Part shown: positions 1 to 64,000 of the stretch, one piece after another
Layout: the number at the start of each line of letters is the position of its first letter
How positions within the stretch are numbered: position 1 is the stretch's first letter
From: an uncultured Candidatus Saccharibacteria bacterium
GTDB taxonomy: Bacteria; Patescibacteriota; Saccharimonadia; Saccharimonadales; AWTP1-31
DNA length: 64,000 bases
Assembly: GCA_937903325.1 (NCBI GenBank)
Contig: CALCZR010000059.1
Location: forward strand, 151,547 to 215,546
Direction of reading: 5' to 3'
Translations under genes and position numbers: made by a program
The notes under the pieces: generated by a model
Told to the model about the DNA's origin: nothing
The model's input: the letters and a program-made list of their open reading frames with translations, nothing else
Databases searched by the model: none

Positions 1-812
1 TTAAACAGACACATAAAAACATAGAAGTTATTATCATAAACGATGGATCAATCGACAATACCAAAGAGGTTGCGGCGGAGCTTGTAAAGCGTTTCCCTGT
101 GGTTCGCTACTATGGTCAACAGAATCGGGGAATAATCACTACCCGTAACCGAGGGGTGAGTTTAGCCAAGGGCCAGTACCTCATCCAGCTCGATGCTGAC
201 GACTGGTTGCATCCTAAATATGTCGAGAAGACCCTGCGGGCAGCAGAAAAGCACAAAGCCGACGTTGTATATACACAGGCCAAGATCTTTGGGCGGGTAA
301 ACTTTGTAACCAATTTTCCAGACTTTAATATCGAATTCCTGAAGCACAATAACTTTATGCATGCCTCCTCACTGGTTAAGCGATCTGTCTTTAATGGTGA
401 TCGCCAGTACGATAAGTATCTTGGGGGTCTGCGAAACGAAGACTGGGACCTATTCTTGGATGCCTGTATGGACGGCAAACGAGCCGTACGGGTCAATGAG
501 CCTCTCCTGAACTACCGGAAGCATGCTGTGCACAAAAGCCGTTCAGATAACTTAGGGCAGGATAACCTCTTCAAGGATGCCTTGGTACGACACCATATCT
601 ACAGCAAGCAAAATGCCAAGCATCCTAAAGAGATGTGGTACTTTAGCCCCTATATCACCATGCTCAAGGAGTACATTGATGAAACATTGCAGCGAAAAGA
701 GGAGGCGCAGGTGGCTGCCGAAACAGCGGCTAACGCACCCGCTACCCTGAATATACGAGTTCCGGGTGGGCGCACCATAGAGAACCTTACGCGTCGTATC
801 CGTAAAGATTAA
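1..812 (+). CDS. Family 2 glycosyltransferase (GT2), 5'-truncated at window edge
   Basis: The in-frame translation from nt 3 reads ...IEVIIINDGSIDNTKEVAAELVKRFPVVRYYGQQNRG...LIQLDADDWL, which carries the GT2 DGS.D and D.DD motifs. The ORF runs off the 5' end of the window; the GTG at 99 is not the true start. Confidence 0.75.
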   Translation, partial: KQTHKNIEVIIINDGSIDNTKEVAAELVKRFPVVRYYGQQNRGIITTRNRGVSLAKGQYLIQLDADDWLHPKYVEKTLRAAEKHKADVVYTQAKIFGRVNFVTNFPDFNIEFLKHNNFMHASSLVKRSVFNGDRQYDKYLGGLRNEDWDLFLDACMDGKRAVRVNEPLLNYRKHAVHKSRSDNLGQDNLFKDALVRHHIYSKQNAKHPKEMWYFSPYITMLKEYIDETLQRKEEAQVAAETAANAPATLNIRVPGGRTIENLTRRIRKD

Positions 813-839
813 AAGTAGAACAAGGAAGGCCTAGTCGTG

Positions 840-1808
840 CTAGCTCTTGGGCTTAGAGCGGGCTTCAAGTGACAAGCGTTGACGGTGCTTGTCTCGTAGT
901 TTTTTGTTGCCAGCGGTATTAACGGCCACAACGAGTGCAATGTTATAGAGCGGTGACACAACGAAGTTATATGCCTTGTGCTTGAGCTTGTACTGTCCGT
1001 CTCGTGCAATAAAGTTCCAGTCTAGGAGCGTGGACTTAAATACGGATAGTACGGCTGTAAGTGGACCATAGTGAGGAGTTGCTACGCCGGTGTCTGCTAG
1101 CCCAACGTATTCATCGAACTTACGGTGGAAGAACTTTTTGAGTGGGTAGTTGTGCGAATGGAACACAGAACCCATAGGGGCGTAGGCTTTAATGTAGCCT
1201 GCTTCCAAGGCGTCAGTACCAAGGGCCTGGTCTTCGGCGTATTTAACATCTCGGAAAGGGATTTTATTCAGTATGTAGTCTCTGCGGACAGCCGAGTTAA
1301 CATCCGAAAAGAATGTCATAGGGTCTTTAGTGGGGCGGTCTGTGTTAAGAGTATTCTTGCGGTGCAGCATAATGGCGTGGTCAGGCCCAAGGTTCTTAAA
1401 TACCGAGTAGACCTCACGCTTAATATGTATAGTGCAGTTGCCTCGAGGTACTTGCTTGCCAAAGACGCAGTAAACCTTATCACTCACAGCGAATGGTTCG
1501 AGCATCGACTCTAGCCAGTATTTGTGGGCAGGTACGGCATCTTGGGTAAGATATACTACGAATTCACCCTTAGCCATCTTTGCGCCAAGATTTCGTGTTT
1601 TACCATGGCCAAATTCGGTGTTAGGTATCTGGTGCAAGCGAACCTTAGGGTACTTGGAGATAATCTTGAGGGTATCATCGGTCGAACCAGAGTCAATAAT
1701 GAGCACTTCAAATTCAAAGGCACATTCTTGCTTGAAAAGCTGTTTTAGTAGCTCGGCTAAGAACTCCTGTCCGTTATATGTTGGTAGGCAGACAGTTGCT
1801 TTAATCAT
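840..1808 (-). CDS. Family 2 glycosyltransferase
   Basis: The N-terminus CLPTYNGQEFLAELLKQLFKQ...LIIDSGSTDDT is typical of GT2 (rhamnosyltransferase-like). The 322-aa ORF overlaps the next gene by 8 nt. Confidence 0.75.
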   Translation of the reverse strand: MIKATVCLPTYNGQEFLAELLKQLFKQECAFEFEVLIIDSGSTDDTLKIISKYPKVRLHQIPNTEFGHGKTRNLGAKMAKGEFVVYLTQDAVPAHKYWLESMLEPFAVSDKVYCVFGKQVPRGNCTIHIKREVYSVFKNLGPDHAIMLHRKNTLNTDRPTKDPMTFFSDVNSAVRRDYILNKIPFRDVKYAEDQALGTDALEAGYIKAYAPMGSVFHSHNYPLKKFFHRKFDEYVGLADTGVATPHYGPLTAVLSVFKSTLLDWNFIARDGQYKLKHKAYNFVVSPLYNIALVVAVNTAGNKKLRDKHRQRLSLEARSKPKS

Positions 1809-2727
1809 GGCTCTTAATATACTCCCAGGTTTTTAAAACTCCATCTTTGAGCTCGGTTTGTGGCTTTAGGTTAAACTCTTGCTCAAATTTCGACGTGTCT
1901 AGTACGATCTGCTCTACGAAGGTAACAGGCTTAGGCTCGTGATTCACTTGGACATCCTGACCAGTAGCTTCAGTAATAACTTCCACGAGTTCATTAACTG
2001 AAACTCCATGACCGCTACCTAAGTTGTAGACCCCCTCGCTAGCTGTAGCAAACGATTCGGCGATCATCTGGGCAGCATCTTTTACGTAGAGGTAGTCACG
2101 TACCATGCTGCCGTCACCAAGAACGGTTATCGCCTCATGCTGAGCGATGCGATGCAGAAAGATTGGAATAACACCTTGCTTATTAGCCAGGGGTTGTCGT
2201 TCGCCATACGGGTTAGAGATACGGTAGATCAGGCTATTGAGCCCGTGCTTCTTCTCGAAGTAGCGCAGATAGTGCTCAATGGTTAATTTACCTATCGCAT
2301 ACGGCGAGATAGGTAATGGCAAGACGTCTTCACTGACTGAGCCACCACTGTTCAAACCGTAGATACTGCCGCCCGTGGAAGCAAAGATGACTTTCTGGAT
2401 ATTGCCGTTGTCGACACATTCTTGCAGGAGCTCAATGGTCATCCGAATGTTGGTGTCGACGTCTATGAGAGGGTCAGCTTCAGAAGTAATAGGGGTAGTT
2501 GTAGAGATAAAGTGGAACACATAGTCGATACCCTTTAGGGCGTTCTGTAGGTCGCTGCGATTCAAGAAGTCTCCAATGAACCGCTCTACCTTTGGGTTGT
2601 CGTTGAACTGGATCTGCGAGTTGCTGTAACGGTCAAAGGCACGCACGGAGTGGCCAGATGCTACGAGTGCGTCAACGAGGTGACTACCAATAAAGCCGTT
2701 ACCGCCAAGTACTAGGCAATTAGCCAT
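1801..2727 (-). CDS. NAD-dependent epimerase/dehydratase (SDR family)
   Basis: The Rossmann motif LVLGGNGFIGSHLVDAL appears right after the internal Met (MANCLV...). The start was chosen at the ATG at 2727 rather than the longest ORF (2823) because it gives an 8-nt ATGGCTAA overlap with the upstream gene. Confidence 0.75.
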   Translation of the reverse strand: MANCLVLGGNGFIGSHLVDALVASGHSVRAFDRYSNSQIQFNDNPKVERFIGDFLNRSDLQNALKGIDYVFHFISTTTPITSEADPLIDVDTNIRMTIELLQECVDNGNIQKVIFASTGGSIYGLNSGGSVSEDVLPLPISPYAIGKLTIEHYLRYFEKKHGLNSLIYRISNPYGERQPLANKQGVIPIFLHRIAQHEAITVLGDGSMVRDYLYVKDAAQMIAESFATASEGVYNLGSGHGVSVNELVEVITEATGQDVQVNHEPKPVTFVEQIVLDTSKFEQEFNLKPQTELKDGVLKTWEYIKSHD

Positions 2728-3955
2728 TGCGGAGCTTCCTTTCAACGATCTGCACAAACTTCGCTCCCGATGCGTCCCAGTTTTGGTTTGCCGGACTGTC
2801 AGAAGCTTTTTGAGAATGGGCAAGTAAGTCCTTGCGCGACACTACCTCTGACAAGCGATCTGCAAGGGCTTGTGGATTGTTGGCAACATACTCAATGTAC
2901 TTGTTATCTGAGACCTGACGGTTGTTGTCGCCGTCGTTGACGACCGGTATTACCCCACAGGCCATAAGCTCCAATGGAAGTAATGACATGTTGGTGAGTG
3001 ACATCACAAGGGCCACAGAGCAGCAATTATAGAGACCAGGCAGATCACTTAGTGGGAGGCTTGAGAGGTTCTTGAACGGGAAGGGGATGTCGTAGTCTGA
3101 AACATCCCAACCAGCTAAGTTAATGGTGTACTCAGGGTGTTTCTGGTGGAATAGGTCAAGTGCCATAATGCCGATTTCAAACCCTCGACGGGGGGTCACA
3201 GGTCGAGCATAGAAGAATATTTCCTTACGCTGTTCTTTGTTTATGTTCTCGTAGAAGGCAGTATCGGCCCCAAAGTCAAAGTGGTCCGTTTCCATCTTGA
3301 AGTCAGAGCGTAGTTTGTTGGCGAGCCAGCCACCAGCCGTAACACCGAAAAAGTTAAATCGGTAGGTGTTCTCAGCCAGGATTGATTCAGATCCGGTAGG
3401 GTAGAAGTAGGGTTCGTAATCTTGCACAAAATAAAAACGTTGGGCGTCGGACTTACTTAAGAACACTGGGTAGGCGGTTTCCCAGCCAGTAGCAAAAATC
3501 GCATCCGCTTCGGCCATTTCCCCGTCCAGCCATTCAATAGAGGCATTAATCTTGGCGTACGAGTCTTTGAGGACTTCATTAACCTCGGCTATAGAGCGCT
3601 TGTCGAAGGTGCTATATAGGTAGATCCGGCAGGTGTGACCTGCTTGCTCAAGGAAGCGAATAAAGCGAAAGAGGTTCTGGTGGCCACCACTGCCTTTGCC
3701 CGGAGGTGACATCACCCAGTTAACAGTATATGAATCTTTCTTGACGGGTTTCTTCCACTGGCGTTTTTTAGACCAATCTGCCCGCTGAGCATCTTCGTAG
3801 CTGACAAGTGTATGAAGGTGATGTTTTGTCTTGGCTCCAGGGATAATGGTGGCGTGGACTTTCTTGAGTCCTTTGACTGCCAATGTTGGTACGCCTTCGT
3901 TTTTTGCAATTCGGGAAGCGGCGAGTAGTTTTTGTCGTATATTTCTTTGAGCCAT
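2720..3955 (-). CDS. GT-B fold glycosyltransferase (GT4/GT1-like)
   Basis: The 411-aa ORF has an N-terminal SPPGKGSGGHQNLFRFIRFLEQAGH motif typical of GT-B glycosyltransferases. It is co-oriented with the GT2 and epimerase genes. Confidence 0.6.
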   Translation of the reverse strand: MAQRNIRQKLLAASRIAKNEGVPTLAVKGLKKVHATIIPGAKTKHHLHTLVSYEDAQRADWSKKRQWKKPVKKDSYTVNWVMSPPGKGSGGHQNLFRFIRFLEQAGHTCRIYLYSTFDKRSIAEVNEVLKDSYAKINASIEWLDGEMAEADAIFATGWETAYPVFLSKSDAQRFYFVQDYEPYFYPTGSESILAENTYRFNFFGVTAGGWLANKLRSDFKMETDHFDFGADTAFYENINKEQRKEIFFYARPVTPRRGFEIGIMALDLFHQKHPEYTINLAGWDVSDYDIPFPFKNLSSLPLSDLPGLYNCCSVALVMSLTNMSLLPLELMACGVIPVVNDGDNNRQVSDNKYIEYVANNPQALADRLSEVVSRKDLLAHSQKASDSPANQNWDASGAKFVQIVERKLRNG

Positions 3956-4062
3956 AGTCCAGCCCTTAGTATAGCAAACAAGCGGCGGGTAATTGTAAGA
4001 CTAACTAAATGGTGTTAAAATCTATATAGTGCATACGCTTAAAGAGCTTAAAATAAAAAGAC

Positions 4063-4611
4063 ATGAAAAAAATAAACTTTAGATCACGTACCACCGTAAT
4101 AACTCTTGTAACCCTGGGAGTACTGCTTATTGGGGGAGGTCTTGTCTGGGCTCAACCGTGGAATAACGACGACACTAAAAAACCTGTTGTAAATGGTCCA
4201 GATCGACCGCAGCCCATAAGCGGAGAAGCCAATCTAGATCCTCCAACAGAGCAAGAGAAGCAAGAGGCAGAAGCGCACAAAGATGAACTTGTACAGCAGC
4301 AAAACGAAGCTAACCAGACACCAAGCAACCAGAAGAAGCAAGTAACGGTGACTATTACCAATGCGACTAAATCTATGACGAATGTCTATGTCAGCGGCGT
4401 GGTGGAGGACGGAGGTGAATGCAGCGCAGTATATAAGAAGGGTTTTACCACTGTAACGGCAACGTCAGCAGGATTCAGTAACGCGACAACTACTAACTGT
4501 GAACCGCTGACGCCAAACCTGCCTTCTGACGGTGATTGGTCAGTAACAGTTAGCTATAACTCTGCTCGAGCTTCAGGTAGCTCTGCAGCGGTAACATTTA
4601 AGACGCCCTAA
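4063..4611 (+). CDS. Secreted or membrane-anchored hypothetical protein
   Basis: An ATG start is followed by a basic N-terminus and one hydrophobic helix (VITLVTLGVLLIGGGLVWA) that could be a signal peptide or anchor. The mature part is Ser/Thr/Gln-rich and 182 aa long. Confidence 0.5.
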   Translation: MKKINFRSRTTVITLVTLGVLLIGGGLVWAQPWNNDDTKKPVVNGPDRPQPISGEANLDPPTEQEKQEAEAHKDELVQQQNEANQTPSNQKKQVTVTITNATKSMTNVYVSGVVEDGGECSAVYKKGFTTVTATSAGFSNATTTNCEPLTPNLPSDGDWSVTVSYNSARASGSSAAVTFKTP

Positions 4612-4614
4612 CTT

Positions 4615-6975
4615 ATGATGAAATTGCATCGTACCATCAGCATTATGTCGTCCACAGTAGTTGGACTATTTCTGCTTGTTGCCGTTGCCGCTCCCATTAA
4701 GAGCGCAGCACTTTCTGGCAGTGACTTCAACGTCGCTCGAATTATTGATGATACGGTCTTCTTTAACCCAAGCACCATGAATGAAGGAGATATTCAAAAC
4801 TTCTTGAATGCCAAAGTCCCCTCATGTGATGTATGGGGTACGGGGCCGTCTGGCCGCAGTGGCTATGCAACTCGTGCTGACTGGGGTAGGGCAAACGGTA
4901 ATCCACCGCCATACACCTGTTTGCGTGACTACTCCCAACAGGCGAGCGGCATCGCGGCAAATAGCTACTGTGGAGCGTTAAACGGTGGTACGCGGTCTGC
5001 AGCTAACACTATCTTTGACGTATCCCGAGCCTGTAACCTAAATCCACAAACCATATTAGTACTACTCCAAAAAGAGCAGAGCCTTATTACTGACGATTGG
5101 CCTTGGCCTATCCAGTATCGCAGCGCCACTGGATATGGCTGTCCTGACACTGCTCCGTGTGACGCCGAGTATTATGGCTTCTTTAACCAAGTTTATAACG
5201 CAGCTAAACAGTTTAGGCGCTATACGATGCAGCCTAACTCATTTAACTATGCCTCCGGCCGCACGAGCTTTATATCGTATCAAGCTAATAACCCTGGTTG
5301 TAGCGGTACGAATGTAACAATACAAAACGGAGCGACAGCTGCCCTATATAACTACACACCGTACCAGCCGAATGCTGCTGCCCTTGCTAATCTGTACGGC
5401 ACAGGAGATGGGTGCAGTGCCTATGGCAACCGTAACTTCTGGCGTATGTTCAATGACTGGTTTGGCCCAACACTCGGTGACCTCGTGCGCACTCCCGATG
5501 ACGCCACGGTATATCTCATTAGCGGTATTTACAAGTATCCTATTGCAGATGGGTCGGTGCTGAACGACTTTGGTGGCCTTGGACCTATACGCTTTGTGAC
5601 TAATGAATACATAGGCAATAAGACGACCGGGCCAGTACTAGGGCATATGGTTGGTGCGCCAGATGGCACGCTGTACTTTGTGAATGCCGGCATAAAACTA
5701 CCGTTTACTTCCTGTGACATGGTTGCCCAGTACGGATATAGCTGTAGCCAGGTTATTCAACTCAGCGACGGGCAGCTCAGCAGGCTGTATACCGGGCCCA
5801 ATATTACTGCCTATTACAACACTACATCAGGTAAGAGGTTCTACATATCAGGTGGTCAGAAGCGAGAAGTATTTGATACCACTTCCCTTACGCAAGCCTC
5901 GCTCGGTGGCAACGCCAATACCTTACTCGAAGCAGGGCTATCGTATCTTCCGTACGGTCAGCCTGTTATCCGAAACGGCGTCATAGCTACCAGTAGGGCC
6001 TCGGGCACGGAGTTCTATTACGACACAAGTCAATATATGGCTATAGGGAGTGACTTTAAGAATTCTAGTAGCTTCGCCAGCCTACCGCACAGTTCTCTCG
6101 ATGATGCTTCCATTCCATCTGGTCAGCGAGCAACTGGATTCAAGGGCTTCATTAAGAATAACGCCTCATCTCAGTACTACGTTATTACGGATACTGGCAA
6201 AGCAGCGCTAACTAACCCGAGCAGCTGGACCGGCAGCTTTACGACCATGAGTGATAGCTTCTTGAGTTCTTCGCCAACCAATAGTACCGGGCAGATTAAC
6301 AATGGGGTCGTAAAGTCGACCGACGACGGTACGGTTTACTATGTAACCGGTGCTAAGAAGCGACCAATTGCTAGCTGGAACGACCTGGTAACGTTGAGCG
6401 GTGGTTCAGTGACCATTACGACACTCAAGAACGCTACTATTAACGGCATAACCAACGGACCACTGTACTCAGCTCCCGGCACGCTCATTAAGTCTGTTAG
6501 TAATGCCACGGTGTACATTGTTAGTGGAGATACGCAGCTGTACCCAATCTCGAGCTTTACTTTCCCACAAGAAATGGGCCTGGCATTAAGCGTTCGGACA
6601 ATATCAGATGCAGATGTACAGACTTACAGTGTCCAGAATACGACGCTCCGCAATAAGCTCCTGTGTAACAGTAAGTATTACGTGGCCAACAAGGGTGAAA
6701 TGTGGGAAGTACCGTCAGGGCTCATGGCTGAATATGGGTTTCAGTCTGGTGACTTCCAGGACGTTGGGGCAAGTCTCTGCAGTGCCCTCAAGAAGTACAG
6801 TACTCTCACGAGATACATCCGAACAAGTGACGGAACCATCTACTACATAACAGGTGGTAAGAAGCGTGCTTTTACGTCATACCAGACGTACACATCCAGT
6901 GGTGGTAGCGCGGCGAACACTGCTTTAGTTTCGGATTTCTTTGCTACAATGATTAGCAGTGGCCCAAATATGTAA
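4615..6975 (+). CDS. Secreted 786-aa protein with a Cys-rich N-terminal domain and nine tandem degenerate repeats of about 50 aa
   Basis: A signal peptide (MSSTVVGLFLLVAVAAPIKSAAL) precedes a domain with more than 12 Cys (SCDVWG, GYGCPDTAPCD, GDGCSAYG). Nine repeats then follow with the core [TS]-x-[YF]-Y-[IV]-x-x-G-x-K-[KR]-x-[IF], for example TVYYVTGAKKRPIAS and TIYYITGGKKRAFTS. Confidence 0.6.
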   Translation: MMKLHRTISIMSSTVVGLFLLVAVAAPIKSAALSGSDFNVARIIDDTVFFNPSTMNEGDIQNFLNAKVPSCDVWGTGPSGRSGYATRADWGRANGNPPPYTCLRDYSQQASGIAANSYCGALNGGTRSAANTIFDVSRACNLNPQTILVLLQKEQSLITDDWPWPIQYRSATGYGCPDTAPCDAEYYGFFNQVYNAAKQFRRYTMQPNSFNYASGRTSFISYQANNPGCSGTNVTIQNGATAALYNYTPYQPNAAALANLYGTGDGCSAYGNRNFWRMFNDWFGPTLGDLVRTPDDATVYLISGIYKYPIADGSVLNDFGGLGPIRFVTNEYIGNKTTGPVLGHMVGAPDGTLYFVNAGIKLPFTSCDMVAQYGYSCSQVIQLSDGQLSRLYTGPNITAYYNTTSGKRFYISGGQKREVFDTTSLTQASLGGNANTLLEAGLSYLPYGQPVIRNGVIATSRASGTEFYYDTSQYMAIGSDFKNSSSFASLPHSSLDDASIPSGQRATGFKGFIKNNASSQYYVITDTGKAALTNPSSWTGSFTTMSDSFLSSSPTNSTGQINNGVVKSTDDGTVYYVTGAKKRPIASWNDLVTLSGGSVTITTLKNATINGITNGPLYSAPGTLIKSVSNATVYIVSGDTQLYPISSFTFPQEMGLALSVRTISDADVQTYSVQNTTLRNKLLCNSKYYVANKGEMWEVPSGLMAEYGFQSGDFQDVGASLCSALKKYSTLTRYIRTSDGTIYYITGGKKRAFTSYQTYTSSGGSAANTALVSDFFATMISSGPNM

Positions 6976-7008
6976 AACTTGCCAGTAGTTGGCAATAAGG
7001 CGGCAATC

Positions 7009-8433
7009 ATGCGGTTAGTAAACCCTAGGTCCATCTTTAAGAGGACTCGGAAACTTGAGAACATTTCTCCAGTAAAGTTCTTTATTATATTGGCAGCCAT
7101 ATTTGGCCTAACTTTCTTGCTCATCACTCCACCGTTTCAGGGGGCTGACGAAACAACTCATTTCCTGCGAGCCTACCAGGTTTCCAAGCCTGACTTTATG
7201 TCAGACAAGCAGGGCACGGATGTCGGTGGAGTCTTGCCGGTATCCATTGGACAGGCTATAGACGCCGTGCACCCAGACGCGGTTACCTTTTACCCTGCTC
7301 TCAAGTATGATGGACACCGCACCCGAATAGCCCTCGGCGTAGATAACACTCCAAAAGAAAAGTTCTACTCCTTCCCCGGAACGGCTAGCTACTCCCCGGT
7401 AGCCTACCTAGGCGCCGCGCCAGGGATAGCAGTCAGCAGGCTGCTGAGACTGCCAAGCATTGTCGCACTATATGCAGGACGCCTTGGGAATCTTTTGCTC
7501 TGGATCGGGATGCTTGCCTGGGCAATCGCCCTTATACCACGTCGCAAGTGGGTCTTAGTATTCTTAGGGCTACTCCCCATGGCCCTGTTCCAGGCAGCTA
7601 CTATTAATGGGGACGCCGTAACCTTTGGTAGTCTTGCATTGCTACTAGCGATGGTGCTCAACTTTAGAGAGCAGAAGAAGCTTAGCAACAAGCAGTTATT
7701 GCTGCTGGTGAGTGTCGCCACCATTATGGTGCTTGGTAAACAGGTTATGATCCTCTTCCTGCCACTATTCCTGCTGCTCAAGAAAGAGTCCTTTGCCGTT
7801 AAGGGCAAGCGGACACACCTACTTATTAAGTTTGGTCTCATGGTCTTGCCGTTCCTCATTTACTGCGCATGGGTGCTACTTTCCAAAGACGTTGGCGGCG
7901 GCGGGCCCTATACTCACGGTGAAGACCCCAGTAAGCAGCTGAGCTTTGTAATGCATAACCCCCACAGTTTTCTTAATGTACTGTGGAACACCTACTTCTT
8001 TACCTGGGGAGACGGCATTACTCGTTCGCTTATCGGCTCATTCGGGTGGAATGACGCACCACTTTCTGAACTCATCGTAAGTATTGGATACGCAGGCGGT
8101 GCACTCCTGGCCTTTAGTACCTATAGGAAGTCGGACGACCTGGCCTTGAGTCGCTACGAGAAATTCCTGATTGCAGCCATGGCTGCACTGTATCTGGTCG
8201 GGGTCAGTGCTTCACTGTACCTGTTCTACTCACCAGTCGCCTACAAGATTGTATACGGCCTACAAGGCAGATACTTTATTCCAATGCTGGCACTGCTCCT
8301 GCCATTCGTGGCCAGTAAAAAGATCAAGCTAGACCAAGATCTATACCTCAAAGTTGCGGTTGCCCTGCCAACCTTCTTGCTTATTGCCAGTACGATCACT
8401 ATCTATGTCCGTTACTACATACACAACGTGTAA
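7009..8433 (+). CDS. Polytopic membrane protein, DUF2142-like (putative GT-C-type glycosyltransferase)
   Basis: The protein has more than 10 TM helices and a first extracytoplasmic loop reading PPFQGADETTHFLRAYQV. It is paralogous to the 23824..25272 product. The longest ORF starts at a TTG at 6979; the ATG at 7009 with an upstream AAGGCGG is preferred. Confidence 0.5.
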   Translation: MRLVNPRSIFKRTRKLENISPVKFFIILAAIFGLTFLLITPPFQGADETTHFLRAYQVSKPDFMSDKQGTDVGGVLPVSIGQAIDAVHPDAVTFYPALKYDGHRTRIALGVDNTPKEKFYSFPGTASYSPVAYLGAAPGIAVSRLLRLPSIVALYAGRLGNLLLWIGMLAWAIALIPRRKWVLVFLGLLPMALFQAATINGDAVTFGSLALLLAMVLNFREQKKLSNKQLLLLVSVATIMVLGKQVMILFLPLFLLLKKESFAVKGKRTHLLIKFGLMVLPFLIYCAWVLLSKDVGGGGPYTHGEDPSKQLSFVMHNPHSFLNVLWNTYFFTWGDGITRSLIGSFGWNDAPLSELIVSIGYAGGALLAFSTYRKSDDLALSRYEKFLIAAMAALYLVGVSASLYLFYSPVAYKIVYGLQGRYFIPMLALLLPFVASKKIKLDQDLYLKVAVALPTFLLIASTITIYVRYYIHNV

Positions 8434-8488
8434 ACACTTACCAAACCGAAAGATGCCGGCGACAGCGGGCTTGTTGAGGATAGACTGC

Positions 8489-8842
8489 TTACTTGTGTAG
8501 ATTAAGTAGGACGAGGCCGCCAAAGATAAGGACGATACCCATTATGCGTGCTACCGTGAAGGCTTCTTTAAAGATAAGGAAGGATGCCGAGAAGATAAAG
8601 ATGTAGATAAGGGCGGTTGAGACAGGGACAATATAGCCCAGGTCATTCTGAGAGATAAGGTAGGTATAGACGACAAAACTGAAGCCGTAGAGCATTAGGC
8701 CGGCAATAACGTAAGGTGTCAGGTTAAGGCTGAGCTTACTGTCCACAAAAGATACTGGTGCGCCAGATCGGCTACCAAGCTTGAGGAAGATTAAACCCAA
8801 AGAGGAAGACATTGTGTACACAAGAAGAATGAGATTCGCCAT
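8489..8842 (-). CDS. Small four-TM DMT/SMR-like protein (ArnE/ArnF-like flippase subunit candidate)
   Basis: The ORF is 117 aa with four hydrophobic helices and an EamA-half-like sequence. Confidence 0.5.
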   Translation of the reverse strand: MANLILLVYTMSSSLGLIFLKLGSRSGAPVSFVDSKLSLNLTPYVIAGLMLYGFSFVVYTYLISQNDLGYIVPVSTALIYIFIFSASFLIFKEAFTVARIMGIVLIFGGLVLLNLHK

Positions 8843-8907
8843 TTATATAAGTATACAGTATGGGCAGTCAATTAACGGGCATACCGAACGCGCAAGGGAG
8901 GTTCGAT

Positions 8908-9471
8908 TCATAAACACTCCTCTAAGAGCTCAGGAAAGGCCTCAGTGCCCAAATCTTCGTAACAAAAATGTCCATAATTATGGAAGTCGATAAATTTTGC
9001 CGACGGTATTTTATTGCGTAGAAAGTCAACGCTGTCACGGATGTCTTGAGCGTCGTTGTCTGAGGAGAGAATTGTCAATGTTTCTGTCTGACGAATTATT
9101 TCAGGATTAAAATCAAAGTCGAAAAATTTAGTACCATCTTCTTTCTTCACATTTAGCCAGGGGGCTACTAGAACTATTTTGCGAACCTGTAGGTCAGGAT
9201 GCTCTGACAAGTATCGAATCCAGAATCCACCGCCTGTACTGTGGCCAACTAGGATTGTATCTTTGTGTATGTCAAATCGCTCAACTTCTTTGAGCCAGAC
9301 ATTGTACTGGGGTTCATAGGCGTCGGGGCACTCAGGAGTGTCTGCTTTAATCCCTTTAGTCATTAACTGGTTTTGGAGCCAGCTTATCCAATGGGAGTTA
9401 CTGGCACTGGGCTGATTACCGTCAAAGTACTCTTCTTTACCTGGTCGCCCATGAAGGATGATCGCATTCAT
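8908..9471 (-). CDS. Alpha/beta hydrolase (YdeN/RBBP9-like serine hydrolase)
   Basis: A GHSTGG nucleophile-elbow motif sits in a 187-aa protein of the typical size and order for the DUF1234/YdeN family. Confidence 0.55.
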   Translation of the reverse strand: MNAIILHGRPGKEEYFDGNQPSASNSHWISWLQNQLMTKGIKADTPECPDAYEPQYNVWLKEVERFDIHKDTILVGHSTGGGFWIRYLSEHPDLQVRKIVLVAPWLNVKKEDGTKFFDFDFNPEIIRQTETLTILSSDNDAQDIRDSVDFLRNKIPSAKFIDFHNYGHFCYEDLGTEAFPELLEECL

Positions 9472-9510
9472 GGGTACATCATATCAGAGTAAAGTTCTGA
9501 GAAGGTAAAG

Positions 9511-10488
9511 CTAGCAGTTACTACGATACCAATCGATGGTTTCTTTGAGGCCGTCCCTAATGACAAATGGTTCGAAGTCGATCAGCTTATACATCTTACT
9601 GACATCCAGTGACCGAGCTTTGACGCCAATAGGTTTTGTCTTGTCTAGGGTCACAGCATTCTTGGCGTCGTACTCATCAGATATGTAGGTAGCCAGATCC
9701 AGGATAGAAACCTGGTCTTTGGTGGCAATGTTCAAGGCTTCCGGCTTTTTCTTTTCGATCATCTGCAGCGTGGCAAAGACAAGGTCCTTAACATAAATAA
9801 AGCTGCGAGTTTGTTTACCATCACCCCAAATTTCAATGTTTTCACCGTCTGCTACCTTACGAATCATGCTCGGTATAACTCGGTTATTGTTTGCACTGAA
9901 GTTGTCTCGAGGTCCGTAGACATTGGTAGGTCGGGGAATGTAGATCTGCATACCGTATTGGTTGTGGTGTAGTTCGGCCAAGATCTCGGTGAAGACCTTA
10001 GAAAGCACGTAGCCATTTTTAGTGTAGTCCAGGTATTTATGGTAATCGTCGGCTTCGGTAATTTCACCCGGAGCATCTGGTGAGTAAATCTCGGCAGAGC
10101 TCAGCAGAACGACGTCCGTAATGCCATTGGTTCGACAGCTGTTTAATACATTGGATACTAGGCGGTTATTGGTATCAAGGATCTCTGCGGCGTAGGTAAG
10201 TTTGTATTCGGTATTACCATCGAGTGCGGCGCAGTGGATAAAGCAATCAATCTTGGTGGCTGCATATCTGCAGACAGCCTCAATTTCATTGCGGTCAAGA
10301 ATATCTACCTGAATATAGCGGACGGTATCGGGGTGTCCATATGTTGGCAGTCCTTCTTTACTTGGCGTGCGGTACACACAAATAACATTAGCGCCAGCAT
10401 TGGCTAGTTCTTCGACAAAGTGAGACCCAATAAAGCCAAGTCCGCCAGACACCATAACGGTCTTACCCTTCCAGAACGATTTCTTCAC
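9511..10488 (-). CDS. NAD-dependent epimerase/dehydratase (SDR family)
   Basis: The N-terminal Rossmann motif reads KTVMVSGGLGFIGSHFVEEL, and a YxxxK region is present in the 325-aa product. Confidence 0.75.
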   Translation of the reverse strand: MKKSFWKGKTVMVSGGLGFIGSHFVEELANAGANVICVYRTPSKEGLPTYGHPDTVRYIQVDILDRNEIEAVCRYAATKIDCFIHCAALDGNTEYKLTYAAEILDTNNRLVSNVLNSCRTNGITDVVLLSSAEIYSPDAPGEITEADDYHKYLDYTKNGYVLSKVFTEILAELHHNQYGMQIYIPRPTNVYGPRDNFSANNNRVIPSMIRKVADGENIEIWGDGKQTRSFIYVKDLVFATLQMIEKKKPEALNIATKDQVSILDLATYISDEYDAKNAVTLDKTKPIGVKARSLDVSKMYKLIDFEPFVIRDGLKETIDWYRSNC

Positions 10489-10538
10489 TGTATTCTCCCG
10501 TTACTCATCTACGCTAATTGTAGCAAACCATATCCAGC

Positions 10539-11345
10539 TTATCCCATAAGCTGATGGAGTCTCACTGTTAGGTGCGCGCGTGCTGCTCGCGCTGCGCGTT
10601 GCCAGTCCATCTTTTTGAACCGTTTCGCGAAGCTATCGTACATTTCGTTTTCTTCTTCGAAACGCGTACCGGACTTCGCCTTACTGGAGAATGAGTTGGC
10701 TGAACGACGATACTGAAATGTCACAGCATTATCTATATATAGCGAGCCGCCACCACAGAATATTTCAAACTGGGTAATAAGGTCTTGGGTATTGGGGTGT
10801 TTCTCGCTGAACCCGTATTTGCGTAGTGTTGATACCTTCCACATGAGTGAAGGGAAGTACGTCCAGTTGCCATGACAAAGTGAAGCAACAATCTTTTCAC
10901 CCTCGTGTATGCCTGCACGTCTTGGTCGTAGCAATTTCTTTATGCGGTCGGTAGTTGGCAGGTAAACGTTGTCATTCTCGTCGATAACATTAACTCCAGG
11001 CTGGTAGTAGTCGGCGGTACCAATATTTTTGAGTGCGGTTTCGACATATGTCGGTAGCATGATGTCGTCGCAGCCCATAATGACGCAGTACGGTGCGGTA
11101 GCTTTACTAACAGCGTAGTTGTAGTTCTTTACGAGACCTTGATTCTTTTTGTGCCGGTAATAACTGACACGCTTATCCGGGAACTTAGCATAGTACTGCT
11201 CGGCTTCCTTTGAAGGATAACAGTCATCTACGATGAGTAGTCGCCAGTTTTGTTCGGTTTGGCTCAGTACCGAATCCACGGCCTTCTTAAGAAGCGCAAA
11301 ATCTCCCCAGTACGGTAGTAGTATGTCTATCTTTGCTTTGCTCAT
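10539..11345 (-). CDS. Family 2 glycosyltransferase
   Basis: ILLPYWGDFALLKKAVDSVLSQT...LLIVDDCYP matches the GT2 N-terminal pattern. Confidence 0.7.
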   Translation of the reverse strand: MSKAKIDILLPYWGDFALLKKAVDSVLSQTEQNWRLLIVDDCYPSKEAEQYYAKFPDKRVSYYRHKKNQGLVKNYNYAVSKATAPYCVIMGCDDIMLPTYVETALKNIGTADYYQPGVNVIDENDNVYLPTTDRIKKLLRPRRAGIHEGEKIVASLCHGNWTYFPSLMWKVSTLRKYGFSEKHPNTQDLITQFEIFCGGGSLYIDNAVTFQYRRSANSFSSKAKSGTRFEEENEMYDSFAKRFKKMDWQRAARAARAHLTVRLHQLMG

Positions 11346-11400
11346 TATCTTGCTGCATTATAACAAAACTGCTCTGGTTAAACAGGGCGACTCTGCTAGA

Positions 11401-12096
11401 ATGAACGTAATGAGTACAAGCAACGTTGCGATAATCATTCCGGTGTATAACGAGGGCAAGGTCATCGCAAGTGTGGTTAAAAACGTACTAAAGCAATTCG
11501 ACTTTGTTGTTTGCGTTAACGACGGTAGCAAGGATAACTCCGAGTCTGAGATTGCTAAAACCAAAGCCCGGCTGGTTAATCATCCTGTTAACATGGGGCA
11601 AGGCGCAGCTCTGCAAACGGGGATAGAATATGCCCTGCAGTTTCCGCAAATTGAATACTTTGTAACCTTCGATGCAGATGGTCAGCACAGCCTAGCGGAT
11701 GCTCAGAAGATGCTGCAGTACCTGCAGAAGAATAAAGTAGATGTTGTACTGGGTTCCCGTTTCCTCGGCACCGCCAAGAACATGAGTAAACTCAAAAAAG
11801 TCATTCTCAAACTAGCCGTACGCTTCTCAAACGCAACTTCCGGCATTAAGCTCACTGACACGCACAACGGTCTCCGTGTGTTTAACAGAAAGTTTGCGGA
11901 GATTATTAATATAACCCAGTCTGACATGTCGCACGCCTCTGAGATTATCCAGCGCATTGCTGAAACTAAAACCCCCTTTAAGGAGCTGCCAGTTACGATT
12001 ACCTACACGGACTACACGGTTGCTAAAAGTCATAACCCGAACCTCAATGCCGTTAACATTGTCTTTGATACGTTGCTCAGAAAGTTGGTTAAATGA
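11401..12096 (+). CDS. GT2 polyprenol-phosphate glycosyltransferase (DPM1/ArnC/GtrB-like)
   Basis: The motifs IIIPVYNEGKVIASVV...VNDGSKDNS...FDADGQH match GT2. The start was placed at the internal ATG at 11401 because the longer ORF from 11233 overlaps the divergent upstream gene. Confidence 0.7.
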   Translation: MNVMSTSNVAIIIPVYNEGKVIASVVKNVLKQFDFVVCVNDGSKDNSESEIAKTKARLVNHPVNMGQGAALQTGIEYALQFPQIEYFVTFDADGQHSLADAQKMLQYLQKNKVDVVLGSRFLGTAKNMSKLKKVILKLAVRFSNATSGIKLTDTHNGLRVFNRKFAEIINITQSDMSHASEIIQRIAETKTPFKELPVTITYTDYTVAKSHNPNLNAVNIVFDTLLRKLVK

Positions 12097-12443
12097 TCCT
12101 CATTCAAATACTGCTCGTTATAGTATTTGCGCTGCTCCTCATGCGAGTGCTGGTTAGTCCAAACAGCAGCCGGATTAAGGCATGGAAGAAGATTATTGCT
12201 TGCTTATTTGCGGTGTTCGCCGTTGTTGCGGTACTCTTCCCGGAGATCCTCGACGACCTGGCTCATGAAGTGGGTGTCGGGCGTGGCGCTGACCTACTGC
12301 TCTACTTACTCTGTGTCGCGTTCCTGTCATACGTTCTTAACCAGTATCTCCGCACCAAAGACGATGAATACCAGATCCACAAGCTAGCTCGTAAGATTGC
12401 ACTGCTTGAAGCAGAGCTCAAGACCAAAGCCGAAAAGAAGTAG
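12093..12443 (+). CDS. Small membrane protein, DUF2304-like partner of polyprenol-phosphate GT
   Basis: The gene has an ATGA overlap with the upstream GT2. It encodes two or three TM helices plus a C-terminal coiled coil, the arrangement typical of DUF2304 proteins found beside GtrB-like GTs. Confidence 0.5.
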   Translation: MILIQILLVIVFALLLMRVLVSPNSSRIKAWKKIIACLFAVFAVVAVLFPEILDDLAHEVGVGRGADLLLYLLCVAFLSYVLNQYLRTKDDEYQIHKLARKIALLEAELKTKAEKK

Positions 12444-12445
12444 GA

Positions 12446-13195
12446 CTACTTCCGCTTAGTAAGATGCTGCACACGAATCTGCGGTACAAGTACTAAGTTC
12501 TTAATGAGTGTACTCTTGGGAATTTTGGATTGGCCGTGCTGGCGGTCGGTAAATACAATGGGTATTTCTGAGAACGTGCGTGCATTCTGGAGGGCTTTGA
12601 ACTTAAGTTCAATAAGGAATCCGTATCCGGTTGCCCGAAGCTTATCCAGCTCGATAGCTTTAAGTAGCTTAGCGGAGTACATATTAAAGCCCCCCGTATA
12701 GTCAGTAACTTTCTGGCTTAAGAACGTACGAGCATAGAAGTTTCCGTAACGGCTGAGCAGCCGGCGGTGTAGTGGCCAGTCGGGTGTATCGCCACCCTTA
12801 ATGTAACGAGAGGCTACAACGAAATCGGTTTTTTCCTTGGCGGCTTTTACAAACGCAGGCAAGTAGGCAGGGTTATGAGACAGGTCGGCATCCATTTGCA
12901 ACACGTAATCCACGCCAGCGTTGAGCAAGTTCTTGAAGCCGGCAACACAGGCCCTGCCAAAGCCATCTTTTTCAGCACGTCTGTGAACGGTAACGGTGAA
13001 GGTTTTACGGTTCAGTTTCTTAGCTGCCTTCTCGACAATATCTGCCGTACCGTCTGGTGAATTGTCATCCACAACTACCACGGTTGTATCCAGGCCTGAG
13101 GTGTCTGCCAGAGCTTCAGAAATCTGGGTCAACAGAATAGCTATGTTGGTTGCTTCGTTGTATGTTGGTATCGATATGCCTAGTTTCATTAACAA
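12446..13195 (-). CDS. Polyprenol-monophosphate mannose/glycose synthase (DPM1-like GT2)
   Basis: ISIPTYNEATNI...VVVVDDNSPDGT...LQMDADLSHNP is the classical Ppm1/Dpm1 catalytic-domain motif set. Confidence 0.75.
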   Translation of the reverse strand: MLMKLGISIPTYNEATNIAILLTQISEALADTSGLDTTVVVVDDNSPDGTADIVEKAAKKLNRKTFTVTVHRRAEKDGFGRACVAGFKNLLNAGVDYVLQMDADLSHNPAYLPAFVKAAKEKTDFVVASRYIKGGDTPDWPLHRRLLSRYGNFYARTFLSQKVTDYTGGFNMYSAKLLKAIELDKLRATGYGFLIELKFKALQNARTFSEIPIVFTDRQHGQSKIPKSTLIKNLVLVPQIRVQHLTKRK

Positions 13196-13237
13196 ATTAT
13201 CCTGTTCGTTTTAGGTGTATTCCGCTATGGTTAGAGT

Positions 13238-13741
13238 ATGCTCCAAAAACTATGGAACCTCAAGGTTGTGCGCTTTCTGTGTGTTGGTGTTTGTAACACG
13301 TTACTTGATTTTATCATGCTCAATATTTTTGCATTTGTGATTGGTCTTCCCGTGCTGGTCGCCAACTTACTGTCGGTCTGTATTGGTGTCTCACTGTCTT
13401 ACTACCTCAACCACCACATCGTTTTTAGGCACACATATCCAGTGACCGCTAAGGCATATGCCAAGTTCTTTTTAATCACCGGCATCAGTATTCTGTGTAT
13501 ACAGACTGCCGTCATCTACCTTACAAGTCCCGTTATTAGTCATGAGCTCGGCATACTAGCAGCGAAGCTTCGATTCACAACTCGCCTTATCGAAGCCCAC
13601 GACGGACAACTCACCGTCAACATCGCCAAGGCTCTCGCTGTCCTTGTCGGAATGGTTTGGAACTACATACTATATAACAAGATCGTCTTTACTAAGGCTG
13701 GTAGTGAAGTTGTAGATCCCAAAGATAATCTACGGGAATAG
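13238..13741 (+). CDS. GtrA-family membrane protein (polyprenol-P-sugar flippase subunit)
   Basis: The N-terminus VRFLCVGVCNTLLDFIMLNIF and a length of 167 aa with three or four TM helices match GtrA. The gene sits next to a DPM1-like synthase. Confidence 0.6.
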   Translation: MLQKLWNLKVVRFLCVGVCNTLLDFIMLNIFAFVIGLPVLVANLLSVCIGVSLSYYLNHHIVFRHTYPVTAKAYAKFFLITGISILCIQTAVIYLTSPVISHELGILAAKLRFTTRLIEAHDGQLTVNIAKALAVLVGMVWNYILYNKIVFTKAGSEVVDPKDNLRE

Positions 13742-13742
13742 G

Positions 13743-15062
13743 TTACTTTTTCGGTTTTAGGGTGATAGAAAATCCAACCGGATTCTCGGGCATTACTACC
13801 GTCTCAGTATTTCCCTTTGTCTGTATCTTTTGTACACCTTCACGGTAGGCTTGCCTAAAGTCCTGGAAGTTTTTGTTTATGACAAGGCTTCGTGTTTGCA
13901 CGGATGTCAGGAGTCCAAAGATAATGTAGCTAGCTAGTGCCGGGTAGCGCGTAGAAGGTCGTAAATACTCAAAGCTGAACTTTGCGAACATGATGTACAA
14001 GCCAATTATCCCAAAGATAAAGTAGCGGTCTCCACCAGTTGCACCTGCCATGAAGGCGATAGCTTTGACGGGGCTCTCGGAGATTACGATCGGACTTTTA
14101 AGCGAGGCGGCAGTCATGAGGGCAAAGAAAAAGAGCAGATACCGCGTTTGCTTATTGGCAGAACGGAGGGCCAAAAGACTCAGCAGTATACAAAGCCCTA
14201 CGACAAGGCCGGCCATGATAGCGCCGCTGCGCCCACTACGTAGTGCATAGTCCAATCGACCAAAACGTAGTGCTGGCATGACTATTTGGTTGTAGATTTC
14301 CAGGACGGTGTATTGGGAAGTGAGCAGTGCCTTGAATGTCACCACAGAACGTTCTGCGTGGGCCGTGAGGTAGGTGATGAGCTGCACGATACTGCCGAGT
14401 CCTGCAATGACAAGGTAGACATTGTTCTTAGCTTTAAATCGCCAACGCTCAAAGACCAAGATAGGGAGGTAGAAGAACGCAAAGGGCAGGGTAAAGCATG
14501 ACAAAGCAAATAGCACGGCTTCTGCTATCCGGACACCTTTACGTTGAGACGGCTTAGCAATGACGAGCAGCACACCAATGATACCGAGTAGGAATATGGA
14601 GTTAGAAAAGTTAAAGAAAAACTCTTCGACATTAGCGATTAAACACAGTGCCAACATAACGAACAATCTTTGGTAGGTGCCCTCGAGAATCTTGGTGCGA
14701 TTACTGAACAAGTACCACACAGTGACACAGAACAATACCAGCGCTGCTATGTTAAACAGAAAAGGAGCAAACTGCAGTGGCAGCTGCGCCATGACGAGAC
14801 CAAAGATACGCTCAGGCAAGTGGAAGAAGCCATTAAGGGGAGTTACGAGAGAACTGAGTCCTTTATTGTAGCCATCTGCCAGCCAGATAAAACCATCTTC
14901 GGCATACAGTTGAGGACGGGCGATATATTTCCAGGCGCGTGCAGTATACGCTAGACCAGTGATGACTACAGCAAGCCATGGATTGGCAATCCAACCTCTC
15001 AGTAGCTTGCGCTGGGGAGCGAATCGCTTAGACAAGTTTGTGGAGATATTCACCGTACCCAC
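13743..15062 (-). CDS. Polytopic membrane protein, possible GT-C-type glycosyltransferase
   Basis: The 439-aa protein has more than 10 TM helices and an acidic motif (YAEDGFIW) in the first loop. The start is uncertain: the listed start is a GTG that overlaps the rfbA end by 35 nt. Confidence 0.4.
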
Positions 15063-15885
15063 TCTTCTTTAGCTCCTCTGCAATCTGCGTCAACTCTTCT
15101 TTTGTTATCCAGCCATTGCGGTAGGCAATCTCTTCGATGCAACCGACCTTAATACCTTGGCGTTCTTCAATGACTTGTACGAACTGACTAGCTTGGTTCA
15201 TGCTGGCAAAGGTGCCGGTATCAAGCCATGCAGTACCGCGGTCAAGCAAGCAGACTTTGAGCTTTCCTTCTTGCAGGTAGGCATCCAAGACTGAGGTAAT
15301 CTCAACTTCCCCACGCTCACTTGGCTGTACATTCTTGGCGATCTCTACGACATTGTTATCGCAGAAATATAGTCCAGCATTAGCGTAGTTAGACTTGGGG
15401 TGTTCTGGCTTTTCTTCAATGGACAGAACATTCATTTGCTCGTCGAATTCATAGACGCCGTAACGTTCGGGGTCGGCAACCGGAGCGGCAAAACCTACGG
15501 CGCCATCTATATCGGTAAAGCTTTGTAGCTGCTGGTCCATCTGTGAACCATAGAAGATGTTATCGCCAAGAATCATGGCTACTTTGTCGTCACCAATAAA
15601 TTCAGCACCAATAATAAAGGCCTGAGCTAGTCCACCTGGTGTAGGTTGTGCTTCGTAGGACAGGCTAATGCCAAGCTCTGAACCATCGCCAAGCAAGTTT
15701 TTAAACTGCTCCTGGTCATGTGGTGTAGTAATAATAAGAATCTCACGAATACCAGCGCTCATGAGAGTGCTCAGCGGGTAGTAGATCATAGGCTTGTCGT
15801 AGAGTGGTACAAGCTGTTTAGAGATGGCCTTAGTAATAGGGTAGAGACGTGTTCCGGTACCGCCGGCGAGAATTATGCCCTTCAT
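15028..15885 (-). CDS. rfbA: Glucose-1-phosphate thymidylyltransferase
   Basis: [39 protein letters not shown] is nearly identical to the RmlA N-terminus. Confidence 0.95.
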
Positions 15886-16736
15886 TTGTTCTGCTCCTTT
15901 TGAATGTACTTAGCTAAATCTTCTTTCCAATCAACTGATGTAAAGCCAGTGGCCTGAATCTTCCCAAGATCGAGGGTGCTTTGCAGTGGCCGTAGTGCGA
16001 TACCTTCTTTGCTGGCAAAGTATTCGGCAGTAGTCGTATTAGTGACGGTGTTGTCGACACCCGCTAGCTTGAAGATCTCACGCGTAACATCTGCCCAACT
16101 TACCACATTACCGTCGTTAGTCAGGTTGTATGTACCGAACGGTGCTTTGGTAGTAAGTAGATGGTCAATGGCCCGGACAAGTTCACTGGTAAATGTTAGT
16201 CGACCGATTTGGTCATGCACAACACTTGGGTTTACGCCTTTCTCGGCGAGCCCCAGCATGGTGCGGACAAAGTTTTTACCTTCACCAATAACCCAGCTAG
16301 TACGCAAGATGTAGTGCTGATCTAACTGACCAACTAACAAGTCGCCGGCAGCCTTGCTCGCCCCATAGACTGAAAGGGGGCTAAAGTTCTCATCTTCTGT
16401 GTGTGAGGTTTGCGTACCGTCAAAAACGTAGTCAGTAGAGATGTGGATGACGGTCAGATTATTATGCCACGCAGAGTGAATCAGGTTTGCTGCACCACGA
16501 GCGTTAACTCTCCACGCTGCAATACGTCCTTCTGGCGTCTCGGCACCGTCTACATTGGTATAGCCAGCGGCGTTAATAATAACTTTTGTCTTACTCCAGT
16601 CGAAACTATTAACCGCATCCAAGTCAGTAATATCGAGCTCTTCACTATCGACAGCCCGTGCGCCTGGATACTGTGCTTGCAAAGCAGTTCCGAGTTGCCC
16701 ACCTGCACCAACAATGAGGATCTGTGAATCATCCAT
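15882..16736 (-). CDS. rfbD: dTDP-4-dehydrorhamnose reductase
   Basis: [14 protein letters not shown]...ISTDYVF is RmlD-like, and the 284-aa ORF overlaps rfbA by 4 nt. Confidence 0.85.
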
Positions 16737-16739
16737 AGG

Positions 16740-17287
16740 TTACAGCTCTTTTAGGGTTGGGTTATTACGATCTTTCTCGGACAGTATCATCCCCTCCCCA
16801 TCTTTAATTGGCCAGTCAATGTTAAGTTCTGGATCAAGGGGGTTGCATGCTATACCGGGCATATCAGGACGCCATTCTTGCTCGAAGTAGTATAGGTACA
16901 CAGACGGTTCGTCACTTACGGATTGGAATGAATTGCCAAGGCCTTTACTGACAAATAGCCCGTTGCCGCGAGTAAGCTCAAAGCCTTCCCACTTACCATA
17001 TGTGGAAGAGTCTTTTCGAAGGTCAACAATTACAGCGTATACCTTGCCACTGGCAACAGACACAAGCTTGTGGGCAAACTCTGCGTGAATGCCACGGAGC
17101 CCGCCTTTTACGGTCATTGGAGCATTAACGTGCGGACGTTCTCCTAACGTAGGCAGGCCGGAGGCTGCGAATTCTGACTGACGGTAGAACTCCATGACCG
17201 AGCCACGATCATCCTCAAATAGCTTGAACTTGACGGAGAATAATCCTTCAATGCTTGTAGGTGTAGTTTCAAAAGTCGTTTGGTTCA

Positions 17288-17288
<1 letters not shown>
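16740..17288 (-). CDS. rfbC: dTDP-4-dehydrorhamnose 3,5-epimerase
   Basis: The RmlC cupin motifs DDRGSVMEF...GGLRGIHAE...KLVSVASGKVYAVIVDLRKDSSTYGKW are present. Confidence 0.85.
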
Positions 17289-19656
<2,368 letters not shown>

Positions 19657-19759
19657 TGTTATCCTCCGTTACCAGTATACGCTGACAAGCTAAACATAGT
19701 GTTGTGTAATCTGTGGTATGTGGTGAAAAACAATAGGTTTGTTGCTGTCCAAAGTCTGT

Positions 19760-20758
19760 TTAGATTTTAGACTTTTGTGCCCAGACCCAAGCATCTCTGA
19801 CGGCATCCTCGGTAGTTTTAGTAGCGTGCCAGTCAAGTTCTTGCTGTGCTTTATCGGCGATAGCGTAGTAGGCAGTGGGATCACCGGCACGTCGCTCACC
19901 TAAGACACGTGGAACGGTTACATTATTGACTTTCTCAAACGAGCGGATAAGTTCCAAGACGCTGGTAGGGTTACCAGTTCCAATATTGTATATGTGGAAC
20001 CCTGCTTTGCCGTGATCCAGAGCTGCGACATGAGCCTTGGCTAGGTCTACCACATGGATATAGTCGCGCAAACAAGTGCCGTCCGGCGTAGGATAGTCAG
20101 TGCCGTATACCGTAAGTGGCGGAATCTTACCAGTTGTTGCCTGTACGATAATAGGCAACAGGTTTTGTGGCTTGCCCTTGGGCAGCTCACCAATCTTGGC
20201 TGATTCGTGGCCGCCCACAACATTGAAATAGCGAAGCGCTGTTCCGGATATCTCCGGATTGGCAGCACATAGGTCACGCAGTACAATCTCATTCATGTAC
20301 TTCGACCAACCATATGGTGACTCGGGGGCACAGGGAGTTTCTTCAGTGACGGTGTCACTAGGTGGATTACCGTACACTGCAGCGGTAGACGAGAATATAA
20401 ACTGCCTAATGCCCGCTTGCTCGCTTGCCTGAAGCAACTGGATAAAGCCCGCAACATTATTGTCGTAATACTTAAGAGGGTCCAGAACTGATTCACCGAC
20501 GGCCTTAAAGGCAGCAAAGTGGATGATGGCATCAATAGATTCATCCTGGAATATACGCGTTAGCAGAGAAGTATCCTGGAAGTCACCTTCATAAAAGGTC
20601 GGCTTGGTGCCGGTAATTGCCGCAATTCCATCAAGCACAGACGTATCTGAGTTGCTCAGGTTATCCAGTAGTACCGGACGATACCCTGCATTTAGTAGCT
20701 CTACCGTCGTATGTGATCCGATGAATCCAAGCCCGCCCGTCACTAATACACTTTTCAT
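19760..20758 (-). CDS. galE: UDP-glucose 4-epimerase
   Basis: MKSVLVTGGLGFIGSHTTVELLNAGYRPVLLDNLSNS...HFAAFKAVGESV...FSSTAAVYG is GalE. The start was set at the internal ATG at 20758; the longest ORF (to 20983) adds 75 non-homologous residues. Confidence 0.85.
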   Translation of the reverse strand: MKSVLVTGGLGFIGSHTTVELLNAGYRPVLLDNLSNSDTSVLDGIAAITGTKPTFYEGDFQDTSLLTRIFQDESIDAIIHFAAFKAVGESVLDPLKYYDNNVAGFIQLLQASEQAGIRQFIFSSTAAVYGNPPSDTVTEETPCAPESPYGWSKYMNEIVLRDLCAANPEISGTALRYFNVVGGHESAKIGELPKGKPQNLLPIIVQATTGKIPPLTVYGTDYPTPDGTCLRDYIHVVDLAKAHVAALDHGKAGFHIYNIGTGNPTSVLELIRSFEKVNNVTVPRVLGERRAGDPTAYYAIADKAQQELDWHATKTTEDAVRDAWVWAQKSKI

Positions 20759-20816
20759 GGTCACTCCGTTTATACTTCTTATACTGCTACAATAAGAGCT
20801 GATAAAAGGGAAGTCA

Positions 20817-21797
20817 ATGAAGCTAGTCGTTGTATCTATTTGTAAGGATGAAGCCAAGACCATTGGTGAATTACTAGATAGAATACCGAGCAAAATACCG
20901 GGGATCACCACCATCGAAAAGTGGGTTATTGACGACGGGAGTACTGACCAGACCGCAGGCATAGCTCGTAAGCACGGTGCCAAGGTTCACGGCGGGGGGA
21001 TTAGTAAAAAGTTGGCGTTTCGATTTCGTGAAGCAGTAGACCTTGCACTTTCCCGCGATGCTGACGTGCTCGTTAATATTGACGGGGATCTACAGTTTGC
21101 ACCCGAAGATATTCCTCAGTTTGTAGCCCCTATCGTTGATGACACAGCCGATTTCGTTGCCGCAGACCGGTTTACTAACCCAACAACTGGCAGCCTGGAG
21201 CGCCCGGCTAATATGCCAGCCGGCAAGTATTACGGTAATAAGCTGGGAGCCTGGGTAACTGGAAAACTCAGTGGCCAGAAGTTTAACGATGTCACTTGTG
21301 GCTTCCGTGCATATAATCGACACGCTCTTGTAGCTATTAATACTAACGGTACGCATACCTATACTCAGGAAACATTCCAAGTCCTAGCCATGAAGCGTAT
21401 GCGTATCCAAGCTGTGCCTGTGCATGTTACCTACTATCCGGATCGGACCTCGCGAGTCGTAACTAGTATCCCGGCGTATGTGGCTTTGAGTGCACTCAAT
21501 ATTTTGCGATCGTACCGAGACTTTGCTCCACTGAGATTCTTTGGCTGGCTCGGTCTACTACCATCTCTTCTAGGCATTCCGTGTCTTATCTTTACAGTCA
21601 TTCACTGGTCTGCAACGGGCGAGCTTAGCCCATACAAATTCGTTGGCTTTCTGGGTGCCTACCTATTTACGCTGAGCCTGATCGTGTGGGCAATCGGGTT
21701 ACTTGCGGATATGCAGGTGCGTTTGCTCAACAACCAAGAAAAAATCTACGAGAGCATTAAAGATATTAAGTACCCACGTAATAAGGACAAGTCCTGA
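20817..21797 (+). CDS. GT2 polyprenol-phosphate glycosyltransferase with C-terminal TM helices
   Basis: VVSICKDEAKTI...WVIDDGSTDQT...NIDGDLQ followed by two C-terminal TM helices is the DPM1/GtrB-like architecture. An RBS (AAAAGGGAAG) lies upstream. Confidence 0.75.
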   Translation: MKLVVVSICKDEAKTIGELLDRIPSKIPGITTIEKWVIDDGSTDQTAGIARKHGAKVHGGGISKKLAFRFREAVDLALSRDADVLVNIDGDLQFAPEDIPQFVAPIVDDTADFVAADRFTNPTTGSLERPANMPAGKYYGNKLGAWVTGKLSGQKFNDVTCGFRAYNRHALVAINTNGTHTYTQETFQVLAMKRMRIQAVPVHVTYYPDRTSRVVTSIPAYVALSALNILRSYRDFAPLRFFGWLGLLPSLLGIPCLIFTVIHWSATGELSPYKFVGFLGAYLFTLSLIVWAIGLLADMQVRLLNNQEKIYESIKDIKYPRNKDKS

Positions 21798-21802
21798 GGC
21801 CG

Positions 21803-22888
21803 ATGAAGCGGATATTGTTTGTCACACGTTGTTTTCCACCATCCCCAGGTGGCATGGAGCGCTTTGCTAAAGATGTCTACGATGCGCTTAGTCCCAAAGC
21901 AGAACTCTATACCTACACATGGTCTGGTTCTCGCCTGGCTCTTTTTGTGGTACTGCCATACTTTTTTGTCCGCTCTTTCTGGACACTACTAACAAAGAAA
22001 GTGGATGTTATACATGCCCAGGACGGCGTGGTGTCTATTATGCTGCTGCCCCTGGCAAAACTGTTCCGTCGCCCAATGGTGGTGGTTATCCATGGGTTGG
22101 ACATAACCTACAGACTCTGGCTATTCCAAGTACTCATTAAATGGTCCCTTAAGAACGCTGACACCATTATTTGTATTAGTAGTGCAGCCAAGGCCGAGGT
22201 TGTGAGCCGAGGTGTGGATGAGCAAAAAACCACGGTTATCCCGATTGGCGTAACTGACGATCTGTTCGATTCAGACCACAAAGCGGCTCGTCGAAGTATT
22301 AGCGAAGTAGTAACAAACCTGGGTGACCACAAGCTCTTACTAAGCAGTGGCCGACTTATTGAGCGCAAGGGTCTGGCGTGGTTTGTGAGTAATGTTATGC
22401 CACTGGTGGTGGTCAGCCGTCCCGATACCATGCTGGTAATTAGTGGTGAAGGTCCATGGCGCGAGCCTATTGAGAAGGCTATACACGATACTGAGCTGTC
22501 GGATAAGGTTGTGTTACTCGGCAGGACAAGCGATGAACTACTAAAGAACCTTTATAATGCAGCTGACTGTTTTGTGATGCCCAATATTCCTGTTCCTGGA
22601 GATATGGAAGGATTTGGGCGAGTGCTCATTGAAGCTGCCCTGTGTGAGGTACCGGTGGTTGCGAGTGGTATAGAGGGCATTACCGATGCTATTCATGACG
22701 GTAAAAACGGTACATTAGTACCGGCCGAGAATCCCAAGCGGCACGCTCAGGCAATCTTAAAGGTGCTGGGTGATACTAAGGCACGACACACGGTAGGCGT
22801 AAAAGCTCGTGAGTATTCACTGCAAACTTTTGGCTGGGATGCAATCATTAGCCAATACCTACGAATATATGATGAAATAGGAAGATAA
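21803..22888 (+). CDS. GT4 (GT-B) glycosyltransferase
   Basis: The C-terminal EGFGRVLIEAALCEVPVVASGIEGITDAI matches the GT1/GT4 E-x7-E motif. Confidence 0.8.
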   Translation: MKRILFVTRCFPPSPGGMERFAKDVYDALSPKAELYTYTWSGSRLALFVVLPYFFVRSFWTLLTKKVDVIHAQDGVVSIMLLPLAKLFRRPMVVVIHGLDITYRLWLFQVLIKWSLKNADTIICISSAAKAEVVSRGVDEQKTTVIPIGVTDDLFDSDHKAARRSISEVVTNLGDHKLLLSSGRLIERKGLAWFVSNVMPLVVVSRPDTMLVISGEGPWREPIEKAIHDTELSDKVVLLGRTSDELLKNLYNAADCFVMPNIPVPGDMEGFGRVLIEAALCEVPVVASGIEGITDAIHDGKNGTLVPAENPKRHAQAILKVLGDTKARHTVGVKAREYSLQTFGWDAIISQYLRIYDEIGR

Positions 22889-22892
22889 AAAT

Positions 22893-23831
22893 ATGAAGTT
22901 TATAAGAAAGTACCAAAAAGCTTTACTCGTCCTAGTAGTCGTCATTTTATACATTGGCTACTATCTACTTAATCGCTCTGATTTTGCGCAGCTCAGCCAT
23001 ATCAATAAAGGCGACTTACTACTTGTGGGACTGGGATATCTGGTCATTGTCATAACCAACGGATTGTTCATTAAGCTGGTGGTGCGTCCGTTTAAGGTAC
23101 AACTTTCAGCTTACGAGAGTATTCGTGTTTCACTCATATCTTCACTTGGTAACTTTTTTGCGTCTTCTGGTGCGGGGCTTGGATTTAGGGCAGTGTACCT
23201 CAAGAAACGACATGGTTTGGGTTACCAACAGTACATAACCACGCTCTATGGTAATTATCTTCTGACTTTTATTATTAATGCCATTGCTGGGCTCGTCAGC
23301 TTACTGCTTGCACCCCAAAAAGGCGGAACAGTCTACTGGTTGGCCGTTGCATTCTTTGCAGTCCTGGCATGTTCGTCGGCAGCACTGTGTTTTGTACCGA
23401 TTCGAGCGACTCATAGGAAGGGAATCCTAGGCAAGGTGGCAAAAGTGTTGCACCAAATGACGAGTGGGTGGAAGGTACTTGCTCGAGACTACCGTTTACT
23501 AGCTGGACTGACTGGGCTAGTGACCTTACAGCTAGCTATAACCATGCTTATCTTGCGCGCAGAGGTTGCGGCACTTGGTTTGTCAGTAGGGGTGTCAGGC
23601 CTGCTATTCTTGAGTGTGCTGGGTGCACTTAGTGTCTTCATTAGTGTTACGCCAGCTAATATAGGTGTTAAGGAGGGTGTATACCTTCTAACTGCCAGTA
23701 TTGTTGGCCTGACTACTGTGCAGATTCTATCAATCGCGCTGATTGACCGTGGCGTACTGTTTATTACGCTTGGTTTGCTATGGCTTGTTGTTGGAAAGAG
23801 CCGTGAGAAAGAAAAGGGAAGTAATGCGTAA
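22893..23831 (+). CDS. Flippase-like membrane protein (LPG-synthase-TM / UPF0104 family)
   Basis: The 312-aa protein has about eight TM helices and a C-terminal VTPANIGVKEGVYLL motif typical of PF03706. Confidence 0.55.
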   Translation: MKFIRKYQKALLVLVVVILYIGYYLLNRSDFAQLSHINKGDLLLVGLGYLVIVITNGLFIKLVVRPFKVQLSAYESIRVSLISSLGNFFASSGAGLGFRAVYLKKRHGLGYQQYITTLYGNYLLTFIINAIAGLVSLLLAPQKGGTVYWLAVAFFAVLACSSAALCFVPIRATHRKGILGKVAKVLHQMTSGWKVLARDYRLLAGLTGLVTLQLAITMLILRAEVAALGLSVGVSGLLFLSVLGALSVFISVTPANIGVKEGVYLLTASIVGLTTVQILSIALIDRGVLFITLGLLWLVVGKSREKEKGSNA

Positions 23832-25272
23832 ATTGACGAACGTACTTAAGAGCCCAAGGTTGCTTACCGCAGCCATCGTTTTGTTTGCGCTGCAAGGAAT
23901 TTTCTTTTCCTTTGCGATACCGTATAAATCCCCGTCGGACGAAGAGTTTCATTTTAGGCTGACCCAGTACTATGCCCAGCGCTCTGTGCTAGCTGGTCCA
24001 GTTATTACTGAACAAACAGACAACTTTGACTTAGGGGATATTCAGCGCCCACCAGGGTATCTGTATCATTATCTGTCGAGCTTCTTGCTCAAAGTTATAC
24101 AGCCCTTTATCCGTGGTGTAGATGGGCAGGTTATTGCACTTCGCCTTGTAAATGTTGGGCTCGGGGTACTGACGATCATCCTAGCAGTTCGACTGCTTAG
24201 ACGCCTTGGTGCACGGGGTGTAACAATTAATTTAGTTGTAGCCTGGCTGGCTATTACGACCATGTTTGTCTGGCTATTTGCAGCTCTCAACTACGACAAC
24301 TTGGCTATTGTCCTGTTCTTTGTAATGCTGCATACGCTCCTCAGTCTGTACCAGAAGGTGCATATTACTCCACTGCTACTGTCGTTGATCATTAGCTTTG
24401 CTCTAATGCTAACCAAGGAAACATTCCTACCAGTTATCTTCATCTGCTATGTGCTGGTACTCATTGGACTGATCCGCAAATCTTCTCTGAATAGTCTCTG
24501 GAAGTCACTGTGCAAGTCGGTGACTGCCTCCTGGAAGGATGCAAGCCAGAAAAAGATACTTCTGCTACTGACAGTGTTTGTAGTGCTTGCTGCTGGCATG
24601 TTCTTCGAGCGATATGGTCAGAATTACCTCCGTTACCAAAAGACTACTCCGGCCTGCTCCCAGGTGCACAGCGAAGATGAGTGTATGCAGAATAGTATTT
24701 ACCGCCGCAACAAAGGACAGCGCCAAGAGTATGTGGTGTATCGCCAGAATGGCGGTAAACCAAGTATGAATATTGGGCAGTTCACTGTTAAGTGGTGGCG
24801 ACTCATCTATGAGCGCACCTACTTCTTTAGGGGGATGGCCACCACTAACCCAACCTGGCAGGCCCGGATTGTTGCCGAGGTTACTGCGCCGGTACTGCTT
24901 GTAATCGCCGGAATTGGTATGCGCAAGCGTCGATACAGCCCCCCAGAGAAAGCACTGGCCATCGTGACGGTAAGCTACGTTATATTGGTATTCCTCTATA
25001 ACCTTAATACCTATTTGTATTACGGATATCCATTTGCGATTCAGGGTCGCTACCTATTACCTGTGTTGCCACTCTTCTATTACTTTGTCGTCAGCGCCAT
25101 GCTGACAACATACCAAAAATCCTCGCTCAGTTACCGCAGAGCCATACTATCAGTACTGACCGTACTTGTGATCGCAAACTTACTGTTCCATCTCCCGCTC
25201 ATGATCTACCGCCAAAAAGGGGATCTTCTCCGACGACCCGAAGCTGGTATTACTCAGTCGTCGATTGGCTGA
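23824..25272 (+). CDS. Polytopic membrane protein, DUF2142-like paralog (putative GT-C)
   Basis: The first loop reads IPYKSPSDEEFHFRLTQYY, resembling PPFQGADETTHFLRAYQV in the 7009..8433 product. The start was set at the ATG at 23824, giving an ATGCGTAA overlap with the upstream gene. Confidence 0.5.
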   Translation: MRKLTNVLKSPRLLTAAIVLFALQGIFFSFAIPYKSPSDEEFHFRLTQYYAQRSVLAGPVITEQTDNFDLGDIQRPPGYLYHYLSSFLLKVIQPFIRGVDGQVIALRLVNVGLGVLTIILAVRLLRRLGARGVTINLVVAWLAITTMFVWLFAALNYDNLAIVLFFVMLHTLLSLYQKVHITPLLLSLIISFALMLTKETFLPVIFICYVLVLIGLIRKSSLNSLWKSLCKSVTASWKDASQKKILLLLTVFVVLAAGMFFERYGQNYLRYQKTTPACSQVHSEDECMQNSIYRRNKGQRQEYVVYRQNGGKPSMNIGQFTVKWWRLIYERTYFFRGMATTNPTWQARIVAEVTAPVLLVIAGIGMRKRRYSPPEKALAIVTVSYVILVFLYNLNTYLYYGYPFAIQGRYLLPVLPLFYYFVVSAMLTTYQKSSLSYRRAILSVLTVLVIANLLFHLPLMIYRQKGDLLRRPEAGITQSSIG

Positions 25273-26362
25273 GTTCGTTTACTGCAGAGACAATAGCATC
25301 TCTAAAGTGCTGGACTGAAAAAACTTCAGCTCGTTTCTGGATATCGCGTGCCGTGTACGCAGAAGCATCAAAGGTTTTTAAGGCCTGTTCAAGTGAAGCT
25401 GCGTTTTGCTCGGTAAAGAACCGACCGGTCTCTTTGGTAACGTAGTCGAGGGCGCCACCGGCCTTATATGCCAATAGAGGTGTGCCAGCGGCCATTGCCT
25501 CCACCGGCGCAATACCAAAGTCTTCAAAAGAAGCAAACAGAAAGGCTTCGGCACTTGCCAGCTGTTCGGGCATTTGTTCGTCGCTAACATTGGTAAGGAA
25601 TTGCACGCTTGGGCCCGCTAACTTCTGCAGGTTTGCCAGTTGAGGCCCGCGGCCAATAACTCTCAGAGGCACATTTAGCTTTGTGCAAGCCTCCACGATA
25701 ACATCCGTATGCTTAATGGTGGCCAAGCGCCCCATAGTTACGAATCCCTTGCGCTGCTGCGCTGACCTGCCTGCTGCTATGAAACGATCGGTGTTAACCG
25801 GCGGGGCAATGATATCTGAAGCTTGGTTGTAGTATTGCTGTATATCTTTCTGGATATGACTTGAAATGGCAATGTACTTGTCAGGATTTTGGGCTGCCTG
25901 GTAGTCTTTTTTGCGTAGCGGTGTAACAAGTAACTGGAGGCCAAGACGTGCAAGCCAGTTGAGCGGTCCGAGCCCAGGATTCTGGATATATGTCTGGTAG
26001 TGTCGCCAGTAGTAATGGGTAGGGGTGAAACAGTAGCACAAATGCTTAGTATTCCCCTGGGTGCGAATATGCTTTGCTTCACCATTACCGGTGCAGCTCA
26101 CAACAACATCGTAGGCGCTGAGGTCTAGGCTGCGGTACCAACGGATGCGCAGTACGCCAACGAACTTACGAAGCGTACCAAACGGCCAACGCTGCAGATA
26201 GCCAGTTACAACTTTGTTATCGAGTCGCTTCCGCCATTCGTCGGTGCAGTAGGATGCGTATATAGGGGCGTCGGGATATAGCTTATGTAGTTCTTCTACG
26301 ACTCGCTCGGCGCCTCCACCAATAATCCAGTCGGCAACAATGGCTACACGAGGCGACTTCAT
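25250..26362 (-). CDS. GT4 (GT-B) glycosyltransferase
   Basis: The N-terminus VAIVADWIIGGGAERVV and a C-terminal GT-B region are present in a 370-aa product. Confidence 0.7.
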   Translation of the reverse strand: MKSPRVAIVADWIIGGGAERVVEELHKLYPDAPIYASYCTDEWRKRLDNKVVTGYLQRWPFGTLRKFVGVLRIRWYRSLDLSAYDVVVSCTGNGEAKHIRTQGNTKHLCYCFTPTHYYWRHYQTYIQNPGLGPLNWLARLGLQLLVTPLRKKDYQAAQNPDKYIAISSHIQKDIQQYYNQASDIIAPPVNTDRFIAAGRSAQQRKGFVTMGRLATIKHTDVIVEACTKLNVPLRVIGRGPQLANLQKLAGPSVQFLTNVSDEQMPEQLASAEAFLFASFEDFGIAPVEAMAAGTPLLAYKAGGALDYVTKETGRFFTEQNAASLEQALKTFDASAYTARDIQKRAEVFSVQHFRDAIVSAVNELSQSTTE

Positions 26363-26363
26363 A

Positions 26364-27803
26364 CTAGGTATCGGTGCCCTTTAGGACGACCTTTACGGTT
26401 TTAATCAGGATCATAATGTCGAGCCAGAAGCTCCAATTCTGTACATAGTAGGTGTCGATTTTGCGTCGTTCTTCGAAGTCAATGTCATCCCGTCCTGATA
26501 CAGCAGCTAATCCGGTAAGACCAGATTTCACACTCAGGATGGTGTGTTTCTTTTCGTAGGTATTAAGTTCTTCTGGGATGAGGGCGCGTGGACCGACGAG
26601 GCTAATGTCACCCTTAAAGACATTGAATAGCTGCGGTAATTCATCTAGGCTGTACTTTCGTAGGAAGCGCCCCAAGGGAGTTATTCGGAAGTCGTCCCGA
26701 ACGTTTTTAAACTGGTTGCCGTTCTTAATGTACTCACCCAGTAGTTCTGGTTTGCCAACCATAGTAAAGACCTCTTCGTAGGACTTGCCGTCGAACTTGG
26801 CATAGTGCGAACGGAACTTGTAGACATCGAAGACGTTATTAAAGCGAGTGAGACGTTTTTGCTGAACCCCACGCATGAACACCGGTCCTTTAGGATCAGT
26901 CGCCTTGACGAGTATAGCGACTAGTAGCATTACTGGGCTGAGTACGACGAGCATGACGCTTGATACGACAATATCAAACAGGCGCTTGGCAATACGGCCC
27001 CATCCCACTAACGGGGTTTGGTGTACGGCGATCATAGGAATACCACCACCGAACAGCTCAACTTCTATATTCCCAAAAAACAGGTCGTTGTTACCCGGTA
27101 CGAAACGGTAGGCAGCGTGGTTAACTTGGGCAAAACGGAGCACCGTGTCATTCTTTTCCTGATCTTTGTATAGCTCAGTCTGGATAATGCTGTGTATAGG
27201 TCGAGAAATGTGTTCTATGGCTTCTGAAAAGTTATCAAAGTGTGGAAGCTTACCAATTTTGTCACCCACAATACCCAGTACGTGTTGACCGGTTGAGCGG
27301 GTATCAGAAATGGCCTCAGCAATTTCAACAGAACGGTCAGTACTACCTACAATCAGTACGTTACTTACCCCAACGCCGTAGCCGTACAGTAAGCGGCGGG
27401 TAAGTCGGGCTGAGGCACGAAACAGTACGAGGAATCCAAAACTGAGCGCCAGCCCATAGACTGGAACAAGCCGAGCTGGGAACAGTTTTCCGTCAGTGAG
27501 AAAGTCATAGCCGATAACTACCAGGATGCCCAATAGCGACCCAACAAGTAGGCGCCCTAACTCTACGAAGCGTTTTTCATATACCTTTTGGCTGTATAAG
27601 CCAATAAAGCCGTGTGCAATAATCCAGAAAGGCAGAACACTAAAGAGGGCAGTGAAGTAATTGCGAGCTGTTATCTGCTCTACGAGCGGTCTGGTATCGA
27701 GTTTGACACGTAGGATATACGCTAAGCTGAATGCAGCCAATAAGATGAGGAAGTCACCGATAATAAGAAGGACGGCGTAACCCACGGCGGCATTATTTTT
27801 CAT
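26364..27803 (-). CDS. Undecaprenyl-phosphate sugar phosphotransferase (WbaP/CpsE-like initiating enzyme)
   Basis: The C-terminal bacterial sugar transferase domain reads [27 protein letters not shown]...[21 protein letters not shown], with N-terminal TM helices. Confidence 0.85.
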
Positions 27804-27820
27804 GCTTATATAGTACCGGC

Positions 27821-29110
27821 TCAGGCGTTAGGAGTCGAGGGCCCTCTACTGCTAGAAACTCGTGGTGGCTTAGCGGGGGCAACAAAGCCTACGAGAAACC
27901 CAAATAGAATAACCAGCGGATAGGTCGAGAATACGGGGATGACCAGCCCCATAACTATAAGGCCAATAAAACTGCAGAAGACGGCATAGGCAAGGGGATG
28001 GCTACTGGTATAGAGCAGATAACCCATGACTCCAATGAGACATAGGAATAAGGCCAGGCCGACTATACCGTACTGCACCCCAATATTTAAGAAGGTGCTC
28101 TCAGTTTCAATAACGTTCGGTTGCTTAAAGATACCACCAATAGCACCAGCGGTGCCCGGGCCAGAACCGCCGGGTTGTTCAAGGATGGTTCGCACGCCAG
28201 AAGTCTTGGCGTTAAAGTGGGCCGCGGTAGAATTACTATCGGTACTTTTATGCAGTAAGAATTGATTACGGAAGCCAGGAACACTAATAAGGAGCAGTGA
28301 TCCAAGCAGAATAGTGACGAGTCCGGCAATACGGAGCTTGCTAGATAACTGCTTCCATAGAGGAATAATAACGAGACCGAGTGCGACAGCACTACCAATC
28401 CAGGCGCTTCGTGAGAAGGTCAGGAACTCAAGGAGACCCAGTGCAATACAGAGCCCAATCTGCCACTTCGAGCGCTTGCCCTTTTGTACAATCAGGCTGT
28501 ACAGAATAATGGTTAGTGCCGGGATCAAAAGAGCGCCAAGCTCGTTAGGGTTGCGGGCAAAGCCCCGGGAACGGATCAGTCCTTCCGTACCAGCAGTGAG
28601 CAGAGAAGCCTGACTGCCGCACTGCCCAAAGCCAACGGCCCGATCAAGATTGTCTTGTAGGCCGACAAAATATAGCCCCAGCGATACAACGGCCAACCCA
28701 CCGAACACAAGACACATTTTCAGGACCCAGCTATTTTTAGGTGTTCTCCCTGCAAAGGTTCGGGTAATAAGAAATACCCAGAACAGACCTGCGTCGAGGG
28801 TGAGGGCGGCGAGCATCTGCGTTAGTGCTACGCGGTGCACGATGCCACTTCCTAGTATCCAGAGACTAAAGAGCCCAACTAGCACACCAACATAGCCAAT
28901 ACGTCGTAGCGACGCAAATTTACCGAGAGATACCGTGGCAGTGGCTAGCAGCACTGTTAAGACGACGATGTCGGCAATACGACCAGCGGAGCTACAATCG
29001 CTTGCCCTCAGCAGTACGCTTGAAGTGAGCCCATGTACTAGTAGGCCTACAATTGAAACAACAGATGCGACGCGAAAGAATTTACCAGGTAGGACCGGTT
29101 TTTTGCTCAT
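27821..29110 (-). CDS. O-antigen ligase/polymerase-like membrane protein (Wzy_C family)
   Basis: The protein has about 10 TM helices and a TESTFLNIGVQYGIVGL motif that fits the Wzy_C consensus (H/T-N/E-S-x-L...E-x-G). Confidence 0.6.
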   Translation of the reverse strand: MSKKPVLPGKFFRVASVVSIVGLLVHGLTSSVLLRASDCSSAGRIADIVVLTVLLATATVSLGKFASLRRIGYVGVLVGLFSLWILGSGIVHRVALTQMLAALTLDAGLFWVFLITRTFAGRTPKNSWVLKMCLVFGGLAVVSLGLYFVGLQDNLDRAVGFGQCGSQASLLTAGTEGLIRSRGFARNPNELGALLIPALTIILYSLIVQKGKRSKWQIGLCIALGLLEFLTFSRSAWIGSAVALGLVIIPLWKQLSSKLRIAGLVTILLGSLLLISVPGFRNQFLLHKSTDSNSTAAHFNAKTSGVRTILEQPGGSGPGTAGAIGGIFKQPNVIETESTFLNIGVQYGIVGLALFLCLIGVMGYLLYTSSHPLAYAVFCSFIGLIVMGLVIPVFSTYPLVILFGFLVGFVAPAKPPRVSSSRGPSTPNA

Positions 29111-30845
29111 AATCGGTCCCTAGTATGATTATGTAGTCAGGCAAAGGTTTAGTGCTAGTAGTGCCCTCGGCGGGCTTAGTGGTAGCGATCTTACTTTCAC
29201 TTGGGATGACAGTAGTTGGTAGTGTAGTGCTAATAACGGTACCAAGGCGCACGGTTAGGAAGCGCTCGGTGAATGGTTTTTTAGCATCTTTGTTAACTTT
29301 CACAATTAAGGTCTTAGTCTGTGACTCTTTGCTCGTTTCTTTCTCAAGTACCTTGTAGCCGTAGCCAGAAAGTACGTCACCGACTAGCGTGGCAACGCCC
29401 GCTTGGTTGGAACCGTTGTATACTGCGACGCTAGGTGATTCTTGCTTCAGATAAGGGTCCATCATATTAGTACGAGCATAGGCGCGAATCTTAGTGTAGT
29501 CCTGTAGTCCTGCCAGTGGCTTTACGATGGATTGGCCATTAGCCATTCCGGTTGTAACGAGGGGCGCTTTTGGATCGTCGAGATCGAGTGACTTAATAGC
29601 GCTTTCTGGCATGGTCTTCAGTTTTTCAAAGACAGTCTTTGCCTCATCGACACTCAGATCAGTACGGATATTCTTCTGCACAGCGTTGGCCAGGCTGTTT
29701 AAGCGAATAGGGTTGGCTACGATACCGGTACTGGTGGCTTTCTGGCGCATGCCAATCAGGAGGCGACGTTGGTTCTCGGTACGGTCAAAGTCACCACGGT
29801 CGCTGCCATGGCGCGTGCGGGCATACTGCAGCGCCTTATCGCCATTCATGGTTTGTTGACCTGCTTTGAAAGCCCAACCGGTGTAGCCGTCATATATAGA
29901 CTCAGGGACGTTGATATCTACGCCACCAAGGGCATTGACGACATCTCGGAAGGCTTTGTAATCGGTGAGTACGTACTTGTGGATTGGTACGCCAGCAATG
30001 TCTCGAATGGCTGAAATAGATGCCTTAATACCTTCGTCCTCTGCTTGGTCATTGGTCTTGCCGTTGTAGAGGGCCCTTGACTTAGCTCGGCTAAAGATGC
30101 CATTAACTTTGCTGTTGTCGCTGAGATCATCAACAAATGTGTCGCGGGGAATACTTAATAGAGATGCAGATTGATTCTTGAGGTCAATGCTGGCGATGAG
30201 GAGTGTATCGGTAAGATCTGGGGCGTCGTTTTCATTGCCGCCACGGCCAAGAATGAGAACGTTGAGGCGGCCGTCTCCTTCGGTATTAAGGTCTTCGGGA
30301 TTTACTTCACCGTTTAGCGCGGCAGAACTGCTGTTGCCAATGCCACGACCAAAGACGGAGTTCAAGAAACCATACAAACGGTAGCCGAGTAGGCCTCCGA
30401 GAATAAGTACAATGATAAAGCCAATAAAAGTAACCTTGAACCGGCGGGAACGGTTGCCCCACCAAGTTCGGAGCTTGCCTTTCTTCTTCTTGTCCTGGGC
30501 ATCTTTATTTCGCTTGCGCTCTCGTCGAGACAGCTTCTTCGGTTCTGAAGCGGCAAGGTCTTTTTTAGGATCAGTCTTAAAAATGTCAGTTTCCTCTTGG
30601 TCAAAGTTAGCAATGCGGGGGATTGGCTCATCGGTCTTCTCGCGGCCAATAAGTTCGGGGTCTATATCTCGCCGGCGACTGGCCAGAGACTGCCTCGGGG
30701 TACGTCCCAAACCACCTGCATGGTGGAGTTGTTCCGGCGTGGTCATAGGCCGTGGCCGCTGCGGAACGAAGCCATCCAGTGAGGTTTTTGGTGTTTGTTT
30801 TCTAAAGCGATTTTCTTCGCGCATGTGGGGTAAATTATAGCACAA
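29082..30845 (-). CDS. LytR-CpsA-Psr (LCP) family glycopolymer-peptidoglycan ligase
   Basis: The LCP core reads LNVLILGRGGNENDAPDLTDTLLIASIDLKNQSASLLSIPRDTFV. It follows a charged N-terminal tail, a single TM helix and a LytR_C-like C-terminus. Confidence 0.85.
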   Translation of the reverse strand: MCYNLPHMREENRFRKQTPKTSLDGFVPQRPRPMTTPEQLHHAGGLGRTPRQSLASRRRDIDPELIGREKTDEPIPRIANFDQEETDIFKTDPKKDLAASEPKKLSRRERKRNKDAQDKKKKGKLRTWWGNRSRRFKVTFIGFIIVLILGGLLGYRLYGFLNSVFGRGIGNSSSAALNGEVNPEDLNTEGDGRLNVLILGRGGNENDAPDLTDTLLIASIDLKNQSASLLSIPRDTFVDDLSDNSKVNGIFSRAKSRALYNGKTNDQAEDEGIKASISAIRDIAGVPIHKYVLTDYKAFRDVVNALGGVDINVPESIYDGYTGWAFKAGQQTMNGDKALQYARTRHGSDRGDFDRTENQRRLLIGMRQKATSTGIVANPIRLNSLANAVQKNIRTDLSVDEAKTVFEKLKTMPESAIKSLDLDDPKAPLVTTGMANGQSIVKPLAGLQDYTKIRAYARTNMMDPYLKQESPSVAVYNGSNQAGVATLVGDVLSGYGYKVLEKETSKESQTKTLIVKVNKDAKKPFTERFLTVRLGTVISTTLPTTVIPSESKIATTKPAEGTTSTKPLPDYIIILGTDYEQKTGPTW

Positions 30846-30977
30846 GAACTACCTTACACGTACCATATTTGTACCCCAAATCATTTGCCGCGCAGGTGCA
30901 CCAACAGATGATTACATCTAGCTTACCTTGGTTAACCTTATGATATACTGAAGAAAAGCTAAAAACAGACAGTCAAA

Positions 30978-31424
30978 ATGAAAAGAAAAAAACTAACTAA
31001 AAAGCGCCAACGACAACTAATGCAGCTCGCTGAGTATCTCGTTAGCGGCGGCGCCTTTTTCTGGACTGGCTACCTGGTATTCTTTATTGCCGACAAGGGT
31101 CTTGGCCTAGATCTGTGGTGGGCGAAGCTCATTGCCAATATTAGTGGTTGGGTTGTGAACTACCTACTGCAGCGCTACTGGGTCTTTAATAGTAAGCAAC
31201 TCGGCAAACACCAAACAGAAGTTACCGAACGCTACATCTTTATTACGGCCGTTAACTTCTTGCTGGACTTTATAATCGTGAGCACACTCAAGACTGCAGG
31301 TATTACGCCGTATCTTGGCCAGTTTGCCTCAGCCGGCTTCTTTACGGTCTGGAATTATGTATGGTACCGCTTCTGGGTATTTCCCGAGCACAGTCACCGA
31401 CACAAAAGGCACGCAACGGTATAG
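30978..31424 (+). CDS. GtrA-family membrane protein
   Basis: The 148-aa ORF has four TM helices, and AEYLVSGGAFFWTGYLVFF resembles the GtrA N-terminus. Confidence 0.55.
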   Translation: MKRKKLTKKRQRQLMQLAEYLVSGGAFFWTGYLVFFIADKGLGLDLWWAKLIANISGWVVNYLLQRYWVFNSKQLGKHQTEVTERYIFITAVNFLLDFIIVSTLKTAGITPYLGQFASAGFFTVWNYVWYRFWVFPEHSHRHKRHATV

Positions 31425-31426
31425 CT

Positions 31427-31912
31427 ATGGCACAAGATAACTCAACTGCTGAAAAGTCTATCCGGCCAACCAAAAAGCAACGAGAAATACTTACCTATAT
31501 AGAAACCTTTATTGCTGAGCACGGGTACAGCCCCAGTTACCGGGAGATTATGAAGGGCCTCAACTACACATCGGTAGCCACGGTGTCATTACACGTAAAT
31601 AGCCTTATTACCCGAGGGCATCTCCGCAAACGCGACCATTCGGCTCGGTCTATTGAAGTAGTGCAGCCTTCTGAGGCTCCCAAAGTCACCAGTAACCAAG
31701 TAACAGCGAGCCAAGAGAAGTGGTTAGTTAAGCAGATTGAACAGCGCTTTAGTGAACTTGAGAACCTGCCACGTCCAAAGTCAGACGATATAGACGCCCT
31801 GTACGTGCTGGTCGGAGCACTCAAAATCCTGGGGCTGGATGGTGCAGCCCATTCCTTTATCCCGCGCCTGGGTCCACTGAAAGATAAAACGGTTAACCCG
31901 GCCGATAAGTAG
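31427..31912 (+). CDS. LexA-type winged-helix DNA-binding protein lacking the S24 peptidase domain
   Basis: LTKKQREILTYIETFIAEHGYSPSYREIMKGLNYTSVATVSLHVNSLITRGHLRKR matches the LexA N-terminal domain. The C-terminal 90 aa have no Ser-Lys dyad or GDSM motif. The start was set at the ATG at 31427, 2 nt after the upstream stop. Confidence 0.65.
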   Translation: MAQDNSTAEKSIRPTKKQREILTYIETFIAEHGYSPSYREIMKGLNYTSVATVSLHVNSLITRGHLRKRDHSARSIEVVQPSEAPKVTSNQVTASQEKWLVKQIEQRFSELENLPRPKSDDIDALYVLVGALKILGLDGAAHSFIPRLGPLKDKTVNPADK

Positions 31913-31926
31913 GTATACTAGTAGTA

Positions 31927-32733
31927 ATGGTTATATTACAGGCAATTATTCTAGGTATTATCGAGGGGCTCACTGAGTTCCTGCCTATCTCTAGTACCGG
32001 TCACCTGATCGTGACTGAGAAGGCCATGGGTTACTATGACGCCGCAGAGCTGTTTACGGTAGTGATTCAGCTCGGCGCTATTGCTGCCGTTATCTGGCAC
32101 TTCCGCAAGGATCTCATTGCTAAGTTCGCCGGCCTTATTAAGCGGGACAAGAAGACCATCAAGTTCTGGCAGCGCTGGATTATTGCCACTATTCCTGCTG
32201 GCATCATTGGCTTTTTGGCGAGCGACTCACTGAGCCGCTTTGCAACCCCTACAACCGTAGCTATTTCATTAATCATCGGCGGTATTGTCATCTGGCTTAT
32301 CGAATCATTCCACCAACCAAAACCGTCAAAGGAACAACCCCAGTTTGACCAGTTGACGCTCAAACAGGCCGTACAAGTCGGCTGCTATCAAATACTTGCT
32401 CTTATTCCGGGAGTGTCTCGTTCCGGTGCAACTATCATGGGCGGACTAGTAGCTGGGCTGGACAGGGTGACGGCCACAGCCTTTTCGTTCTATCTCAGCA
32501 TTCCTATTCTTGTATTAGCTGGGGGCTACAAGCTTGCTACGGATCACGACAAAATTGCACTAGTGTCAGGTGGGTCAACTGCATTGCTTGTGGGTACTGC
32601 AACCGCTTTTATATCAGCCCTGGCGGTAGTGAATTGGCTGCTGCACTATGTTGCCAAGAACGACTTTAAGGCTTTTGCAGCTTACCGAATTGCTTTCGGT
32701 GTTGCTATCCTGTTTACTGTCGCTCGTTGGTAA
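31927..32733 (+). CDS. uppP: Undecaprenyl-diphosphatase
   Basis: EGLTEFLPISSTGHLIV...GVSRSGATIMGGL are the BacA/UppP signature motifs. Confidence 0.9.
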   Translation: MVILQAIILGIIEGLTEFLPISSTGHLIVTEKAMGYYDAAELFTVVIQLGAIAAVIWHFRKDLIAKFAGLIKRDKKTIKFWQRWIIATIPAGIIGFLASDSLSRFATPTTVAISLIIGGIVIWLIESFHQPKPSKEQPQFDQLTLKQAVQVGCYQILALIPGVSRSGATIMGGLVAGLDRVTATAFSFYLSIPILVLAGGYKLATDHDKIALVSGGSTALLVGTATAFISALAVVNWLLHYVAKNDFKAFAAYRIAFGVAILFTVARW

Positions 32734-32803
32734 GACTGACGAAAATAATACTACATATAGCGTTAGCAGCTTGTGCTACACTACTAGCACTTAACAAAAC
32801 AAA

Positions 32804-32907
32804 TGCTGGAATCCCGTGTAATTCGGGAACTGTGCCGCAACGGTAAGCTGCCTGACTCTACGGAGAAAGCAGACAAGTCCGATCTAGCAATTAAAGACTT
32901 CCGAGCA
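32804..32907 (+). ncRNA. Candidate structured RNA / cis-regulatory leader (long imperfect hairpin, UACG apical tetraloop)
   Basis: UGCUGGAA (32804-32811) pairs with UUCCgAGCA (32899-32907). Inside are a local UCCCG/CGGGA stem, CUGC/GCAG and CUC/GAG stems around a UACG loop at 32859-32862. The 3' arm overlaps a GGAG 16 nt upstream of the 32925 ATG. Weak similarity to SRP RNA helix 8 (GGAGAAAGCAGACAAG) is unconfirmed. Confidence 0.3.
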
Positions 32908-32924
32908 GGAGCAGAGCTAGTTTA

Positions 32925-34475
32925 ATGGCCCTTGTTTCAATCCGGAACGAGGGTATTTTTTTGAGTAACATGGTGCTAGGGGTAGAGTACAGTCCAGTGA
33001 GTCCTGAATTCCAGGCGGCTCAGTTTATGCCAGACCTCATGGAAGACCGGGAGATAGCACGAATTGAGGCCAGAGCTATTCTCGAACACAATAGGCAGCT
33101 GCTGCGTGACGGTGAGTTCGATGCCGTACCTATCCCGGTAGACCCCCTCAGCACCGCAGACCTTGTTATAGAGGCTCGAGAGAAGTACGGGAAAGGTAGT
33201 ATAGAGCATAAAACCGCAGAGCAGGCTCTTGAACTAGACTGCCACCGGCTGCTACTTGAAGCAGTTCGGGCTAAAACATGGGAGTATTTCCCTAAGAGTC
33301 AGCAAGAGTACGATCCTGGTACAGGTTATTACTACTCGCATGGCTATGCCATAGCGACCATAGTAGATAATGGCTTGTCACCGGTATCTGAGGCTGAGGA
33401 AGTGGATAGGCGCCTTAATGAGGCAGTTGAGGAGAGGACGTACATGTCCATTGGTCGGCGTTTGCTCGGTAACACCGTTGAAGTCAATCCGGTACCCGAG
33501 ATTGTTAATGTGGCCACTATCTCGCCTTGTACCAACTGGGCACTGCAGCGCTATAAGGACGGCAAGACAGATGGTTTTGGCGGGTATGTGCCCTCTAAAG
33601 ATAGGCGTATGATTCGCAACGTACGTTTTGATTCCACGCTTGGGTACCGTGAGGAAGACCAAATCGGAGCATCGGGAGATTACTGGGATGATGATGTAAT
33701 CTCCGACAGCCTACATATTCTAGACAGTCGTCTGGAAGGTGTAGACATGGATCGCACGTATGTACATGGTACGCAAATGGTTACCAACCGTGAGATTGGG
33801 GTTTGGGACTATGCTGAGCTGTTCGATATCTTGGCCTCTAAAAAACACGGCGTAACTATTTTTATGGGTGAGCTTGTGGAAGATGGCCACCCACGTGACT
33901 ATGAAGCAGCTAAGCTTGAGGCGGCACGACGCCAAGCAGAAACATTGGCTGCATCTCAGTCACTGGCAGGCGACATTTTGGTACTGGCCGAAAGTGGCAT
34001 CGACCACTGGGCGGCTAATGCCTTCGTGGAAGAGCTGGTTAAAAAAGAAATGCTCACTATTTGTGAGGCGGAGCCTGAGAAGGCGGCAGAGATGTTTGAT
34101 GAGGCCACGGTAGATGGACTCAAAGAAGTTCAGCGACTTATATCTATCGGAGATGACGTGGCCGCCCAACTACTACGCAAGCAGGTGGAATTTAACGCTC
34201 CTCGTCCAGAGTTTTGTGGTGCTGGATCATGTGGCCTCGAAAGTGTTGATCCTAACTCTGCAGAAGGTAAAGAACTGTACAAGAAAGTGGGTGCGGAAGA
34301 GGGAGATATTGTGCTTCGCGATGTAGTACGTGCGTGTGATGAATGTGGCAAGAAGGGTGGCGTTATTTACGCCTTTGTCAGGAGGAAAGAGGACACCCAA
34401 GGGAAGAGTAAGGTTAATAAGTACTGCCAGAACTGTGAAGCCTTTGAACACAAAATGACAAAGGATGGGAAATAA
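32925..34475 (+). CDS. Hypothetical cytoplasmic protein with C-terminal Cys4 zinc-ribbon
   Basis: The 516-aa ORF has a C-terminal CGAGSCG...CDECGKKG...CQNCEAF. A weak transglutaminase-like C...H...D signature (SPCTNWA / YVHG / WDYAELFD) is speculative. Confidence 0.55.
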   Translation: MALVSIRNEGIFLSNMVLGVEYSPVSPEFQAAQFMPDLMEDREIARIEARAILEHNRQLLRDGEFDAVPIPVDPLSTADLVIEAREKYGKGSIEHKTAEQALELDCHRLLLEAVRAKTWEYFPKSQQEYDPGTGYYYSHGYAIATIVDNGLSPVSEAEEVDRRLNEAVEERTYMSIGRRLLGNTVEVNPVPEIVNVATISPCTNWALQRYKDGKTDGFGGYVPSKDRRMIRNVRFDSTLGYREEDQIGASGDYWDDDVISDSLHILDSRLEGVDMDRTYVHGTQMVTNREIGVWDYAELFDILASKKHGVTIFMGELVEDGHPRDYEAAKLEAARRQAETLAASQSLAGDILVLAESGIDHWAANAFVEELVKKEMLTICEAEPEKAAEMFDEATVDGLKEVQRLISIGDDVAAQLLRKQVEFNAPRPEFCGAGSCGLESVDPNSAEGKELYKKVGAEEGDIVLRDVVRACDECGKKGGVIYAFVRRKEDTQGKSKVNKYCQNCEAFEHKMTKDGK

Positions 34476-34476
34476 C

Positions 34477-34659
34477 ATGGCAGACAATTCTACAAAAGAC
34501 AATTACGATCCGTACGCGGAGATGGTAAAAGACAAGTCACCAGAACTATTCTGTGATAACTGTGGTCATTACCCGATTCAGCCAGTACACGGTCACTTCA
34601 TGTGCCCAGCCTGTCACATGCCAACCAAGTGTTGCGAGGGAATGCCTCTCGATGTTTAG
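34477..34659 (+). CDS. Small zinc-ribbon protein
   Basis: The 60-aa product carries CDNCG...(18)...CPACH plus a CC pair. The ATG lies 2 nt after the upstream stop, with an AAGGATGGG RBS. Confidence 0.5.
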   Translation: MADNSTKDNYDPYAEMVKDKSPELFCDNCGHYPIQPVHGHFMCPACHMPTKCCEGMPLDV

Positions 34660-35332
34660 ACTCACCTCCTTGCAAAGGCGGTGGCGGCCACGGGTTCATA
34701 ACGGTGTAGAACTCCAGGGAATGACAGAAGTAATCGAGCTGGCGAGTATGGAGCTGACTAGCCGAGCAATTATGGATCCTGACGCGTTCTTTGGATATTT
34801 TCCTGGGGCAACTGGTGACGGGATTGACCATGACTTGCCGGCATGTGAATTGGCAGCGATGTTGTTCCCGACCCTGACTATTGCTGGCCAGGAATATGAC
34901 TTAAACTTCTTCAAGAAGTCTCTGATTGGTCACGAAAGTAGAGCTGGGGCTCATCTTGATTCCGGGGTACATACGGCGCTAGAAGGAAAATTCCTACAAC
35001 TACGTCCAGATAAGTACAGGGTACTTGGTAGAAAGTTTAAGGAATTTCCGGTCATTTGGCGGGCACTTGTAAATCTCTCTACGCACGCTCCACGTACCGT
35101 ACAATATCTCGATCTAGAGCCGTCACGGATACCCCTCAAACAAGCAGATGGCTATATAAGTCCAGACCTCTCAGGAATCTATCTAGATGCTGTTACTCGG
35201 AGCGTAGAACTAGCACCACGAGTAGGCAACATCGTAAGTGTCGCAACCTTTGCTGTTAGCCATGTTTTACATAGTGGGGCAAGTGAGGCACACTTCTTGG
35301 GTGGATATGGATTTGTGGAAGAGGTGGCATGA
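34652..35332 (+). CDS. Hypothetical protein
   Basis: The ATG at 34652 overlaps the upstream stop by 8 nt, and the stop overlaps the nadD start (ATGA). No recognisable motif was found. Confidence 0.45.
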   Translation: MFRLTSLQRRWRPRVHNGVELQGMTEVIELASMELTSRAIMDPDAFFGYFPGATGDGIDHDLPACELAAMLFPTLTIAGQEYDLNFFKKSLIGHESRAGAHLDSGVHTALEGKFLQLRPDKYRVLGRKFKEFPVIWRALVNLSTHAPRTVQYLDLEPSRIPLKQADGYISPDLSGIYLDAVTRSVELAPRVGNIVSVATFAVSHVLHSGASEAHFLGGYGFVEEVA

Positions 35333-35952
35333 GTAAACGAATAGGTATATTTAGTGGTAGTTTTGACCCAGTACACAATGGGCATGTAGCCTTTGCCCTG
35401 AGTGCTATTACGGCTGCCAAGCTGGATGCAGTGTACTTTGCGCCCGAAACAAAACCCCGAAGGAAGCCGCATGTAACACATATCGCTCACCGTCTAGCTA
35501 TGCTTGAACTTGCACTACGCTCTCAGCCTCGACTACATGTTCTAGAACTACCGGGTAAGTACTTTTTACCGAAATCTACCATGGCCCACATTCGGAAGAA
35601 ATTTCCCGATGACGAGATTGTTATGCTACTGGGATCTGACCTGTTCGAACATCTAACAGAGTACCCACAGCAATGGCCCCACGTAGAGTACCTACTGAGC
35701 GAAGTAGGCTTTGCGGTTGCTAGCCGTGCGGGACACTCACCAGAAGAGTTTGAGGCTAGACTACTAGGTTTGCCAGTGCAGCCGCGGTCCTTTGTCGTCG
35801 CAGAGAATCATGAGCCGTCTCTATCCTCCGGACGTATCCGGAAAGCCATGGTAGATGGTGTGCAGCCAGTTGGACTAGCCCGGGGCGTGCAGAATTACGC
35901 AAAGAAGCACTGGCTGTACCACGACCTGAGCAAAGTAGATAAAAATACCTAG
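35329..35952 (+). CDS. nadD: Nicotinate-nucleotide adenylyltransferase
   Basis: IGIFSGSFDPVHNGHVAFA carries the (H/T)xGH nucleotidyltransferase motif in a 207-aa product. Confidence 0.85.
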   Translation: MSKRIGIFSGSFDPVHNGHVAFALSAITAAKLDAVYFAPETKPRRKPHVTHIAHRLAMLELALRSQPRLHVLELPGKYFLPKSTMAHIRKKFPDDEIVMLLGSDLFEHLTEYPQQWPHVEYLLSEVGFAVASRAGHSPEEFEARLLGLPVQPRSFVVAENHEPSLSSGRIRKAMVDGVQPVGLARGVQNYAKKHWLYHDLSKVDKNT

Positions 35953-35981
35953 ACCCATCTCTGTTATTTAAGGCAAACTTA

Positions 35982-37166
35982 TTGTATGATATACGGATGT
36001 CTGCTCCTGGTGATGAATCTTTTATACAAAATGGCCCTCGCTGGTTTGATGCGCCTGAAGTACCGTATCGCAGGTCTCTCCCGCCCATGGATGCTCAAGT
36101 TATCGGGCAGGACGAAGACGCGCCCTTTGCTGTTGTCCCGGTAGAATTTTACGCAACAACAAGTCCAAATCCACGTACGGCCATGCACCAGCTTGAACTT
36201 GGCGAGCGAGCTGCAACGAGAGCCCACCAAACTCTTGCCGCATTACACGTTCCATTGGAGGGCGAAGGAATGCCGGCCAATATGCCTGTACTGCGAGCTC
36301 TCGGGGTGACAGCACTAGGACGAGAAGGTGAACCACTCGCGCAATATGTATTTTCTAATAACCGGCAACCGGGTGAAATACAGCTATATGCTGACCTTGC
36401 AGTAACCATAGCTCACAGTGAGTGGAAGCGGAAGGCCAACCCTGACGAAGCACTACAAGCTCGGACCCAGGTGTACGACGCTCTAGATGACCACGGCTTG
36501 CAAATACAAGATACGGCAATTGATCTTCCGTGGGCGCCGTTTGCCTATGCCCGCAACAGTGTCATAGACCGACTTTCTATAGAGGCAGCGCTTGAGGCTG
36601 GCATGCTAACGGCCACATTGGGCCTCGATCGACATGGCCTTGGATATCACCTTTTTAGCGTGGCGCAACTAGCGATGGCCGGGGCGATTGGGAGGGACAT
36701 TGCCCGTATTGGTACAGAGGTTCCTCGACCAGTCGGGCGTTTAGTACTTACTGCCTTTAGCGAGCAGTATCCAAAGTCATTAACGTTTGCTGAACGACAA
36801 GACCGGCCAGTGAGCGGTGAAGCGCACGAAGAAGAAAATCGGAGCCTTAAAACCGTACTAACTGAACTTATAACGGATGAGCCAGTATATGGAACGCTTG
36901 CTGCTGCTTTTACTGCTATCGCTGCAGGAAAGTCGGGCTATGATTTATTGTATTCGCCAACCCATTGGGGTGAGATTAGCAATGACCTCGGTGAGACCGT
37001 TAAGGGTCTGGAACCAGTCTGGATTGTTTCGGCTATTGCGGCCGCAGCAGGTTTACCGGCCTACAGAATTCGCAATTGGCTACAAGAAGAAACAAGCAGG
37101 GGCAATACACGCTGGAAGGCGTGGCAGTATGTGCTGAAAAGTCCCAAGAGACCGGGCCAGCAGTAG
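35982..37166 (+). CDS. Hypothetical protein
   Basis: The 394-aa ORF starts at a TTG at 35982 (an alternative ATG is at 35997). No recognisable motifs were found. Confidence 0.5.
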   Translation: MYDIRMSAPGDESFIQNGPRWFDAPEVPYRRSLPPMDAQVIGQDEDAPFAVVPVEFYATTSPNPRTAMHQLELGERAATRAHQTLAALHVPLEGEGMPANMPVLRALGVTALGREGEPLAQYVFSNNRQPGEIQLYADLAVTIAHSEWKRKANPDEALQARTQVYDALDDHGLQIQDTAIDLPWAPFAYARNSVIDRLSIEAALEAGMLTATLGLDRHGLGYHLFSVAQLAMAGAIGRDIARIGTEVPRPVGRLVLTAFSEQYPKSLTFAERQDRPVSGEAHEEENRSLKTVLTELITDEPVYGTLAAAFTAIAAGKSGYDLLYSPTHWGEISNDLGETVKGLEPVWIVSAIAAAAGLPAYRIRNWLQEETSRGNTRWKAWQYVLKSPKRPGQQ

Positions 37167-37181
37167 AGCCCATTAAGGGTA

Positions 37182-37210
37182 TTTATTTATTTTCATAAAG
37201 ATGGTATAAT
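37182..37210 (+). promoter_or_regulatory. Sigma-70-like promoter with extended -10 (TGGTATAAT), implying a leaderless transcript
   Basis: TGGTATAAT sits at 37202-37210 with a weak -35 (TTTATT) 17 nt upstream. The ATG of the next gene lies only 8 nt downstream of the -10 and has no SD. Confidence 0.45.
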
Positions 37211-37218
37211 ATCCGTTT

Positions 37219-38136
37219 ATGAGTGATGTTTTCCGTGATCAAGGTGGTGATCCAGACCCCAACGAGCTTGGCGGTGCTTTTTGGCACCCACAAGATAGGC
37301 TTGGTGACATGCCTGGGTTCGGCGACATCTCTATTCCACTAGACGGTGAGACGGCTACAGGTCAACTTGTGCCGTCAGTTGGCATGGAAGTTGAGTTATA
37401 CCAAGAACCAGAACAAGTAGCCGTAGAGGCTCCCGTACTGGACCATTCTAACTTTAGCCTGCCTAGAGCTTTAAAAGCGGCGGGCATCGGCTCTCGCCCA
37501 GCTAATAAAATTACCGATTCGTTCGCTCGCTTTGGTCGGAAACACAAGAGCCCCATGTGCCCTGAAACTGGCTTAGACGCCGTCGTTGTGACGAAATACG
37601 GTGGTAATTCGCCGACGGAAACACATGTTGTACAGTGGGCAAAAAGGCCTGACAATGAGACGGCCTTAGATGAAGATATGCTCCAAGTAGCTGCAGATAT
37701 CGGCTATTCACTCTCAAAGATAATGGAGCTGCCAGGTGATGAGCGTGACCCCGAAGCTATTAAGAAACTACGTGATCTAGCTCGTGCTAACCAACTCGAG
37801 ATGACGGAAAGAGTACAGAACGTACCGCTTAATCCAATACGTGACGCAGTGCATACGCCTGTTTTGGGTTGGACGCAGCGCTTTGGCTGGTTTCCACACG
37901 AAACATCTGCACTTGCAGTGACAACCCGACAGACATATATAGATCTAGCTGAGAGTAACCGATTAGCTGTAGCTCGTGACCTTACGGTTCTTCTGCCTCT
38001 TATCGGCAAATCAGCCTGGACAATGTACGGCGCCCACAAGTCACCCGAACTTCACCGAACTGCAACGGTAGTAACCTTTAGTCGTATTCGTCCTGAAGCC
38101 CCAGAGCAACGGCGCTATGCTCGTCGCATCGTCTAG
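37219..38136 (+). CDS. Hypothetical protein
   Basis: The 305-aa ORF has an ATG start placed directly after the extended -10 promoter. Confidence 0.55.
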   Translation: MSDVFRDQGGDPDPNELGGAFWHPQDRLGDMPGFGDISIPLDGETATGQLVPSVGMEVELYQEPEQVAVEAPVLDHSNFSLPRALKAAGIGSRPANKITDSFARFGRKHKSPMCPETGLDAVVVTKYGGNSPTETHVVQWAKRPDNETALDEDMLQVAADIGYSLSKIMELPGDERDPEAIKKLRDLARANQLEMTERVQNVPLNPIRDAVHTPVLGWTQRFGWFPHETSALAVTTRQTYIDLAESNRLAVARDLTVLLPLIGKSAWTMYGAHKSPELHRTATVVTFSRIRPEAPEQRRYARRIV

Positions 38137-38138
38137 AT

Positions 38139-38438
38139 CTAGTTAAAGAACGTACTTATGAAGCCGCGGTCCCAGAAGGGTTTCTGCTTCTCTGCTTCAA
38201 CTTTTTCAGAAATCTTCTCTTTAGCTACCATAACTCCAGCACCGGCCAACACGGTTGCACCTAGCCCAAGAGGGGAGGCTACAAAACCAACCGTTGCTTC
38301 TGCGCCTGCAACGACAGTTTCAATCATGGTTTCAACACCCCACGCAGCAGCACCGAGGGCAGCAGTAAGTACACCAGTGCCCATAGCAACACCGAGCGGT
38401 TCTTGCTGAAACATTCTTCGTACGTTTGGAGATGACAT
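38139..38438 (-). CDS. Small Gly/Ala-rich membrane protein
   Basis: The 99-aa product has two Gly/Ala-rich hydrophobic segments. Confidence 0.4.
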   Translation of the reverse strand: MSSPNVRRMFQQEPLGVAMGTGVLTAALGAAAWGVETMIETVVAGAEATVGFVASPLGLGATVLAGAGVMVAKEKISEKVEAEKQKPFWDRGFISTFFN

Positions 38439-38505
38439 AACAATACCTTACAAAGTACTAATTTTATCATCAAATTGTAATTATCGCAATGTCATTGTAC
38501 TGAAT

Positions 38506-40206
38506 CTACTCTTCGTCAGCTAACTGCTCATCAAAGTGAGATTGCAAGTACACTAAGTGTTTCTCACGGTAGGCCTTGAACTCAGTCTTGTTAAAACCAT
38601 TCTTCTTAATAAAAGTACTAATCTTCTCACTCCCAATGTAGTGCGGCATCATGACGTATGCTGCACCTTCGGAATACAGATCAGAAGCGTATTCAGCACG
38701 TTCGGCAGAACATACAAAAACTGCGCTCGGGTTGTGGGTATTCAGCCAGTGCGCGAGGAAGTGGTTAGTTTCACGGTCGGCAATGGTAGAGACGACTAAT
38801 TTTGCCTTGGCAAGGTTAAGTTCGTCGAGTAGTTCTGGGTCGGTAGCATCGCCATATAGGTAGGGTACTTGCTGTCGCTCCAGGGTCTCGATGTTCTCCG
38901 GGTCGTAGTCCACGACTACAAACTTCTTTTCCATCTTCTTAAATGTCTTTAAGAACTCATGACCACCCTTGCGGTAGCCAAACAAGACAATAGGGTAGGT
39001 GGTCGTGCCGCCCCGTTGTTCTAGCTTAGTGACATGGCGCTCAAAGAGGCGCAGGTGTCGCTCTAGTTTTGTAAACAGGGCGTTGTCGTACTTAATAAGG
39101 TAGGTAGAGGCTGCAAAGGTGATAAGGGCCGTTAGAGTCAATGTAGTAGAAGCCCGCTCGCTGACAAAGCCAGAAGCTACCGCAGCAGCGAGGAACACGA
39201 GTGAGAACTCACTAACCTGACTCATGGCTACCGCTGCCTTAAAGCTGGCCCGTTTGGTGTAACCCATGACCCCCATGGATATAAGGACGGTTAGTGGTTT
39301 GAGGATTAGGACTACGAGACTGAGGCCCAGAGCGGGAAGTACTACATGCGTGAGCTTATCTGGCGCCATGGTCTGCCCAAGGGTAATAAAGAAGATAACC
39401 AAGAAGAAGTCACGGAGCGGCTTAAGTCGAGAGGCCATCTCGCTACTGTATGGTAAGCCTGCCAGGCTAACACCGGCAAATAGGGCACCGATCTCAATAG
39501 AGAAGCCAGCCTTGGCGAATACCAGCGCTAGTCCTAATCCCCAGCCAAGTGAGAAGAGTAGGAGCAGTTCCTTACTGCGCTCCAGGGTCTTAGTAAGCAA
39601 CGGAATAACAAACTTCACTGCAAGGTAGAGGGCTGTTACTAAGGCTACGCCGCGGAGTCCAAGAGTAATAAGGGTTTGTACCGTGTCACCATGGTGTGAC
39701 TTGGCTGCCAAACCAATCTTGGCAATAGTAGCTACGACATCCTGTAACAACAGAATACCGATGGCGATTTGGGCGTACAGCCGAGTAGTTTCTTTCTTGT
39801 CGTTGAGCAGCTTCACGATAATGATCGTGCTGCTCATGGCCAGCCCTAATCCTAATACAAATGCTTCTGTTTTAGAGAAGTTGAGCAGACGTGAGGCAGC
39901 ATACCCAATAGCCGTAATACTAGCAATCTGCGCCGTGGCCGTAACGAAGACCGTTTTGCCAACCCGCGAGAATGCCTTAAGGCTGAGATCTAGACCGATA
40001 ATAAACAAGAGTAGGGCAACGCCCATATCAGACAGGCCACTAAAAGAAGCATCGGCGTGAATCAGTTTTAGTACCGACGGCCCAGCAATAATCCCCGTGA
40101 GTATATGCCCAATAATCAGGGGTTGTCGAAGCCAGCGCATAATGAGAGCAATACCTGCTCCCAGGGCAATAATGGCGCTAATCTCGTTAAAAACACTACT
40201 GTGCAT
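38506..40206 (-). CDS. Kef-type K+/H+ antiporter (CPA2) with C-terminal RCK/TrkA-N domain
   Basis: A roughly 380-aa CPA2 transmembrane domain precedes a Rossmann-like RCK region reading KFVVVDYDPENIETLERQQVPYLYGDATDPELL. Confidence 0.85.
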   Translation of the reverse strand: MHSSVFNEISAIIALGAGIALIMRWLRQPLIIGHILTGIIAGPSVLKLIHADASFSGLSDMGVALLLFIIGLDLSLKAFSRVGKTVFVTATAQIASITAIGYAASRLLNFSKTEAFVLGLGLAMSSTIIIVKLLNDKKETTRLYAQIAIGILLLQDVVATIAKIGLAAKSHHGDTVQTLITLGLRGVALVTALYLAVKFVIPLLTKTLERSKELLLLFSLGWGLGLALVFAKAGFSIEIGALFAGVSLAGLPYSSEMASRLKPLRDFFLVIFFITLGQTMAPDKLTHVVLPALGLSLVVLILKPLTVLISMGVMGYTKRASFKAAVAMSQVSEFSLVFLAAAVASGFVSERASTTLTLTALITFAASTYLIKYDNALFTKLERHLRLFERHVTKLEQRGGTTTYPIVLFGYRKGGHEFLKTFKKMEKKFVVVDYDPENIETLERQQVPYLYGDATDPELLDELNLAKAKLVVSTIADRETNHFLAHWLNTHNPSAVFVCSAERAEYASDLYSEGAAYVMMPHYIGSEKISTFIKKNGFNKTEFKAYREKHLVYLQSHFDEQLADEE

Positions 40207-40223
40207 ACGATTTTAGAGAAGAA

Positions 40224-40463
40224 CTATCGCTTCCAAGGCTTAGTGGACATACCAACGAGTACTCCACCAAGTACGAGGAACGCAGCACCGAATCCGACAA
40301 GCAGTAACTTAATGTCGTCGTTTTCTTGCATAGTACCAATCAAGATAACAGCTACACCACCAAACAAAACTGCAGCGGCAGCAGTCAGTCGACTGTTTTC
40401 AGGGGATAAGCCTTTTCGCTTAGCAGTTGTTTTTTTCTTGGTTGTTTTTGCTTTTGTTGCCAT
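40224..40463 (-). CDS. Small membrane protein
   Basis: The 79-aa product has a Lys-rich N-terminus and two TM helices. Confidence 0.4.
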   Translation of the reverse strand: MATKAKTTKKKTTAKRKGLSPENSRLTAAAAVLFGGVAVILIGTMQENDDIKLLLVGFGAAFLVLGGVLVGMSTKPWKR

Positions 40464-40687
40464 TGTTCACCCTTTATGTTTATTGCTTATGCCTAGAGTA
40501 TATCATAGGTCGCTCAGTGGCCAAGAATAGCTATTGACACGGCTACTAACGCTTATGCTAAACTGTGTACATTCTTTGTGAGCGAACACGTAGTGTTTTA
40601 GAGACTCCAAGAAAAACAAAAATTTACAAAATAATAGCTACAGAAAATTTTGAGACGGTTTTTTGTGGCCTAAAAAGAGGGGAAGTT

Positions 40688-40777
40688 ATGGGAATTAAAA
40701 TAAAAACTATTAGTAGAGGGTATAAAGTGGAAGTCAAAATTAAGCGGCCAGACTGGCAGCAATTTCTGCAGTACTAG
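40688..40777 (+). CDS. Candidate 29-aa Lys-rich small protein
   Basis: The ATG is preceded by a strong RBS (AAAAAGAGGGGAAGTT) and the ORF ends 6 nt before an intrinsic terminator. The peptide is MGIKIKTISRGYKVEVKIKRPDWQQFLQY. Confidence 0.35.
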   Translation: MGIKIKTISRGYKVEVKIKRPDWQQFLQY

Positions 40778-40783
40778 GGTGGT

Positions 40784-40813
40784 GACCGGCGAATGCCGGT
40801 CATTTACTATTTT
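40784..40813 (+). terminator. Rho-independent terminator
   Basis: A perfect 7-bp stem GACCGGC/GCCGGTC with a GAAT loop is followed by ATTTACTATTTT. Confidence 0.6.
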
Positions 40814-40855
40814 AGGTACTATGCGAAGCTATCTAAACATGTACACATAACTATA

Positions 40856-40884
40856 TAGACAAATAAGCAATAATATGCTAGAAT
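40856..40884 (+). promoter_or_regulatory. Sigma-70-like promoter TAGACA-N17-TGCTAGAAT (extended -10), implying a leaderless transcript
   Basis: The -35 TAGACA lies at 40856-40861 and the -10 TAGAAT at 40879-40884, preceded by TGC. The ATG at 40893 is 8 nt downstream. Confidence 0.45.
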
Positions 40885-40892
40885 AGTGTTAT

Positions 40893-42170
40893 ATGGTTAT
40901 GTCTCCAATTGAAGAATTCAGCGACCTCAGTGTGGAATTGGCGCAGCGGCGTCAGTTTATGGGTATTCGTTCTGGCGCTGAGGCGTTTATGAACCCTGAT
41001 ACTGCCGAAGTACTCCAGGATATGGAGGCTATGGTGCGTGAACACCCTGAAATTACGCAGTTTTATGCCGGTGCGCTTGACCGCTATACCGGTAGAAGTG
41101 AAAAGAAGTTAGAGGCCCAGGCTCAGGCAGATGAAGAACGCAAAGCCGTACTACGCGATCGTATAGATATTATGAGCGACAGCGTGGTTATTGGAGATAC
41201 TGAAGTTAGGGTATTGAATCAGCAACAGCAACGAGCTCAAAAGGAGAAGAACGAATCTGGTGAACTTATCGTAGATGAGGCCAAGATTTTCTTTAAACTC
41301 TTTAGGAAACATATCCCTGCTGAAGATATACCAAAAGCCCTAAAATCAACTAAACCAAAGCCTACTGTGCAAAATGCTGAGCCAGTAATGGCAACTCCAG
41401 TGATTACTCTGCCAGAACGACCTGCTATAGAGCTTCTCGCCCGACAACCGGCGCGGACGTTACACCATGATGCAAGCGATGGGCTGGCTGCGCGACGTGC
41501 TGCTCGTCTGGCTCGGCAAGAAGCAGCAGAACAAGAGAAGAGCGACTTTACCGACGAGTTAATTACACAGGCACACCGAGTCTTCCTAAACGTTATTGAT
41601 GAAAAGGGCAGTGTTACTCGCGCTCAAATGGAATCACTATTTAGTGAGAAGTTTGGCCTAGATGATAAGGCAATCACTAAAAAATTAGTTGCTGCTGCAT
41701 ATGCTGCAGAACGAGACCATGACCATTCACTTGTAGTGCAGGTAACTCCAGATAATGGTTCAAAGTTCTTCGCCAAACGTTCTGCTGAAGCATCCGAAGC
41801 AGATCAGCAGGAAGCTGTGCCATCTCCGCTAGGGGCCTATTTTGCTGGGAGTGAAGAAGAGTTTGCCCAAAAGTATGGAAAACTAAAAGCATATGATTCA
41901 CGAGCGATTTATTTTGAAGGCGGCACCGTCTGGCTCAATGAATTAGAGAGCGAGCTACTAGACTACTTTACTCGTACAGGAATTAAGCAGGCGGTGTCAG
42001 AAAAGTCAGTAGTTGCAGAACTACAACGCAGCGGATTACAGATCGATAATGCAGAACTGCGCGACTCAGCGAAACTAGTGAATAAACTCGTTGGTTTTGA
42101 AGTCTTTCGAACACTTCCCCCAGCTACGCGACATGCTGCAAAGGGCCTCCGTTTGCAGAAAATTGCCTAG
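40893..42170 (+). CDS. Hypothetical acidic cytoplasmic protein
   Basis: The 425-aa ORF has no recognisable motifs. Confidence 0.5.
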   Translation: MVMSPIEEFSDLSVELAQRRQFMGIRSGAEAFMNPDTAEVLQDMEAMVREHPEITQFYAGALDRYTGRSEKKLEAQAQADEERKAVLRDRIDIMSDSVVIGDTEVRVLNQQQQRAQKEKNESGELIVDEAKIFFKLFRKHIPAEDIPKALKSTKPKPTVQNAEPVMATPVITLPERPAIELLARQPARTLHHDASDGLAARRAARLARQEAAEQEKSDFTDELITQAHRVFLNVIDEKGSVTRAQMESLFSEKFGLDDKAITKKLVAAAYAAERDHDHSLVVQVTPDNGSKFFAKRSAEASEADQQEAVPSPLGAYFAGSEEEFAQKYGKLKAYDSRAIYFEGGTVWLNELESELLDYFTRTGIKQAVSEKSVVAELQRSGLQIDNAELRDSAKLVNKLVGFEVFRTLPPATRHAAKGLRLQKIA

Positions 42171-42216
42171 GTGTAATGAGTGGCCTATTGTGGCTTTCTG
42201 GCCGCATTGGTAATGC

Positions 42217-43446
42217 ATGACATACAATACTTACATGAAGCACTACGTTGTTGGTACTCATGTCCGTAAATCAAGATGGCTTTTGCTATTACTGCCAGTA
42301 GTCACCCTGTTAGTCATTGGCTTGCTGCTCGTGTTGCTTGGTGGTTCCGCAAAAGCCCCTAGTACTAGCAGCAACTCTTCTAACGCAAAGCCTACAGTGC
42401 AGACAACTTCATTAGAAGGAAGGTACCTGTTTAATGGTACGACCGTCTGGGCGCGGGCTGTCGAACGAGATAGTCGTCGGGCAGACGGTAGCTATGACTA
42501 CGCCCATCCATTTAGTCAGCTGAGTACTTTTGAACGAGAAAAGTACGACGCCTGGATGACCAGCTTTGAATGCCCCGCCACCAACAATACCGTGCCATTT
42601 GCGCTGCAGGTCAGTAACCTGACCTTTAACTGTCGACCAGAATTCTTACCAGAAGCCAAGAAGTACTTCGATATCTTTGACCTAGCCAATAACCATACTG
42701 GTGACCAGGGCGGAGCGGCTGGGCTCACCGAAACACGCCAACATCTCAAAGAGGCGGGCGTACAGTATTTTGGTAGCTTCGATCCGGGAGTATCTGAGGA
42801 TATTTGCGAAGTTATTTCACTGCCAGTGCGGCTGCAGAAGTCAGACGGCAAAGAAGCCAAAGGGAATTTGCCTGTGGCAATGTGCGGTTGGCACTACTTC
42901 TTCAGGAAGCCTCTGGCCGGCGAAATAGAGCAGATGAATCAATACGCCAAGGTCATGCCGGTATTCGCCTTTGTAGAGATGGGCACTGAATACCAAGCAA
43001 AAGCCAATGCTATTCAGGAAGAAATTGCCCACGCCGTTATTGACCAAGGTCCAGAATTCTTAATAGCCAACAATCCCCATTGGGTCCAGAACACCGAAGT
43101 GTATAAAGGTAAGCTTATCGTCTACGCTACCGGTAACTTTATCTTTGACCAGCTTGAACCTGAAGAGCAGCGTAGTGCCAGCATAGCTGTGGATATGACC
43201 GTCAAATACGATGCTAATGTCCAGAAGTGGTTGGATCTGGCTAAGGACTGTCAGGCCTACCAAGACGATTGTCTGAGTAAGGCAACTCAGCAAAAGCTAT
43301 CTAAGGTAAAATTATCTCTCAAATACGGAGTAGTAGCAGGTCAGGGCGGGGCGGGTAAGCTGACACGTAAAGCAGACGCAGCTACGCAGACCGTGGTTGA
43401 GGAGCGTATGAACTGGGCAGAGACACTGAAACAACTTGGCCAGTAG
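42217..43446 (+). CDS. CapA/PGA_cap-family metallophosphatase-like protein, membrane-anchored
   Basis: An N-terminal TM helix is followed by a DLANNHTGDQG motif characteristic of CapA. Confidence 0.7.
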   Translation: MTYNTYMKHYVVGTHVRKSRWLLLLLPVVTLLVIGLLLVLLGGSAKAPSTSSNSSNAKPTVQTTSLEGRYLFNGTTVWARAVERDSRRADGSYDYAHPFSQLSTFEREKYDAWMTSFECPATNNTVPFALQVSNLTFNCRPEFLPEAKKYFDIFDLANNHTGDQGGAAGLTETRQHLKEAGVQYFGSFDPGVSEDICEVISLPVRLQKSDGKEAKGNLPVAMCGWHYFFRKPLAGEIEQMNQYAKVMPVFAFVEMGTEYQAKANAIQEEIAHAVIDQGPEFLIANNPHWVQNTEVYKGKLIVYATGNFIFDQLEPEEQRSASIAVDMTVKYDANVQKWLDLAKDCQAYQDDCLSKATQQKLSKVKLSLKYGVVAGQGGAGKLTRKADAATQTVVEERMNWAETLKQLGQ

Positions 43447-43500
43447 TCAAATATATTGTGTGAGATAGTTACCTCTTGTATACTGCTATAAAAGAGATTT

Positions 43501-44229
43501 ATGACGGATTTTATATACCAGCGAGATGGCCGACATGACCATAGTGCTACACAAGATGAGCTAGACGATCTTCTGTTAGATAATTTGCATAACGCATGGT
43601 CTAACCAGCAGGATGACGTGCATGTTCTACGTGCGGATATTCTGCAGAAACTTGTAAGGCACGGTGCACTTGGCAAGGTGTTCGGTTGGGTGATTTTTGA
43701 CCTGACCAGGTCAGAGTCTGGTTCTGTTGCAGTTGCTGATCAGCCAGTGAGTGACGAAGTGCTTCTAATTACTTACCCCGAAGAGGAAGGAAGCCGAGAC
43801 CGTTATACTAAACTATTGCACCAACAGATATTCAATTGCGACGATAGCAATACGGCTGTAATAACAGAAGAGGCACTAATTGATCACGAAGGTGATTGCT
43901 ATCACGGTCTAAGAGGTACAGTCATCGGTGAAGATGGTGATACCGGTTCGTCGTACCCATGGTTTCATACCGATGGCCCTGATCTTTTATTAGGAAGAAC
44001 TGTGTTTGCAACACTACCAACGACGTATGCACTAAAAGCCAATGATCATAGCGACCTTGTACCGTTAATTGGTGAATTGGATCTTGACGACTTCACGAAT
44101 GCCCAGGATGTAGTTGTCCCAGGGTTGTTCTTTAACAGCGCAGATGCGGCATATAGCTTAGCTAAGGCTATGAACATATTTGAAATGGTTCGACACGAAG
44201 AACCCGTTCGCTGTCATAGGCCGGGCTAG
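43501..44229 (+). CDS. Hypothetical protein
   Basis: The 242-aa ORF has an AAAGAG RBS and no recognisable motifs. Confidence 0.5.
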   Translation: MTDFIYQRDGRHDHSATQDELDDLLLDNLHNAWSNQQDDVHVLRADILQKLVRHGALGKVFGWVIFDLTRSESGSVAVADQPVSDEVLLITYPEEEGSRDRYTKLLHQQIFNCDDSNTAVITEEALIDHEGDCYHGLRGTVIGEDGDTGSSYPWFHTDGPDLLLGRTVFATLPTTYALKANDHSDLVPLIGELDLDDFTNAQDVVVPGLFFNSADAAYSLAKAMNIFEMVRHEEPVRCHRPG

Positions 44230-44235
44230 ATTTAC

Positions 44236-44877
44236 TTACTTTACGTTCTTGATAGCTTCTTCGATGAGCTTGTTGAAGTCGTCGAGAGTCTGCGGGTTCT
44301 TTTCAATTTTCTTGCCCTGTAGGAAGAATGTAGGAGTTGAGTTAACGCCTAACTTCACGCCTGCTTCGTAGTCGGCGTTGGTGATGTCGTTAACTTCAGT
44401 GCCAGCGTAGTCAGTCTTAAACTTAGCCATGTCTAGCCCAAGTTGCATCGCGTAACTTTCGAAGATAGGGACAACATTAGTGCTCGATTCCCAGCTCTTC
44501 TGCTGTTCGTAAAGCAAATCGTGCATTTCCCAGAACTTGCCTTGCATGGAAGCTGCTTCAGCAGCGCGAGAACTAGCTCGAGCATTCTGGTGAATCTGAC
44601 TTAGTGGGAAGTTACGGAACTGGAACTGGATGTCGGCTTTGTATTTCTCAACAACTTGCTTGACGATGGGGAAGTACGAACCACAAGCTGGACATTGGTA
44701 ATCCCCGTATTCTACTAATACAACTTTCTTAGCATTATCACCCATGACATGGTTGCTCAGTTTGCTGGTATTACCAGAGTTACTGCCAGTGCCAGAATCT
44801 TTTTTAGAAGTTGCTAGATAGATGCCAACGAGGCCTAAAACACACACTAATAGAATTGCGATAAATCTCTTACTCAT
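44236..44877 (-). CDS. DsbA-like thiol-disulfide oxidoreductase, secreted or anchored
   Basis: The thioredoxin-fold active site VEYGDYQCPACGSY (CPAC) follows an N-terminal TM helix or signal peptide. Confidence 0.8.
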   Translation of the reverse strand: MSKRFIAILLVCVLGLVGIYLATSKKDSGTGSNSGNTSKLSNHVMGDNAKKVVLVEYGDYQCPACGSYFPIVKQVVEKYKADIQFQFRNFPLSQIHQNARASSRAAEAASMQGKFWEMHDLLYEQQKSWESSTNVVPIFESYAMQLGLDMAKFKTDYAGTEVNDITNADYEAGVKLGVNSTPTFFLQGKKIEKNPQTLDDFNKLIEEAIKNVK

Positions 44878-44900
44878 GCATATATAGTACTATAGTTAGT

Positions 44901-46022
44901 ATGATTCAGTTTATTTTTGTACTGGTGCTCGCCGCTCTGACAGTAGCCAGTGTTTCTCTCCAGAAGACCTACAGCAAAACCCCCTTAAAGGAACTTAAAA
45001 GGCGGGCCAATAAAGGCGACGAGCTTGCCAAGGCCTTACACCAGGCCGTGTCATACGGCGCGAGTCTTGAGTTACTGCTTTGGATAATCATTGGCCTGGC
45101 AGCAGCTGGTTTCTTCGTCGTGTTGTCGAGCGCTCTTCCGGCATGGCTGGCATTGTTCGGTTGTGCAGCACTGCTCTGGGTAGCCTTTGCCTGGCTACCA
45201 AATACCCGGGTTACCAACATTAGCCAACGTACGGCCCAGAAAGCCGCCCCGGCACTTGCTTGGGTACTTGCCCACACCTACCCAGTACTGAATAAGGCCA
45301 GTGAACTTGTTGCGAAACACAGCCGCATCACGGTACATAGTGGCGTCTATCAAAAAGAAGATCTCGTAGATCTCCTCGATCGACAGGCCCACCAGCCAGA
45401 TAACCGCATGACAGCCTACGAACTAGGGATTGTCAAAAGTGCCCTGACATTTAGCGACAAGTTAATCCGGGATGTCATGACGCCAAAGCGGGTAGTCAAA
45501 ACCGTTAAGGGTGAAGATGCTATTGGGCCACTGCTTCTAGATGAATTACATAAGAGCGGTTTCTCTCGATTCCCGGTAACGGGTGAAAAAGATAGTGACA
45601 TTATTGGTACGCTGTACTTGCGAGATCTGGTCAGAACTAAGGCCGGTGGCTTAGTAAAAACCTCCATGAAGAAAACGGTCTACTACGTCAACGAAGAAAA
45701 ACCGTTACAACACGCATTACAGGCTTTCCTAAAGACCAAGCACCATCTGTTTATAGTAGTGAACAGCTTTGAGGAAGTGGTGGGGATTATTACGGTAGAG
45801 GACGTCTTAGAACAGGTACTGGGTAGGCAGATCGTCGACGAGTTCGATAAGTACGAAGACCTCAGAGCGGTGGCCGCACTGGAAGCTAAGAAAGACGCCA
45901 AGTCTCACAAGCATGTACAGATAGACCCCGATCACCATGATGCAGTTCAGACAGCAGGTCAGCCCGATCAGCCAGTGCCAGAGCAAAAAGAAGGGTCAGA
46001 CAATGACCAGCAAAAAGCCTAA
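44901..46022 (+). CDS. CNNM/CorC-family transporter (DUF21 TM domain plus CBS pair)
   Basis: An N-terminal domain with four TM helices precedes CBS-like segments (IRDVMTPKRVV...VVGIITVEDVLEQV). Confidence 0.8.
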   Translation: MIQFIFVLVLAALTVASVSLQKTYSKTPLKELKRRANKGDELAKALHQAVSYGASLELLLWIIIGLAAAGFFVVLSSALPAWLALFGCAALLWVAFAWLPNTRVTNISQRTAQKAAPALAWVLAHTYPVLNKASELVAKHSRITVHSGVYQKEDLVDLLDRQAHQPDNRMTAYELGIVKSALTFSDKLIRDVMTPKRVVKTVKGEDAIGPLLLDELHKSGFSRFPVTGEKDSDIIGTLYLRDLVRTKAGGLVKTSMKKTVYYVNEEKPLQHALQAFLKTKHHLFIVVNSFEEVVGIITVEDVLEQVLGRQIVDEFDKYEDLRAVAALEAKKDAKSHKHVQIDPDHHDAVQTAGQPDQPVPEQKEGSDNDQQKA

Positions 46023-46653
46023 ATCTCTCAAGGTTTTATTCGCCAGTAACAATCCGGGTAAGATCACTGACGCCCAAGTGTTTGTGAAGGGCACGAATAT
46101 TGAACTACTCACACCTAAAGACTTAGGACTCAAACTCGATCCAGACGAAACAGGCAACACCTACGAAGAGAACGCACTGATAAAGGCCAAGGCATTTCAG
46201 GAAGCGGCCGGTGACCCGGACCTTATCGTAGTGTCAGACGATGGTGGAATTGAAATCCCAACACTAAACAACGAACCCGGTGTATACTCGCGCCGCTGGA
46301 AGGGCTACGTCATGTCCGACCAAGAAATCGTGGACTACTGCCTGGAGCGGATGCAAGGCAAGAAGGGTGTCGAGCGAGACGCCAACTTTGTTGGGGTGAT
46401 CTGTGTACTTATGCCCGGCCGTGATCCTCAGTACTTCCGTGGTGTCATGAAGTGCCACATAACTGAGGAGCCGGCCACCGGTGAGATTATAGAAGGCTTT
46501 CCATTCCGGTCACTTATGTATGTGCCTGAGCTGAAGAAGATGATCTATGACGTACACGGTACTACCATTGCAGAGCGAGGTGGGTTTATGAACCACCGCG
46601 AACAGGGCCTGCAAGCCGCTTTTGCCTGGGTCGCCAAGCAAACAAGATCATGA
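46003..46653 (+). CDS. Non-canonical purine NTP pyrophosphatase (RdgB/Ham1 family)
   Basis: LKVLFASNNPGKITDAQ...SDDGGIEIP are Ham1-like motifs. The start was set at the ATG at 46003, 20 nt before the upstream gene's stop. Confidence 0.7.
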   Translation: MTSKKPKSLKVLFASNNPGKITDAQVFVKGTNIELLTPKDLGLKLDPDETGNTYEENALIKAKAFQEAAGDPDLIVVSDDGGIEIPTLNNEPGVYSRRWKGYVMSDQEIVDYCLERMQGKKGVERDANFVGVICVLMPGRDPQYFRGVMKCHITEEPATGEIIEGFPFRSLMYVPELKKMIYDVHGTTIAERGGFMNHREQGLQAAFAWVAKQTRS

Positions 46654-46703
46654 TATAATCACCCCTATGTTTACAGTGGTACAAAACACAGATAATAATA
46701 TCC

Positions 46704-46748
46704 GGGTCGGCAGCACGACTCCGGCTGTTCTTGCTGCGTAACCGACCC
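46704..46748 (+). other. Nested GC-rich stem-loop in aspS/asnS 5' region
   Basis: GGGTCGG (46704-46710) pairs with CCGACCC (46742-46748), enclosing CAGCA/TGCTG. There is no U-tract, so it is not a canonical terminator. Confidence 0.3.
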
Positions 46749-46792
46749 ACCCTTATAAGCCACAAATCTATAAAACAATCAGAGGAATAACT

Positions 46793-48106
46793 ATGCGAAC
46801 ATTAGCAAAAGACGTGGCCAAATCTCCGGAAAAGCAGGTCACTATTCAAGGGTGGATACACAAAAAACGATTACTTGGCGGACTAAACTTCATTAACATC
46901 CGTGACCGCAGCGGTCTCACCCAGGTACTAGTAGAGAAGGGCGATGAAGTTGAAAAGCTTCGTGGCATGCAGATTGGTACAGTAGTAGAAATTACTGGTA
47001 CCGTCTATCCAGACGAACGTGCACCTGGTGGAGCTGAGCTGCACGATCCAGAAATTACCGTCCTGGTTCCCGTAACAGAAGAACCGCCAATTGAAATCGA
47101 CAAGCCGATTAGTCACAAGAGCGAGCACCTCGATACACTCTTTGACCACCGCACTCTTAACGTACGTAACCTACAGGAACAGAAGATCTTCAAGATCCGT
47201 GGTAGCCTGACCCGGCACCTCCGAGACTTCCTATACCAGAACGAATTCATTGAAATCGATACCCCAAAGCTACTCGCAGAAGCAACCGAGGGTGGCGCGG
47301 AAGTATTCCAGCTCGACTACTTTGGTAAGACTGCAACCCTGGCCCAGAGCCCCCAGTTCTATAAGCAGATCATGGTCGGGGCCTTTGAACGAGTTTACGA
47401 AATCGGTCATAGCTACCGAGCGGAGCCAAGTGCAACCACAAGGCATATTACCGAACTAACTATGTTAGATCTAGAGATGGGCTTTGTGAAAGACCACAAC
47501 GAAGTCTTGGACATGGTTGCTGACATGACCCAGTACGCACTGAAGAAAGTCTACGAAGAATACGCGGATGATTTGAAGTCGCTCAACGCGCCAGAACTGA
47601 AACTTCCCGAAGACGGTAAAATTCCACGCTTCACTATTGCTGAGATTCACGAGATGTACACCAAGGCTACCAAGACTGAGATTACTGACCTTAAGGACCT
47701 GACACCAGACGAAGAACGTTGGATTGCTGAATATGCTCGTAAGCAACTCGGTACTGACTTGGTATATGCCGTTCGCTTCCCATTGGCAGCTGGTAAGTTC
47801 TACCACAAGCTCGATGTAGAAGACGGCACCGTCTTCTGGGGTGACCTCATCTTCCGCGGCGTGGAACTAGCAACCGTGCCACTTCGTGAAAACAGCTACG
47901 AAAAGATGCTCGAACAAATGAAGGCAGCCGGCCTAGATGTAACCCACGCAGGTTTCAAACATTATTTGCAGGCCTTTAAATATGGCCTTCCGCAACACGG
48001 TGGTTGTGGCTTTGGTGTTGACCGCTTTGTCATGAAGACCATCGGTCTTGCTAACGTCAAAGAAGCGACTCTCTTCCCCCGAGATATTAACCGACTCGCT
48101 CCGTAG
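46793..48106 (+). CDS. Class IIb aspartyl/asparaginyl-tRNA synthetase
   Basis: An N-terminal OB anticodon-binding domain and class II motifs are present. Motif 3 reads GGCGFGVDRFVMKTIGLANVKEATLFPRDINRLAP. The 437-aa length fits an archaeal-type AspRS or an AsnRS. Confidence 0.85.
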   Translation: MRTLAKDVAKSPEKQVTIQGWIHKKRLLGGLNFINIRDRSGLTQVLVEKGDEVEKLRGMQIGTVVEITGTVYPDERAPGGAELHDPEITVLVPVTEEPPIEIDKPISHKSEHLDTLFDHRTLNVRNLQEQKIFKIRGSLTRHLRDFLYQNEFIEIDTPKLLAEATEGGAEVFQLDYFGKTATLAQSPQFYKQIMVGAFERVYEIGHSYRAEPSATTRHITELTMLDLEMGFVKDHNEVLDMVADMTQYALKKVYEEYADDLKSLNAPELKLPEDGKIPRFTIAEIHEMYTKATKTEITDLKDLTPDEERWIAEYARKQLGTDLVYAVRFPLAAGKFYHKLDVEDGTVFWGDLIFRGVELATVPLRENSYEKMLEQMKAAGLDVTHAGFKHYLQAFKYGLPQHGGCGFGVDRFVMKTIGLANVKEATLFPRDINRLAP

Positions 48107-48173
48107 CACGGCTAGCTTCTTACAGGGACGAATTTACTCCGCTTATGCTTAGAGCTATACTTCTGTAGTTACC

Positions 48174-49889
48174 ATGCAGAAACAAATATCACCACAATTT
48201 AGCTCAGCCGCTCTGACCGAAAGTATGCACGGCTTAGAAAGAGCTCCGATAGGTATAGAAGACGTTCGCGATCTAGGTCTTAGCTATGAACTCATACCGG
48301 ACGTACTTCTGGACCAGACTATTGGGGAGATTAGAGACGATCTTGAGCGGACTGATAAAGAAGAGAATCCAGATATCTTTTACCAAACATACTTGGAATA
48401 TGGACCAGGCGTTCTCAATGGTCTAAACTATTTGTACCGTACAGCAGATCTTATTACTCTAGCCGCCCAGGATCACTTAGGCCGGGAAGATGAGGTACAG
48501 GCTAAAGTTGAGGCCAACCCAATTCGACAGCATCTTCTAGAGGTGTTTCTTCGGGACAAGTCTCACCACAAAGGTGCACTGATCGCTCATAATGCACCGT
48601 TTACACTCAGGGATATTGCTGCTTTCATAGATACCTATTACGAAGATCTCGATGCCAACGGGCATATGGACGCCGCTCGGGAACGATTGGATACTGCAAA
48701 AGATACATTCCTGAGTGATCTAGATGGCGATGTAGCAGCAGAGCTAATCCCCGACAAGGCAATTAGGGATCAAATAGCCCAGACAGCCAAAGCTAGCCCT
48801 GTGAAACTAATGGACCCCCTTACCTGGATGCTAACAGATCTAAGCAATACTGAAGACACATGGGGTGGGTTCTACTATGAGGACCGTACAGCGCGTGTTC
48901 TATATCCGCTCGATATTGACCCCGAAGATCCTCTCTTCACCGACCAGTTGCGTCATCACCTATATCACGAGTTGCTTCACTCTGCATTTCTGAAGACATT
49001 TACTCGACAATTCTTGAAAGATCCATCAGCAGAAGGGGAGCTGAAACGTAAATTTCCTTCCTTTCTGGAAGAAGCGGTTGTCGAGAAGATTGCTTTTGTT
49101 GTCTCGTCTCAACATAGCTCCACCAGTGAACGAAACCCTAAGTCTGGCGCTTCCGAAGAAGACTGGCGCTACGATGTTGATGCTCCCGACCACGTATTAA
49201 TGTCGAAAGATTCACCGCACCGTGCTAGCTATGACGAGGCTCTTGAATCACGCGACCAAGTGTATGATTACTATCGTTTAGCGGTCGACATTATATTTGA
49301 CCGTATTGACTGGTCTAAAGCCGGGGTTACTAAGAAGCAGGCGGAAGGGATGTTTGCTCTAGCTTGTTTTGAAACACCACTTGGGGAGATGCCCCGACAA
49401 GAAGATCGACATCCTTTACGCAAATCATTCTTTGCAACGCTTCGCAAGGCTGGTGGTGCGGGACTTATTAATCGTGTCGATCAAGCTATTGAAAGCATTG
49501 GCTTATTTCGAGCGCTTAGCCTGCTGCAGAATCCAGACGTGGATATTACCTCAATAGAGGAGTTTCCAGCTACGGTCTCTGCAGAAAAATACGCTGAGTC
49601 GGTTCAGCGTGTTAACAACATTGTTAACACTAAGTTTGGAGCAATAGAGAACAATGGTGAGGATGCCGAGGTAGGTGAACTTGAAGAGGCTGAAGCGAAG
49701 GCCCGTGTTGTTAGTGAAAGATATCGGCAGCGCATTGACCATACGCAGAATATTATTGATCGGCAAGATGTAACGCTCGGCGTTAGAAATTACGTACGCG
49801 GACCTGCCCGACCAGACCAGCCAAGAGGATCGGTCCCGCCTCGACCTTTTGTGCAGCAAAGACGGAGAGGAATACTTGGGGACTCTTGA
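48174..49889 (+). CDS. Hypothetical cytoplasmic protein with HEXXH motif (possible zinc metallopeptidase)
   Basis: The 571-aa product has LYHELLHSAF (HELLH) with Glu residues 20-25 aa downstream, and no signal peptide. Confidence 0.5.
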   Translation: MQKQISPQFSSAALTESMHGLERAPIGIEDVRDLGLSYELIPDVLLDQTIGEIRDDLERTDKEENPDIFYQTYLEYGPGVLNGLNYLYRTADLITLAAQDHLGREDEVQAKVEANPIRQHLLEVFLRDKSHHKGALIAHNAPFTLRDIAAFIDTYYEDLDANGHMDAARERLDTAKDTFLSDLDGDVAAELIPDKAIRDQIAQTAKASPVKLMDPLTWMLTDLSNTEDTWGGFYYEDRTARVLYPLDIDPEDPLFTDQLRHHLYHELLHSAFLKTFTRQFLKDPSAEGELKRKFPSFLEEAVVEKIAFVVSSQHSSTSERNPKSGASEEDWRYDVDAPDHVLMSKDSPHRASYDEALESRDQVYDYYRLAVDIIFDRIDWSKAGVTKKQAEGMFALACFETPLGEMPRQEDRHPLRKSFFATLRKAGGAGLINRVDQAIESIGLFRALSLLQNPDVDITSIEEFPATVSAEKYAESVQRVNNIVNTKFGAIENNGEDAEVGELEEAEAKARVVSERYRQRIDHTQNIIDRQDVTLGVRNYVRGPARPDQPRGSVPPRPFVQQRRRGILGDS

Positions 49890-49950
49890 CAATACCATAA
49901 GCGTGATATACTAGAAGTGTTACTAACTAAAACAAATACAATAAAATCAA

Positions 49951-50262
49951 ATGAGCTTACTTACAGACCTCACCCTTGCATATGAAACCCTTGCTGACGA
50001 TCCCATTGAAGTGGGTATCCATTACGGCAAGTCTATTCTTCGTGCCCTATCACCGAGTAGCTCTAGCTCAGTTTCATCTTCTGATTCTCACAAATCTAGT
50101 TCTAGTCCTGTTAGTCTTGCCCGAGTCGCATCGCGCATCCAAATTAATCGAACAGTCCGTCGCAGTGTCGCACCTACTGAGGTCCCACGTGCTAGTTACC
50201 TGAACTATGCAACACGCCGACCAGTTGGGTATACCCAGCGTAATCTCGTTGGTGCTTTGTAG
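49951..50262 (+). CDS. Hypothetical Ser-rich small protein
   Basis: The 103-aa ORF has an ATG start and a low-complexity Ser tract. Confidence 0.4.
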   Translation: MSLLTDLTLAYETLADDPIEVGIHYGKSILRALSPSSSSSVSSSDSHKSSSSPVSLARVASRIQINRTVRRSVAPTEVPRASYLNYATRRPVGYTQRNLVGAL

Positions 50263-50317
50263 TAACCCTAACTTATGCAGTCATTGCTTGTCAGTCATTC
50301 AATATATGTACAGAAAT

Positions 50318-50350
50318 AAAAAGAGGACCGCAACGGCCCTCTTTTGCTGT
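50318..50350. terminator. Bidirectional rho-independent terminator between convergent genes
   Basis: A GAGGACCG-CAA-CGGCCCTC hairpin is flanked by an A-run on the 5' side and TTTTGCTGTT on the 3' side. Confidence 0.55.
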
Positions 50351-50361
50351 TAAGAAGAAAG

Positions 50362-50868
50362 CTACTTCTTAACTTGGTTGGCTTGGATAGCCTTTACGAC
50401 TTGTCCGTCGTCTTTGAGGTTTTCCCAGAAGAGAACTTGCTTGCTCTCGATGTACATAACGTCATCTGGGCCGTGCAGCTCACTACCGAGCTTAGCGAGT
50501 GAGAGGTTCTGGTCTTTGTTTTCTTGAGTAGCCTGCTGCTCACCTTGGACGTCTTGCTGAACTTGCAAGTAGTAGATGTTCTTTAGGGTGTAGCCAGTGC
50601 CGCTAATCTTGTCGATCTTACCAAAGTAGACTTGGCCGTTGGTTAGGAAAACTGCTTGGTACTTATCTTTGTTAATCTTTCCAGCGAATTCGTTACCCAT
50701 GAGACTCTTCTTAGCAAAGAATCCACCGACGAGAACAACAAGTAGCACGATAACGATTACGATTGCCTTAACGGCGTGTTTTGGTCGTCGGCTGCGGACG
50801 GCGCTGATTGGTGAGCTCGCAGGTGCTTGCTGGCCAGAATTTTGTGAACGTTTAACAACTTGATCCAT
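50362..50868 (-). CDS. Membrane-anchored hypothetical protein
   Basis: The 168-aa product has a single N-terminal TM helix (AIVIVIVLLVVLVGGFF). Confidence 0.5.
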   Translation of the reverse strand: MDQVVKRSQNSGQQAPASSPISAVRSRRPKHAVKAIVIVIVLLVVLVGGFFAKKSLMGNEFAGKINKDKYQAVFLTNGQVYFGKIDKISGTGYTLKNIYYLQVQQDVQGEQQATQENKDQNLSLAKLGSELHGPDDVMYIESKQVLFWENLKDDGQVVKAIQANQVKK

Positions 50869-51008
50869 GAAATTTTATCTCCCTCACTTCATATAAATGG
50901 TCATAGTCAGTGTAGCTCAAAATAAAACCACAAGCAACGAGCGGAATCAACATATCGCCGCTCCAACAGATATGGTAGTATTGGAGCATAAGTATTTTCA
51001 GGAGATTT

Positions 51009-51845
51009 GTGCGACGACATAAAGCAATCTTGGTGGCAATTGTTTTAATGGCAGTTTCTGCTCTTAGTTTGCTGGTTCCTGAATTAGCCCAAGCTGCTCA
51101 AACGTCGACTTCACAAGGCTTCAAGATCAACACTGCAGTGAGCGAAGGTGCGCTGGTGAGTATCGATCAAAAGGATTCCCAAGCCGTGGAGATGGCCAGT
51201 CTTTCCAGTCGTGACGCCATGGTCGGGGTCGCAGTTAGTAATGGCCAGGCACTTGTTACTTTTAGCGATGGATCTGGGAGAGTGCAGGTAGTAAGTAGCG
51301 GACAGGCCCCGACACAAGTCTCTACTGCGAATGGAAATATTAAAAAGGGTGACCGCTTGAGCATCTCACCCATTAGCGGAGTAGCCATGAAGGCTAGTAG
51401 TGCCGGTAAAGTTATTGGTGTGGCTCAACAGGATTTTAATGGCACCGAGTCTAAAGACAAAAAGTCAGTAGAGTTAACCGACAGTGCCGGGCAAAAGAAA
51501 ACAGTGCAGGTGGGCAAGGCGGTTGTGGAAGTATCGGTCGAAGAGTGGGCGCCGAATGGCCAGCCGAACAGCCCACTGCTCAATAATCTGCGTAGTTTCT
51601 TAGGCACCACTGTTGGTAAACCAGTTAGTAACGTCCAAGCGGTCATGGCGGTAGCGGTTGTATTGTTTGCTATCCTCGCCTCCGGTATTATTCTGTATAG
51701 TTCGGTGTCATCGAGTATTCATTCAATTGGGCGGAATCCGTTATCTAAAGGGATTATCCGACGTAGTTTGTTTGTCATGATCGGTCTGTCGGTTATTGTG
51801 GTTGTTGGTGCGGCATCGGCAGTGTATTTAATTCTAGGGGGCTAA
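51009..51845 (+). CDS. Secreted-domain protein with C-terminal ATP synthase c-subunit-like hairpin
   Basis: A signal peptide and a roughly 190-aa domain precede a C-terminal 70 aa that aligns to c-subunit helix-loop-helix: GRNPLSKGIIRRSLFVMIGLSVIVVVGAASAVYLIL versus E. coli [37 protein letters not shown]. The Asp61 position is Val. Confidence 0.5.
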   Translation: MRRHKAILVAIVLMAVSALSLLVPELAQAAQTSTSQGFKINTAVSEGALVSIDQKDSQAVEMASLSSRDAMVGVAVSNGQALVTFSDGSGRVQVVSSGQAPTQVSTANGNIKKGDRLSISPISGVAMKASSAGKVIGVAQQDFNGTESKDKKSVELTDSAGQKKTVQVGKAVVEVSVEEWAPNGQPNSPLLNNLRSFLGTTVGKPVSNVQAVMAVAVVLFAILASGIILYSSVSSSIHSIGRNPLSKGIIRRSLFVMIGLSVIVVVGAASAVYLILGG

Positions 51846-51849
51846 AAGG

Positions 51850-52467
51850 GTGTTTGATGTACGGTTTGTAGGAGCTATCGGGTGTCTGGTTATCGCCGGT
51901 ATTGCTCTTATTCTCCTGATGCGTGAACGTACCTGGGCACGAGATAAATACCGAAAAGAGCTCAAGATGACTATCTTGCAGCCCGACTTTATTGCCAGTC
52001 TCCGTAAAGAACTAGAGAAAGACGTCCAAACTCATGTTAAGGCAGCCATAGCACCGCTGACCAAAGAGGTGGGTGAAGTAGTAGCAGATGCCAAAAAGCA
52101 AACCCTTGCTAATCTTGACGAAAGCCTCAAGGAAAATCGAGCAGCCTTGCGTGAGGCGACTGAAGAGCAAGTTGCAGTTATCAAAAACCTGGTGGCCGGG
52201 GATGCTGGTTCCTTGCAACAGAGTATGGTGACCTTACAGAAAGACATCGAAGACCTGCAGCAAGAACACCAAGCCGTGCTGGCCGATTACCGAACCAAGG
52301 TACTTGCCCGAGTAAAAACACTTGTTGACGAGCAGGCTGCAGATCTTCTGGCGGATTACCTACAAAGTAGCCTGCAAGGCCTAGAGCTTGGTGACCAACA
52401 GGAATTTATCTTAGCTCGTCTCGATGCTAACAAAGACGCGCTATTCAAGGAGCTCGGTAATGACTAG
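51850..52467 (+). CDS. atpF: ATP synthase b-subunit-like protein
   Basis: A single N-terminal TM helix and a long coiled-coil sit between the c-like and delta-like genes in a 205-aa product. Confidence 0.5.
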   Translation: MFDVRFVGAIGCLVIAGIALILLMRERTWARDKYRKELKMTILQPDFIASLRKELEKDVQTHVKAAIAPLTKEVGEVVADAKKQTLANLDESLKENRAALREATEEQVAVIKNLVAGDAGSLQQSMVTLQKDIEDLQQEHQAVLADYRTKVLARVKTLVDEQAADLLADYLQSSLQGLELGDQQEFILARLDANKDALFKELGND

Positions 52468-52906
52468 GTCGGCTATTACTATTCCGGTATCTATTGCCAC
52501 ACTCGAGCAACTCAAGCACTTGTTGACTGAGCTGGATATTGCGCTGTCTAGCAAGCGAACCAAAAGGTCGTTATCTGCAGATTTACAAGCAGCACTGCAA
52601 GAGAATGGCATAGACTCACTAACGGCCCAAACTACCGCCCAACTTCGCTCGGCAGTAAGTGACCTCATTGCACAGCTACCGGTGGTGAAAGTAGTCACTG
52701 CCCAGCCACTCGAGAACGCCCAACAAGCCTCTATCCAGAAGTGGTTTACCAGTAATATTGCCCGTAGAGTTATCTTGAGCTTCAAGACAGATTCGAGCTT
52801 GCTCGCCGGAGTTATTCTGCAAACACCAGAAAACCGTTACGACTTTTCATTGCAAGCAGGACTGTCTACCGGCCGCGCCTTACTAGCTAAGCGGGTGGCC
52901 GCGTGA
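52460..52906 (+). CDS. atpH: ATP synthase delta (OSCP)-like subunit
   Basis: The C-terminus RVILSFKTDSSLLAGVILQTPENRYDFSLQAGL fits the delta-subunit pattern. The ATG at 52460 overlaps the atpF stop by 8 nt, and the stop overlaps the atpA start. Confidence 0.5.
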   Translation: MTRSAITIPVSIATLEQLKHLLTELDIALSSKRTKRSLSADLQAALQENGIDSLTAQTTAQLRSAVSDLIAQLPVVKVVTAQPLENAQQASIQKWFTSNIARRVILSFKTDSSLLAGVILQTPENRYDFSLQAGLSTGRALLAKRVAA

Positions 52907-54315
52907 GCCAGCTGTTTAATCGTCTGGTGGCAGCCAATATGCCGGTTGGTGAAATCGTGGCGGCTAACCGTTTTATCCTGACGGTCACTGGTATGCCAGG
53001 CATCATGCTGGGTAGTCAGGTGGTGACCGAAGACGGAAACTTAGGTTTTGTTCGCAGTATTGCCGACGAACTCGTGACAGTGGATCTACTGACTAGTGAA
53101 AACGCGGTTGTTGGTAGCGGCATTGTTATGTACAAGCCAGAGCTGACCATTGCTCCCAGCCGTTCCTTACTCGGTCGAGTTGTTGACCCCCTCCTAAAAG
53201 GGCTCGATGGTGGATCGCCTATTCTGTCTAAGGAATCATATCCGGTGTTTGCACCGGCTCCGACGTTTGCAGAGCGTGTCATGTTGAATCAGCAGCTGGA
53301 GACAGGTGTTACCGTAGTAGACACTTTGTTCCCGATTGTCATGGGACAGCGTATTGCCATTATGGGGGATGCTAAGTCTGGTAAGACCAGCTTTGCAGCC
53401 CAAGCGGCTGTTAACCAAGCTCGCATAGGGCGCATTGTGGTATTTGTACTCATAGCTAAACGTAAGACAGATGTCGAACAACTTGTAGATTACCTTGAAA
53501 CCAATGGTACTCTCAAGAACACTGTCATTATCGTGGCCGACAGTCTTGCCGCCTTGCCGCTGGCGTTCCTGGCACCATATTCCGGTGCGGCGGTGGCCGA
53601 ATACTTCTGGCACAATGATTCGGACGTCGTAATTATCTACGACGATCTGGCTAGCCACGCCAAAGTCTACCGAGAGATGTCACTACTCGGCGACGCTTCA
53701 CCGGGCCGTGAATCATATCCTGGGGACATGTTCTACCGACATTCGTCACTCCTGGAACGAGCGGGCAAGCTCAAGGTTAACCAGCGATCGTTGTCGGCCC
53801 TGCCAATTATGACTACTAGCAACAACGACATAACCAGTCACTTATCTACCAGTCTTATTTCTATTACTGACGGACAGATTATCTTTGACACCGAGGAAAT
53901 GCAGAAGGGTGCCACACCACCGGTTAATGTGGGCTTAAGTGTTTCGCGTGTTGGTGGTCGTGCGCAAGAAAGTATGCAAAAGGCTATGGCTCAGGATATC
54001 TTTACGACGCTGGCCTCCTACCGACAAGCAAGTGAGTTTGCACACTTTGGCCAAGAACTACCCGACCAGTACCGTCAGGCACTGCGACTGGGTGATCGAA
54101 TCCGGACATTCTTTAACCAGGCTCCTAACGAATTCTTTACGTTGCCCGAACAGCAGGTCATGCTCAAGACGGCATTTCTGGCAGGTGACAAAATGCTGGA
54201 CATGCCAGCTATTAAGAAGGCGGTGAAGAAGGCGGTGAATAGTGCCTTGGCCTCTGAGACACACAGTGATCTAGCCCAGAAGATGGTTGAAAAGCACGTG
54301 GAGCATAAATCATGA
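52903..54315 (+). CDS. atpA: F1 ATP synthase alpha subunit (divergent)
   Basis: LLGRVVDPL...VDTLFPIVMGQRIAIMGDAKSGKTSFAAQAAVNQ carries a Walker A of GDAKSGKT against the canonical GDRQTGKT, and DELS is replaced by DDLA. The product is 470 aa. Confidence 0.85.
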   Translation: MSQLFNRLVAANMPVGEIVAANRFILTVTGMPGIMLGSQVVTEDGNLGFVRSIADELVTVDLLTSENAVVGSGIVMYKPELTIAPSRSLLGRVVDPLLKGLDGGSPILSKESYPVFAPAPTFAERVMLNQQLETGVTVVDTLFPIVMGQRIAIMGDAKSGKTSFAAQAAVNQARIGRIVVFVLIAKRKTDVEQLVDYLETNGTLKNTVIIVADSLAALPLAFLAPYSGAAVAEYFWHNDSDVVIIYDDLASHAKVYREMSLLGDASPGRESYPGDMFYRHSSLLERAGKLKVNQRSLSALPIMTTSNNDITSHLSTSLISITDGQIIFDTEEMQKGATPPVNVGLSVSRVGGRAQESMQKAMAQDIFTTLASYRQASEFAHFGQELPDQYRQALRLGDRIRTFFNQAPNEFFTLPEQQVMLKTAFLAGDKMLDMPAIKKAVKKAVNSALASETHSDLAQKMVEKHVEHKS

Positions 54316-55163
54316 ATGCCCATACCCGAATCCTCAAAGACGAACTCCAAACTGTACGGGTCATAGAGGACCTAACGGAAGTGTTCCAGAACACTTCCAG
54401 CGTAAAGATCCGCTCTATTCGGAAGCAGGTGTTAAGTTCCAAAATGTTCTACAACGACCTGTGGGATATTTACCAACAACTTAGAACTGAAACGCGCATA
54501 TCGCTACGGGATGCAGCGAGTAGTGACAAAGAACTATTTCTGTTTATCGCTTCTCCGGCGGGGTTGGCGGGGCAGAACGATGAGCAGATTATGCGTGACC
54601 TCAAAGAACACTACAACCCCGCCCGCCAAGACGTGGTGGTTATTGGCTCGCACGGAGCCCAACTGCTCAAACAGCATGGCATTAAGCCGGTTAGGGCTTT
54701 TGAAGTGCCGGACATTACTAAAGACTTTTCAGTGACACCGATCGTCGATATTATCCGTTCCTACGAAACAGCCGTAGCTTTTTATGACGCCTATCTTTCA
54801 TTAACTACCCAGCAGTCTGCCAAGCGTCAGTTCCTACTGGAAGCCCAACAGCTAACAGATGAAGAGCGGGCATTAATCGAAACGGGCGAGGCTGAGATTA
54901 TTGCATCCGGTAACTACATTTTCGAGCCGTCACTTGAGGTAGCGATCTTAACTTTGGAGCAAACTATGTTGTATACCACCGTCACGCAGTTGCTACTGGA
55001 ATCACGTCTGGCGCAGCTGGCTAGCCGCTTTACCAACATGACATTGGCTCATGAACGTGCAGTGAAGCAGCGCAAGAAAACCTTCCTAGAATTTTTATCG
55101 AGTAAGCGTACCGAACGCGACGAACTAACACGGCAAATTACCATTGCAGCAAGGGGGGTATAG
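54312..55163 (+). CDS. atpG: F1 ATP synthase gamma subunit
   Basis: The 283-aa ORF sits between alpha and beta with ATGA overlaps on both sides and has conserved N- and C-terminal helices. Confidence 0.65.
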   Translation: MNAHTRILKDELQTVRVIEDLTEVFQNTSSVKIRSIRKQVLSSKMFYNDLWDIYQQLRTETRISLRDAASSDKELFLFIASPAGLAGQNDEQIMRDLKEHYNPARQDVVVIGSHGAQLLKQHGIKPVRAFEVPDITKDFSVTPIVDIIRSYETAVAFYDAYLSLTTQQSAKRQFLLEAQQLTDEERALIETGEAEIIASGNYIFEPSLEVAILTLEQTMLYTTVTQLLLESRLAQLASRFTNMTLAHERAVKQRKKTFLEFLSSKRTERDELTRQITIAARGV

Positions 55164-56572
55164 TGGCTGCTAAAACACATGCTGGGCAAGTCGGGTATAT
55201 TCGTTCACTGAATGATCTGTTTGTTGTTATTCGACTAACCAGCGAACAGCGGCCCGGAGCTGGGCAGACCCTCACTATTGTTGATAAGCCGGAGGTGATA
55301 CTCTTGGTTGAGGCCTCCACTGAAGATACCGTCTACTGTCTGAACATTTTTGGTTCACCAAACATCCAACAGCATGACGTTGTATTGATCGGTGACCAGT
55401 CAATTATGTTGCCGTCTGGCCAATCTGTTTTGGGGCGAGTATTTGATTCAATGGGTCGAGTGATTGACGGTGAAGGAGACTTCAAGGGCGGACACAAGCT
55501 GCCAATGCGTACGGTTGTTAAGCAGCAGCTGGGCAAGAAGAATAAGCCCGAAGTTTTGGAAACAGGTATCAAGGTTATTGATTTCCTAGCTCCCTTCGTG
55601 AAAGGCCGGCGTATCGGCATTATAGGTGGTGCGGGTGTCGGTAAAACAGTATTAACCACCGAAATGATGCACAACGTGGCCGACAAGAAAGCAGCACTCA
55701 GCTTCTTTGTCGGTATTGGTGAGCGTATCCGTGAAGGGCACGAACTATACCATACCCTTAAGGACCGCGGGCTCGGTGAATCGACCGTCATGTTCATGGG
55801 GCAGATGAACGAAAACGCTGCGCTCCGTTCACTGGTTGGTCCGTCCGCCGCAACGGTGGCCCACTCATTTACCGAACAGGGTAAGGACGTACTGTTCTTC
55901 GTTGATAACATCTACCGTTTTGTGCAGGCTCGTAATGAACTGGCTGCCATGCGTGGTACCACGCCAAGTGAGGGTGGCTACCAGGCTAGTCTGTTCTCGG
56001 ATTTGCACCGTTTCGAAGATTCACTTCATGCCACTGAAAAGGGAAGTATTACGTCTATCCAGTCCATCTTTATCCCGGCAGATGACCTCAGTGATCCGGC
56101 GGTAGTCGAGATTAGCCAACAACTTGACTCCACTATTGTGCTGTCTCGTGATGTCTTTGAGCGCGGTATATTCCCGGCGGTTGATCTACTTAACACCACG
56201 AGCTCACTCATCACCCCAGAGATACTCGGAGAACGCCACTTTAACCTTGTGGGCCGAGTTAAGGCCGTGATGCGTAAGTACTACAGTCTGCGTACCATTA
56301 TTGCTATTGTCGGTGAAAGTGAGTTGTCACCAGAGGATCGACTAGACTACGAACGGGCTCAAGAACTCACCCAGTTCTTCTCGCAGCGTATGTTTGTAAC
56401 AGAAGACCTCAGCGGTAAAAAAGGCGAGTACTTTACCCGCGAGCAAACCCTGAAGGGTGTTGAAAAGATCCTAAATGGTACCAGCACGCCAGCGCCAACA
56501 GAACCACCAAAGGAAGAAGCCGAAGCCAATACGGCACAGGCCGATACTACCAATGAAGCACCTCACAGCTAA
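55163..56572 (+). CDS. atpD: F1 ATP synthase beta subunit
   Basis: GGAGVGKTVLTTEMMHNV (Walker A) and VLFFVDNIYRFVQARNELAAMRG...DDLSDPA are present. Confidence 0.95.
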   Translation: MAAKTHAGQVGYIRSLNDLFVVIRLTSEQRPGAGQTLTIVDKPEVILLVEASTEDTVYCLNIFGSPNIQQHDVVLIGDQSIMLPSGQSVLGRVFDSMGRVIDGEGDFKGGHKLPMRTVVKQQLGKKNKPEVLETGIKVIDFLAPFVKGRRIGIIGGAGVGKTVLTTEMMHNVADKKAALSFFVGIGERIREGHELYHTLKDRGLGESTVMFMGQMNENAALRSLVGPSAATVAHSFTEQGKDVLFFVDNIYRFVQARNELAAMRGTTPSEGGYQASLFSDLHRFEDSLHATEKGSITSIQSIFIPADDLSDPAVVEISQQLDSTIVLSRDVFERGIFPAVDLLNTTSSLITPEILGERHFNLVGRVKAVMRKYYSLRTIIAIVGESELSPEDRLDYERAQELTQFFSQRMFVTEDLSGKKGEYFTREQTLKGVEKILNGTSTPAPTEPPKEEAEANTAQADTTNEAPHS

Positions 56573-56816
56573 CCCCGAGCTTACCGTAAAAGCCTATTCC
56601 ATGAAGGAAGTCATGTTTGAGGGCAAGGCTTTTTCGTTATCTGCTGCTAACAAAATTGGACCACTCGATGTGCTTCCTGGACACGCCAATATGCTCGCCA
56701 TATTAACCGACTGCACAGTGGTCATTGAGACTGAACAGGGTGAGAAGACATTTCAAATCGATAACGGCATTCTGAAGGTTTCTAGTAACCAAGTTTCGCT
56801 GTTTATTAATCTCTAG
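56553..56816 (+). CDS. atpC: F1 ATP synthase epsilon subunit (N-terminal beta-sandwich only)
   Basis: ELTVKAYSMKEVMFEGKAFSLSAANKIGPLDVLPGHANMLAIL fits the epsilon N-terminal domain. The 87-aa product has no C-terminal helical hairpin. The ATG at 56553 overlaps atpD by 20 nt. Confidence 0.6.
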   Translation: MKHLTANPELTVKAYSMKEVMFEGKAFSLSAANKIGPLDVLPGHANMLAILTDCTVVIETEQGEKTFQIDNGILKVSSNQVSLFINL

Positions 56817-56852
56817 CTGCAACCATATGTAACAGGGTAATCATGCTAAAAT

Positions 56853-59800
56853 ATGTATAAGCATGAGCACAGTACTATGAGGGTTATTGGCACACGTACG
56901 GTGCACAGAATACGGGCAGGGGTTACCCGACTGTTTCCTATACTTAAAACCATACTGGCCATTGGTGTTCCATCGCTTGTCGTGTTGGGTGTCAGTTGGA
57001 TACCTTTAACGCAGCGTCTGTATAACAACTTAGACCAAGCACCGAGCCAAATCTCTAACACTAGTGTCTCGTCCTATCTACTTGTCTCTACGGTCATCGC
57101 TCTAGGAATTGGTATTGCTCTGTATCTGCTTATTGACTATCGGCAACACCGAAAACCCCTTAAAGTTGCTATGCCGACGATTCGCTACAACCTCCGGCAC
57201 CACGTTCGAGTGGTAACATTACCATTAGCACGGAGTAAGTGGAAGGTGCTTACATTCAGTACTGTAAAGGGGCTTGCTAGCTTTGCACTGGTGGGGGTGG
57301 CGATTGTTTTTGGGGTGCAGCACCTTGCTCAAGCAAAGAATTTTGACATTACTATTGCCGGTGACGGTGCCGGAAGATTTGTTGCATTCACGCCAACACC
57401 AAAAATTAGAGGGACCGCCGCGCCAAATAGCGTACTGTCCGTTACCGTGGACAACACGCTGGTGGGCACGACAACAGTTAACACTAAAGGTCAGTGGGTG
57501 TACCAGCCAACTTCTAATCTCTCCATTGGTGAGCATAGTATCAAGGTAAGTTCCTTTGAGTCAGGAAAATACACATACATGGAGAGCGACCAAGGGTTGG
57601 CTGTCATTAATACGCTGGAGCATCGTGTCTCTGGCAATATACCATTACCCATGGACGTTATAAGCGAAGCCGGTAACCCTACTAATAAAACGACAACGGT
57701 AGCCACTCAGACAGTTGCCGGAAAAGTCTACGCCCTGTCAGCGCCTAATACTAACGGTGGAACTCCGAACTTTAGCAGTGGTTATGTAACAATAGTTAAT
57801 GCAGCTGATGGGACGGTTATTAAAAACCTCGCGCTATCTTTTCGTCCGTCGGTTCTTTCTGTCAGCCCAGATGGGCTGAGGGTTGTGGTGGTCGGCAGTA
57901 GTTCAGATAATAATGGACAGGAGCAGGCAACCAATATAGCTATTGTGGATGTCGCGAGCGACGAATTTTCAGGATCGGTCATATCGCTTGAAAAGCGTTA
58001 CTTTCTGACTAACGATCCTTGGCAGGGTCTATTTAGTCATGACCCAACGGTGTACCTGATCCGGACTGCCCATATGTTTTACTCCATAAATCTCGATACT
58101 GGTTCGGTCGCACAGCTTGACCTGACCACCTACACTTTCAACGACACGTATCGAATGGGCAGCCTCAAAGTTAATCTGGCACACAACAGTAACACGGTGT
58201 ATCTGCTAGGCGATGAAGTGGTCATCAAAGTTGACCTCGATAGCTTTACGGTTGTTTCAGACATCGATACCCACGATGGCTTTATCTATACCACGCCTAC
58301 TGCGGCTTTTATAACTAACGACGACAGTAAATTGATCTACCTGGATGCACGCACGACTGCCGGTAGTGGGGTCAGACGGATGATTACAATCGATCTAAAT
58401 ACAGAGACCATACTGACTCCACTACTATTGAACGATACTATGCGATTGCCAGATGAAATAATAACTGACAGTGCGCAGCACAAGGCATATTTTGTCTTTG
58501 AAGATGACAGTAACCAACAAATTGCGGCAGAGATTGTTGTAGCTGACCTGGTAAACAATGTCTTGCTCGCTCCTATCCCTCTTACTGATAATTATTACAG
58601 CCCGGGCAGAACTTTGTACTCCTCGCCGGTAGATCCTGATATCGCCTACTACCTTGATAATATTGAGAGTGATCAAACCACAGGCAACGTGTATGAACTT
58701 AACTTAGTTACTGGTGCGTCTGAGCTTATTTCAGAGATTCCCAGCTATAACATTGGGTTTACGCAGGCAGCAGGGGATACCTATCTGTTCTATGATGGAC
58801 GAGTTAATAACGAAATCGGTCTTACATACATCATGCGTAATATAACTACTGGGACGAACTATACGCTCGCATCGCCTTTTAATACCCAGCTATACACAAC
58901 ACAGCTTAGTAGCAGCGCTACTGCAACGCAATCCAGTACTGCTGAGAAGACCATACAGTTTACGGTGGCTACAGTGAGTATTACTGAGCCTTTGCCGCAG
59001 ACTCCAATTATGGGCACGAGCTACACGTTGCACGGCAAGGCATTGGCAGGGTATCAAGTCGAAGTCTTAGTTGGCGATGAGTCTAAGGGTGTTACGACAA
59101 CGGATCAAAATAATGACTGGTCCATGGAGGTCACCGGCCTAACGCCTGGCGATATTGATATAACCGCTCGGGCTAGTCTTGATTCTGTCGGTATCCCTAT
59201 ATTCTATATTTCTGCTGATTACAGCATAACTGGCTTCCATGTGTACAACGTGGAGAAAGACCAAGTGGAAGTGCATGACGATACTAACTTTGGAGGGAGT
59301 GTCCCTATCATAACGACACCTGACGGTAGTGTATCTTTTACGCTCGATTTGACACACCTTTACGAAAACCAAGGTGAAGGGCTAATACACAAATACAACA
59401 TTGTAACGAAGCAGAACGAGGGCGATCTCATTTTACCTGATGAGTATGTCGACGAGATATTCTCCAATAGCATGAACTTCTTCTCCGAAGACGGAAAGCT
59501 CCTATACTTTCTTGACTCCGACGACACCGACAGCTTTCTGGCGCTTGATGTAGAGACACTTACGTATACCCAGGCAAGCCTTGGTATAAACAGTAATGAC
59601 TTCAGTATCTCCTATGGGGATATGCAGCAGGTTTCCCAAAGTGCCGATAGGCGATATGTGTATCTACCAGGATGGGAAGACAATTCGATACATGTGCTCG
59701 ACACCAACACTAAGCAGATGCAGGTAATCACTGTTGGCAGGACGGTAGGGGCGGTTATGACTCCGGCTCCAGGCTATATCGTTGCCGTAGTAGGAGATTA

Positions 59801-61982
59801 CGACCAATTCAATAGCTCTGTTCTGAATATTGATGGGCTCAAAGTATTGAGTACAGATGACTATAGCCTTTTGGGTGACGTGCCACTTTCGTCATCGGAC
59901 TATCGGGATATTGACCTCTACCAGCGTCAGAACAAGCTATTTGTAGTCCCACGAAACCAGGACTCTGACTTTACGAGCATGCCGATAGTTAACACCAGTA
60001 ACTGGTCAATTATCGATACGGTTTCCCTAGAATCACCGGGCTACTCCAATGGTTCGAGCGGGACAGCTTTTGGTGCGGGCTTTAGTGCAGACGGCAGTGT
60101 TGGCTTTTGGTTCTCTAGTACCGATAACTTGATTCATCGGTTCGATACAAGTGATGGCCATGCTCTAGCAAATGTGGAGCTCCCGACTATGATCGATGCC
60201 ATTTATCCTGCCCCAGATAGTGCGGATGAATATGGATTCCGTCTGCATGATAACAGCTTTGGTATCTACAACATTGCGACGAATACTATAGGTGACATTA
60301 TTCAAGCCGGGCTTTCGGGGTTTGCAGGTGCTGACATCTTTAACAATACGACGCTGAGATATTTCAAGGGATTTGTAGCAGCTGAAACAACCGTCCAATT
60401 CACCGTCCAAGATGGTGATCCTGAAGATCCACCAGTGACTCCTCCGACGCCGACTACTCCTACCACTCCCACGACCCCTACTACGCCTACACAATCCACC
60501 ACACCTCGTCGTACTCCGCAGCCAACCACTAACCCAAACCAAACTTCTCAGCAACCCGAAACGGTAGTGCCAGACATACCAGTTACACAGCAGTATACCG
60601 GTGGTATTACGGAGTTGCCGGTTGCAAAAGCAGAAGTTAAAAAACCATTCATCTCCGAGCCGTTGGCCCGTGCTTTGTCGTGGCTACTGCTCCTTATCTT
60701 GCTCATTCTCGCCATCCTATATGGACGACGAGCCCGCAGGGAATACCTGGTACGCAAGCAACTCGAGCAAAGCCTGGCGCACCTCCGTGGCATGAAGCAA
60801 GCAGCCGACAGCTATCTGGAAATCACCACACACTATCTCAATACACCGGTGGCCATTATGAACGGGGCGGTGGAGTTGCTGGTATCACTCAAGAAGCTTC
60901 CGGACTGGGCGATACAACGACTGCAAGCTGAGCTCAAGAAATACGGTGATTCGGTGGCTCGTCTGAGTGCGGCAAGTCAGACTATGTCCGTTGCGCAACC
61001 AGAGGTGACGGGCACGGTTATGAGCGCTGCAGTTGCACGAACGAGCCCACTCAAACAGCGAGCGGTATGGCTGCCCATTAGCATTGTTGTGGGGCTCTTT
61101 GGGCTTGTTTCGGTGCTGTTCGCATTCACGGGTGTGTACTCACTGGGCAGTGTGCAATTTGGTTTGCAACTACTCTGCCTGGCATTGACTGCTGGGTTGA
61201 TCGTAACGGCGCAGCGCAGCAAAGACATTCAGCTTGCGGCGCAGGAAGCGGCGCGAAGTGCGGCTAATACAGAAAAAGATTTGATACGGAAACGTGAGGT
61301 ATTCTTACAGCAATCTTCGACGGTTCTTGCGGAGCACCACGAGAACCTGACGATAATCAGTAAAGACCTGCACGTTATACCGGAAACCAGAACCTTCTAT
61401 AACGGTCTGGGCATGCTTGGTCAGATGGTGCAAAGTCTTAGCAAGGTTGGCCGATTCAGTAACACGACGGCCGATGCACCAATACTTGATCTGGGGCAGG
61501 AAATACCGCGGGCACTTGCTGCACTGCAAAGCAAAGCTACTGAAAAGCAGGTGCAACTGCAACTGGATATTCCTGCTAGTTTGAATCTGGCAATTCAGCC
61601 GCAAGAGCTAAGCCAGCTGGTGCAGTCACTAACCGACAACGCCCTGATATTCAGTAAACCAAATGGCCGGGTCACGTTGTCTGCACAGGGATCTGGCAAC
61701 TGGATTATGCTTAAAGTGATCGACGCTGGTAGTGGTATTGAGCCCGAGCGTCTCGCACACATCTTCGAACCGTTTTATAGGGCTACAGACGCTGAGACGT
61801 TTAACTACGAAGGTCTAGGGCTTAATCTCCATGTCGACAAGCTTGTCGTCGAGAAGCTCGGCGGCACCATTGACCTCAAGAGTAGCCGTACTGGCACTAC
61901 CGTAACTCTGCGGTTGCCAGCATCTCAGCTCACGAAGCTTGAGGCTCCAATGTTGGTTGCTCCAGTGCCCGCAGCTGGCTAG
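56853..61982 (+). CDS. Giant 1709-aa membrane protein: Ig-like plus YVTN-like beta-propeller ectodomain, PT linker, membrane-embedded histidine kinase
   Basis: Three N-terminal TM helices are followed by Ig-like segments and beta-propeller repeats (VLSVSPDGLRVVVVG...IAIVDVASDEF; NSIHVLDTNTKQMQVITVG). A PT linker (TPPTPTTPTTPTTPTTPT) and a TM helix lead into H-box-like ITTHYLNTPVAIM, a TM hairpin, a second H-box-like LAEHHENLTII, an N-box DNALIF, G1 VIDAGSGIEPERL and G2 GLGLNL. Confidence 0.8.
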   Translation: MYKHEHSTMRVIGTRTVHRIRAGVTRLFPILKTILAIGVPSLVVLGVSWIPLTQRLYNNLDQAPSQISNTSVSSYLLVSTVIALGIGIALYLLIDYRQHRKPLKVAMPTIRYNLRHHVRVVTLPLARSKWKVLTFSTVKGLASFALVGVAIVFGVQHLAQAKNFDITIAGDGAGRFVAFTPTPKIRGTAAPNSVLSVTVDNTLVGTTTVNTKGQWVYQPTSNLSIGEHSIKVSSFESGKYTYMESDQGLAVINTLEHRVSGNIPLPMDVISEAGNPTNKTTTVATQTVAGKVYALSAPNTNGGTPNFSSGYVTIVNAADGTVIKNLALSFRPSVLSVSPDGLRVVVVGSSSDNNGQEQATNIAIVDVASDEFSGSVISLEKRYFLTNDPWQGLFSHDPTVYLIRTAHMFYSINLDTGSVAQLDLTTYTFNDTYRMGSLKVNLAHNSNTVYLLGDEVVIKVDLDSFTVVSDIDTHDGFIYTTPTAAFITNDDSKLIYLDARTTAGSGVRRMITIDLNTETILTPLLLNDTMRLPDEIITDSAQHKAYFVFEDDSNQQIAAEIVVADLVNNVLLAPIPLTDNYYSPGRTLYSSPVDPDIAYYLDNIESDQTTGNVYELNLVTGASELISEIPSYNIGFTQAAGDTYLFYDGRVNNEIGLTYIMRNITTGTNYTLASPFNTQLYTTQLSSSATATQSSTAEKTIQFTVATVSITEPLPQTPIMGTSYTLHGKALAGYQVEVLVGDESKGVTTTDQNNDWSMEVTGLTPGDIDITARASLDSVGIPIFYISADYSITGFHVYNVEKDQVEVHDDTNFGGSVPIITTPDGSVSFTLDLTHLYENQGEGLIHKYNIVTKQNEGDLILPDEYVDEIFSNSMNFFSEDGKLLYFLDSDDTDSFLALDVETLTYTQASLGINSNDFSISYGDMQQVSQSADRRYVYLPGWEDNSIHVLDTNTKQMQVITVGRTVGAVMTPAPGYIVAVVGDYDQFNSSVLNIDGLKVLSTDDYSLLGDVPLSSSDYRDIDLYQRQNKLFVVPRNQDSDFTSMPIVNTSNWSIIDTVSLESPGYSNGSSGTAFGAGFSADGSVGFWFSSTDNLIHRFDTSDGHALANVELPTMIDAIYPAPDSADEYGFRLHDNSFGIYNIATNTIGDIIQAGLSGFAGADIFNNTTLRYFKGFVAAETTVQFTVQDGDPEDPPVTPPTPTTPTTPTTPTTPTQSTTPRRTPQPTTNPNQTSQQPETVVPDIPVTQQYTGGITELPVAKAEVKKPFISEPLARALSWLLLLILLILAILYGRRARREYLVRKQLEQSLAHLRGMKQAADSYLEITTHYLNTPVAIMNGAVELLVSLKKLPDWAIQRLQAELKKYGDSVARLSAASQTMSVAQPEVTGTVMSAAVARTSPLKQRAVWLPISIVVGLFGLVSVLFAFTGVYSLGSVQFGLQLLCLALTAGLIVTAQRSKDIQLAAQEAARSAANTEKDLIRKREVFLQQSSTVLAEHHENLTIISKDLHVIPETRTFYNGLGMLGQMVQSLSKVGRFSNTTADAPILDLGQEIPRALAALQSKATEKQVQLQLDIPASLNLAIQPQELSQLVQSLTDNALIFSKPNGRVTLSAQGSGNWIMLKVIDAGSGIEPERLAHIFEPFYRATDAETFNYEGLGLNLHVDKLVVEKLGGTIDLKSSRTGTTVTLRLPASQLTKLEAPMLVAPVPAAG
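60436..60540 (+). repeat. Low-complexity Pro/Thr-coding tract (CC/AC-rich) within giant gene
   Basis: ACTCCTACCACTCCCACGACCCCTACTACGCCTACA encodes the (TPT) linker. Confidence 0.5.
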
Positions 61983-62108
61983 TTATCCACAGGCCCCATT
62001 GTTATCTGTTGGCAAAATGCTAAATACTAGTCATTCCGCTTGTGCTACCTCTGAAAAAAGACTAAAATTAGAGCTAACCATAAGAGGGTTTTTGCACACA
62101 AATACGTT

Positions 62109-64000
62109 ATGGAAAATAAACAAGTTGGCCAGTCCCAAAATACGGCCAATAACACCGGTTTAGAAAGCCTGGAACAGGTACCGGCAACTTCTCGCGTTGC
62201 GCCTATTAGTGCATCCAAAAATCCCTCATCTCGTCCAACTCGCCCCTGGAAAAAGCAGGCAATGCTCTTGGCGGTTGTCTTGCTATTTGTTGGCGGGCTT
62301 GGAATTGCCGCCCTGCAACTAGCCGGTAAGGTCAAGAATGCTGGTAAGAACCAAGATGCTTTCGACAGTTACAAAACAGTTAACAACCCAGTCCTCGGCA
62401 ATGACACCCTGTTGCCTGTACAGTCCCTAAATGATCAAACGGTGACTATTAACGGTGATCTGACCGTACAAGGGAAGTTGAATCTTTCGGCTCAAGCACT
62501 GAATGACCTGGCAAGTATTCTTGGCAATACCGTTCGTCTGACCCCAGTGCTCGGTGGTCCAGCACAAGCCGGGAATATCAACATCTCTGGTGGTGTAATG
62601 GCTAGCACCTTCCAGGGTAACGGCGCAAACCTGTCTGACCTTAATGCCAGCAGCATTACTAGTGGTACGCTCAACAACGAACGTCTTGACGCCAGCGTAA
62701 CCAAGCTTGGCCAGACTATTCCACTGAGTGCTTTGCAATCCACCGTGCTTTCAAGTCTAAACGGTATCTCCAATAACGGAGCAGCTTCGATCATCGGGAC
62801 AGGTAGTGTGACCGTATCGACAGACATAGCAAACGGAGTGATCACTATCGACAGCGTTGCTGGCGACATTACTGGCGTGGCCGTAGGTAGCGGACTGCTG
62901 GGCGGTGGCACAAGCGGTGACGTAACTCTGAACCTGGATACCGGTATCGTAACCATGCAAGGTAACACCTTTAACGGTGCTAACCAGTTGGTTAAACTCG
63001 GTAGTTCTGGTGAACTGCCGGTCATTAGTGCCACTAACCTGACAAACTTAAACGCCAGCAACTTGAGTACTGGAACTGTTAACGACTCACGGCTCAGCAC
63101 TAATGTCACGGTGCAAGGCAACAGTTTCAATGGCACTAACCAGCTCGTGAAGCTAAACGGTGCAGGGGAATTACCTTCACTAAGTGCTACTAACCTCACC
63201 AACCTCAACGCCAGCAATATCGGTACTGGTACACTCAACGACGCTCGCCTTGGTGGTAACGTAACGCTTCAAGGCAACACCTTTAACTTGGCTAACAAGC
63301 TGGTGCAACTGGACAGTAGCGGTAATCTGCCATCGCTTAATGGATCAGCCATTACTAACCTAAATGCCGGCAACGTAAGCAGTGGAACCCTGGCAGACGC
63401 ACGACTGAGCGCTAATGTTGCGCTACTAAATGCTAACCAAACCTTCACCGGAAATGTCGTGTTTAGTCAGCCGCTTTCCGTAAATGTTATTCAGCCTTCT
63501 GCAGCTATGACCATTGGGGCAACTAACCAGGCCTTGACTCTACAAGGTGACCTAACTACTAAGCTGACAGGTACCGGCGGTACCGGTACGGTAAGCCTTG
63601 GCTTTACCGGTACTCCTGTCGGTAATGTGGTGTACCAGCTCGACGCGTCTGCCCCGGCTGGAACGTACACTCTCTGTACTTCAGTTGGTAACTGTGCTGG
63701 TTCTGGTGACGGCGTTACTTCTCCTGGCGGTACCACTAACAAAATCGCTAAGTTTGTCGGTGGCCAAGCTGTTGGCGACAGTTCAATCTCTGACGATGGA
63801 CTGCTCGTAACCGTTGGTGCTAATGCGCTGTACAAGGCTGGCGCAGATTCTACCACCGCCTTCCGAGTACAGAACGCTGCCGGCTCTACCAACGTATTTA
63901 CCGTAGACAGTACTAACACACGAGTGGCCATTGGGCAGAGTACCGCTAACTATACCCTGGACGTAAATGGTGACATCAACTCTGCTACCGGCCTTCGAGT
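62109..64000 (+). CDS. Tail-fibre-like repeat surface protein, 3'-truncated at window edge (absent from ORF track because no stop)
   Basis: My own translation from the ATG at 62109 reads MENKQVGQSQ..., with an upstream in-frame stop at 62052. It has an N-in TM helix (AMLLAVVLLFVGGLGIAAL) followed by repeats such as QGNTFNGANQLVKLGSSGELPVISATNLTNLNASNLSTGTVNDSRL. The open frame continues to 64000. Confidence 0.7.
   Translation, partial: MENKQVGQSQNTANNTGLESLEQVPATSRVAPISASKNPSSRPTRPWKKQAMLLAVVLLFVGGLGIAALQLAGKVKNAGKNQDAFDSYKTVNNPVLGNDTLLPVQSLNDQTVTINGDLTVQGKLNLSAQALNDLASILGNTVRLTPVLGGPAQAGNINISGGVMASTFQGNGANLSDLNASSITSGTLNNERLDASVTKLGQTIPLSALQSTVLSSLNGISNNGAASIIGTGSVTVSTDIANGVITIDSVAGDITGVAVGSGLLGGGTSGDVTLNLDTGIVTMQGNTFNGANQLVKLGSSGELPVISATNLTNLNASNLSTGTVNDSRLSTNVTVQGNSFNGTNQLVKLNGAGELPSLSATNLTNLNASNIGTGTLNDARLGGNVTLQGNTFNLANKLVQLDSSGNLPSLNGSAITNLNAGNVSSGTLADARLSANVALLNANQTFTGNVVFSQPLSVNVIQPSAAMTIGATNQALTLQGDLTTKLTGTGGTGTVSLGFTGTPVGNVVYQLDASAPAGTYTLCTSVGNCAGSGDGVTSPGGTTNKIAKFVGGQAVGDSSISDDGLLVTVGANALYKAGADSTTAFRVQNAAGSTNVFTVDSTNTRVAIGQSTANYTLDVNGDINSATGLR
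62958..63425 (+). repeat. Three tandem 156-bp (52-aa) repeats within tail-fibre-like gene
   Basis: The units start at 62958, 63114 and 63270 and are about 65-70 percent identical at DNA level. Each encodes QGN[ST]FN..N.LV.L...G.LP..S...LTNLNASN...G T..D.RL. Confidence 0.7.

Follow-up and report, generated by a model that had tools for sequence, protein, structure and literature searches.

Background

Precedent for F1-like motors that act outward comes from the mycoplasmas (PMC12994834). The Type 3 "F1-like X0" ATPase of these organisms (the MSC_0618/0619 family), which is linked to MIB-MIP, is encoded by seven clustered genes, which include those for alpha-, beta-, gamma- and epsilon-like proteins but none for an a subunit; one of the proteins combines a signal peptide and an ectodomain with a pair of transmembrane helices at its C-terminus, and the complex is proposed to transfer the energy of ATP outward to surface proteins (PMC12994834). 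The Type 2 G1-ATPase of Mycoplasma mobile, a gliding motor, is also derived from F1 and is thought to drive giant surface proteins (PMC12994834). In this study, we describe a second, divergent kind of F-type ATPase in the ultra-small Patescibacteria (CPR), found in a 64-kb stretch of DNA that we call the window. Two further groups of enzymes bear on it. The N-ATPase, an alternate F1Fo, keeps a and c subunits with ion sites, has AtpQ and AtpR, and shows a different gene order. Acetobacterium woodii c1 and the V-type proteolipids are c-family hairpins, some of them without the ion-binding carboxylate, and the carboxylate-free ones form mixed rings with carboxylate-bearing hairpins, facing an a subunit.

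Organization of the operon

Seven tightly packed, co-directional genes occupy positions 51009-56816 of the window in the order c-like (ORF1), b-like, delta-like, alpha, gamma, beta and epsilon, and all seven are as the initial annotation of this DNA gave them. For delta and epsilon, the starts favoured by gene callers (52460, 148 aa; 56553, 87 aa) are used.

50869-51008, no strand: divergent intergenic region between a 168-aa minus-strand gene and ORF1
51009-51845, + strand: ORF1, 278 aa, first operon gene; signal peptide, ectodomain and c-subunit-derived hairpin
51850-52467, + strand: ORF2, 205 aa, b-subunit homologue (peripheral stalk); N-terminal transmembrane helix, then a long helix
52460-52906, + strand: ORF3, 148 aa, delta/OSCP homologue (Pfam OSCP, canonical delta HMM)
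52903-54315, + strand: alpha-like subunit, 470 aa (Pfam/NCBIfam, motifs)
54312-55163, + strand: gamma-like subunit, 283 aa (Pfam ATP-synt, TIGR01146, reciprocal HMMs)
55163-56572, + strand: beta-like catalytic subunit, 469 aa (Pfam/NCBIfam, motifs, tree)
56553-56816, + strand: epsilon-like subunit, 87 aa; beta-sandwich domain only, without C-terminal helices

The junctions are, in gene order, a 4-nt gap, an 8-nt overlap, GTGA, ATGA, a 1-nt overlap (TAGTG) and a 20-nt overlap, tight as first described but with one ATGA among varied gaps and overlaps rather than ATGA throughout. The upstream gene (50362-50868, minus strand), once taken to be convergent, is in fact divergent, the two starts lying 140 nt apart. 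Between them, a ribosome-binding site (GGAG) precedes the GTG start of ORF1 by a few bases, and a search of this region for a consensus sigma-70 site found none.

Compared with canonical F1Fo (atpIBEFHAGDC; for instance the operon SEML1_0349-0357 in Southlakia epibionticum, or the one that L046 holds from the CPR), the gene order is unchanged and each of c (hairpin only), b, delta, alpha, gamma, beta and epsilon has its homologue, but the operon has neither an a subunit nor atpI. The 64-kb window contains no ATP-synt_A or ATP-synt_C gene, and tblastn with canonical a and c subunits as queries gave no match either there or at any related locus, in agreement with the lack of atpB noted earlier; the same search found canonical a and c beside 32 canonical beta genes. 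None of the lineages examined has an a subunit belonging to the operon.

Head and stalk subunits

Pfam and NCBIfam matches identify alpha, beta, gamma, delta and epsilon, with all five F1 subunits below the NCBI equivalog cut-offs in the NCBIfam search, and in HMM searches run both ways b, delta, gamma and epsilon are each tied to the matching canonical subunit. The ORF2 protein of the window has no Pfam match by itself; the b family profile and the canonical b profile detect one another (best values 4e-6 and 6e-7). The recognisable part of ORF3 is its C-terminal domain only (Pfam OSCP, 38.7 bits at positions 104-166 of 172; canonical delta HMM, E 1e-11), and gamma scores 75.8 bits to Pfam ATP-synt and 61.6 bits to TIGR01146, against a cut-off of 194. 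Relative to canonical F1Fo, the delta N-domain and the alpha N-terminus have diverged, the latter falling short of canonical alpha by about 13 residues, and epsilon, as had been remarked, is without its C-terminal helices.

The catalytic residues are intact, as in canonical F1Fo. Alpha carries the P-loop GDAKSGKT (53365-53388, + strand) and the arginine finger LSVSRVGG (53935-53958, + strand), and beta carries the Walker A motif GGAGVGKT (55625-55648), GIGERIREG (55712-55738) and the Walker B motif LFFVDNIYRF (55892-55921), all on the + strand; the catalytic motifs of both subunits and the arginine finger are kept across 20 operons. The alpha P-loop had been regarded as a non-canonical Walker A. 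It does depart from the F1-alpha consensus GDRQTGKT, but from that only, and it fits GxxxxGK[ST]; the family-wide signature is GD(S/G/T)K(S/V)GK(S/T). Judged from these sequences, the operon encodes an alpha3beta3-type head that appears catalytically intact, with gamma, a short epsilon and a b/delta peripheral stalk.

A subunit c derivative with a secreted domain

ORF1 belongs to no Pfam or NCBIfam family. Its parts are as follows.

51009-51095, + strand: signal peptide, aa 1-29, with predicted cleavage between AQA and AQ, read from the sequence
51108-51548, + strand: beta-rich ectodomain, aa 34-180; fold as in the decoration/cement proteins of phage capsids
51630-51839, + strand: C-terminal hairpin of transmembrane helices, aa 208-277; homologue of F-type subunit c
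51729-51740, + strand: invariant cytoplasmic loop G241-R-N-P244; the IGRNP motif is also found in CPR and Chloroflexus c subunits
51792-51794, + strand: Val262, in line with the Glu/Asp that binds the ion in subunit c

The signal peptide and extracytoplasmic domain first reported for this gene are thereby confirmed, and the AF2 model places a helix at aa 2-20, within the signal peptide. As in canonical subunit c, the N-terminus lies outside the cell and the R-N-P loop inside; the signal peptide and the secreted domain of about 180 aa set the protein apart.

Reciprocal profile searches and the shared IGRNP loop establish that the hairpin descends specifically from F-type subunit c. Against 177,635 PDB sequences, the hairpin profile retrieved c subunits exclusively, the first version reaching E 0.053 and the combined profile 0.002 and 0.009. 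The combined profile found canonical c subunits among 5,922 ORFs and nothing else before E>1.6, and among a separate 4,089 ORFs (to E 1e-3) it found solely ORF1-type proteins or ORFs of 68-89 aa, which we take to be canonical c from their size and their position where the c-subunit gene would lie. In the reverse direction, the canonical c profile reached ORF1-type proteins at 2.9e-6, 3.5e-5 and 0.0074. Superposition of the modelled hairpin on c subunits gives 1.3 A (TM 0.88), and three family members carry the JGI name "ATP synthase subunit c". The window protein alone falls below the Pfam ATP-synt_C threshold, and hhalign against eight c subunits returned only 7% probability; the c-subunit likeness initially seen in the last 70 aa holds at the level of profiles, in both search directions.

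The only invariant residues of the family hairpin are those of the cytoplasmic GRNP loop (AIGRNPE is common to CPR c subunits), and not the FxxMGL resemblance that had been pointed out, which is not kept across the family. Both helices are free of Asp and Glu, with Val at the essential TM2 position as originally read, and a carboxylate in register occurs in 0 of 240 listed family members. Also lost across the family is the glycine packing motif (GxGxGxG), helix 1 having 1.5 Gly in ORF1-type hairpins versus 6.6 in canonical c. An ORF1 ring is not assured, because the hairpin lacks the motif that packs c-rings. Phage decoration domains, moreover, are typically trimeric, so an ectodomain of this type fits a ring awkwardly, which counts against our main reading.

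A separate lineage in the Patescibacteria

The beta subunits of this operon type form their own clade in the beta tree (100/100 bootstrap), with about 41% identity (41.5%) to canonical betas, compared with about 70% among canonical betas; those of the Nomurabacteria type are 87-100% identical to each other. Hundreds of family members with conserved gene order exist in two Patescibacteria classes, and the same operon is present in about 22 Saccharimonadia species genomes, in Gottesmanbacteria and in other Patescibacteria. Throughout these groups the a-less layout recurs, with ORF1 first in 24 of the 27 loci whose upstream region is available. The remodelled membrane sector that was suspected from the window is thus conserved over two classes, with a carboxylate-free, ectodomain-bearing c derivative. 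These results indicate that the operon is a paralogous lineage of F-type rotary ATPase and not a damaged ordinary ATP synthase. The description of it as an F-type ATP synthase operon with missing parts is misleading, since the lineage is separate and its subunits score under the equivalog cut-offs.

Comparison with described ATPases

With the Type 3 ATPase, the system shares seven genes, no a subunit, an ectodomain protein with two C-terminal transmembrane helices and a proposed outward action. It differs in keeping b and delta, in a two-helix protein that is demonstrably c-derived, in having neither the 12-helix membrane protein nor the small cytoplasmic protein, and in its host phylum; no MIB or MIP genes were seen, and beta (383.6 vs 570) and alpha (267 vs 520) are below the Type 3 NCBIfam cut-offs. 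Like the G1-ATPase, it is F1-derived, and giant surface-protein genes follow the operon here. Unlike it, the system keeps b, delta and a c derivative, its beta lacks the N-terminal extension and resembles Bacillus-type F1 beta (about 334 bits) more than G1 beta (254.7 bits), and the glide_MMOB1660/1670 scores are below cut-offs. The N-ATPase is likewise a second F-type operon besides the canonical one, and the window proteins lie far under its cut-offs (353.6 vs 752 and 328.8 vs 750.5; TIGR03305/TIGR03324). A c-family hairpin without the ion-binding residue is shared with A. woodii c1 and V-type proteolipids; here, that residue is missing from every ORF1 copy, the hairpin is joined to an ectodomain, and an a subunit is lacking.

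Interpretation and alternatives

On balance, we think it probable that the locus encodes a Patescibacteria-specific paralogous F-type rotary ATPase with no ion path, an ATP-driven motor on the cell surface. Because there is no proton-channel subunit and the rotor-type subunit has no ion-binding residue, ATP is probably burned for action at the cell surface, not made.

The alternative that survives best, though we consider it unlikely, is that ORF1 is not an ATPase subunit but a membrane anchor or partner of cell-surface proteins whose gene just happens to adjoin the operon, the head being anchored by b alone or working on another partner. In two loci (L005, L007), ORF1 homologues adjoin surface-protein genes and no ATPase gene lies within 10 kb, and three operons (L016, L026, L028) read b-delta-alpha-gamma-beta-epsilon without ORF1 and are also without the downstream secreted-protein block. 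Both observations count against a motor that includes ORF1, and the loss of the c-ring glycine motif points the same way. However, ORF1 keeps its first place in those 24 of 27 operons over deep divergence and lies 4 nt from ORF2 in the window, and the loop that holds the sole invariant hairpin residues is the part of c subunits that contacts gamma/epsilon in F-ATPases. The simplest way to account for a hairpin of subunit c origin is that it has kept a role in the complex.

We give still less credence to a split ordinary ATP synthase, in which this would be the cell's only F1 head, with atpB and atpE elsewhere and ORF1 an accessory. In its favour, canonical F1Fo is variably present in Saccharibacteria (in G1 but not G6; PMC8386444), and three operons have no ORF1. 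Against this stand the far greater divergence of all subunits than is seen in canonical CPR subunits, the separate clade, the adjoining of atpB-atpE to atpF in canonical CPR operons and the c-derived gene in first position over two classes. One MAG (CAYLQG01) has both a canonical-type alpha-gamma-beta-epsilon locus and this operon type, with betas 40.8% identical and contigs of 47.1% and 46.3% GC. The operon would not become trivial even with atpB and atpE elsewhere; a canonical operon at another site would serve the organism as its ordinary ATP synthase and would not be the half that this one lacks.

That ions are still moved by unfamiliar chemistry, through polar hairpin residues and an unrecognised channel partner, seems very improbable. 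A Ser/His-rich stretch (YSSVSSSIHS) ends helix 1 in this subclade, and b and delta are kept, as in coupled enzymes; yet the stretch, at the cytoplasmic end of helix 1, is not kept across the family, neither the operon nor its flanks have a conserved multi-pass membrane protein, and none of the 240 listed members has a carboxylate in register. A decaying, functionless remnant of a duplicated atp operon is hardly credible, for although a and c subunits are missing, epsilon is shortened and a cultured Saccharibacterium can do without its predicted ATP synthase (PMC10633639; that strain's operon is canonical), the reading frames are intact and coupled, the catalytic residues persist in 20 operons, and hundreds of members in two classes conserve the gene order.

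Proposed mechanism and surface-protein neighbours

A non-ion-translocating surface motor is, we infer, the most likely function. The complex would be unable to couple to an ion gradient; it would hydrolyse ATP, with gamma/epsilon acting on the cytoplasmic GRNP loops of an ORF1 oligomer, which presumes contact between ORF1 and the F1-like head. Torque or a conformational change would then cross the membrane to the ORF1 outer domains and, from these, reach cell-surface proteins, giant ones in this genome and the secreted or anchored block in relatives. The logic may resemble that of the mycoplasma F1-like ATPases (gliding and MIB-MIP), with an independent origin.

A question that counts against the motor reading is what would hold the b stalk relative to the rotor in a complex with no a subunit.

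Two large genes follow the operon in the window.

56877-61982, + strand: 1701-aa protein, directly downstream, with transmembrane segments, a Big_13 Ig-like domain and a C-terminal HATPase_c domain
62109-64000, + strand: 5' part of the gene for a 3841-aa surface protein, with an N-terminal transmembrane anchor and fibre-like repeats

There is no terminator between the epsilon gene and that of the 1701-aa protein, whose position suggests that it may be part of the system. The 3841-aa protein, which past the window end has CBM_4_9 and Kelch propellers, may also be a component. In relatives, the operon is accompanied by a conserved set of genes for secreted and anchored proteins; the 3841-aa protein is weakly similar to the "c5" gene that comes after the operon there.

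The complex and its genes

We show that the operon described here encodes an intact catalytic head and central and peripheral stalks together with a c-derived membrane protein bearing an external domain, and that it has neither an a subunit nor the ion-binding residue. Its genes are arranged as follows.

51009-56816, + strand: seven-gene operon, genes head to tail
ORF1, first gene: 278 aa, signal peptide, ectodomain and c-like C-terminal hairpin
ORF2: b-like protein, 205 aa
ORF3: delta-like protein, 148 aa with the start at 52460
Fourth gene: alpha-like protein, 470 aa
Fifth gene: gamma-like protein, 283 aa
Sixth gene: beta-like protein, 469 aa
Seventh gene: epsilon-like protein, 87 aa with the start at 56553

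From the first junction to the last, the genes are separated by 4 nt, overlap by 8 nt, meet at GTGA and then at ATGA, and overlap by 1 nt and by 20 nt; because these gaps and overlaps are small, the genes are tightly packed. The initial annotation had described ATGA overlaps throughout; the packing holds, but the junction types are mixed. The upstream gene that it called convergent encodes 168 aa and, being on the minus strand, diverges from ORF1. Promoter and terminator scans gave nothing above chance.

Pfam assigns alpha and beta to ATP-synt_ab and gamma to ATP-synt; in ORF3 it recognizes the C-terminal part of OSCP and in epsilon the beta-sandwich domain alone, which bears out the earlier remark that epsilon lacks its C-terminal helices. 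Each of these proteins scores below the NCBIfam equivalog cut-off (atpA 337 vs 484, atpD 385 vs 463, atpG 61.6 vs 194, atpH 33.9 vs 57.5, atpC 37.6 vs 67), and ORF1 and ORF2, searched singly against Pfam and NCBIfam, match no family. Profiles built from 20 ORF2 orthologues and from 50 canonical b subunits retrieve each other above noise among 5,922 background ORFs (best 6e-7 and 4e-6), identifying ORF2 as a b subunit at the level of family profiles only; delta, gamma and epsilon show the same reciprocal matches with their canonical counterparts. The alpha/beta head has its P-loops, catalytic Glu, Walker B and alpha arginine finger, and the beta Walker A, GERxRE, Walker B and adenine-pocket motifs, together with the alpha arginine finger, are kept in 20/20 aligned operons. 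The alpha P-loop, GDAKSGKT, represents the family signature GD(S/G/T)K(S/V)GK(S/T) and in that sense departs from the usual form, as first noted, yet it satisfies GxxxxGK[ST] and is not a non-canonical Walker A in the strict sense. Compared with canonical alphas, the window alpha begins about 13 residues further in.

Relationship of the ORF1 hairpin to subunit c

In the AlphaFold model of ORF1, built with 40 family members (mean pLDDT 86), a signal helix is followed by a beta-rich domain (aa 34-180); then come a short helix and the two arms of a long helical hairpin (208-242 and 244-277). The predicted ectodomain structurally matches the phage capsid decoration/cement fold. Given the signal peptide, the ectodomain lies outside, helix 1 runs inward to a cytoplasmic loop and helix 2 runs outward, so that both hairpin termini are external. 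Subunit c has exactly this topology; ORF1 adds a domain at the external N-terminus.

Evidence from sequence profiles is the decisive part of the case that the hairpin and subunit c are related. Searched against all 177,635 distinct PDB sequences with E up to 10, the hairpin profile matched c subunits alone. The first profile found the Chloroflexus c subunit best (E 0.053), and a profile covering both ORF1 subfamilies found Chloroflexus (0.002) followed by Acetobacterium c2 (0.009); Chloroflexus as best match fits the shared ancestry of CPR and Chloroflexi F-type enzymes. Among the 5,922 ORFs, the ORF1 family is directly followed by over 20 canonical c subunits (1e-4 to 0.06), and no protein outside these two groups appears before E>1.6. 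In the opposite direction, a canonical c profile retrieves ORF1-type proteins at 2.9e-6 and 3.5e-5 and the window ORF1 at 0.0074. Repeating the hairpin search in 4,089 independent ORFs (to E 1e-3) returned ORF1-type proteins and ORFs of 68-89 aa only, the latter being c subunits to judge from their size and c-gene position. CPR c subunits carry the loop AMEAIGRNPEA, and every one of the 240 ORF1-type proteins listed has G-R-N-P; three members of the family are named 'ATP synthase subunit c' by JGI. Thus the c-like C-terminus that had been read from the sequence stands on family-level profiles, but the window ORF1 alone scores under the Pfam ATP-synt_C threshold. An hhalign comparison of the hairpin profile with eight c subunits gave 7% probability with the loop alone aligned, a test superseded by the profiles made from real c subunits.

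The carboxylate position of the second helix is Val262, in register as initially reported, and none of the 240 ORF1-type members listed has an acid there. Acids elsewhere in helix 2 occur in 0/120 listed members of the Gottesmanbacteria/Microgenomatia type and in 23/120 of the Saccharimonadia type, where, in the examples read, the acid is closer to the cytoplasmic end than the carboxylate position is. The GxGxGxG packing motif of helix 1 is also gone (1.5 Gly per 24 residues vs 6.6 in canonical c).

The suspected absence of atpB from the operon was confirmed, with no ATP-synt_A match and no tblastn hit within the 64-kb window. With canonical a and c subunits of the CPR operon L046 as queries, tblastn recovered a and c genes beside 32 canonical beta genes and found none in the operon, the window or 27 related loci, flanks included.

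Distribution and a separate beta lineage

ORF1 has at least 163 relatives, each of about 250-300 aa. The names given to ORF1 homologues put the source of the window in Saccharimonadia (TM7, Patescibacteria). An alignment of family betas, run against one genome per species, places the operon in about 22 species, labelled Saccharibacteria, Saccharimonadales or Patescibacteria, one of which is represented by a complete 1.19-Mb chromosome. A second ORF1 subfamily of at least 344 proteins, reached through distant versions of the locus (L044, L057, L067), includes Gottesmanbacteria, and its operons have the seven genes in the same order.

A neighbour-joining tree of 79 betas shows those of the Saccharimonadia family as monophyletic (support 100/100) and splits ORF1-linked betas from all canonical betas, those of CPR included, with equal support (100/100). 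Canonical betas share 70% identity on average, against 41.5% between canonical and ORF1-linked ones. Bacillus-type F1 betas are nearest to the window beta in the PDB (about 334 bits), with the Mycoplasma mobile G1 beta more distant (255 bits), and no sequence outside the family exceeds 47% identity among 1.8 billion cluster representatives.

Canonical operons are known from Saccharibacteria: Southlakia carries atpIBEFHAGDC (PMC10633639), and the operon is variable in the group, present in G1 and absent from G6 (PMC8386444). In one MAG, CAYLQG01, which is a bin and not a closed genome, a canonical-type alpha-gamma-beta-epsilon locus (L031, epsilon 149 aa) occurs together with an ORF1-type operon (L067), on contigs alike in GC and with betas 40.8% identical. 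A metagenome scan with the L031 beta yielded 80 canonical loci, none with an ORF1 gene on the same contig and none with a second alpha/beta pair. A protein search with the L046 beta found no contig shared with ORF1-bearing genomes, because that beta is of the Nomurabacteria/Paceibacteria type.

Taxonomic labels of several MAGs are unreliable. The Saccharibacteria label of L046 (CAZRUN010000009.1) looks wrong in view of its Nomurabacteria/Paceibacteria-type beta, and the 'Gammaproteobacteria' label of CAYLQG01 is probably wrong, since its canonical beta matches a CPR beta at 710 bits. Other doubtful labels occur among L030, L031, L033, L037, L051, L057, L067 and L088, and several 'uncultured Gammaproteobacteria' bins have CPR-type atp genes with an IGRNPE c-loop.

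Association with surface proteins

The operon is followed by two genes for giant surface proteins.

56877-61982: 1701-aa membrane protein, directly downstream with no terminator between; Big_13 and a C-terminal HATPase_c (histidine-kinase-type ATPase)
62109-64000, continuing at L092:15233-25106: 3841-aa protein with membrane anchor, fibre-like repeats, CBM_4_9 and Kelch propellers

Most Saccharimonadia relatives (L006-L029, e.g. L010:11635-17958) share a conserved block downstream of the operon, consisting of an anchored fibre-like protein, 3-4 paralogous secreted proteins that end in ...YxxTLTYIxTxTF (also given as ...PAGTYTTTLTYIxTATF), a C-terminally anchored protein and an Ig/PKD-like protein. 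Pfam and PDB sequence searches found no relatives of these proteins. A WxL-domain identity for the secreted ones found no support in the same searches; a weak precomputed WxLIP_PGBD match on one neighbouring gene was absent when the Pfam search was repeated.

This setting bears on the alternative that ORF1 is not an ATPase subunit at all and merely a partner of surface proteins that lies beside the operon. ORF1 is the first gene in 24 of the 27 loci for which the upstream region is available, and the exceptions to its linkage with the ATPase are real and keep this alternative alive. In the remaining three loci (L016, L026, L028) a cysteine desulfurase directly precedes the b-like gene in place of ORF1, and these operons are also without the downstream block. 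Conversely, two loci (L005, L007) have ORF1 homologues with no ATPase genes within 10 kb: L005 has two ORF1 paralogues amid giant Kelch-repeat proteins, and in L007 (L007:10862-18204) the block directly follows ORF1. The presence of ORF1 thus tracks that of surface proteins, and also that of the ATPase.

Upstream, a 437-aa class II aminoacyl-tRNA synthetase (tRNA-synt_2, OB anticodon domain) lies at 46793-48106 in the window and at L006:6438-7751; its position a few kb upstream in both the window and the distant L006 hints at an old local gene order. A 103-aa ORF at 49951-50262 with a serine-rich stretch, SSSSSVSSSDSHKSSSS, belongs to no family and is called as a gene in related contigs.

Comparison with known systems

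The window system has its nearest analogues in the mycoplasma ATPases of Type 2 (gliding) and Type 3 (MIB-MIP), each of which has a signal-peptide/ectodomain protein with two C-terminal TM helices, and which are thought to transmit force outward (PMC12994834). ORF1 shares the signal peptide, ectodomain and two C-terminal TM helices with the Type 3 protein, a comparison of architecture only. The Type 3 ATPase is termed mycoplasma-specific (PMC12994834), and the window proteins miss its NCBIfam cut-offs (MSC_0618_beta 383.6 vs 570, MSC_0619_alpha 267.1 vs 520). Its cluster encodes a membrane protein with 12 helices as well as a small cytoplasmic one, whereas that of the window has b and delta instead and no multi-pass protein; MIB/MIP domains were absent from the Pfam tables of neighbouring genes. 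The Type 2 G1 cut-offs are likewise missed (glide_MMOB1660/1670, 294 vs 600 and 315 vs 850), and the N-terminal extension of the G1 beta is lacking in the window beta (469 aa). Unlike both mycoplasma types, the window system retains b, delta and a recognizable c derivative.

N-ATPases have a and c; the window operon has neither an a nor an ordinary c subunit and misses the TIGR03305 and TIGR03324 cut-offs. The shortfall is greater against the mycoplasma F1-like and N-ATPase models than against the canonical equivalogs. The window system shares homologues of gamma, epsilon, delta and b with canonical F1Fo enzymes, but falls outside them on the a subunit, the c carboxylate and the equivalog cut-offs.

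Our literature search found no description of a system of this type and, as far as we found, there is no published report of a c-type hairpin fused to an external domain. In a survey of ATP synthase evolution, CPR bacteria are mentioned only for 'minimal complexes' and for ancestry shared with Chloroflexi F-type enzymes (PMC10656485).

A possible outward-facing motor

In ordinary enzymes, gamma and epsilon engage the RQP/RNP loop of the c-ring. Here they would most probably engage the invariant GRNP loops of ORF1; the complex would hydrolyse ATP, neither driven by an ion gradient nor building one, and motion would travel via the hairpins to the external domains and from these to surface proteins, candidate outputs being adhesion, movement over the host and the remodelling of a surface assembly. 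This functional model draws on homology, conservation, gene neighbourhood and a predicted ORF1 structure. We tentatively propose, as a reading that we rate below even chances, an unrecognized rotary motor of Patescibacteria, in which F1-like ATP hydrolysis turns or twists a c-derived oligomer crowned by external domains and so drives giant adhesins or the assembly of secreted proteins for host attachment or movement.

If the proposed motor is real, part of the long-puzzling 'ATP synthase' of non-respiring CPR bacteria would be this motor and no ATP synthase. Surveys based on KEGG or Pfam would probably score the genes for alpha, beta, gamma, delta and epsilon as 'F-type ATPase', and hence claims on CPR energy conservation may be partly wrong. 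Outward-turned F1 motors for mechanical surface work have hitherto been described in mycoplasmas only (PMC12994834); the window system would be an independent case, spanning at least two classes, within the largest uncultured bacterial radiation. The retention of b, delta and a c derivative would make the route from ion-driven rotor to outward-facing actuator readable, and a similar descent from c might apply to the two-helix proteins of both mycoplasma types. The proposal offers a specific target to the genetics of cultivable Saccharibacteria and to cryo-electron tomography.

Other atypical beta and c genes

Many of the nearest beta-like cluster representatives (P0122-P0270) are unusually long, 590-870 aa, and one of them (P0130, 594 aa) has a C-terminal MshE-type cyclic-di-GMP-binding domain, suggesting that further atypical F1-beta derivatives may exist in metagenomes. 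At four canonical loci, the c hairpin itself occurs in unusual forms: ORFs of about 183 aa with two tandem c hairpins (L059:5486-6037 and L074:5469-6023), and ORFs of 498 and 148 aa with a terminal c hairpin (L082:4489-5985 and L047:6248-6694), which could be fusions or ORF-calling artefacts.

Follow-up and report, generated by a model that had tools for sequence, protein, structure and literature searches.

A giant predicted six-helix receptor histidine kinase of Candidatus Saccharibacteria with membrane helices between its phospho-acceptor hairpin and its catalytic domain

The 64-kb stretch of DNA analysed here (the window) encodes a protein of 1709 aa (56853..61982, on the + strand, as are all of its parts described below), which, judged from its sequence, is a histidine kinase. 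It has six transmembrane (TM) helices and a large ectodomain, and the helical hairpin with the phospho-acceptor histidine is separated by membrane helices from the ATP-binding domain. The explanation proposed for it is an orphan receptor histidine kinase which would sense an external, probably host-surface, ligand; this is held with a confidence a little above even. The single open reading frame of the original prediction was found to run from ATG to stop without interruption. The probability of meeting no stop over 1709 codons at the composition of this DNA is ~3e-39, and full-length colinear homologs are present in the syntenic relative L007 (1695 aa) and as P0001 (1645 aa) and P0176 (1711 aa). 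The frame is real and intact.

The CA (HATPase_c) ATP-binding domain occupies residues ~1545-1691 (61485..61925), within which Pfam HATPase_c matches residues 1583-1691 with E=1.3e-20 and 74.4 bits against a cut-off of 26.4. The three motifs read earlier from the sequence are all in place, namely DNAL (N1596), DAGSGI (D1624-x-G-x-G1628, with G1626 in the middle) and GLGLNL (G1654-x-G1656), together with an F box, F1638-E-P-F1641. The residues of the N, G1 and G2 boxes are conserved in 172-177 of 177 family sequences, N1596 and G1626 in every one of them and D1624 in 172. The comparison with the kinases of the PDB gives E-values down to 2e-26, and the NCBIfam kinase models match the CA part only.

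The putative phospho-acceptor lies in a DHp-type helical hairpin (hairpin A, 60723..60992, H-box 'ITTHYLNTPVAIMNGAVELL'), located between TM4 and TM5. The histidine of its H-box 'ITTHYLNTP' is H1327 (codon 60831-60833), conserved in 166 of 167 family sequences. The alignment of hairpin A to 95 canonical H-box segments by hhalign places histidine on histidine (96.9%, E=1.5e-10); the H-boxes of SrrB and HK853 align with it as well, and it forms a helical hairpin in the AlphaFold2 model. At the level of profile searches, the C-terminal kinase assignment stands for HATPase_c, with the E-value given above, and not for Pfam HisKA, which at 14.2 bits falls well short of its cut-off of 26.9. In canonical HisKA kinases, an acidic residue (Glu or Asp) directly follows the histidine. 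Here, this position is taken by Tyr1328, with Tyr in 155 of the 167 relatives, so the autokinase chemistry may differ. The H-box retains T at H+4 and P at H+5, which are typical of the regulator-coupled HisKA kinases.

The CA domain is preceded directly by another hairpin. Hairpin B (residues ~1456-1535, 61218..61457) is DHp-like, as detected by Foldseek, and has no conserved histidine. Together with the CA domain, it superimposes on the solved DHp+CA cores of ZraS (TM 0.72), HK853 and DivL, and these alignments, of ~215-246 columns to whole DHp+CA cores, can be made only by hairpin B and the CA domain. The second of its helices can be aligned with DHp helix 2 of SrrB. A second H-box in hairpin B was considered and rejected, as hhalign to the H-box profile gave 0.7% and His1495 is kept in just 57 of 175 sequences. 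An origin of hairpins A and B by internal duplication is not claimed, because no similarity between their sequences was detectable (hhalign 1.5% and 0.4%). The distance from H1327 to N1596 is 269 residues, with TM5, TM6 and the second hairpin in between, and the H-box stretch and the helix-2-plus-CA stretch, which are adjacent in SrrB and HK853, lie ~160 positions apart. The original prediction of a giant Ig-like and propeller region fused to a membrane-embedded histidine kinase is thus upheld as to the fusion, but the kinase does not follow a plain TM-DHp-CA order. Instead of a stalk and one TM helix leading directly into a DHp/CA module, the chain passes through TM4, hairpin A, TM5/TM6, hairpin B and the CA domain.

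The membrane topology was read from hydropathy, which gives six TM helices with positive-inside loops, rather than the four (three N-terminal and one further) that had been proposed. The N-terminal three were placed correctly, at residues ~30-52, ~73-95 and ~136-157. They form a module of residues 1-158 (56853..57326), delimited by hydropathy and conservation, which has no match in Pfam and in which the cytoplasmic TM2-TM3 loop is conserved and rich in basic residues and His. TM4 (residues ~1268-1290, 60654..60722, hydropathy peak 2.67) is followed on the cytoplasmic side by 'RRARRE', and it makes one continuous helix with the H-box in the AlphaFold2 model. The TM5-TM6 hairpin (residues ~1405-1455, 61065..61217; helices at ~1405-1427 and ~1433-1455) was recognized from hydropathy peaks of 2.48 and 1.86, from its helices in the AlphaFold2 model and from family conservation, W1406 and P1408 of TM5 being nearly invariant. 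The model covering the TM and kinase helices has a pLDDT of 71.5.

The N-terminal helices are followed by an all-beta region of ~1100 aa, close to the ~1000-aa extracytoplasmic region expected originally. It is an internal duplication of an Ig-like domain plus beta-propeller unit, followed by a Pro/Thr stalk; hhalign of the first half against the second sets Ig1 on Ig2 with 95% probability (E=2.9e-8). The Ig-like domain 1 (residues ~181-252, 57393..57608) shows beta strands in the AlphaFold2 model and matches Pfam Big_13 (PF19077) with E=1.2e-5. The Ig-like segments of the original prediction receive a Big_13 score over the gathering cut-off of 27 in the ortholog L007 (30.7 bits), but slightly under it in the window protein (26.1 bits). 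The Ig-like domain 2 (residues ~702-775, 58956..59177) was located by the alignment of the two halves, and L007 has a weak Big_7 match at its position. Two beta-propellers are predicted by AlphaFold2 and Foldseek. The first (residues ~284-673, 57702..58871) has about 29 strands in roughly 7 blades, a count that is approximate at a pLDDT of 50-80, and the second (residues ~796-1148, 59238..60296), to which sub-threshold HMM matches also point, has about 28 strands. The propeller fold claimed earlier rests on this model of the ectodomain, which is of low confidence (mean pLDDT 52, three-sequence alignment) and matches tandem double-propeller proteins of the PDB in Foldseek (E about 1e-15). The more specific assignment of 'YVTN-type' blades was discarded: TIGR02276 gives E=4 and 7.5 bits against a cut-off of 27.85, and only general propeller models match, themselves sub-threshold (TIGR03866, E=1.8e-4 at ectodomain 769-950; SGL, E=0.014).

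The Pro/Thr-rich stalk, correctly foreseen, spans residues 1189-1262 (60417..60638; 'DPEDPPVTPPTPTTPTTPTTPTTPT...') and consists of P, T, S and Q to 65%; a P/T-rich stretch ahead of TM4 is likewise present in the consensus of 20 family members. The ectodomain is joined closely to TM3 at its start and returns to TM4 through these ~75 residues. Long and flexible, such a stalk is ill suited to passing on a signal by rigid-body movement, as ordinary sensor kinases do.

The comparison with the syntenic ortholog shows that the ectodomain evolves fast relative to the conserved kinase part and the atp genes. The identity is 27% in propeller 1 and 32% in propeller 2, against 64-66% in hairpin A and the CA domain and 77-89% in the flanking atp genes. 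The ectodomain type is rare, being found in P0001, P0002, P0176, the fragment P0145 and L007, and a homolog search with the ectodomain alone returned only an unrelated Ig-repeat adhesin.

The protein is a member of a family which, searched with its profile, comprises more than 150 clusters (50% identity) with the whole module, at E<1e-56. Among the genomes of the collection scanned, those of Candidatus Saccharibacteria were the only ones in which the complete module turned up, in about 30 loci and always in an ORF of 1.7-2.8 kaa, and up to four paralogs, with genes of 5-7 kb, occur on one 698-kb contig. The members share the N-terminal 3-TM module, recognizable by phmmer (E 1e-8 to 1e-23) across unrelated ectodomains, and a C-terminal chassis of TM4, the His hairpin, TM5/TM6, the His-less hairpin and CA, in this order. 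All of these elements are present in the window protein and can be aligned with 30 relatives. The ectodomain is a variable cassette between TM3 and TM4, which differs even among paralogs: in 20 members scanned, fn3 was found in 14, DUF285 in 5, NHL in 4 and PKD in 4, and Big_13 only in the window-type ectodomain. The largest member in the clusters has 4413 aa and the window protein stands near the small end of the giants; its ectodomain is unusual in size among sensor kinases generally, as was claimed at the outset, but not within its own family. Three candidates for short stand-alone versions (P0024, P0025 and P0026) proved to be fragments or miscalls of giants in L008, L011 and L012. No published description of the family was found in the Saccharibacteria and Patescibacteria literature on histidine kinases and two-component systems, and the NCBI annotation of one member reads only '6-bladed beta-propeller', with the kinase part missed. 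Two kinases annotated in the supplementary tables on Southlakia, a cultivated Saccharibacterium, are small, 708 and 1554 bp (PMC10633639).

The gene is located 36 nt past the end of atpC (56475..56816, +; NCBIfam epsilon subunit), the final gene of the F1Fo ATP synthase operon, whose atpH/A/G/D genes (52424-56572) are identified by Pfam OSCP, ATP-synt_ab and ATP-synt. No terminator-like site was found between atpC and the kinase gene, and the promoter and terminator scan around the latter gave nothing exceeding shuffled expectation. Among the related loci compared, only the window and L007, from which the DNA context beyond the window was read, have the kinase gene placed behind the atp operon. 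Downstream lies the 5′ part of a gene for a fibre-like surface protein (62109..64000, +), which runs off the window and shares 78% identity with the N-terminal 631 aa of a 2794-aa ORF in L007. The fibre-like character noticed originally is borne out by this full-length ortholog, with five CBM_4_9 domains (E=3e-49) and a Peptidase_S74 domain (E=1.5e-11), the latter being a tail-fibre chaperone domain. The functional pairing of kinase and fibre proposed with it is unsupported, as a fibre homolog adjoins the kinase gene in L007, the closest relative, and is missing beside P0001 (L001), P0002 (L004) and all other members. A small single-TM protein is a conserved neighbour in 19 of 27 related loci and was not found in the 64-kb window.

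No response regulator lies within 5 kb of the kinase gene, in agreement with the original prediction, nor does any occur in the entire window: neither phmmer with four regulators nor a receiver HMM run with --max (best E=0.65) detected a receiver domain. The same holds for 10 kb on either side of the L007 kinase: nothing but the 8.4-kb fibre gene and another fibre paralog occurs in the 10 kb downstream, and the 6 kb in front of it, with the atp operon, are equally free of receivers. Over 505 kb around 30 relatives, a single stand-alone receiver gene was met, in L029, 1.3 kb upstream of the kinase gene and divergent from it; at 29 of the ~30 related loci no receiver was found within up to 10 kb. 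The regulators annotated in the Southlakia tables are stand-alone receivers of ~120-130 aa, one of them without an adjacent kinase (PMC10633639 supplement).

These searches bear on the reading of the protein as an ordinary paired two-component sensor whose regulator gene would be situated beyond the window, past the fibre gene or somewhere else in an operon-like arrangement. The window shows just 2 kb downstream of the kinase gene and L029 does carry a receiver nearby, yet the empty flanks of L007 and of 29 of the related loci make this rather unlikely. An output other than a receiver has been considered as well, in which an active histidine kinase or phosphatase would phosphorylate another protein or, by direct contact, control a membrane process, for instance pili, secretion or the neighbouring ATP synthase. 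The unusual wiring, six TM helices that could touch other membrane proteins, the close and terminator-free position behind atpC and the single-TM neighbour of related loci are consistent with it; the H-box, however, keeps the T and P of regulator-coupled kinases, the position behind the atp operon is confined to the window and L007, and the single-TM neighbour is missing from the window. This output is considered quite unlikely.

A further reading takes the protein for mainly a surface adhesin with a membrane anchor at either end, whose kinase part would be a vestigial or non-catalytic (pseudokinase or scaffold) remnant. Ig1 resembles BapA/LapF repeats and other members carry fn3, PKD, NHL and DUF285; the residue beside the histidine is Tyr in place of the catalytic acid, the His-less hairpin B is like the pseudokinase DivL, the top structural match, and no partner regulator is close by. 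Against all this stands the cytoplasmic part, the most conserved of the protein, since the retention of H1327 and of the N, G1 and G2 residues in divergent members is not expected of a dead kinase, and the chassis is kept while ectodomains are exchanged; the adhesin reading is judged unlikely. The idea that the long ORF arose as an artefact of assembly or frame, joining an adhesin gene to a kinase gene, is scarcely credible. P0002 in L004 does consist of the ectodomain alone, and HATPase_c is found there in another ORF, of 403 aa, at a distance of 5 kb; in L004, however, IS1595, Fic/VbhA and integrase genes have been inserted, which accounts for the split. The colinear architecture is carried in one ORF by more than 25 independent assemblies, and the N-terminal module and C-terminal chassis co-occur across unrelated ectodomains.

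For the favoured orphan receptor histidine kinase, the following course of signalling is proposed. The rod-like ectodomain would reach through the cell wall and bind a ligand outside the cell, for which a glycan or protein of a host cell surface is the most plausible candidate. Ligand binding or tension would shift the packing of the six-TM bundle. TM4 runs on into the H-box helix and TM6 into the one that bears the CA domain, so that such a shift would alter how readily the CA domain reaches H1327. H1327 would then be autophosphorylated, and the phosphoryl group would pass to the Asp of a small stand-alone receiver encoded elsewhere in the genome. Speculatively, hairpins A and B of one chain would form an intramolecular four-helix bundle, which would imitate the DHp homodimer of ordinary kinases and have a single His and a single CA domain. 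The further claim of a single-chain pseudo-dimeric kinase, whose six-TM bundle would read tension or displacement when the long, stalk-tethered ectodomain binds a host surface, is given a low probability. On this view, the family would provide epibiotic Saccharibacteria with sensors for attachment and host recognition, and cassette swapping and fast divergence would set or track the host range.

Like other Patescibacteria, the Saccharibacteria live attached to bacterial hosts, and the source organism is ultrasmall and probably host-attached. The key Saccharibacteria and Patescibacteria papers and reviews searched do not mention histidine kinases. The family of giant kinases accounts for a considerable part of genomes that are very small, and it may be how Saccharibacteria sense what they touch. 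A fast-evolving adhesin-like exterior combined with a signalling core under strict conservation is what one would expect of a host-recognition receptor. The protein also offers a natural case of a phospho-acceptor hairpin and a catalytic domain split by membrane helices, from which one might learn to what extent the canonical dimeric DHp-CA geometry is needed.

Several known systems resemble parts of this design. Among double-propeller proteins, the ectodomain model matches the ectodomains of Sevenless/ROS1 and LRP. Sevenless and ROS1, animal receptor kinases with propeller/FN3 ectodomains, also share the layout of large modular ectodomain, membrane and kinase; their Tyr-kinase domains are unrelated and the resemblance is architectural only. 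The giant adhesins of the BapA/LapF type (P0009, P0144) have Ig repeats similar to Ig1 and lack a kinase. The BT4663-type hybrid two-component sensors of Bacteroides thetaiotaomicron, which have two seven-bladed beta-propellers and an Ig-like Y_Y_Y spacer in the periplasm and sense glycans (PMC5121618), likewise set a large double-propeller and Ig-like sensor on a membrane histidine kinase, and here, too, the ligand would probably be a carbohydrate. In sequence, the two are unrelated. They differ in the domain order, which here is (Ig + propeller) twice, in the fused receiver or AraC output that is absent here, and in the membrane and cytoplasmic wiring, and the source organism is a monoderm Patescibacterium. 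Neither Reg_prop (PF07494) nor Y_Y_Y (PF07495) was found in the window protein at E<=1 in Pfam, and the true BT4663-type family members (P0010, P0013, P0016) were only weak CA-domain matches. The DivL kinase is the top Foldseek match and resembles the window protein in the DHp-like hairpin without conserved histidine beside the CA domain; unlike DivL, the same chain carries a genuine conserved histidine in its other hairpin, and the whole protein is therefore probably not a pseudokinase. In comparison with the class I kinases (HK853, ZraS, SrrB, EnvZ, WalK), the His hairpin is separated from the CA-bearing hairpin by ~160 residues comprising a linker, two TM helices and a long helix, Tyr is found at H+1, six TM helices are present, three of them in a separate N-terminal module that is conserved, the ectodomain is 5-10 times as large as usual and no regulator is adjacent. 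The likeness to this class nevertheless extends to the CA domain with its N, G1, F and G2 boxes, to an H-box homologous to HisKA, to the superposition of a helical hairpin and CA on the DHp+CA cores, and to a TM helix continuous with the signalling helix.

The gene at 56853–61982 (+) of the window encodes a predicted receptor histidine kinase in one uninterrupted run of 1709 codons, and at the base composition of the window a stop-free run of this length would arise by chance with a probability of about 3e-39. Its C-terminal end carries a Pfam HATPase_c domain (residues 1583–1691, E=1.3e-20), which confirms the single ORF with a kinase end proposed in the original prediction. The start codon is uncertain (56853–56879): a further in-frame ATG is present at codon 9, homologs can be aligned only from residue ~10–30 on, and the first ATG is preceded, at a distance of 2 nt, by a TAAAAT sequence. 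The Kyte-Doolittle profile of the protein contains six strong hydrophobic segments, not four. TM1–TM3 (residues ~30–52, 73–95 and 136–157) are located at the N-terminus, TM4 (~1268–1290) follows behind a long hydrophilic region, and TM5 and TM6 occupy residues ~1405–1427 and ~1433–1455. The cytoplasmic sides are bordered by basic residues (at the N-terminus, in the loop 96–135, as 'RRARRE' past TM4 and as 'QRSK' past TM6), giving a consistent topology in which residues 158–1265 are outside. The expected Pro/Thr stalk is found at residues 1189–1262, where P, T, S and Q make up 65% of the sequence.

The CA domain includes all of the N, G1 and G2 motifs named beforehand (N1596, D1624xGxG1628 and G1654xG1656), together with the F box F1638-E-P-F1641. 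The predicted DHp/CA kinase module is thus upheld by HATPase_c and these motifs, but its map was incomplete, as there are six TM helices and the H-box hairpin lies apart from the CA domain. Pfam HisKA has no match in the window protein, and the isolated H-box segment scores only 14.2 bits against it. The alignment of 31 family C-termini reveals an invariant motif between TM4 and TM5, 'ITTH-Y-L-N-T-P-(V/A/L)-A-I-M-x-G-A-(V/I)-E-L-L'. When the profile of this H-box segment is compared with one built from 95 H-box segments of canonical HisKA type, the match has 96.9% probability (E=1.5e-10), and H1327 is aligned onto the phospho-acceptor His. Conservation counted over 167–177 family sequences is high for H1327 (166/167), Y1328 (155/167), T1331 (160/167) and P1332 (162/167), as well as for N1596 and G1626 (both 177/177) and D1624 (172/177). 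His1495, in the helix ahead of the CA domain, is kept in 57/175, and this helix has no similarity to the H-box profile (0.7%).

The AlphaFold2 model of residues 1260–1709 (six-sequence alignment, pLDDT 71.5) presents TM4 as a single continuous helix reaching the His, with a return helix that closes hairpin A. It is followed by a disordered linker, TM5 and TM6, then by hairpin B, in which TM6 extends without a break into a 70-residue helix that is followed by a return helix, and finally by the alpha/beta CA domain. In Foldseek, ~215–246 columns of the model align with complete DHp+CA cores, among them ZraS (TM 0.72), HK853, WalK and DivL; as these alignments are sequential, they must be made of hairpin B and the CA domain. 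The family profile, in turn, matches the PDB sequences of SrrB and HK853 twice, once at the H-box and once over helix 2 with the CA domain; these two stretches adjoin each other in the solved kinases and are ~160 positions apart in the giant kinase family. According to the model, the sequence equivalent of the His-bearing DHp helix 1 and the structural equivalent of the CA-bearing DHp are therefore predicted to be two different hairpins, A and B, and they are separated by a TM hairpin. Similarity between the two hairpins is not detectable, and for this reason a duplication is not claimed.

The ectodomain model (AlphaFold2, residues 159–1184), built from only three sequences, has low confidence (pLDDT 52) and is all-beta. 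Its strands form a small sandwich at residues ~184–252, a group of ~29 strands at ~284–673, a second small sandwich at ~702–775 and a group of ~28 strands at ~796–1148. The best PDB matches are all tandem beta-propeller proteins (doublet-microtubule WD proteins, Utp proteins, Apaf-1, LRP2/LRP6 and Sevenless/ROS1), with E ~1e-15 and low TM-scores. The profile of the first half aligns with that of the second over 319 columns (95% probability, E=2.9e-8), with the Ig-like domains and the propellers each paired with their counterparts, so the ectodomain is a duplicated unit of an Ig-like domain and a propeller. Big_13 at residues 181–233 falls slightly below the Pfam threshold, and propeller matches from sequence models are sub-threshold only. 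Of the ectodomain first proposed, the Ig-like and beta-propeller architecture holds, with the propeller fold supported by the model, while the 'YVTN' label does not, since the YVTN repeat model gives no match (E=4); blade number is likewise not supported.

The locus on a 698,658-bp contig of another uncultured Saccharibacterium (L007) shares with the window the order of atp genes, kinase gene and fibre gene, so the window derives from a relative of that Saccharibacterium. Between the window protein and this syntenic ortholog, identity is 41% in the N-terminal module, 52–53% in the Ig domains and 27–32% in the propellers, rising to 64% in TM4 with hairpin A, 55% in hairpin B and 66% in the CA domain; the flanking ATP-synthase proteins are 77–89% identical and the fibre protein 78%. 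Judged from these sequences, the predicted ligand-binding outer parts diverge much faster than the remaining locus, a pattern that would fit a surface tracking a variable partner.

Upstream lies the F1Fo ATP synthase operon, with atpH, atpA, atpG and atpD at 52424–56572 (+) and its last gene, atpC, at 56475–56816 (+). The kinase gene begins 36 nt past atpC, an arrangement also present in L007, and no terminator-like site occurs between them, which makes co-transcription possible. Ahead of the atp genes are five ORFs (48174–52467; 571, 103, 168, 278 and 205 aa) without a Pfam match at E<=0.01; L007 begins with ORFs that are 68–77% identical to those of 168, 278 and 205 aa. Downstream, no Pfam family matches the visible 630 aa of the gene that starts at 62109 (+) and runs on past 64000. 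Its ortholog in L007 (11465–19846; 2794 aa) contains five CBM_4_9 domains, a weak H-type lectin match and Peptidase_S74, an intramolecular-chaperone domain of the tail-fibre/endosialidase type, which justifies calling the gene product a fibre-like, carbohydrate-binding surface protein. A second fibre paralog is in tandem at L007 20686–21339. The suggestion of a dedicated kinase-fibre surface module is weak and not supported, because the adjacency is confined to the window and L007. A ~160–180-aa single-TM protein adjoins the giant kinase gene in 19/27 related Saccharibacteria loci (L009 2252–2740; L011 4976–5455 and 12013–12564; L012 2877–3353; L010 7580–8083; 15 further loci) and may be an accessory partner. 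It has an N-terminal TM helix and a small C-terminal beta domain ending '...RIRIQ'; no homolog is present in the window.

The interest lies mainly in the features of the family and less in the single window gene. When one genome per species was scanned, the C-terminal module at its whole length was found only in Candidatus Saccharibacteria metagenome-assembled genomes, at the ORF end in 27/27 loci carrying it, and the 22 ORFs not truncated by a contig end measure 1695–2833 aa. Four paralogs (L007, L008, L044 and L053) lie on one contig and three in another genome. When 1.84 billion cluster representatives were searched exhaustively with a profile, at least 150 proteins among the matches listed reach E<1e-56, mostly across the whole module, and most of them are 1200–4413 aa long. 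A subgroup of ~610–660 aa (P0258–P0287) is anchored only once at the N-terminus, has an ectodomain of ~170 aa, and shares the unit of TM, H-box hairpin ('SHYLRTPL'), TM-TM, hairpin and CA domain. Behind its member L087 10001–11854, on a 730-kb contig, come genes for surface proteins with DUF5907 and Laminin_G_3. Many family members with unrelated ectodomains share the N-terminal 3-TM module of the window protein in recognisable form. The Pfam scan of 20 giants detected HATPase_c in all 20, fn3 in 14, DUF285 in 5, NHL, PKD and SBBP in 4 each, Glug in 2, and Big_13 only in the window protein and L007. The ectodomain type of the window occurs only in L007, P0001, P0002, P0176 and one fragment. 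P0002 is an ectodomain-only homolog (within L004 10001–19765), apparently split by mobile DNA that comprises an IS1595 transposase, an integrase fragment and a toxin-antitoxin pair (VbhA/Fic); 5 kb downstream there is a HATPase_c remnant of 403 aa. NCBI names a 3106-aa member (P0189/P0295, MEI6480714.1) merely '6-bladed beta-propeller', so the kinase part of the family is unannotated in public records. No published description of such giant kinases was found in the literature, and the text of the main Saccharibacteria genetics paper and of a recent perspective does not mention histidine kinases.

The predicted lack of a nearby response regulator extends to the whole 64-kb window, where a search with four model regulators found no receiver domain in six-frame ORFs of at least 60 aa, and the receiver HMM without filters gave a best E of 0.65. 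The 505 kb around 30 relatives contain one receiver only, a divergently oriented stand-alone protein of ~125 aa (L029 2265–2690 (-)), 1.3 kb upstream of a giant kinase of 2384–2412 aa, depending on the start codon chosen; its E=2.5e-47 serves as the positive control. No receiver lies near the L087 kinase, and the 10 kb downstream in L007 hold just the 2794-aa fibre gene and its paralog. In the supplement of PMC10633639, the annotated regulators of the cultivated Saccharibacterium Southlakia epibionticum are stand-alone receivers of 366–393 bp, at least one without a neighbouring kinase, which makes unlinked small receivers plausible partners of the giant kinase.

In the family, the six-TM chassis is conserved, as are the His and the ATP-binding site; the ectodomain is swappable and evolves fast, and there is no linked regulator. 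The ectodomain would be tied to TM3 within a few residues and led back to TM4 by the ~75-residue Pro/Thr stalk, long enough for the return to the membrane. It is probably a rod of two Ig domains and two propellers, roughly 15–20 nm, across the monoderm cell wall. Ligand binding or pulling could be passed through the TM3/TM4 pair to the six-TM bundle. Since the His helix prolongs TM4 and the helix holding the CA domain prolongs TM6, repacking of the TM helices could alter how the CA domain reaches H1327. More speculatively, both hairpins of one chain may build the four-helix bundle that two chains make in ordinary kinases. Through its CA domain and H-box, the window protein is predicted to belong to the class I histidine kinases and to work like them; Tyr at H+1 replacing the catalytic acid and the flexible stalk would point against the standard mechanism. 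The protein lacks two features of the canonical arrangement in this class, an H-box hairpin joined directly to the CA domain and an acidic residue at H+1. Among double-propeller sensor kinases, Bacteroides BT4663 (PMC5121618) is the closest precedent; it has no sequence relationship to the giant kinase and is unlike it in its output and membrane parts.

Follow-up and report, generated by a model that had tools for sequence, protein, structure and literature searches.

A single open reading frame in the window, the 64-kb stretch of Candidatus Saccharibacteria DNA analysed here, encodes a giant membrane sensor histidine kinase in which the DHp-type hairpin is duplicated at the domain level, two such hairpins being separated by a conserved transmembrane (TM) hairpin. 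We propose, with a probability of roughly 0.6, that the protein is a Saccharibacteria-specific TM sensor histidine kinase with a two-DHp core. The CA domain tethered to the second hairpin (DHp2) would phosphorylate H1327 on the first hairpin (DHp1), and the two hairpins probably form a four-helix bundle within one chain.

Architecture of the kinase and its family

The gene and its parts are listed below with their positions in the window and their strand.

56853..61982, + strand: whole gene, a single open reading frame of 1709 aa encoding the giant sensor kinase
56952..57329, + strand: three N-terminal TM-like helices (aa 34-52, 76-94 and 137-159; Kyte-Doolittle peaks 2.15, 2.59 and 1.97)
57330..60662, + strand: predicted extracellular region (aa 160-1270), Ig-like and beta-propeller-like repeats followed by a Pro/Thr-rich stalk
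60426-60566, + strand: Pro/Thr-rich stalk (aa 1192-1238), C-terminal end of the extracellular region
60663..60731, + strand: TM4 (aa 1271-1293), predicted to run from outside to inside, Kyte-Doolittle 2.67
60732..60998, + strand: DHp1 (aa 1294-1382), alpha1 to aa 1346, alpha2 at aa 1351-1380
60822-60860, + strand: H-box of DHp1, ITTHYLNTPVAIM (aa 1324-1336)
60831-60833, + strand: codon of the putative acceptor His1327, within ITTHYLNTPVAIM
60999..61058, + strand: variable linker from DHp1 to TM5 (aa 1383-1402), pLDDT 64-73
61059..61211, + strand: TM hairpin, TM5 (aa 1403-1429) and TM6 (aa 1433-1453) with a very short outer loop
61212..61463, + strand: DHp2 (aa 1454-1537), alpha1' from TM6 to aa 1508, alpha2' at aa 1510-1535
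61320-61322, + strand: Thr1490, at the acceptor position of DHp2
61326-61358, + strand: LAEHHENLTII (aa 1492-1502) with HH1495/1496, His codons 61335-61340
61464..61937, + strand: CA (HATPase_c) domain (aa 1538-1695), N-box Asn1596, G1 box D1624-x-G-x-G, G2 box G1654-x-G-x-x-L
61938..61979, + strand: short C-terminal tail after CA, motif A-P-x-L-[VI]-x-P

When the whole protein was scanned against Pfam and NCBIfam, the CA domain alone was found (Pfam HATPase_c, PF02518, at aa 1583-1691; E 1.3e-20, 74 bits versus a cutoff of 26.4 bits), and HisKA was absent at E <= 1. Among the three N-terminal helices, a basic loop separates TM2 from TM3, and the loop region at aa 95-174 shows 39-45% identity among paralogs. 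These helices would put the next ~1100 aa outside the cell. Pfam matched this ectodomain with Big_13 and SGL, both weakly. Its identity to the syntenic ortholog, a locus of a Saccharibacteria MAG (L005), is just 35%, whereas the nearby ATP synthase genes reach 85-90%; judged by this comparison, the ectodomain is fast-evolving. Lys and Arg are enriched past TM4, and AlphaFold predicts a single helix at aa 1269-1346, in which TM4 continues unbroken into alpha1 of DHp1. At the other end of the protein, the tail motif is kept in most of the 28 close family members that were aligned.

A TM hairpin had been described in the middle of the kinase module, and our analysis bears this out. TM5 contains LPISIVVGLFGLVSVLFAFTGVY (aa 1407-1429) and TM6 contains GLQLLCLALTAGLIVTA (aa 1437-1453), with 19-residue Kyte-Doolittle means of 2.48 and 1.86, respectively. 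AlphaFold placed helices at aa 1403-1426 and from aa 1433 onwards. Of 142 family representatives, 133 have two hydrophobic peaks in the stretch from the His to the N-box, and the hairpin spans exactly 54 aa in 134 of 150. Few Lys and Arg residues are found in its loop and more on both flanks, which fits the positive-inside rule. The conserved TM hairpin brings the chain back to the cytoplasm, and DHp1, DHp2 and CA would all be cytoplasmic. Within the module, only the linker upstream of TM5 varies in length (15-20 aa or more).

Searching with the whole module returned matches over its entire length in at least 150 clusters (50% identity) and 1064 matches with E <= 1e-30. An exact look-up of the window protein in the assembly index gave no match. 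All family members with a name or a placement belong to Candidatus Saccharibacteria. At the level of sequence, this large, unannotated family conserves the order TM - DHp1(His) - TM hairpin - DHp2(no His) - CA. The architecture had been called unusual from the window alone, and it stands as a family trait, whose conservation rules out misassembly or gene fusion as its cause. Two homologs of ~480 aa were considered as minimal modules and rejected. One (P0003) is truncated by the contig edge, with an in-frame Pro/Thr stalk that extends to the contig start; the other (P0004) has in-frame stops upstream, and the copy in the species representative is an open reading frame of >2400 aa. Epibiotic Saccharibacteria have tiny genomes; the giant kinase is encoded there in two or three paralogs per genome, which rank with the largest genes.

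The two hairpins and the CA domain

DHp1 was recognised solely through profile-profile comparison and not through the Pfam threshold. Using hhalign against 88 canonical DHp domains, we obtained a probability of 98.6% (E 1.2e-15, 62 columns), with H1327 placed on the acceptor His; a smaller profile gave 95.9% (E 5.8e-9). The Pfam HisKA match on DHp1 remained below threshold (E 0.026 for the window protein), and such a sub-threshold match recurred in 19 of 22 family members (14-19 bits versus a gathering score of 26.9). AlphaFold modelled DHp1 with a pLDDT of 90-97. For residue conservation we used 142 family representatives, drawn from the whole-module search with no selection on the motif. His occupies the H1327 column in 141 of them, and this is the sole column of the module with at least 30% His. 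Around it, Tyr is found at +1 in 92%, Thr at +4 in 95% and Pro at +5 in 96% of the representatives. The box of the window protein reads H-Y-L-N-T-P, versus the standard H-E/D-L-R-T-P. Thus the label 'canonical', which the preliminary description had given to this H-box, does not hold, neither by its residues nor by its Pfam score. By profile and conservation, DHp1 is a true DHp, though a divergent one, in which H1327 takes the acceptor position.

HisKA kinases require an acidic residue after the acceptor His for autophosphorylation. Glu/Asp is absent from this position here, where Tyr1328 follows, and therefore the autokinase chemistry may be different or lost. No ATP-binding domain is attached to DHp1.

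DHp2 is, as far as profiles and models indicate, a degenerate DHp hairpin that has lost its acceptor His and is contiguous with CA; scored alone, it reaches moderate probabilities (77-81%). Compared with canonical DHp, the isolated hairpin gave a probability of 77.5% (E 1.9e-5), and DHp1 and DHp2 matched each other in the same register (80.8%, E 1.3e-5). The similarity of DHp2 to DHp emerges only with profiles of 150 sequences and is moderate evidence: our first profiles of 22 sequences gave none in hhalign, either to DHp (0.2%) or to DHp1 (0.7%). When CA was included on both sides, the alignment of DHp2+CA with canonical DHp+CA covered the whole DHp (219 columns), and the CA-anchored alignment of smaller profiles extended up to alpha2'. 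Structural comparison pointed in the same direction. Foldseek aligned the AlphaFold model of DHp2+CA with solved DHp+CA chains over 211-236 contiguous columns at TM-scores of 0.6-0.75 (target-normalised), and the structures matched included HK853, ZraS, CusS and WalK. When the profile of either hairpin was run against PDB sequences, no kinase was matched; the coiled-coil-type PDB matches of the hairpins (WzzE, E 0.02, and designed helical bundles) were weak and were treated as composition effects.

The HH pair in LAEHHENLTII had been taken for a second, degenerate H-box. His is found at column 1495 in 40 of 151 representatives (26%) and at column 1496 in 5 of them (3%), the replacements being Asp, Glu, Asn and hydrophobic residues. 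The profile alignment sets HH1495/1496 on the Pro/Leu of 'SHELRTPL', 5-6 residues downstream of the acceptor position. Thr1490 occupies that position, and its column is also unconserved among the representatives. There is no conserved His within DHp2 in the representative alignment, and Pfam HisKA matched DHp2 in none of the 22 members analysed. That is, the first segment alone meets the HisKA model, at a sub-threshold score, and the claim of two H-boxes fails. The preliminary description had suggested that the phospho-accepting DHp is either duplicated or split; the duplication stands for the hairpin but not for the phospho-accepting H-box.

The CA domain is intact by its sequence motifs. It was aligned by hhalign with E-values of 1e-44 to 1e-47, and N1596, G1626 and G1656 are each conserved in 100% and D1624 in 95% of the representatives. 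The strings, positions and spacings reported earlier for the two motifs were all confirmed in the sequence, including the His codons at 60831 and 61335-61340 and distances to Asn1596 of 269 aa for H1327 and 101 aa for H1495. Across the 142 representatives, the distance from the His to the N-box is 261-288 aa, whereas about 100-120 aa is usual in HisKA kinases. The His-bearing DHp is not adjacent to CA; just the His-less DHp2 is.

Proposed phosphorylation between hairpins and possible quaternary structure

The TM4 stalk helix carries DHp1 with H1327, the sole conserved His of the module, and DHp2 hangs from TM6 and passes straight into the intact CA. In the mechanism that we propose, with the His on DHp1 and CA on DHp2, phosphorylation would necessarily take place between the hairpins, so that H1327 would be phosphorylated by the CA tethered to DHp2. 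DHp1 and DHp2 may pack side by side and form a four-helix bundle within one polypeptide, a built-in asymmetric counterpart of the usual homodimeric DHp bundle. Motion of the huge beta-propeller/Ig ectodomain could then be passed through the continuous TM4-alpha1 helix to the His-bearing helix, and a response regulator whose gene lies outside this region would presumably receive the phosphoryl group. No response regulator or receiver domain was detected in the 64-kb window or in a total of ~280 kb flanking 23 related loci; as a control for this search, another locus (L028) did show a receiver domain.

Several observations bear indirectly on the bundle. The membrane-to-turn lengths of the two hairpins are almost equal (54 and 56 residues) and rigidly conserved, and the alpha1, alpha1' and alpha2' spans are length-invariant in 147-159 of 161 sequences. 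AlphaFold monomer runs gave a pLDDT of 86.8 and a pTM of 0.81 for the whole module; with just the helices (aa 1268-1540), the values were 88.3 and 0.74. Helices whose real partner is a second subunit tend to be packed together in such monomer runs. In Foldseek searches with the helix-only model, the top matches were long single-chain four-helix bundles, none of them significant (best E 0.36). Mean-field DCA for contacts between DHp1 and DHp2, performed with 162 sequences (Meff 141), yielded gap and alignment artefacts in TM4 as its top couplings. We tentatively suggest, at somewhat below even odds, that the protein is a natural single-chain, obligately asymmetric TM histidine kinase. One chain would give both halves of the bundle, autophosphorylation would be strictly inter-hairpin, no dimer would be needed and half-of-sites asymmetry, a transient state in ordinary kinases, would be hard-wired.

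A conventional homodimer would arrange the same parts differently: DHp1 would pair with DHp1 in a His-bearing bundle, and DHp2 with DHp2 in a structural bundle that positions two CA domains, which reach across to the DHp1 bundle. Each hairpin is individually DHp-like, nearly all HisKA kinases studied so far are homodimeric, and the AlphaFold models, being monomers, are compatible with a dimer too. However, the high one-chain pTM values suggest that the hairpins satisfy each other, and near-equal, invariant membrane-to-turn lengths are expected for in-register packing; neither point is decisive, and we consider the homodimer rather unlikely. The Tyr that stands at H+1 in place of the catalytic Glu/Asp would also suit a protein that is not a source of phosphoryl groups but accepts or removes them, with DHp1 as a phosphotransfer (HPt/Spo0B-like) or phosphatase module and DHp2+CA as a DivL-like pseudokinase that binds a nucleotide or a partner. 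Thr at +4 after the acceptor His, a residue associated with the phosphatase activity of HisKA kinases, is retained here, DHp2 lacks the His just as the pseudokinase DivL does (DivL 4q20 is among the top structural matches), and an adjacent response regulator was not found in the regions searched. Yet the 95-100% conservation of the ATP-binding motifs in CA argues for catalysis, and an upstream kinase is not obvious in Patescibacteria with their ~5 two-component genes per genome (PMC7137472). Overall this arrangement appears improbable.

The remaining alternative concerns the site of phosphorylation. H1495 or H1496 might serve as a second functional phospho-acceptor, giving the protein two phosphorylation sites, and in favour of this LAEHHENLTII belongs to helix alpha1' of the DHp-like hairpin adjoining CA, at a typical spacing from Asn1596. 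But His is scarce at both columns, the register puts the pair on the Pro/Leu of 'RTPL' with Thr1490 at the acceptor position, and HisKA matches to DHp2 are missing from all members scanned, which makes a second acceptor very improbable indeed.

Relation to known kinases and meaning for Saccharibacteria

To our knowledge, essentially all characterised HisKA-type kinases have the His-bearing DHp fused directly to CA. With class I kinases of this type (Thermotoga HK853, E. coli ZraS, CusS and WalK/YycG), the giant kinase shares the N, G1 and G2 boxes and the H-box core H-x-x-x-T-P on alpha1 of the hairpin. It differs from them in that ~190 residues, comprising two TM helices and a His-less hairpin, part the His hairpin from CA, in the Tyr that replaces Glu/Asp at H+1 and in failing to reach the Pfam HisKA threshold. 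In intramembrane-sensing kinases (BceS/LiaS), a pair of TM helices joined by a minimal outer loop precedes DHp and CA, and this is also the layout of TM5-TM6-DHp2-CA; Foldseek aligned BceS (8g3a_D) over 304 columns. Unlike BceS/LiaS, the C-terminal half of the giant kinase has no acceptor His (Thr1490, in a variable column), and the same chain adds a ~1100-aa ectodomain, an extra TM helix and a His-bearing DHp upstream.

Units that resemble parts of the proposed mechanism are known from other systems. In Rhodobacter, the split kinases CheA3/CheA4 are two CheA-class polypeptides with an HPt P1 domain. Phospho-accepting and ATP-binding modules are separate in them and phosphorylation occurs between units, as proposed here, but the two units of the giant kinase both resemble HisKA and are linked covalently across the membrane. 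DivL of Caulobacter is a repurposed kinase, a pseudokinase of the histidine-kinase fold in which Tyr replaces the acceptor His (PMC4211667). Its DHp+CA unit without an acceptor His resembles DHp2+CA and was among our best structural matches, whereas the giant kinase has a His-bearing DHp in the same polypeptide, and the residue replacing His in DHp2 is variable instead of a fixed Tyr. EL346, a monomeric kinase of the HWE/HisKA_2 type (PMC10359499), provides a precedent for a kinase that works without a homodimeric DHp bundle, as the single-chain reading proposes. EL346, however, is soluble and has one DHp-like domain, of another DHp family, packed on a LOV sensor; it contains neither a duplication nor a membrane hairpin, and the monomeric state of the giant kinase is a prediction. 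Our literature search on tandem, second or degenerate DHp domains and on Saccharibacteria histidine kinases found nothing relevant among the papers covered.

Family members are presently annotated as '6-bladed beta-propeller' (NCBI) or as generic histidine kinases, annotations that miss the tandem-hairpin layout of the family. In a homodimeric DHp bundle, cis and trans phosphorylation and subunit asymmetry are hard to separate. If both hairpins form one single-chain bundle, directionality and asymmetry in two-component signalling could be studied in the giant kinases as a ready-made model, and single-chain kinases could be engineered on their pattern. Two-component genes are scarce in Patescibacteria, at about 5 per genome (PMC7137472). 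This scarcity, the size of the genes in tiny genomes, the two to three paralogs and the fast-evolving ectodomain together mark the giant kinases as strong candidate sensors of the host-cell surface.

The two hairpins and their surroundings

The feature under study occupies the 3' quarter of one long open reading frame.

Elements of the kinase gene (window coordinates in nt)
56853-61982, + strand: long ORF, 1709 aa
aa 1324-1336, + strand: first H-box, ITTHYLNTPVAIM, His1327 codon at nt 60831
aa 1407-1429 and 1437-1453, + strand: hydrophobic stretches between the motifs
aa 1492-1502, + strand: LAEHHENLTII, His1495 and His1496 at nt 61335-61340

All strings and coordinates in the preliminary description were correct, and as an account of the sequence it was accurate. 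Its interpretation, two H-boxes separated by a transmembrane (TM) hairpin in a duplicated or split DHp, was half right. Counted from the N-box residue Asn1596, His1327 is 269 aa away and His1495 101 aa. A Kyte-Doolittle scan (19-residue window) gave peaks of 2.67 for TM4 (aa 1271-1289), 2.48 for TM5 and 1.86 for TM6, with three more near the N-terminus (aa 34-52, 76-94 and 137-159). Across the whole protein, Pfam reported the ATP-binding domain (HATPase_c, here CA; aa 1583-1691, E=1.3e-20) and otherwise weak Ig and propeller signals only; no HisKA family was reported at E <= 1. Alignments to NCBIfam kinase models started only at about aa 1512-1526.

Segment 1 (aa 1294-1382, DHp1) is, judged by profile comparison, a genuine DHp, though a divergent one. 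Single sequences matched Pfam HisKA below threshold only (E=0.026 and 0.002), and HisKA was the recurrent sub-threshold match in 19 of 22 family members, but in none of the 22 for segment 2 (aa 1454-1537, DHp2). Against 88 canonical DHp domains from ordinary kinases, segment 1 scored Prob 95.9% (E=5.8e-9) with a 22-sequence profile and 98.6% (E=1.2e-15) with a 150-sequence profile; the latter alignment spanned 62 columns, covered both helices and placed His1327 on the acceptor His.

Segment 2 showed no detectable similarity with the 22-sequence profile, although an alignment anchored on the CA extended into the C-terminal half of its second helix (alpha2'). With the 150-sequence profile it matched the canonical alpha1 helix (Prob 77.5%, E=1.9e-5) and segment 1 (Prob 80.8%, E=1.3e-5), and together with the CA it aligned through the whole canonical DHp+CA (219 columns). 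The register is the same in all of these alignments: Phe1484 corresponds to the conserved Phe located six positions ahead of the His, Thr1490 to the acceptor His, and His1495/His1496 to Pro/Leu of 'RTPL'. Segment 2 thus appears to be a real, degenerate, His-less DHp.

Conservation of the module across the family

A whole-module profile was searched against every protein of a 1.84-billion-protein library, the motif not being a selection criterion. At least 150 cluster representatives matched the whole module as one stretch, and the hits at E <= 1e-30 numbered 1,064 proteins. Among the representatives listed, column 1327 holds His in 141 of 142 and is the sole module column with at least 30% His; Tyr1328, Thr1331 and Pro1332 of the H-box are conserved at 92%, 95% and 96%. 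By contrast, His fills column 1495 in 40 of the 151 listed, where Asp (42), Glu (15) and Asn (14) also occur, and column 1496 in only 5 of 151. Being unconserved, off the acceptor register and without a HisKA match, the HH pair is a chance occurrence in one protein, and its proposed role as a second acceptor is highly improbable. What stands of the proposed duplication is two DHp-type hairpins with a membrane hairpin between them, but a single H-box.

As for that membrane hairpin, 133 of 142 representatives listed show two TM-like peaks in the stretch from His to N-box, and 134 of 150 have a TM5-TM6 span of exactly 54 aa. The His-to-N-box distance ranges, among those listed, from 261 to 288 aa (median 267.5). 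Segment lengths are rigid (alpha1 span 54 aa in 159 of 161, alpha1' 56 aa in 156 of 161, alpha2' 28 aa in 147 of 161); the linker before TM5 is the only length-variable segment. In this family DHp1 bears the one conserved His, the His-less DHp2 is joined to an intact CA, and a conserved TM hairpin lies between them. A large and essentially unannotated group of Saccharibacteria proteins thus has this architecture as its conserved hallmark.

Besides the H-box and CA boxes, Pro1408 at the start of TM5 (nt 61074-61076, 87%) and Gly1518 of alpha2' (within F-N-G-L, nt 61404-61406, 93%) are the most conserved residues of the module, and may kink the helix or form a packing site facing DHp1. The tail after the CA (aa 1696-1709, window 61938-61979) carries the motif A-P-x-L-[VI]-x-P in most of 28 aligned close members.

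Predicted structure and proposed mechanism

AlphaFold2 modelled aa 1268-1709 from a 42-sequence alignment with pLDDT 86.8 and pTM 0.81.

Helices in the AlphaFold2 model
aa 1269-1346: TM4 and alpha1, a single unbroken helix
aa 1351-1380: alpha2, followed by a poorly defined linker
aa 1403-1426: TM5
aa 1433-1508: TM6 and alpha1', a single unbroken helix
aa 1510-1535: alpha2', followed by the CA fold

Foldseek against the PDB retrieved DHp+CA chains (HK853, DivL, ZraS, CusS, WalK and others; E about 1e-12) over 211-236 alignment columns on targets of about 200-245 residues (TM-score 0.6-0.75 on target); since columns include gaps, these alignments represent the contiguous DHp2+CA block only. BceS, with two TM helices, aligned over 304 columns.

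Among the representatives listed, K+R counts of 3.4 after TM4, 2.5 ahead of TM5, 1.0 within the TM5-TM6 loop and 3.4 behind TM6 fit the positive-inside rule, by which both hairpins and the CA would be cytoplasmic. The CA would phosphorylate His1327 across the hairpins. These, which extend over 54 and 56 residues between membrane and turn, would pack in register as a four-helix bundle, most economically within one chain, as a single-chain pseudo-dimer, and a signal from the ectodomain would run down the unbroken TM4-alpha1 helix. Modelled alone (aa 1268-1540), the helices gave pLDDT 88.3 and pTM 0.74. So high a pTM in an all-helical chain of 273 residues speaks for a single assembly placed with confidence and against two hairpins that are independent of each other. 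In the PDB this model came closest to long four-helix bundles formed by a single chain (5vjs, TM-score 0.45 on target), with no significant match. We infer an intramolecular DHp1-DHp2 bundle; a homodimer of the usual kind, with DHp1 and DHp2 in bundles of their own, is unlikely.

The protein is related to class I HisKA kinases and works as they do, yet it lacks two features that define them: an acidic H+1 residue and a His-bearing DHp that directly adjoins the CA. HisKA kinases have their catalytic acid at H+1; here that residue is Tyr, which may change the chemistry, or else the main use of the His may be in phosphotransfer or phosphatase reactions. That the protein as a whole has a phosphotransfer or pseudokinase role is distinctly unlikely. 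In the split pair CheA3/CheA4 acceptor and catalytic units are separated, a separation that the present protein recalls. The layout of its C-terminal half matches the intramembrane-sensing kinases BceS/LiaS, except that these carry the acceptor His. DHp2+CA resembles the pseudokinase DivL (PMC4211667), and the monomeric kinase EL346 (PMC10359499) is a precedent for the dimer-independent operation of the proposed pseudo-dimer. The architecture was not described in the literature searched (tandem, second or degenerate DHp; Saccharibacteria histidine kinases), an absence that does not prove novelty.

Genomic setting and ectodomain divergence

Scanning one genome for each GTDB species with a degenerate pattern yielded 23 loci, all in Candidatus Saccharibacteria MAGs, with ORFs of 1700 to >2450 aa. 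Several single genomes of under ~1 Mb hold two or three copies (L005, L006 and L027 on one 698-kb contig; L008, L009 and L010; L015 and L025, about 10 kb apart on one contig); at 5-7 kb per gene, that is a heavy commitment for genomes of this size. One 3106-aa member is annotated as '6-bladed beta-propeller' (NCBI), and some as 'signal transduction histidine kinase' (JGI). No response regulator was found in the 64-kb window (E <= 1) or in the flanks of the 23 loci, whereas a Sphingorhabdus control locus did show one. Two-component genes number only about five in a Patescibacteria genome (PMC7137472).

A subgroup of about 605-630 aa with the same C-terminal module (P0226, P0236, P0238, P0241, P0242, P0252-P0255, P0262, P0264 and P0267) presumably represents versions with a small ectodomain; its members would be easier experimental targets.

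Immediately upstream of the kinase gene lies an F-type ATP synthase operon (window 51009-56816) with overlapping neighbouring ORFs and five identified subunits.

Neighbouring genes and compared region (window coordinates)
52424-52906: ATP synthase delta
52903-54315: ATP synthase alpha
54312-55163: ATP synthase gamma
55163-56572: ATP synthase beta
56475-56816: ATP synthase epsilon
57330-60662 (aa 160-1270): ectodomain, compared with L005:2338-5790
62492-63238, - strand: ORF of 248 aa
63491-63931, - strand: ORF of 146 aa

Pfam gave nothing for either downstream ORF at E <= 0.01. A Pro/Thr-rich low-complexity stalk (PPVTPPTPTTPTTPTTPTTPTQSTTP...; window 60426-60566, aa 1192-1238) directly precedes TM4, and two related loci (L001 and L004) have a similar one upstream of the kinase module. 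The basic cytoplasmic TM2-TM3 loop with TM3 (aa 95-174, window 57135-57374) is 39-45% identical to the L006, L009 and L015 paralogs of other genomes, despite ectodomains unrelated in sequence; the loop may contact the cytoplasmic kinase module.

The L005 locus shares synteny with the window, including the ATP synthase gene order, and the window is accordingly assigned to a Saccharibacterium. Identity between the two is 90% for AtpD, 85% for AtpC, 66% for the 248-aa ORF at the same position and 60% for the kinase module, but 35% for the ectodomain, which is therefore diverging much faster than its surroundings. This comparison suggests that a surface-exposed region is diversifying rapidly, which is what host-contact proteins would be expected to show.
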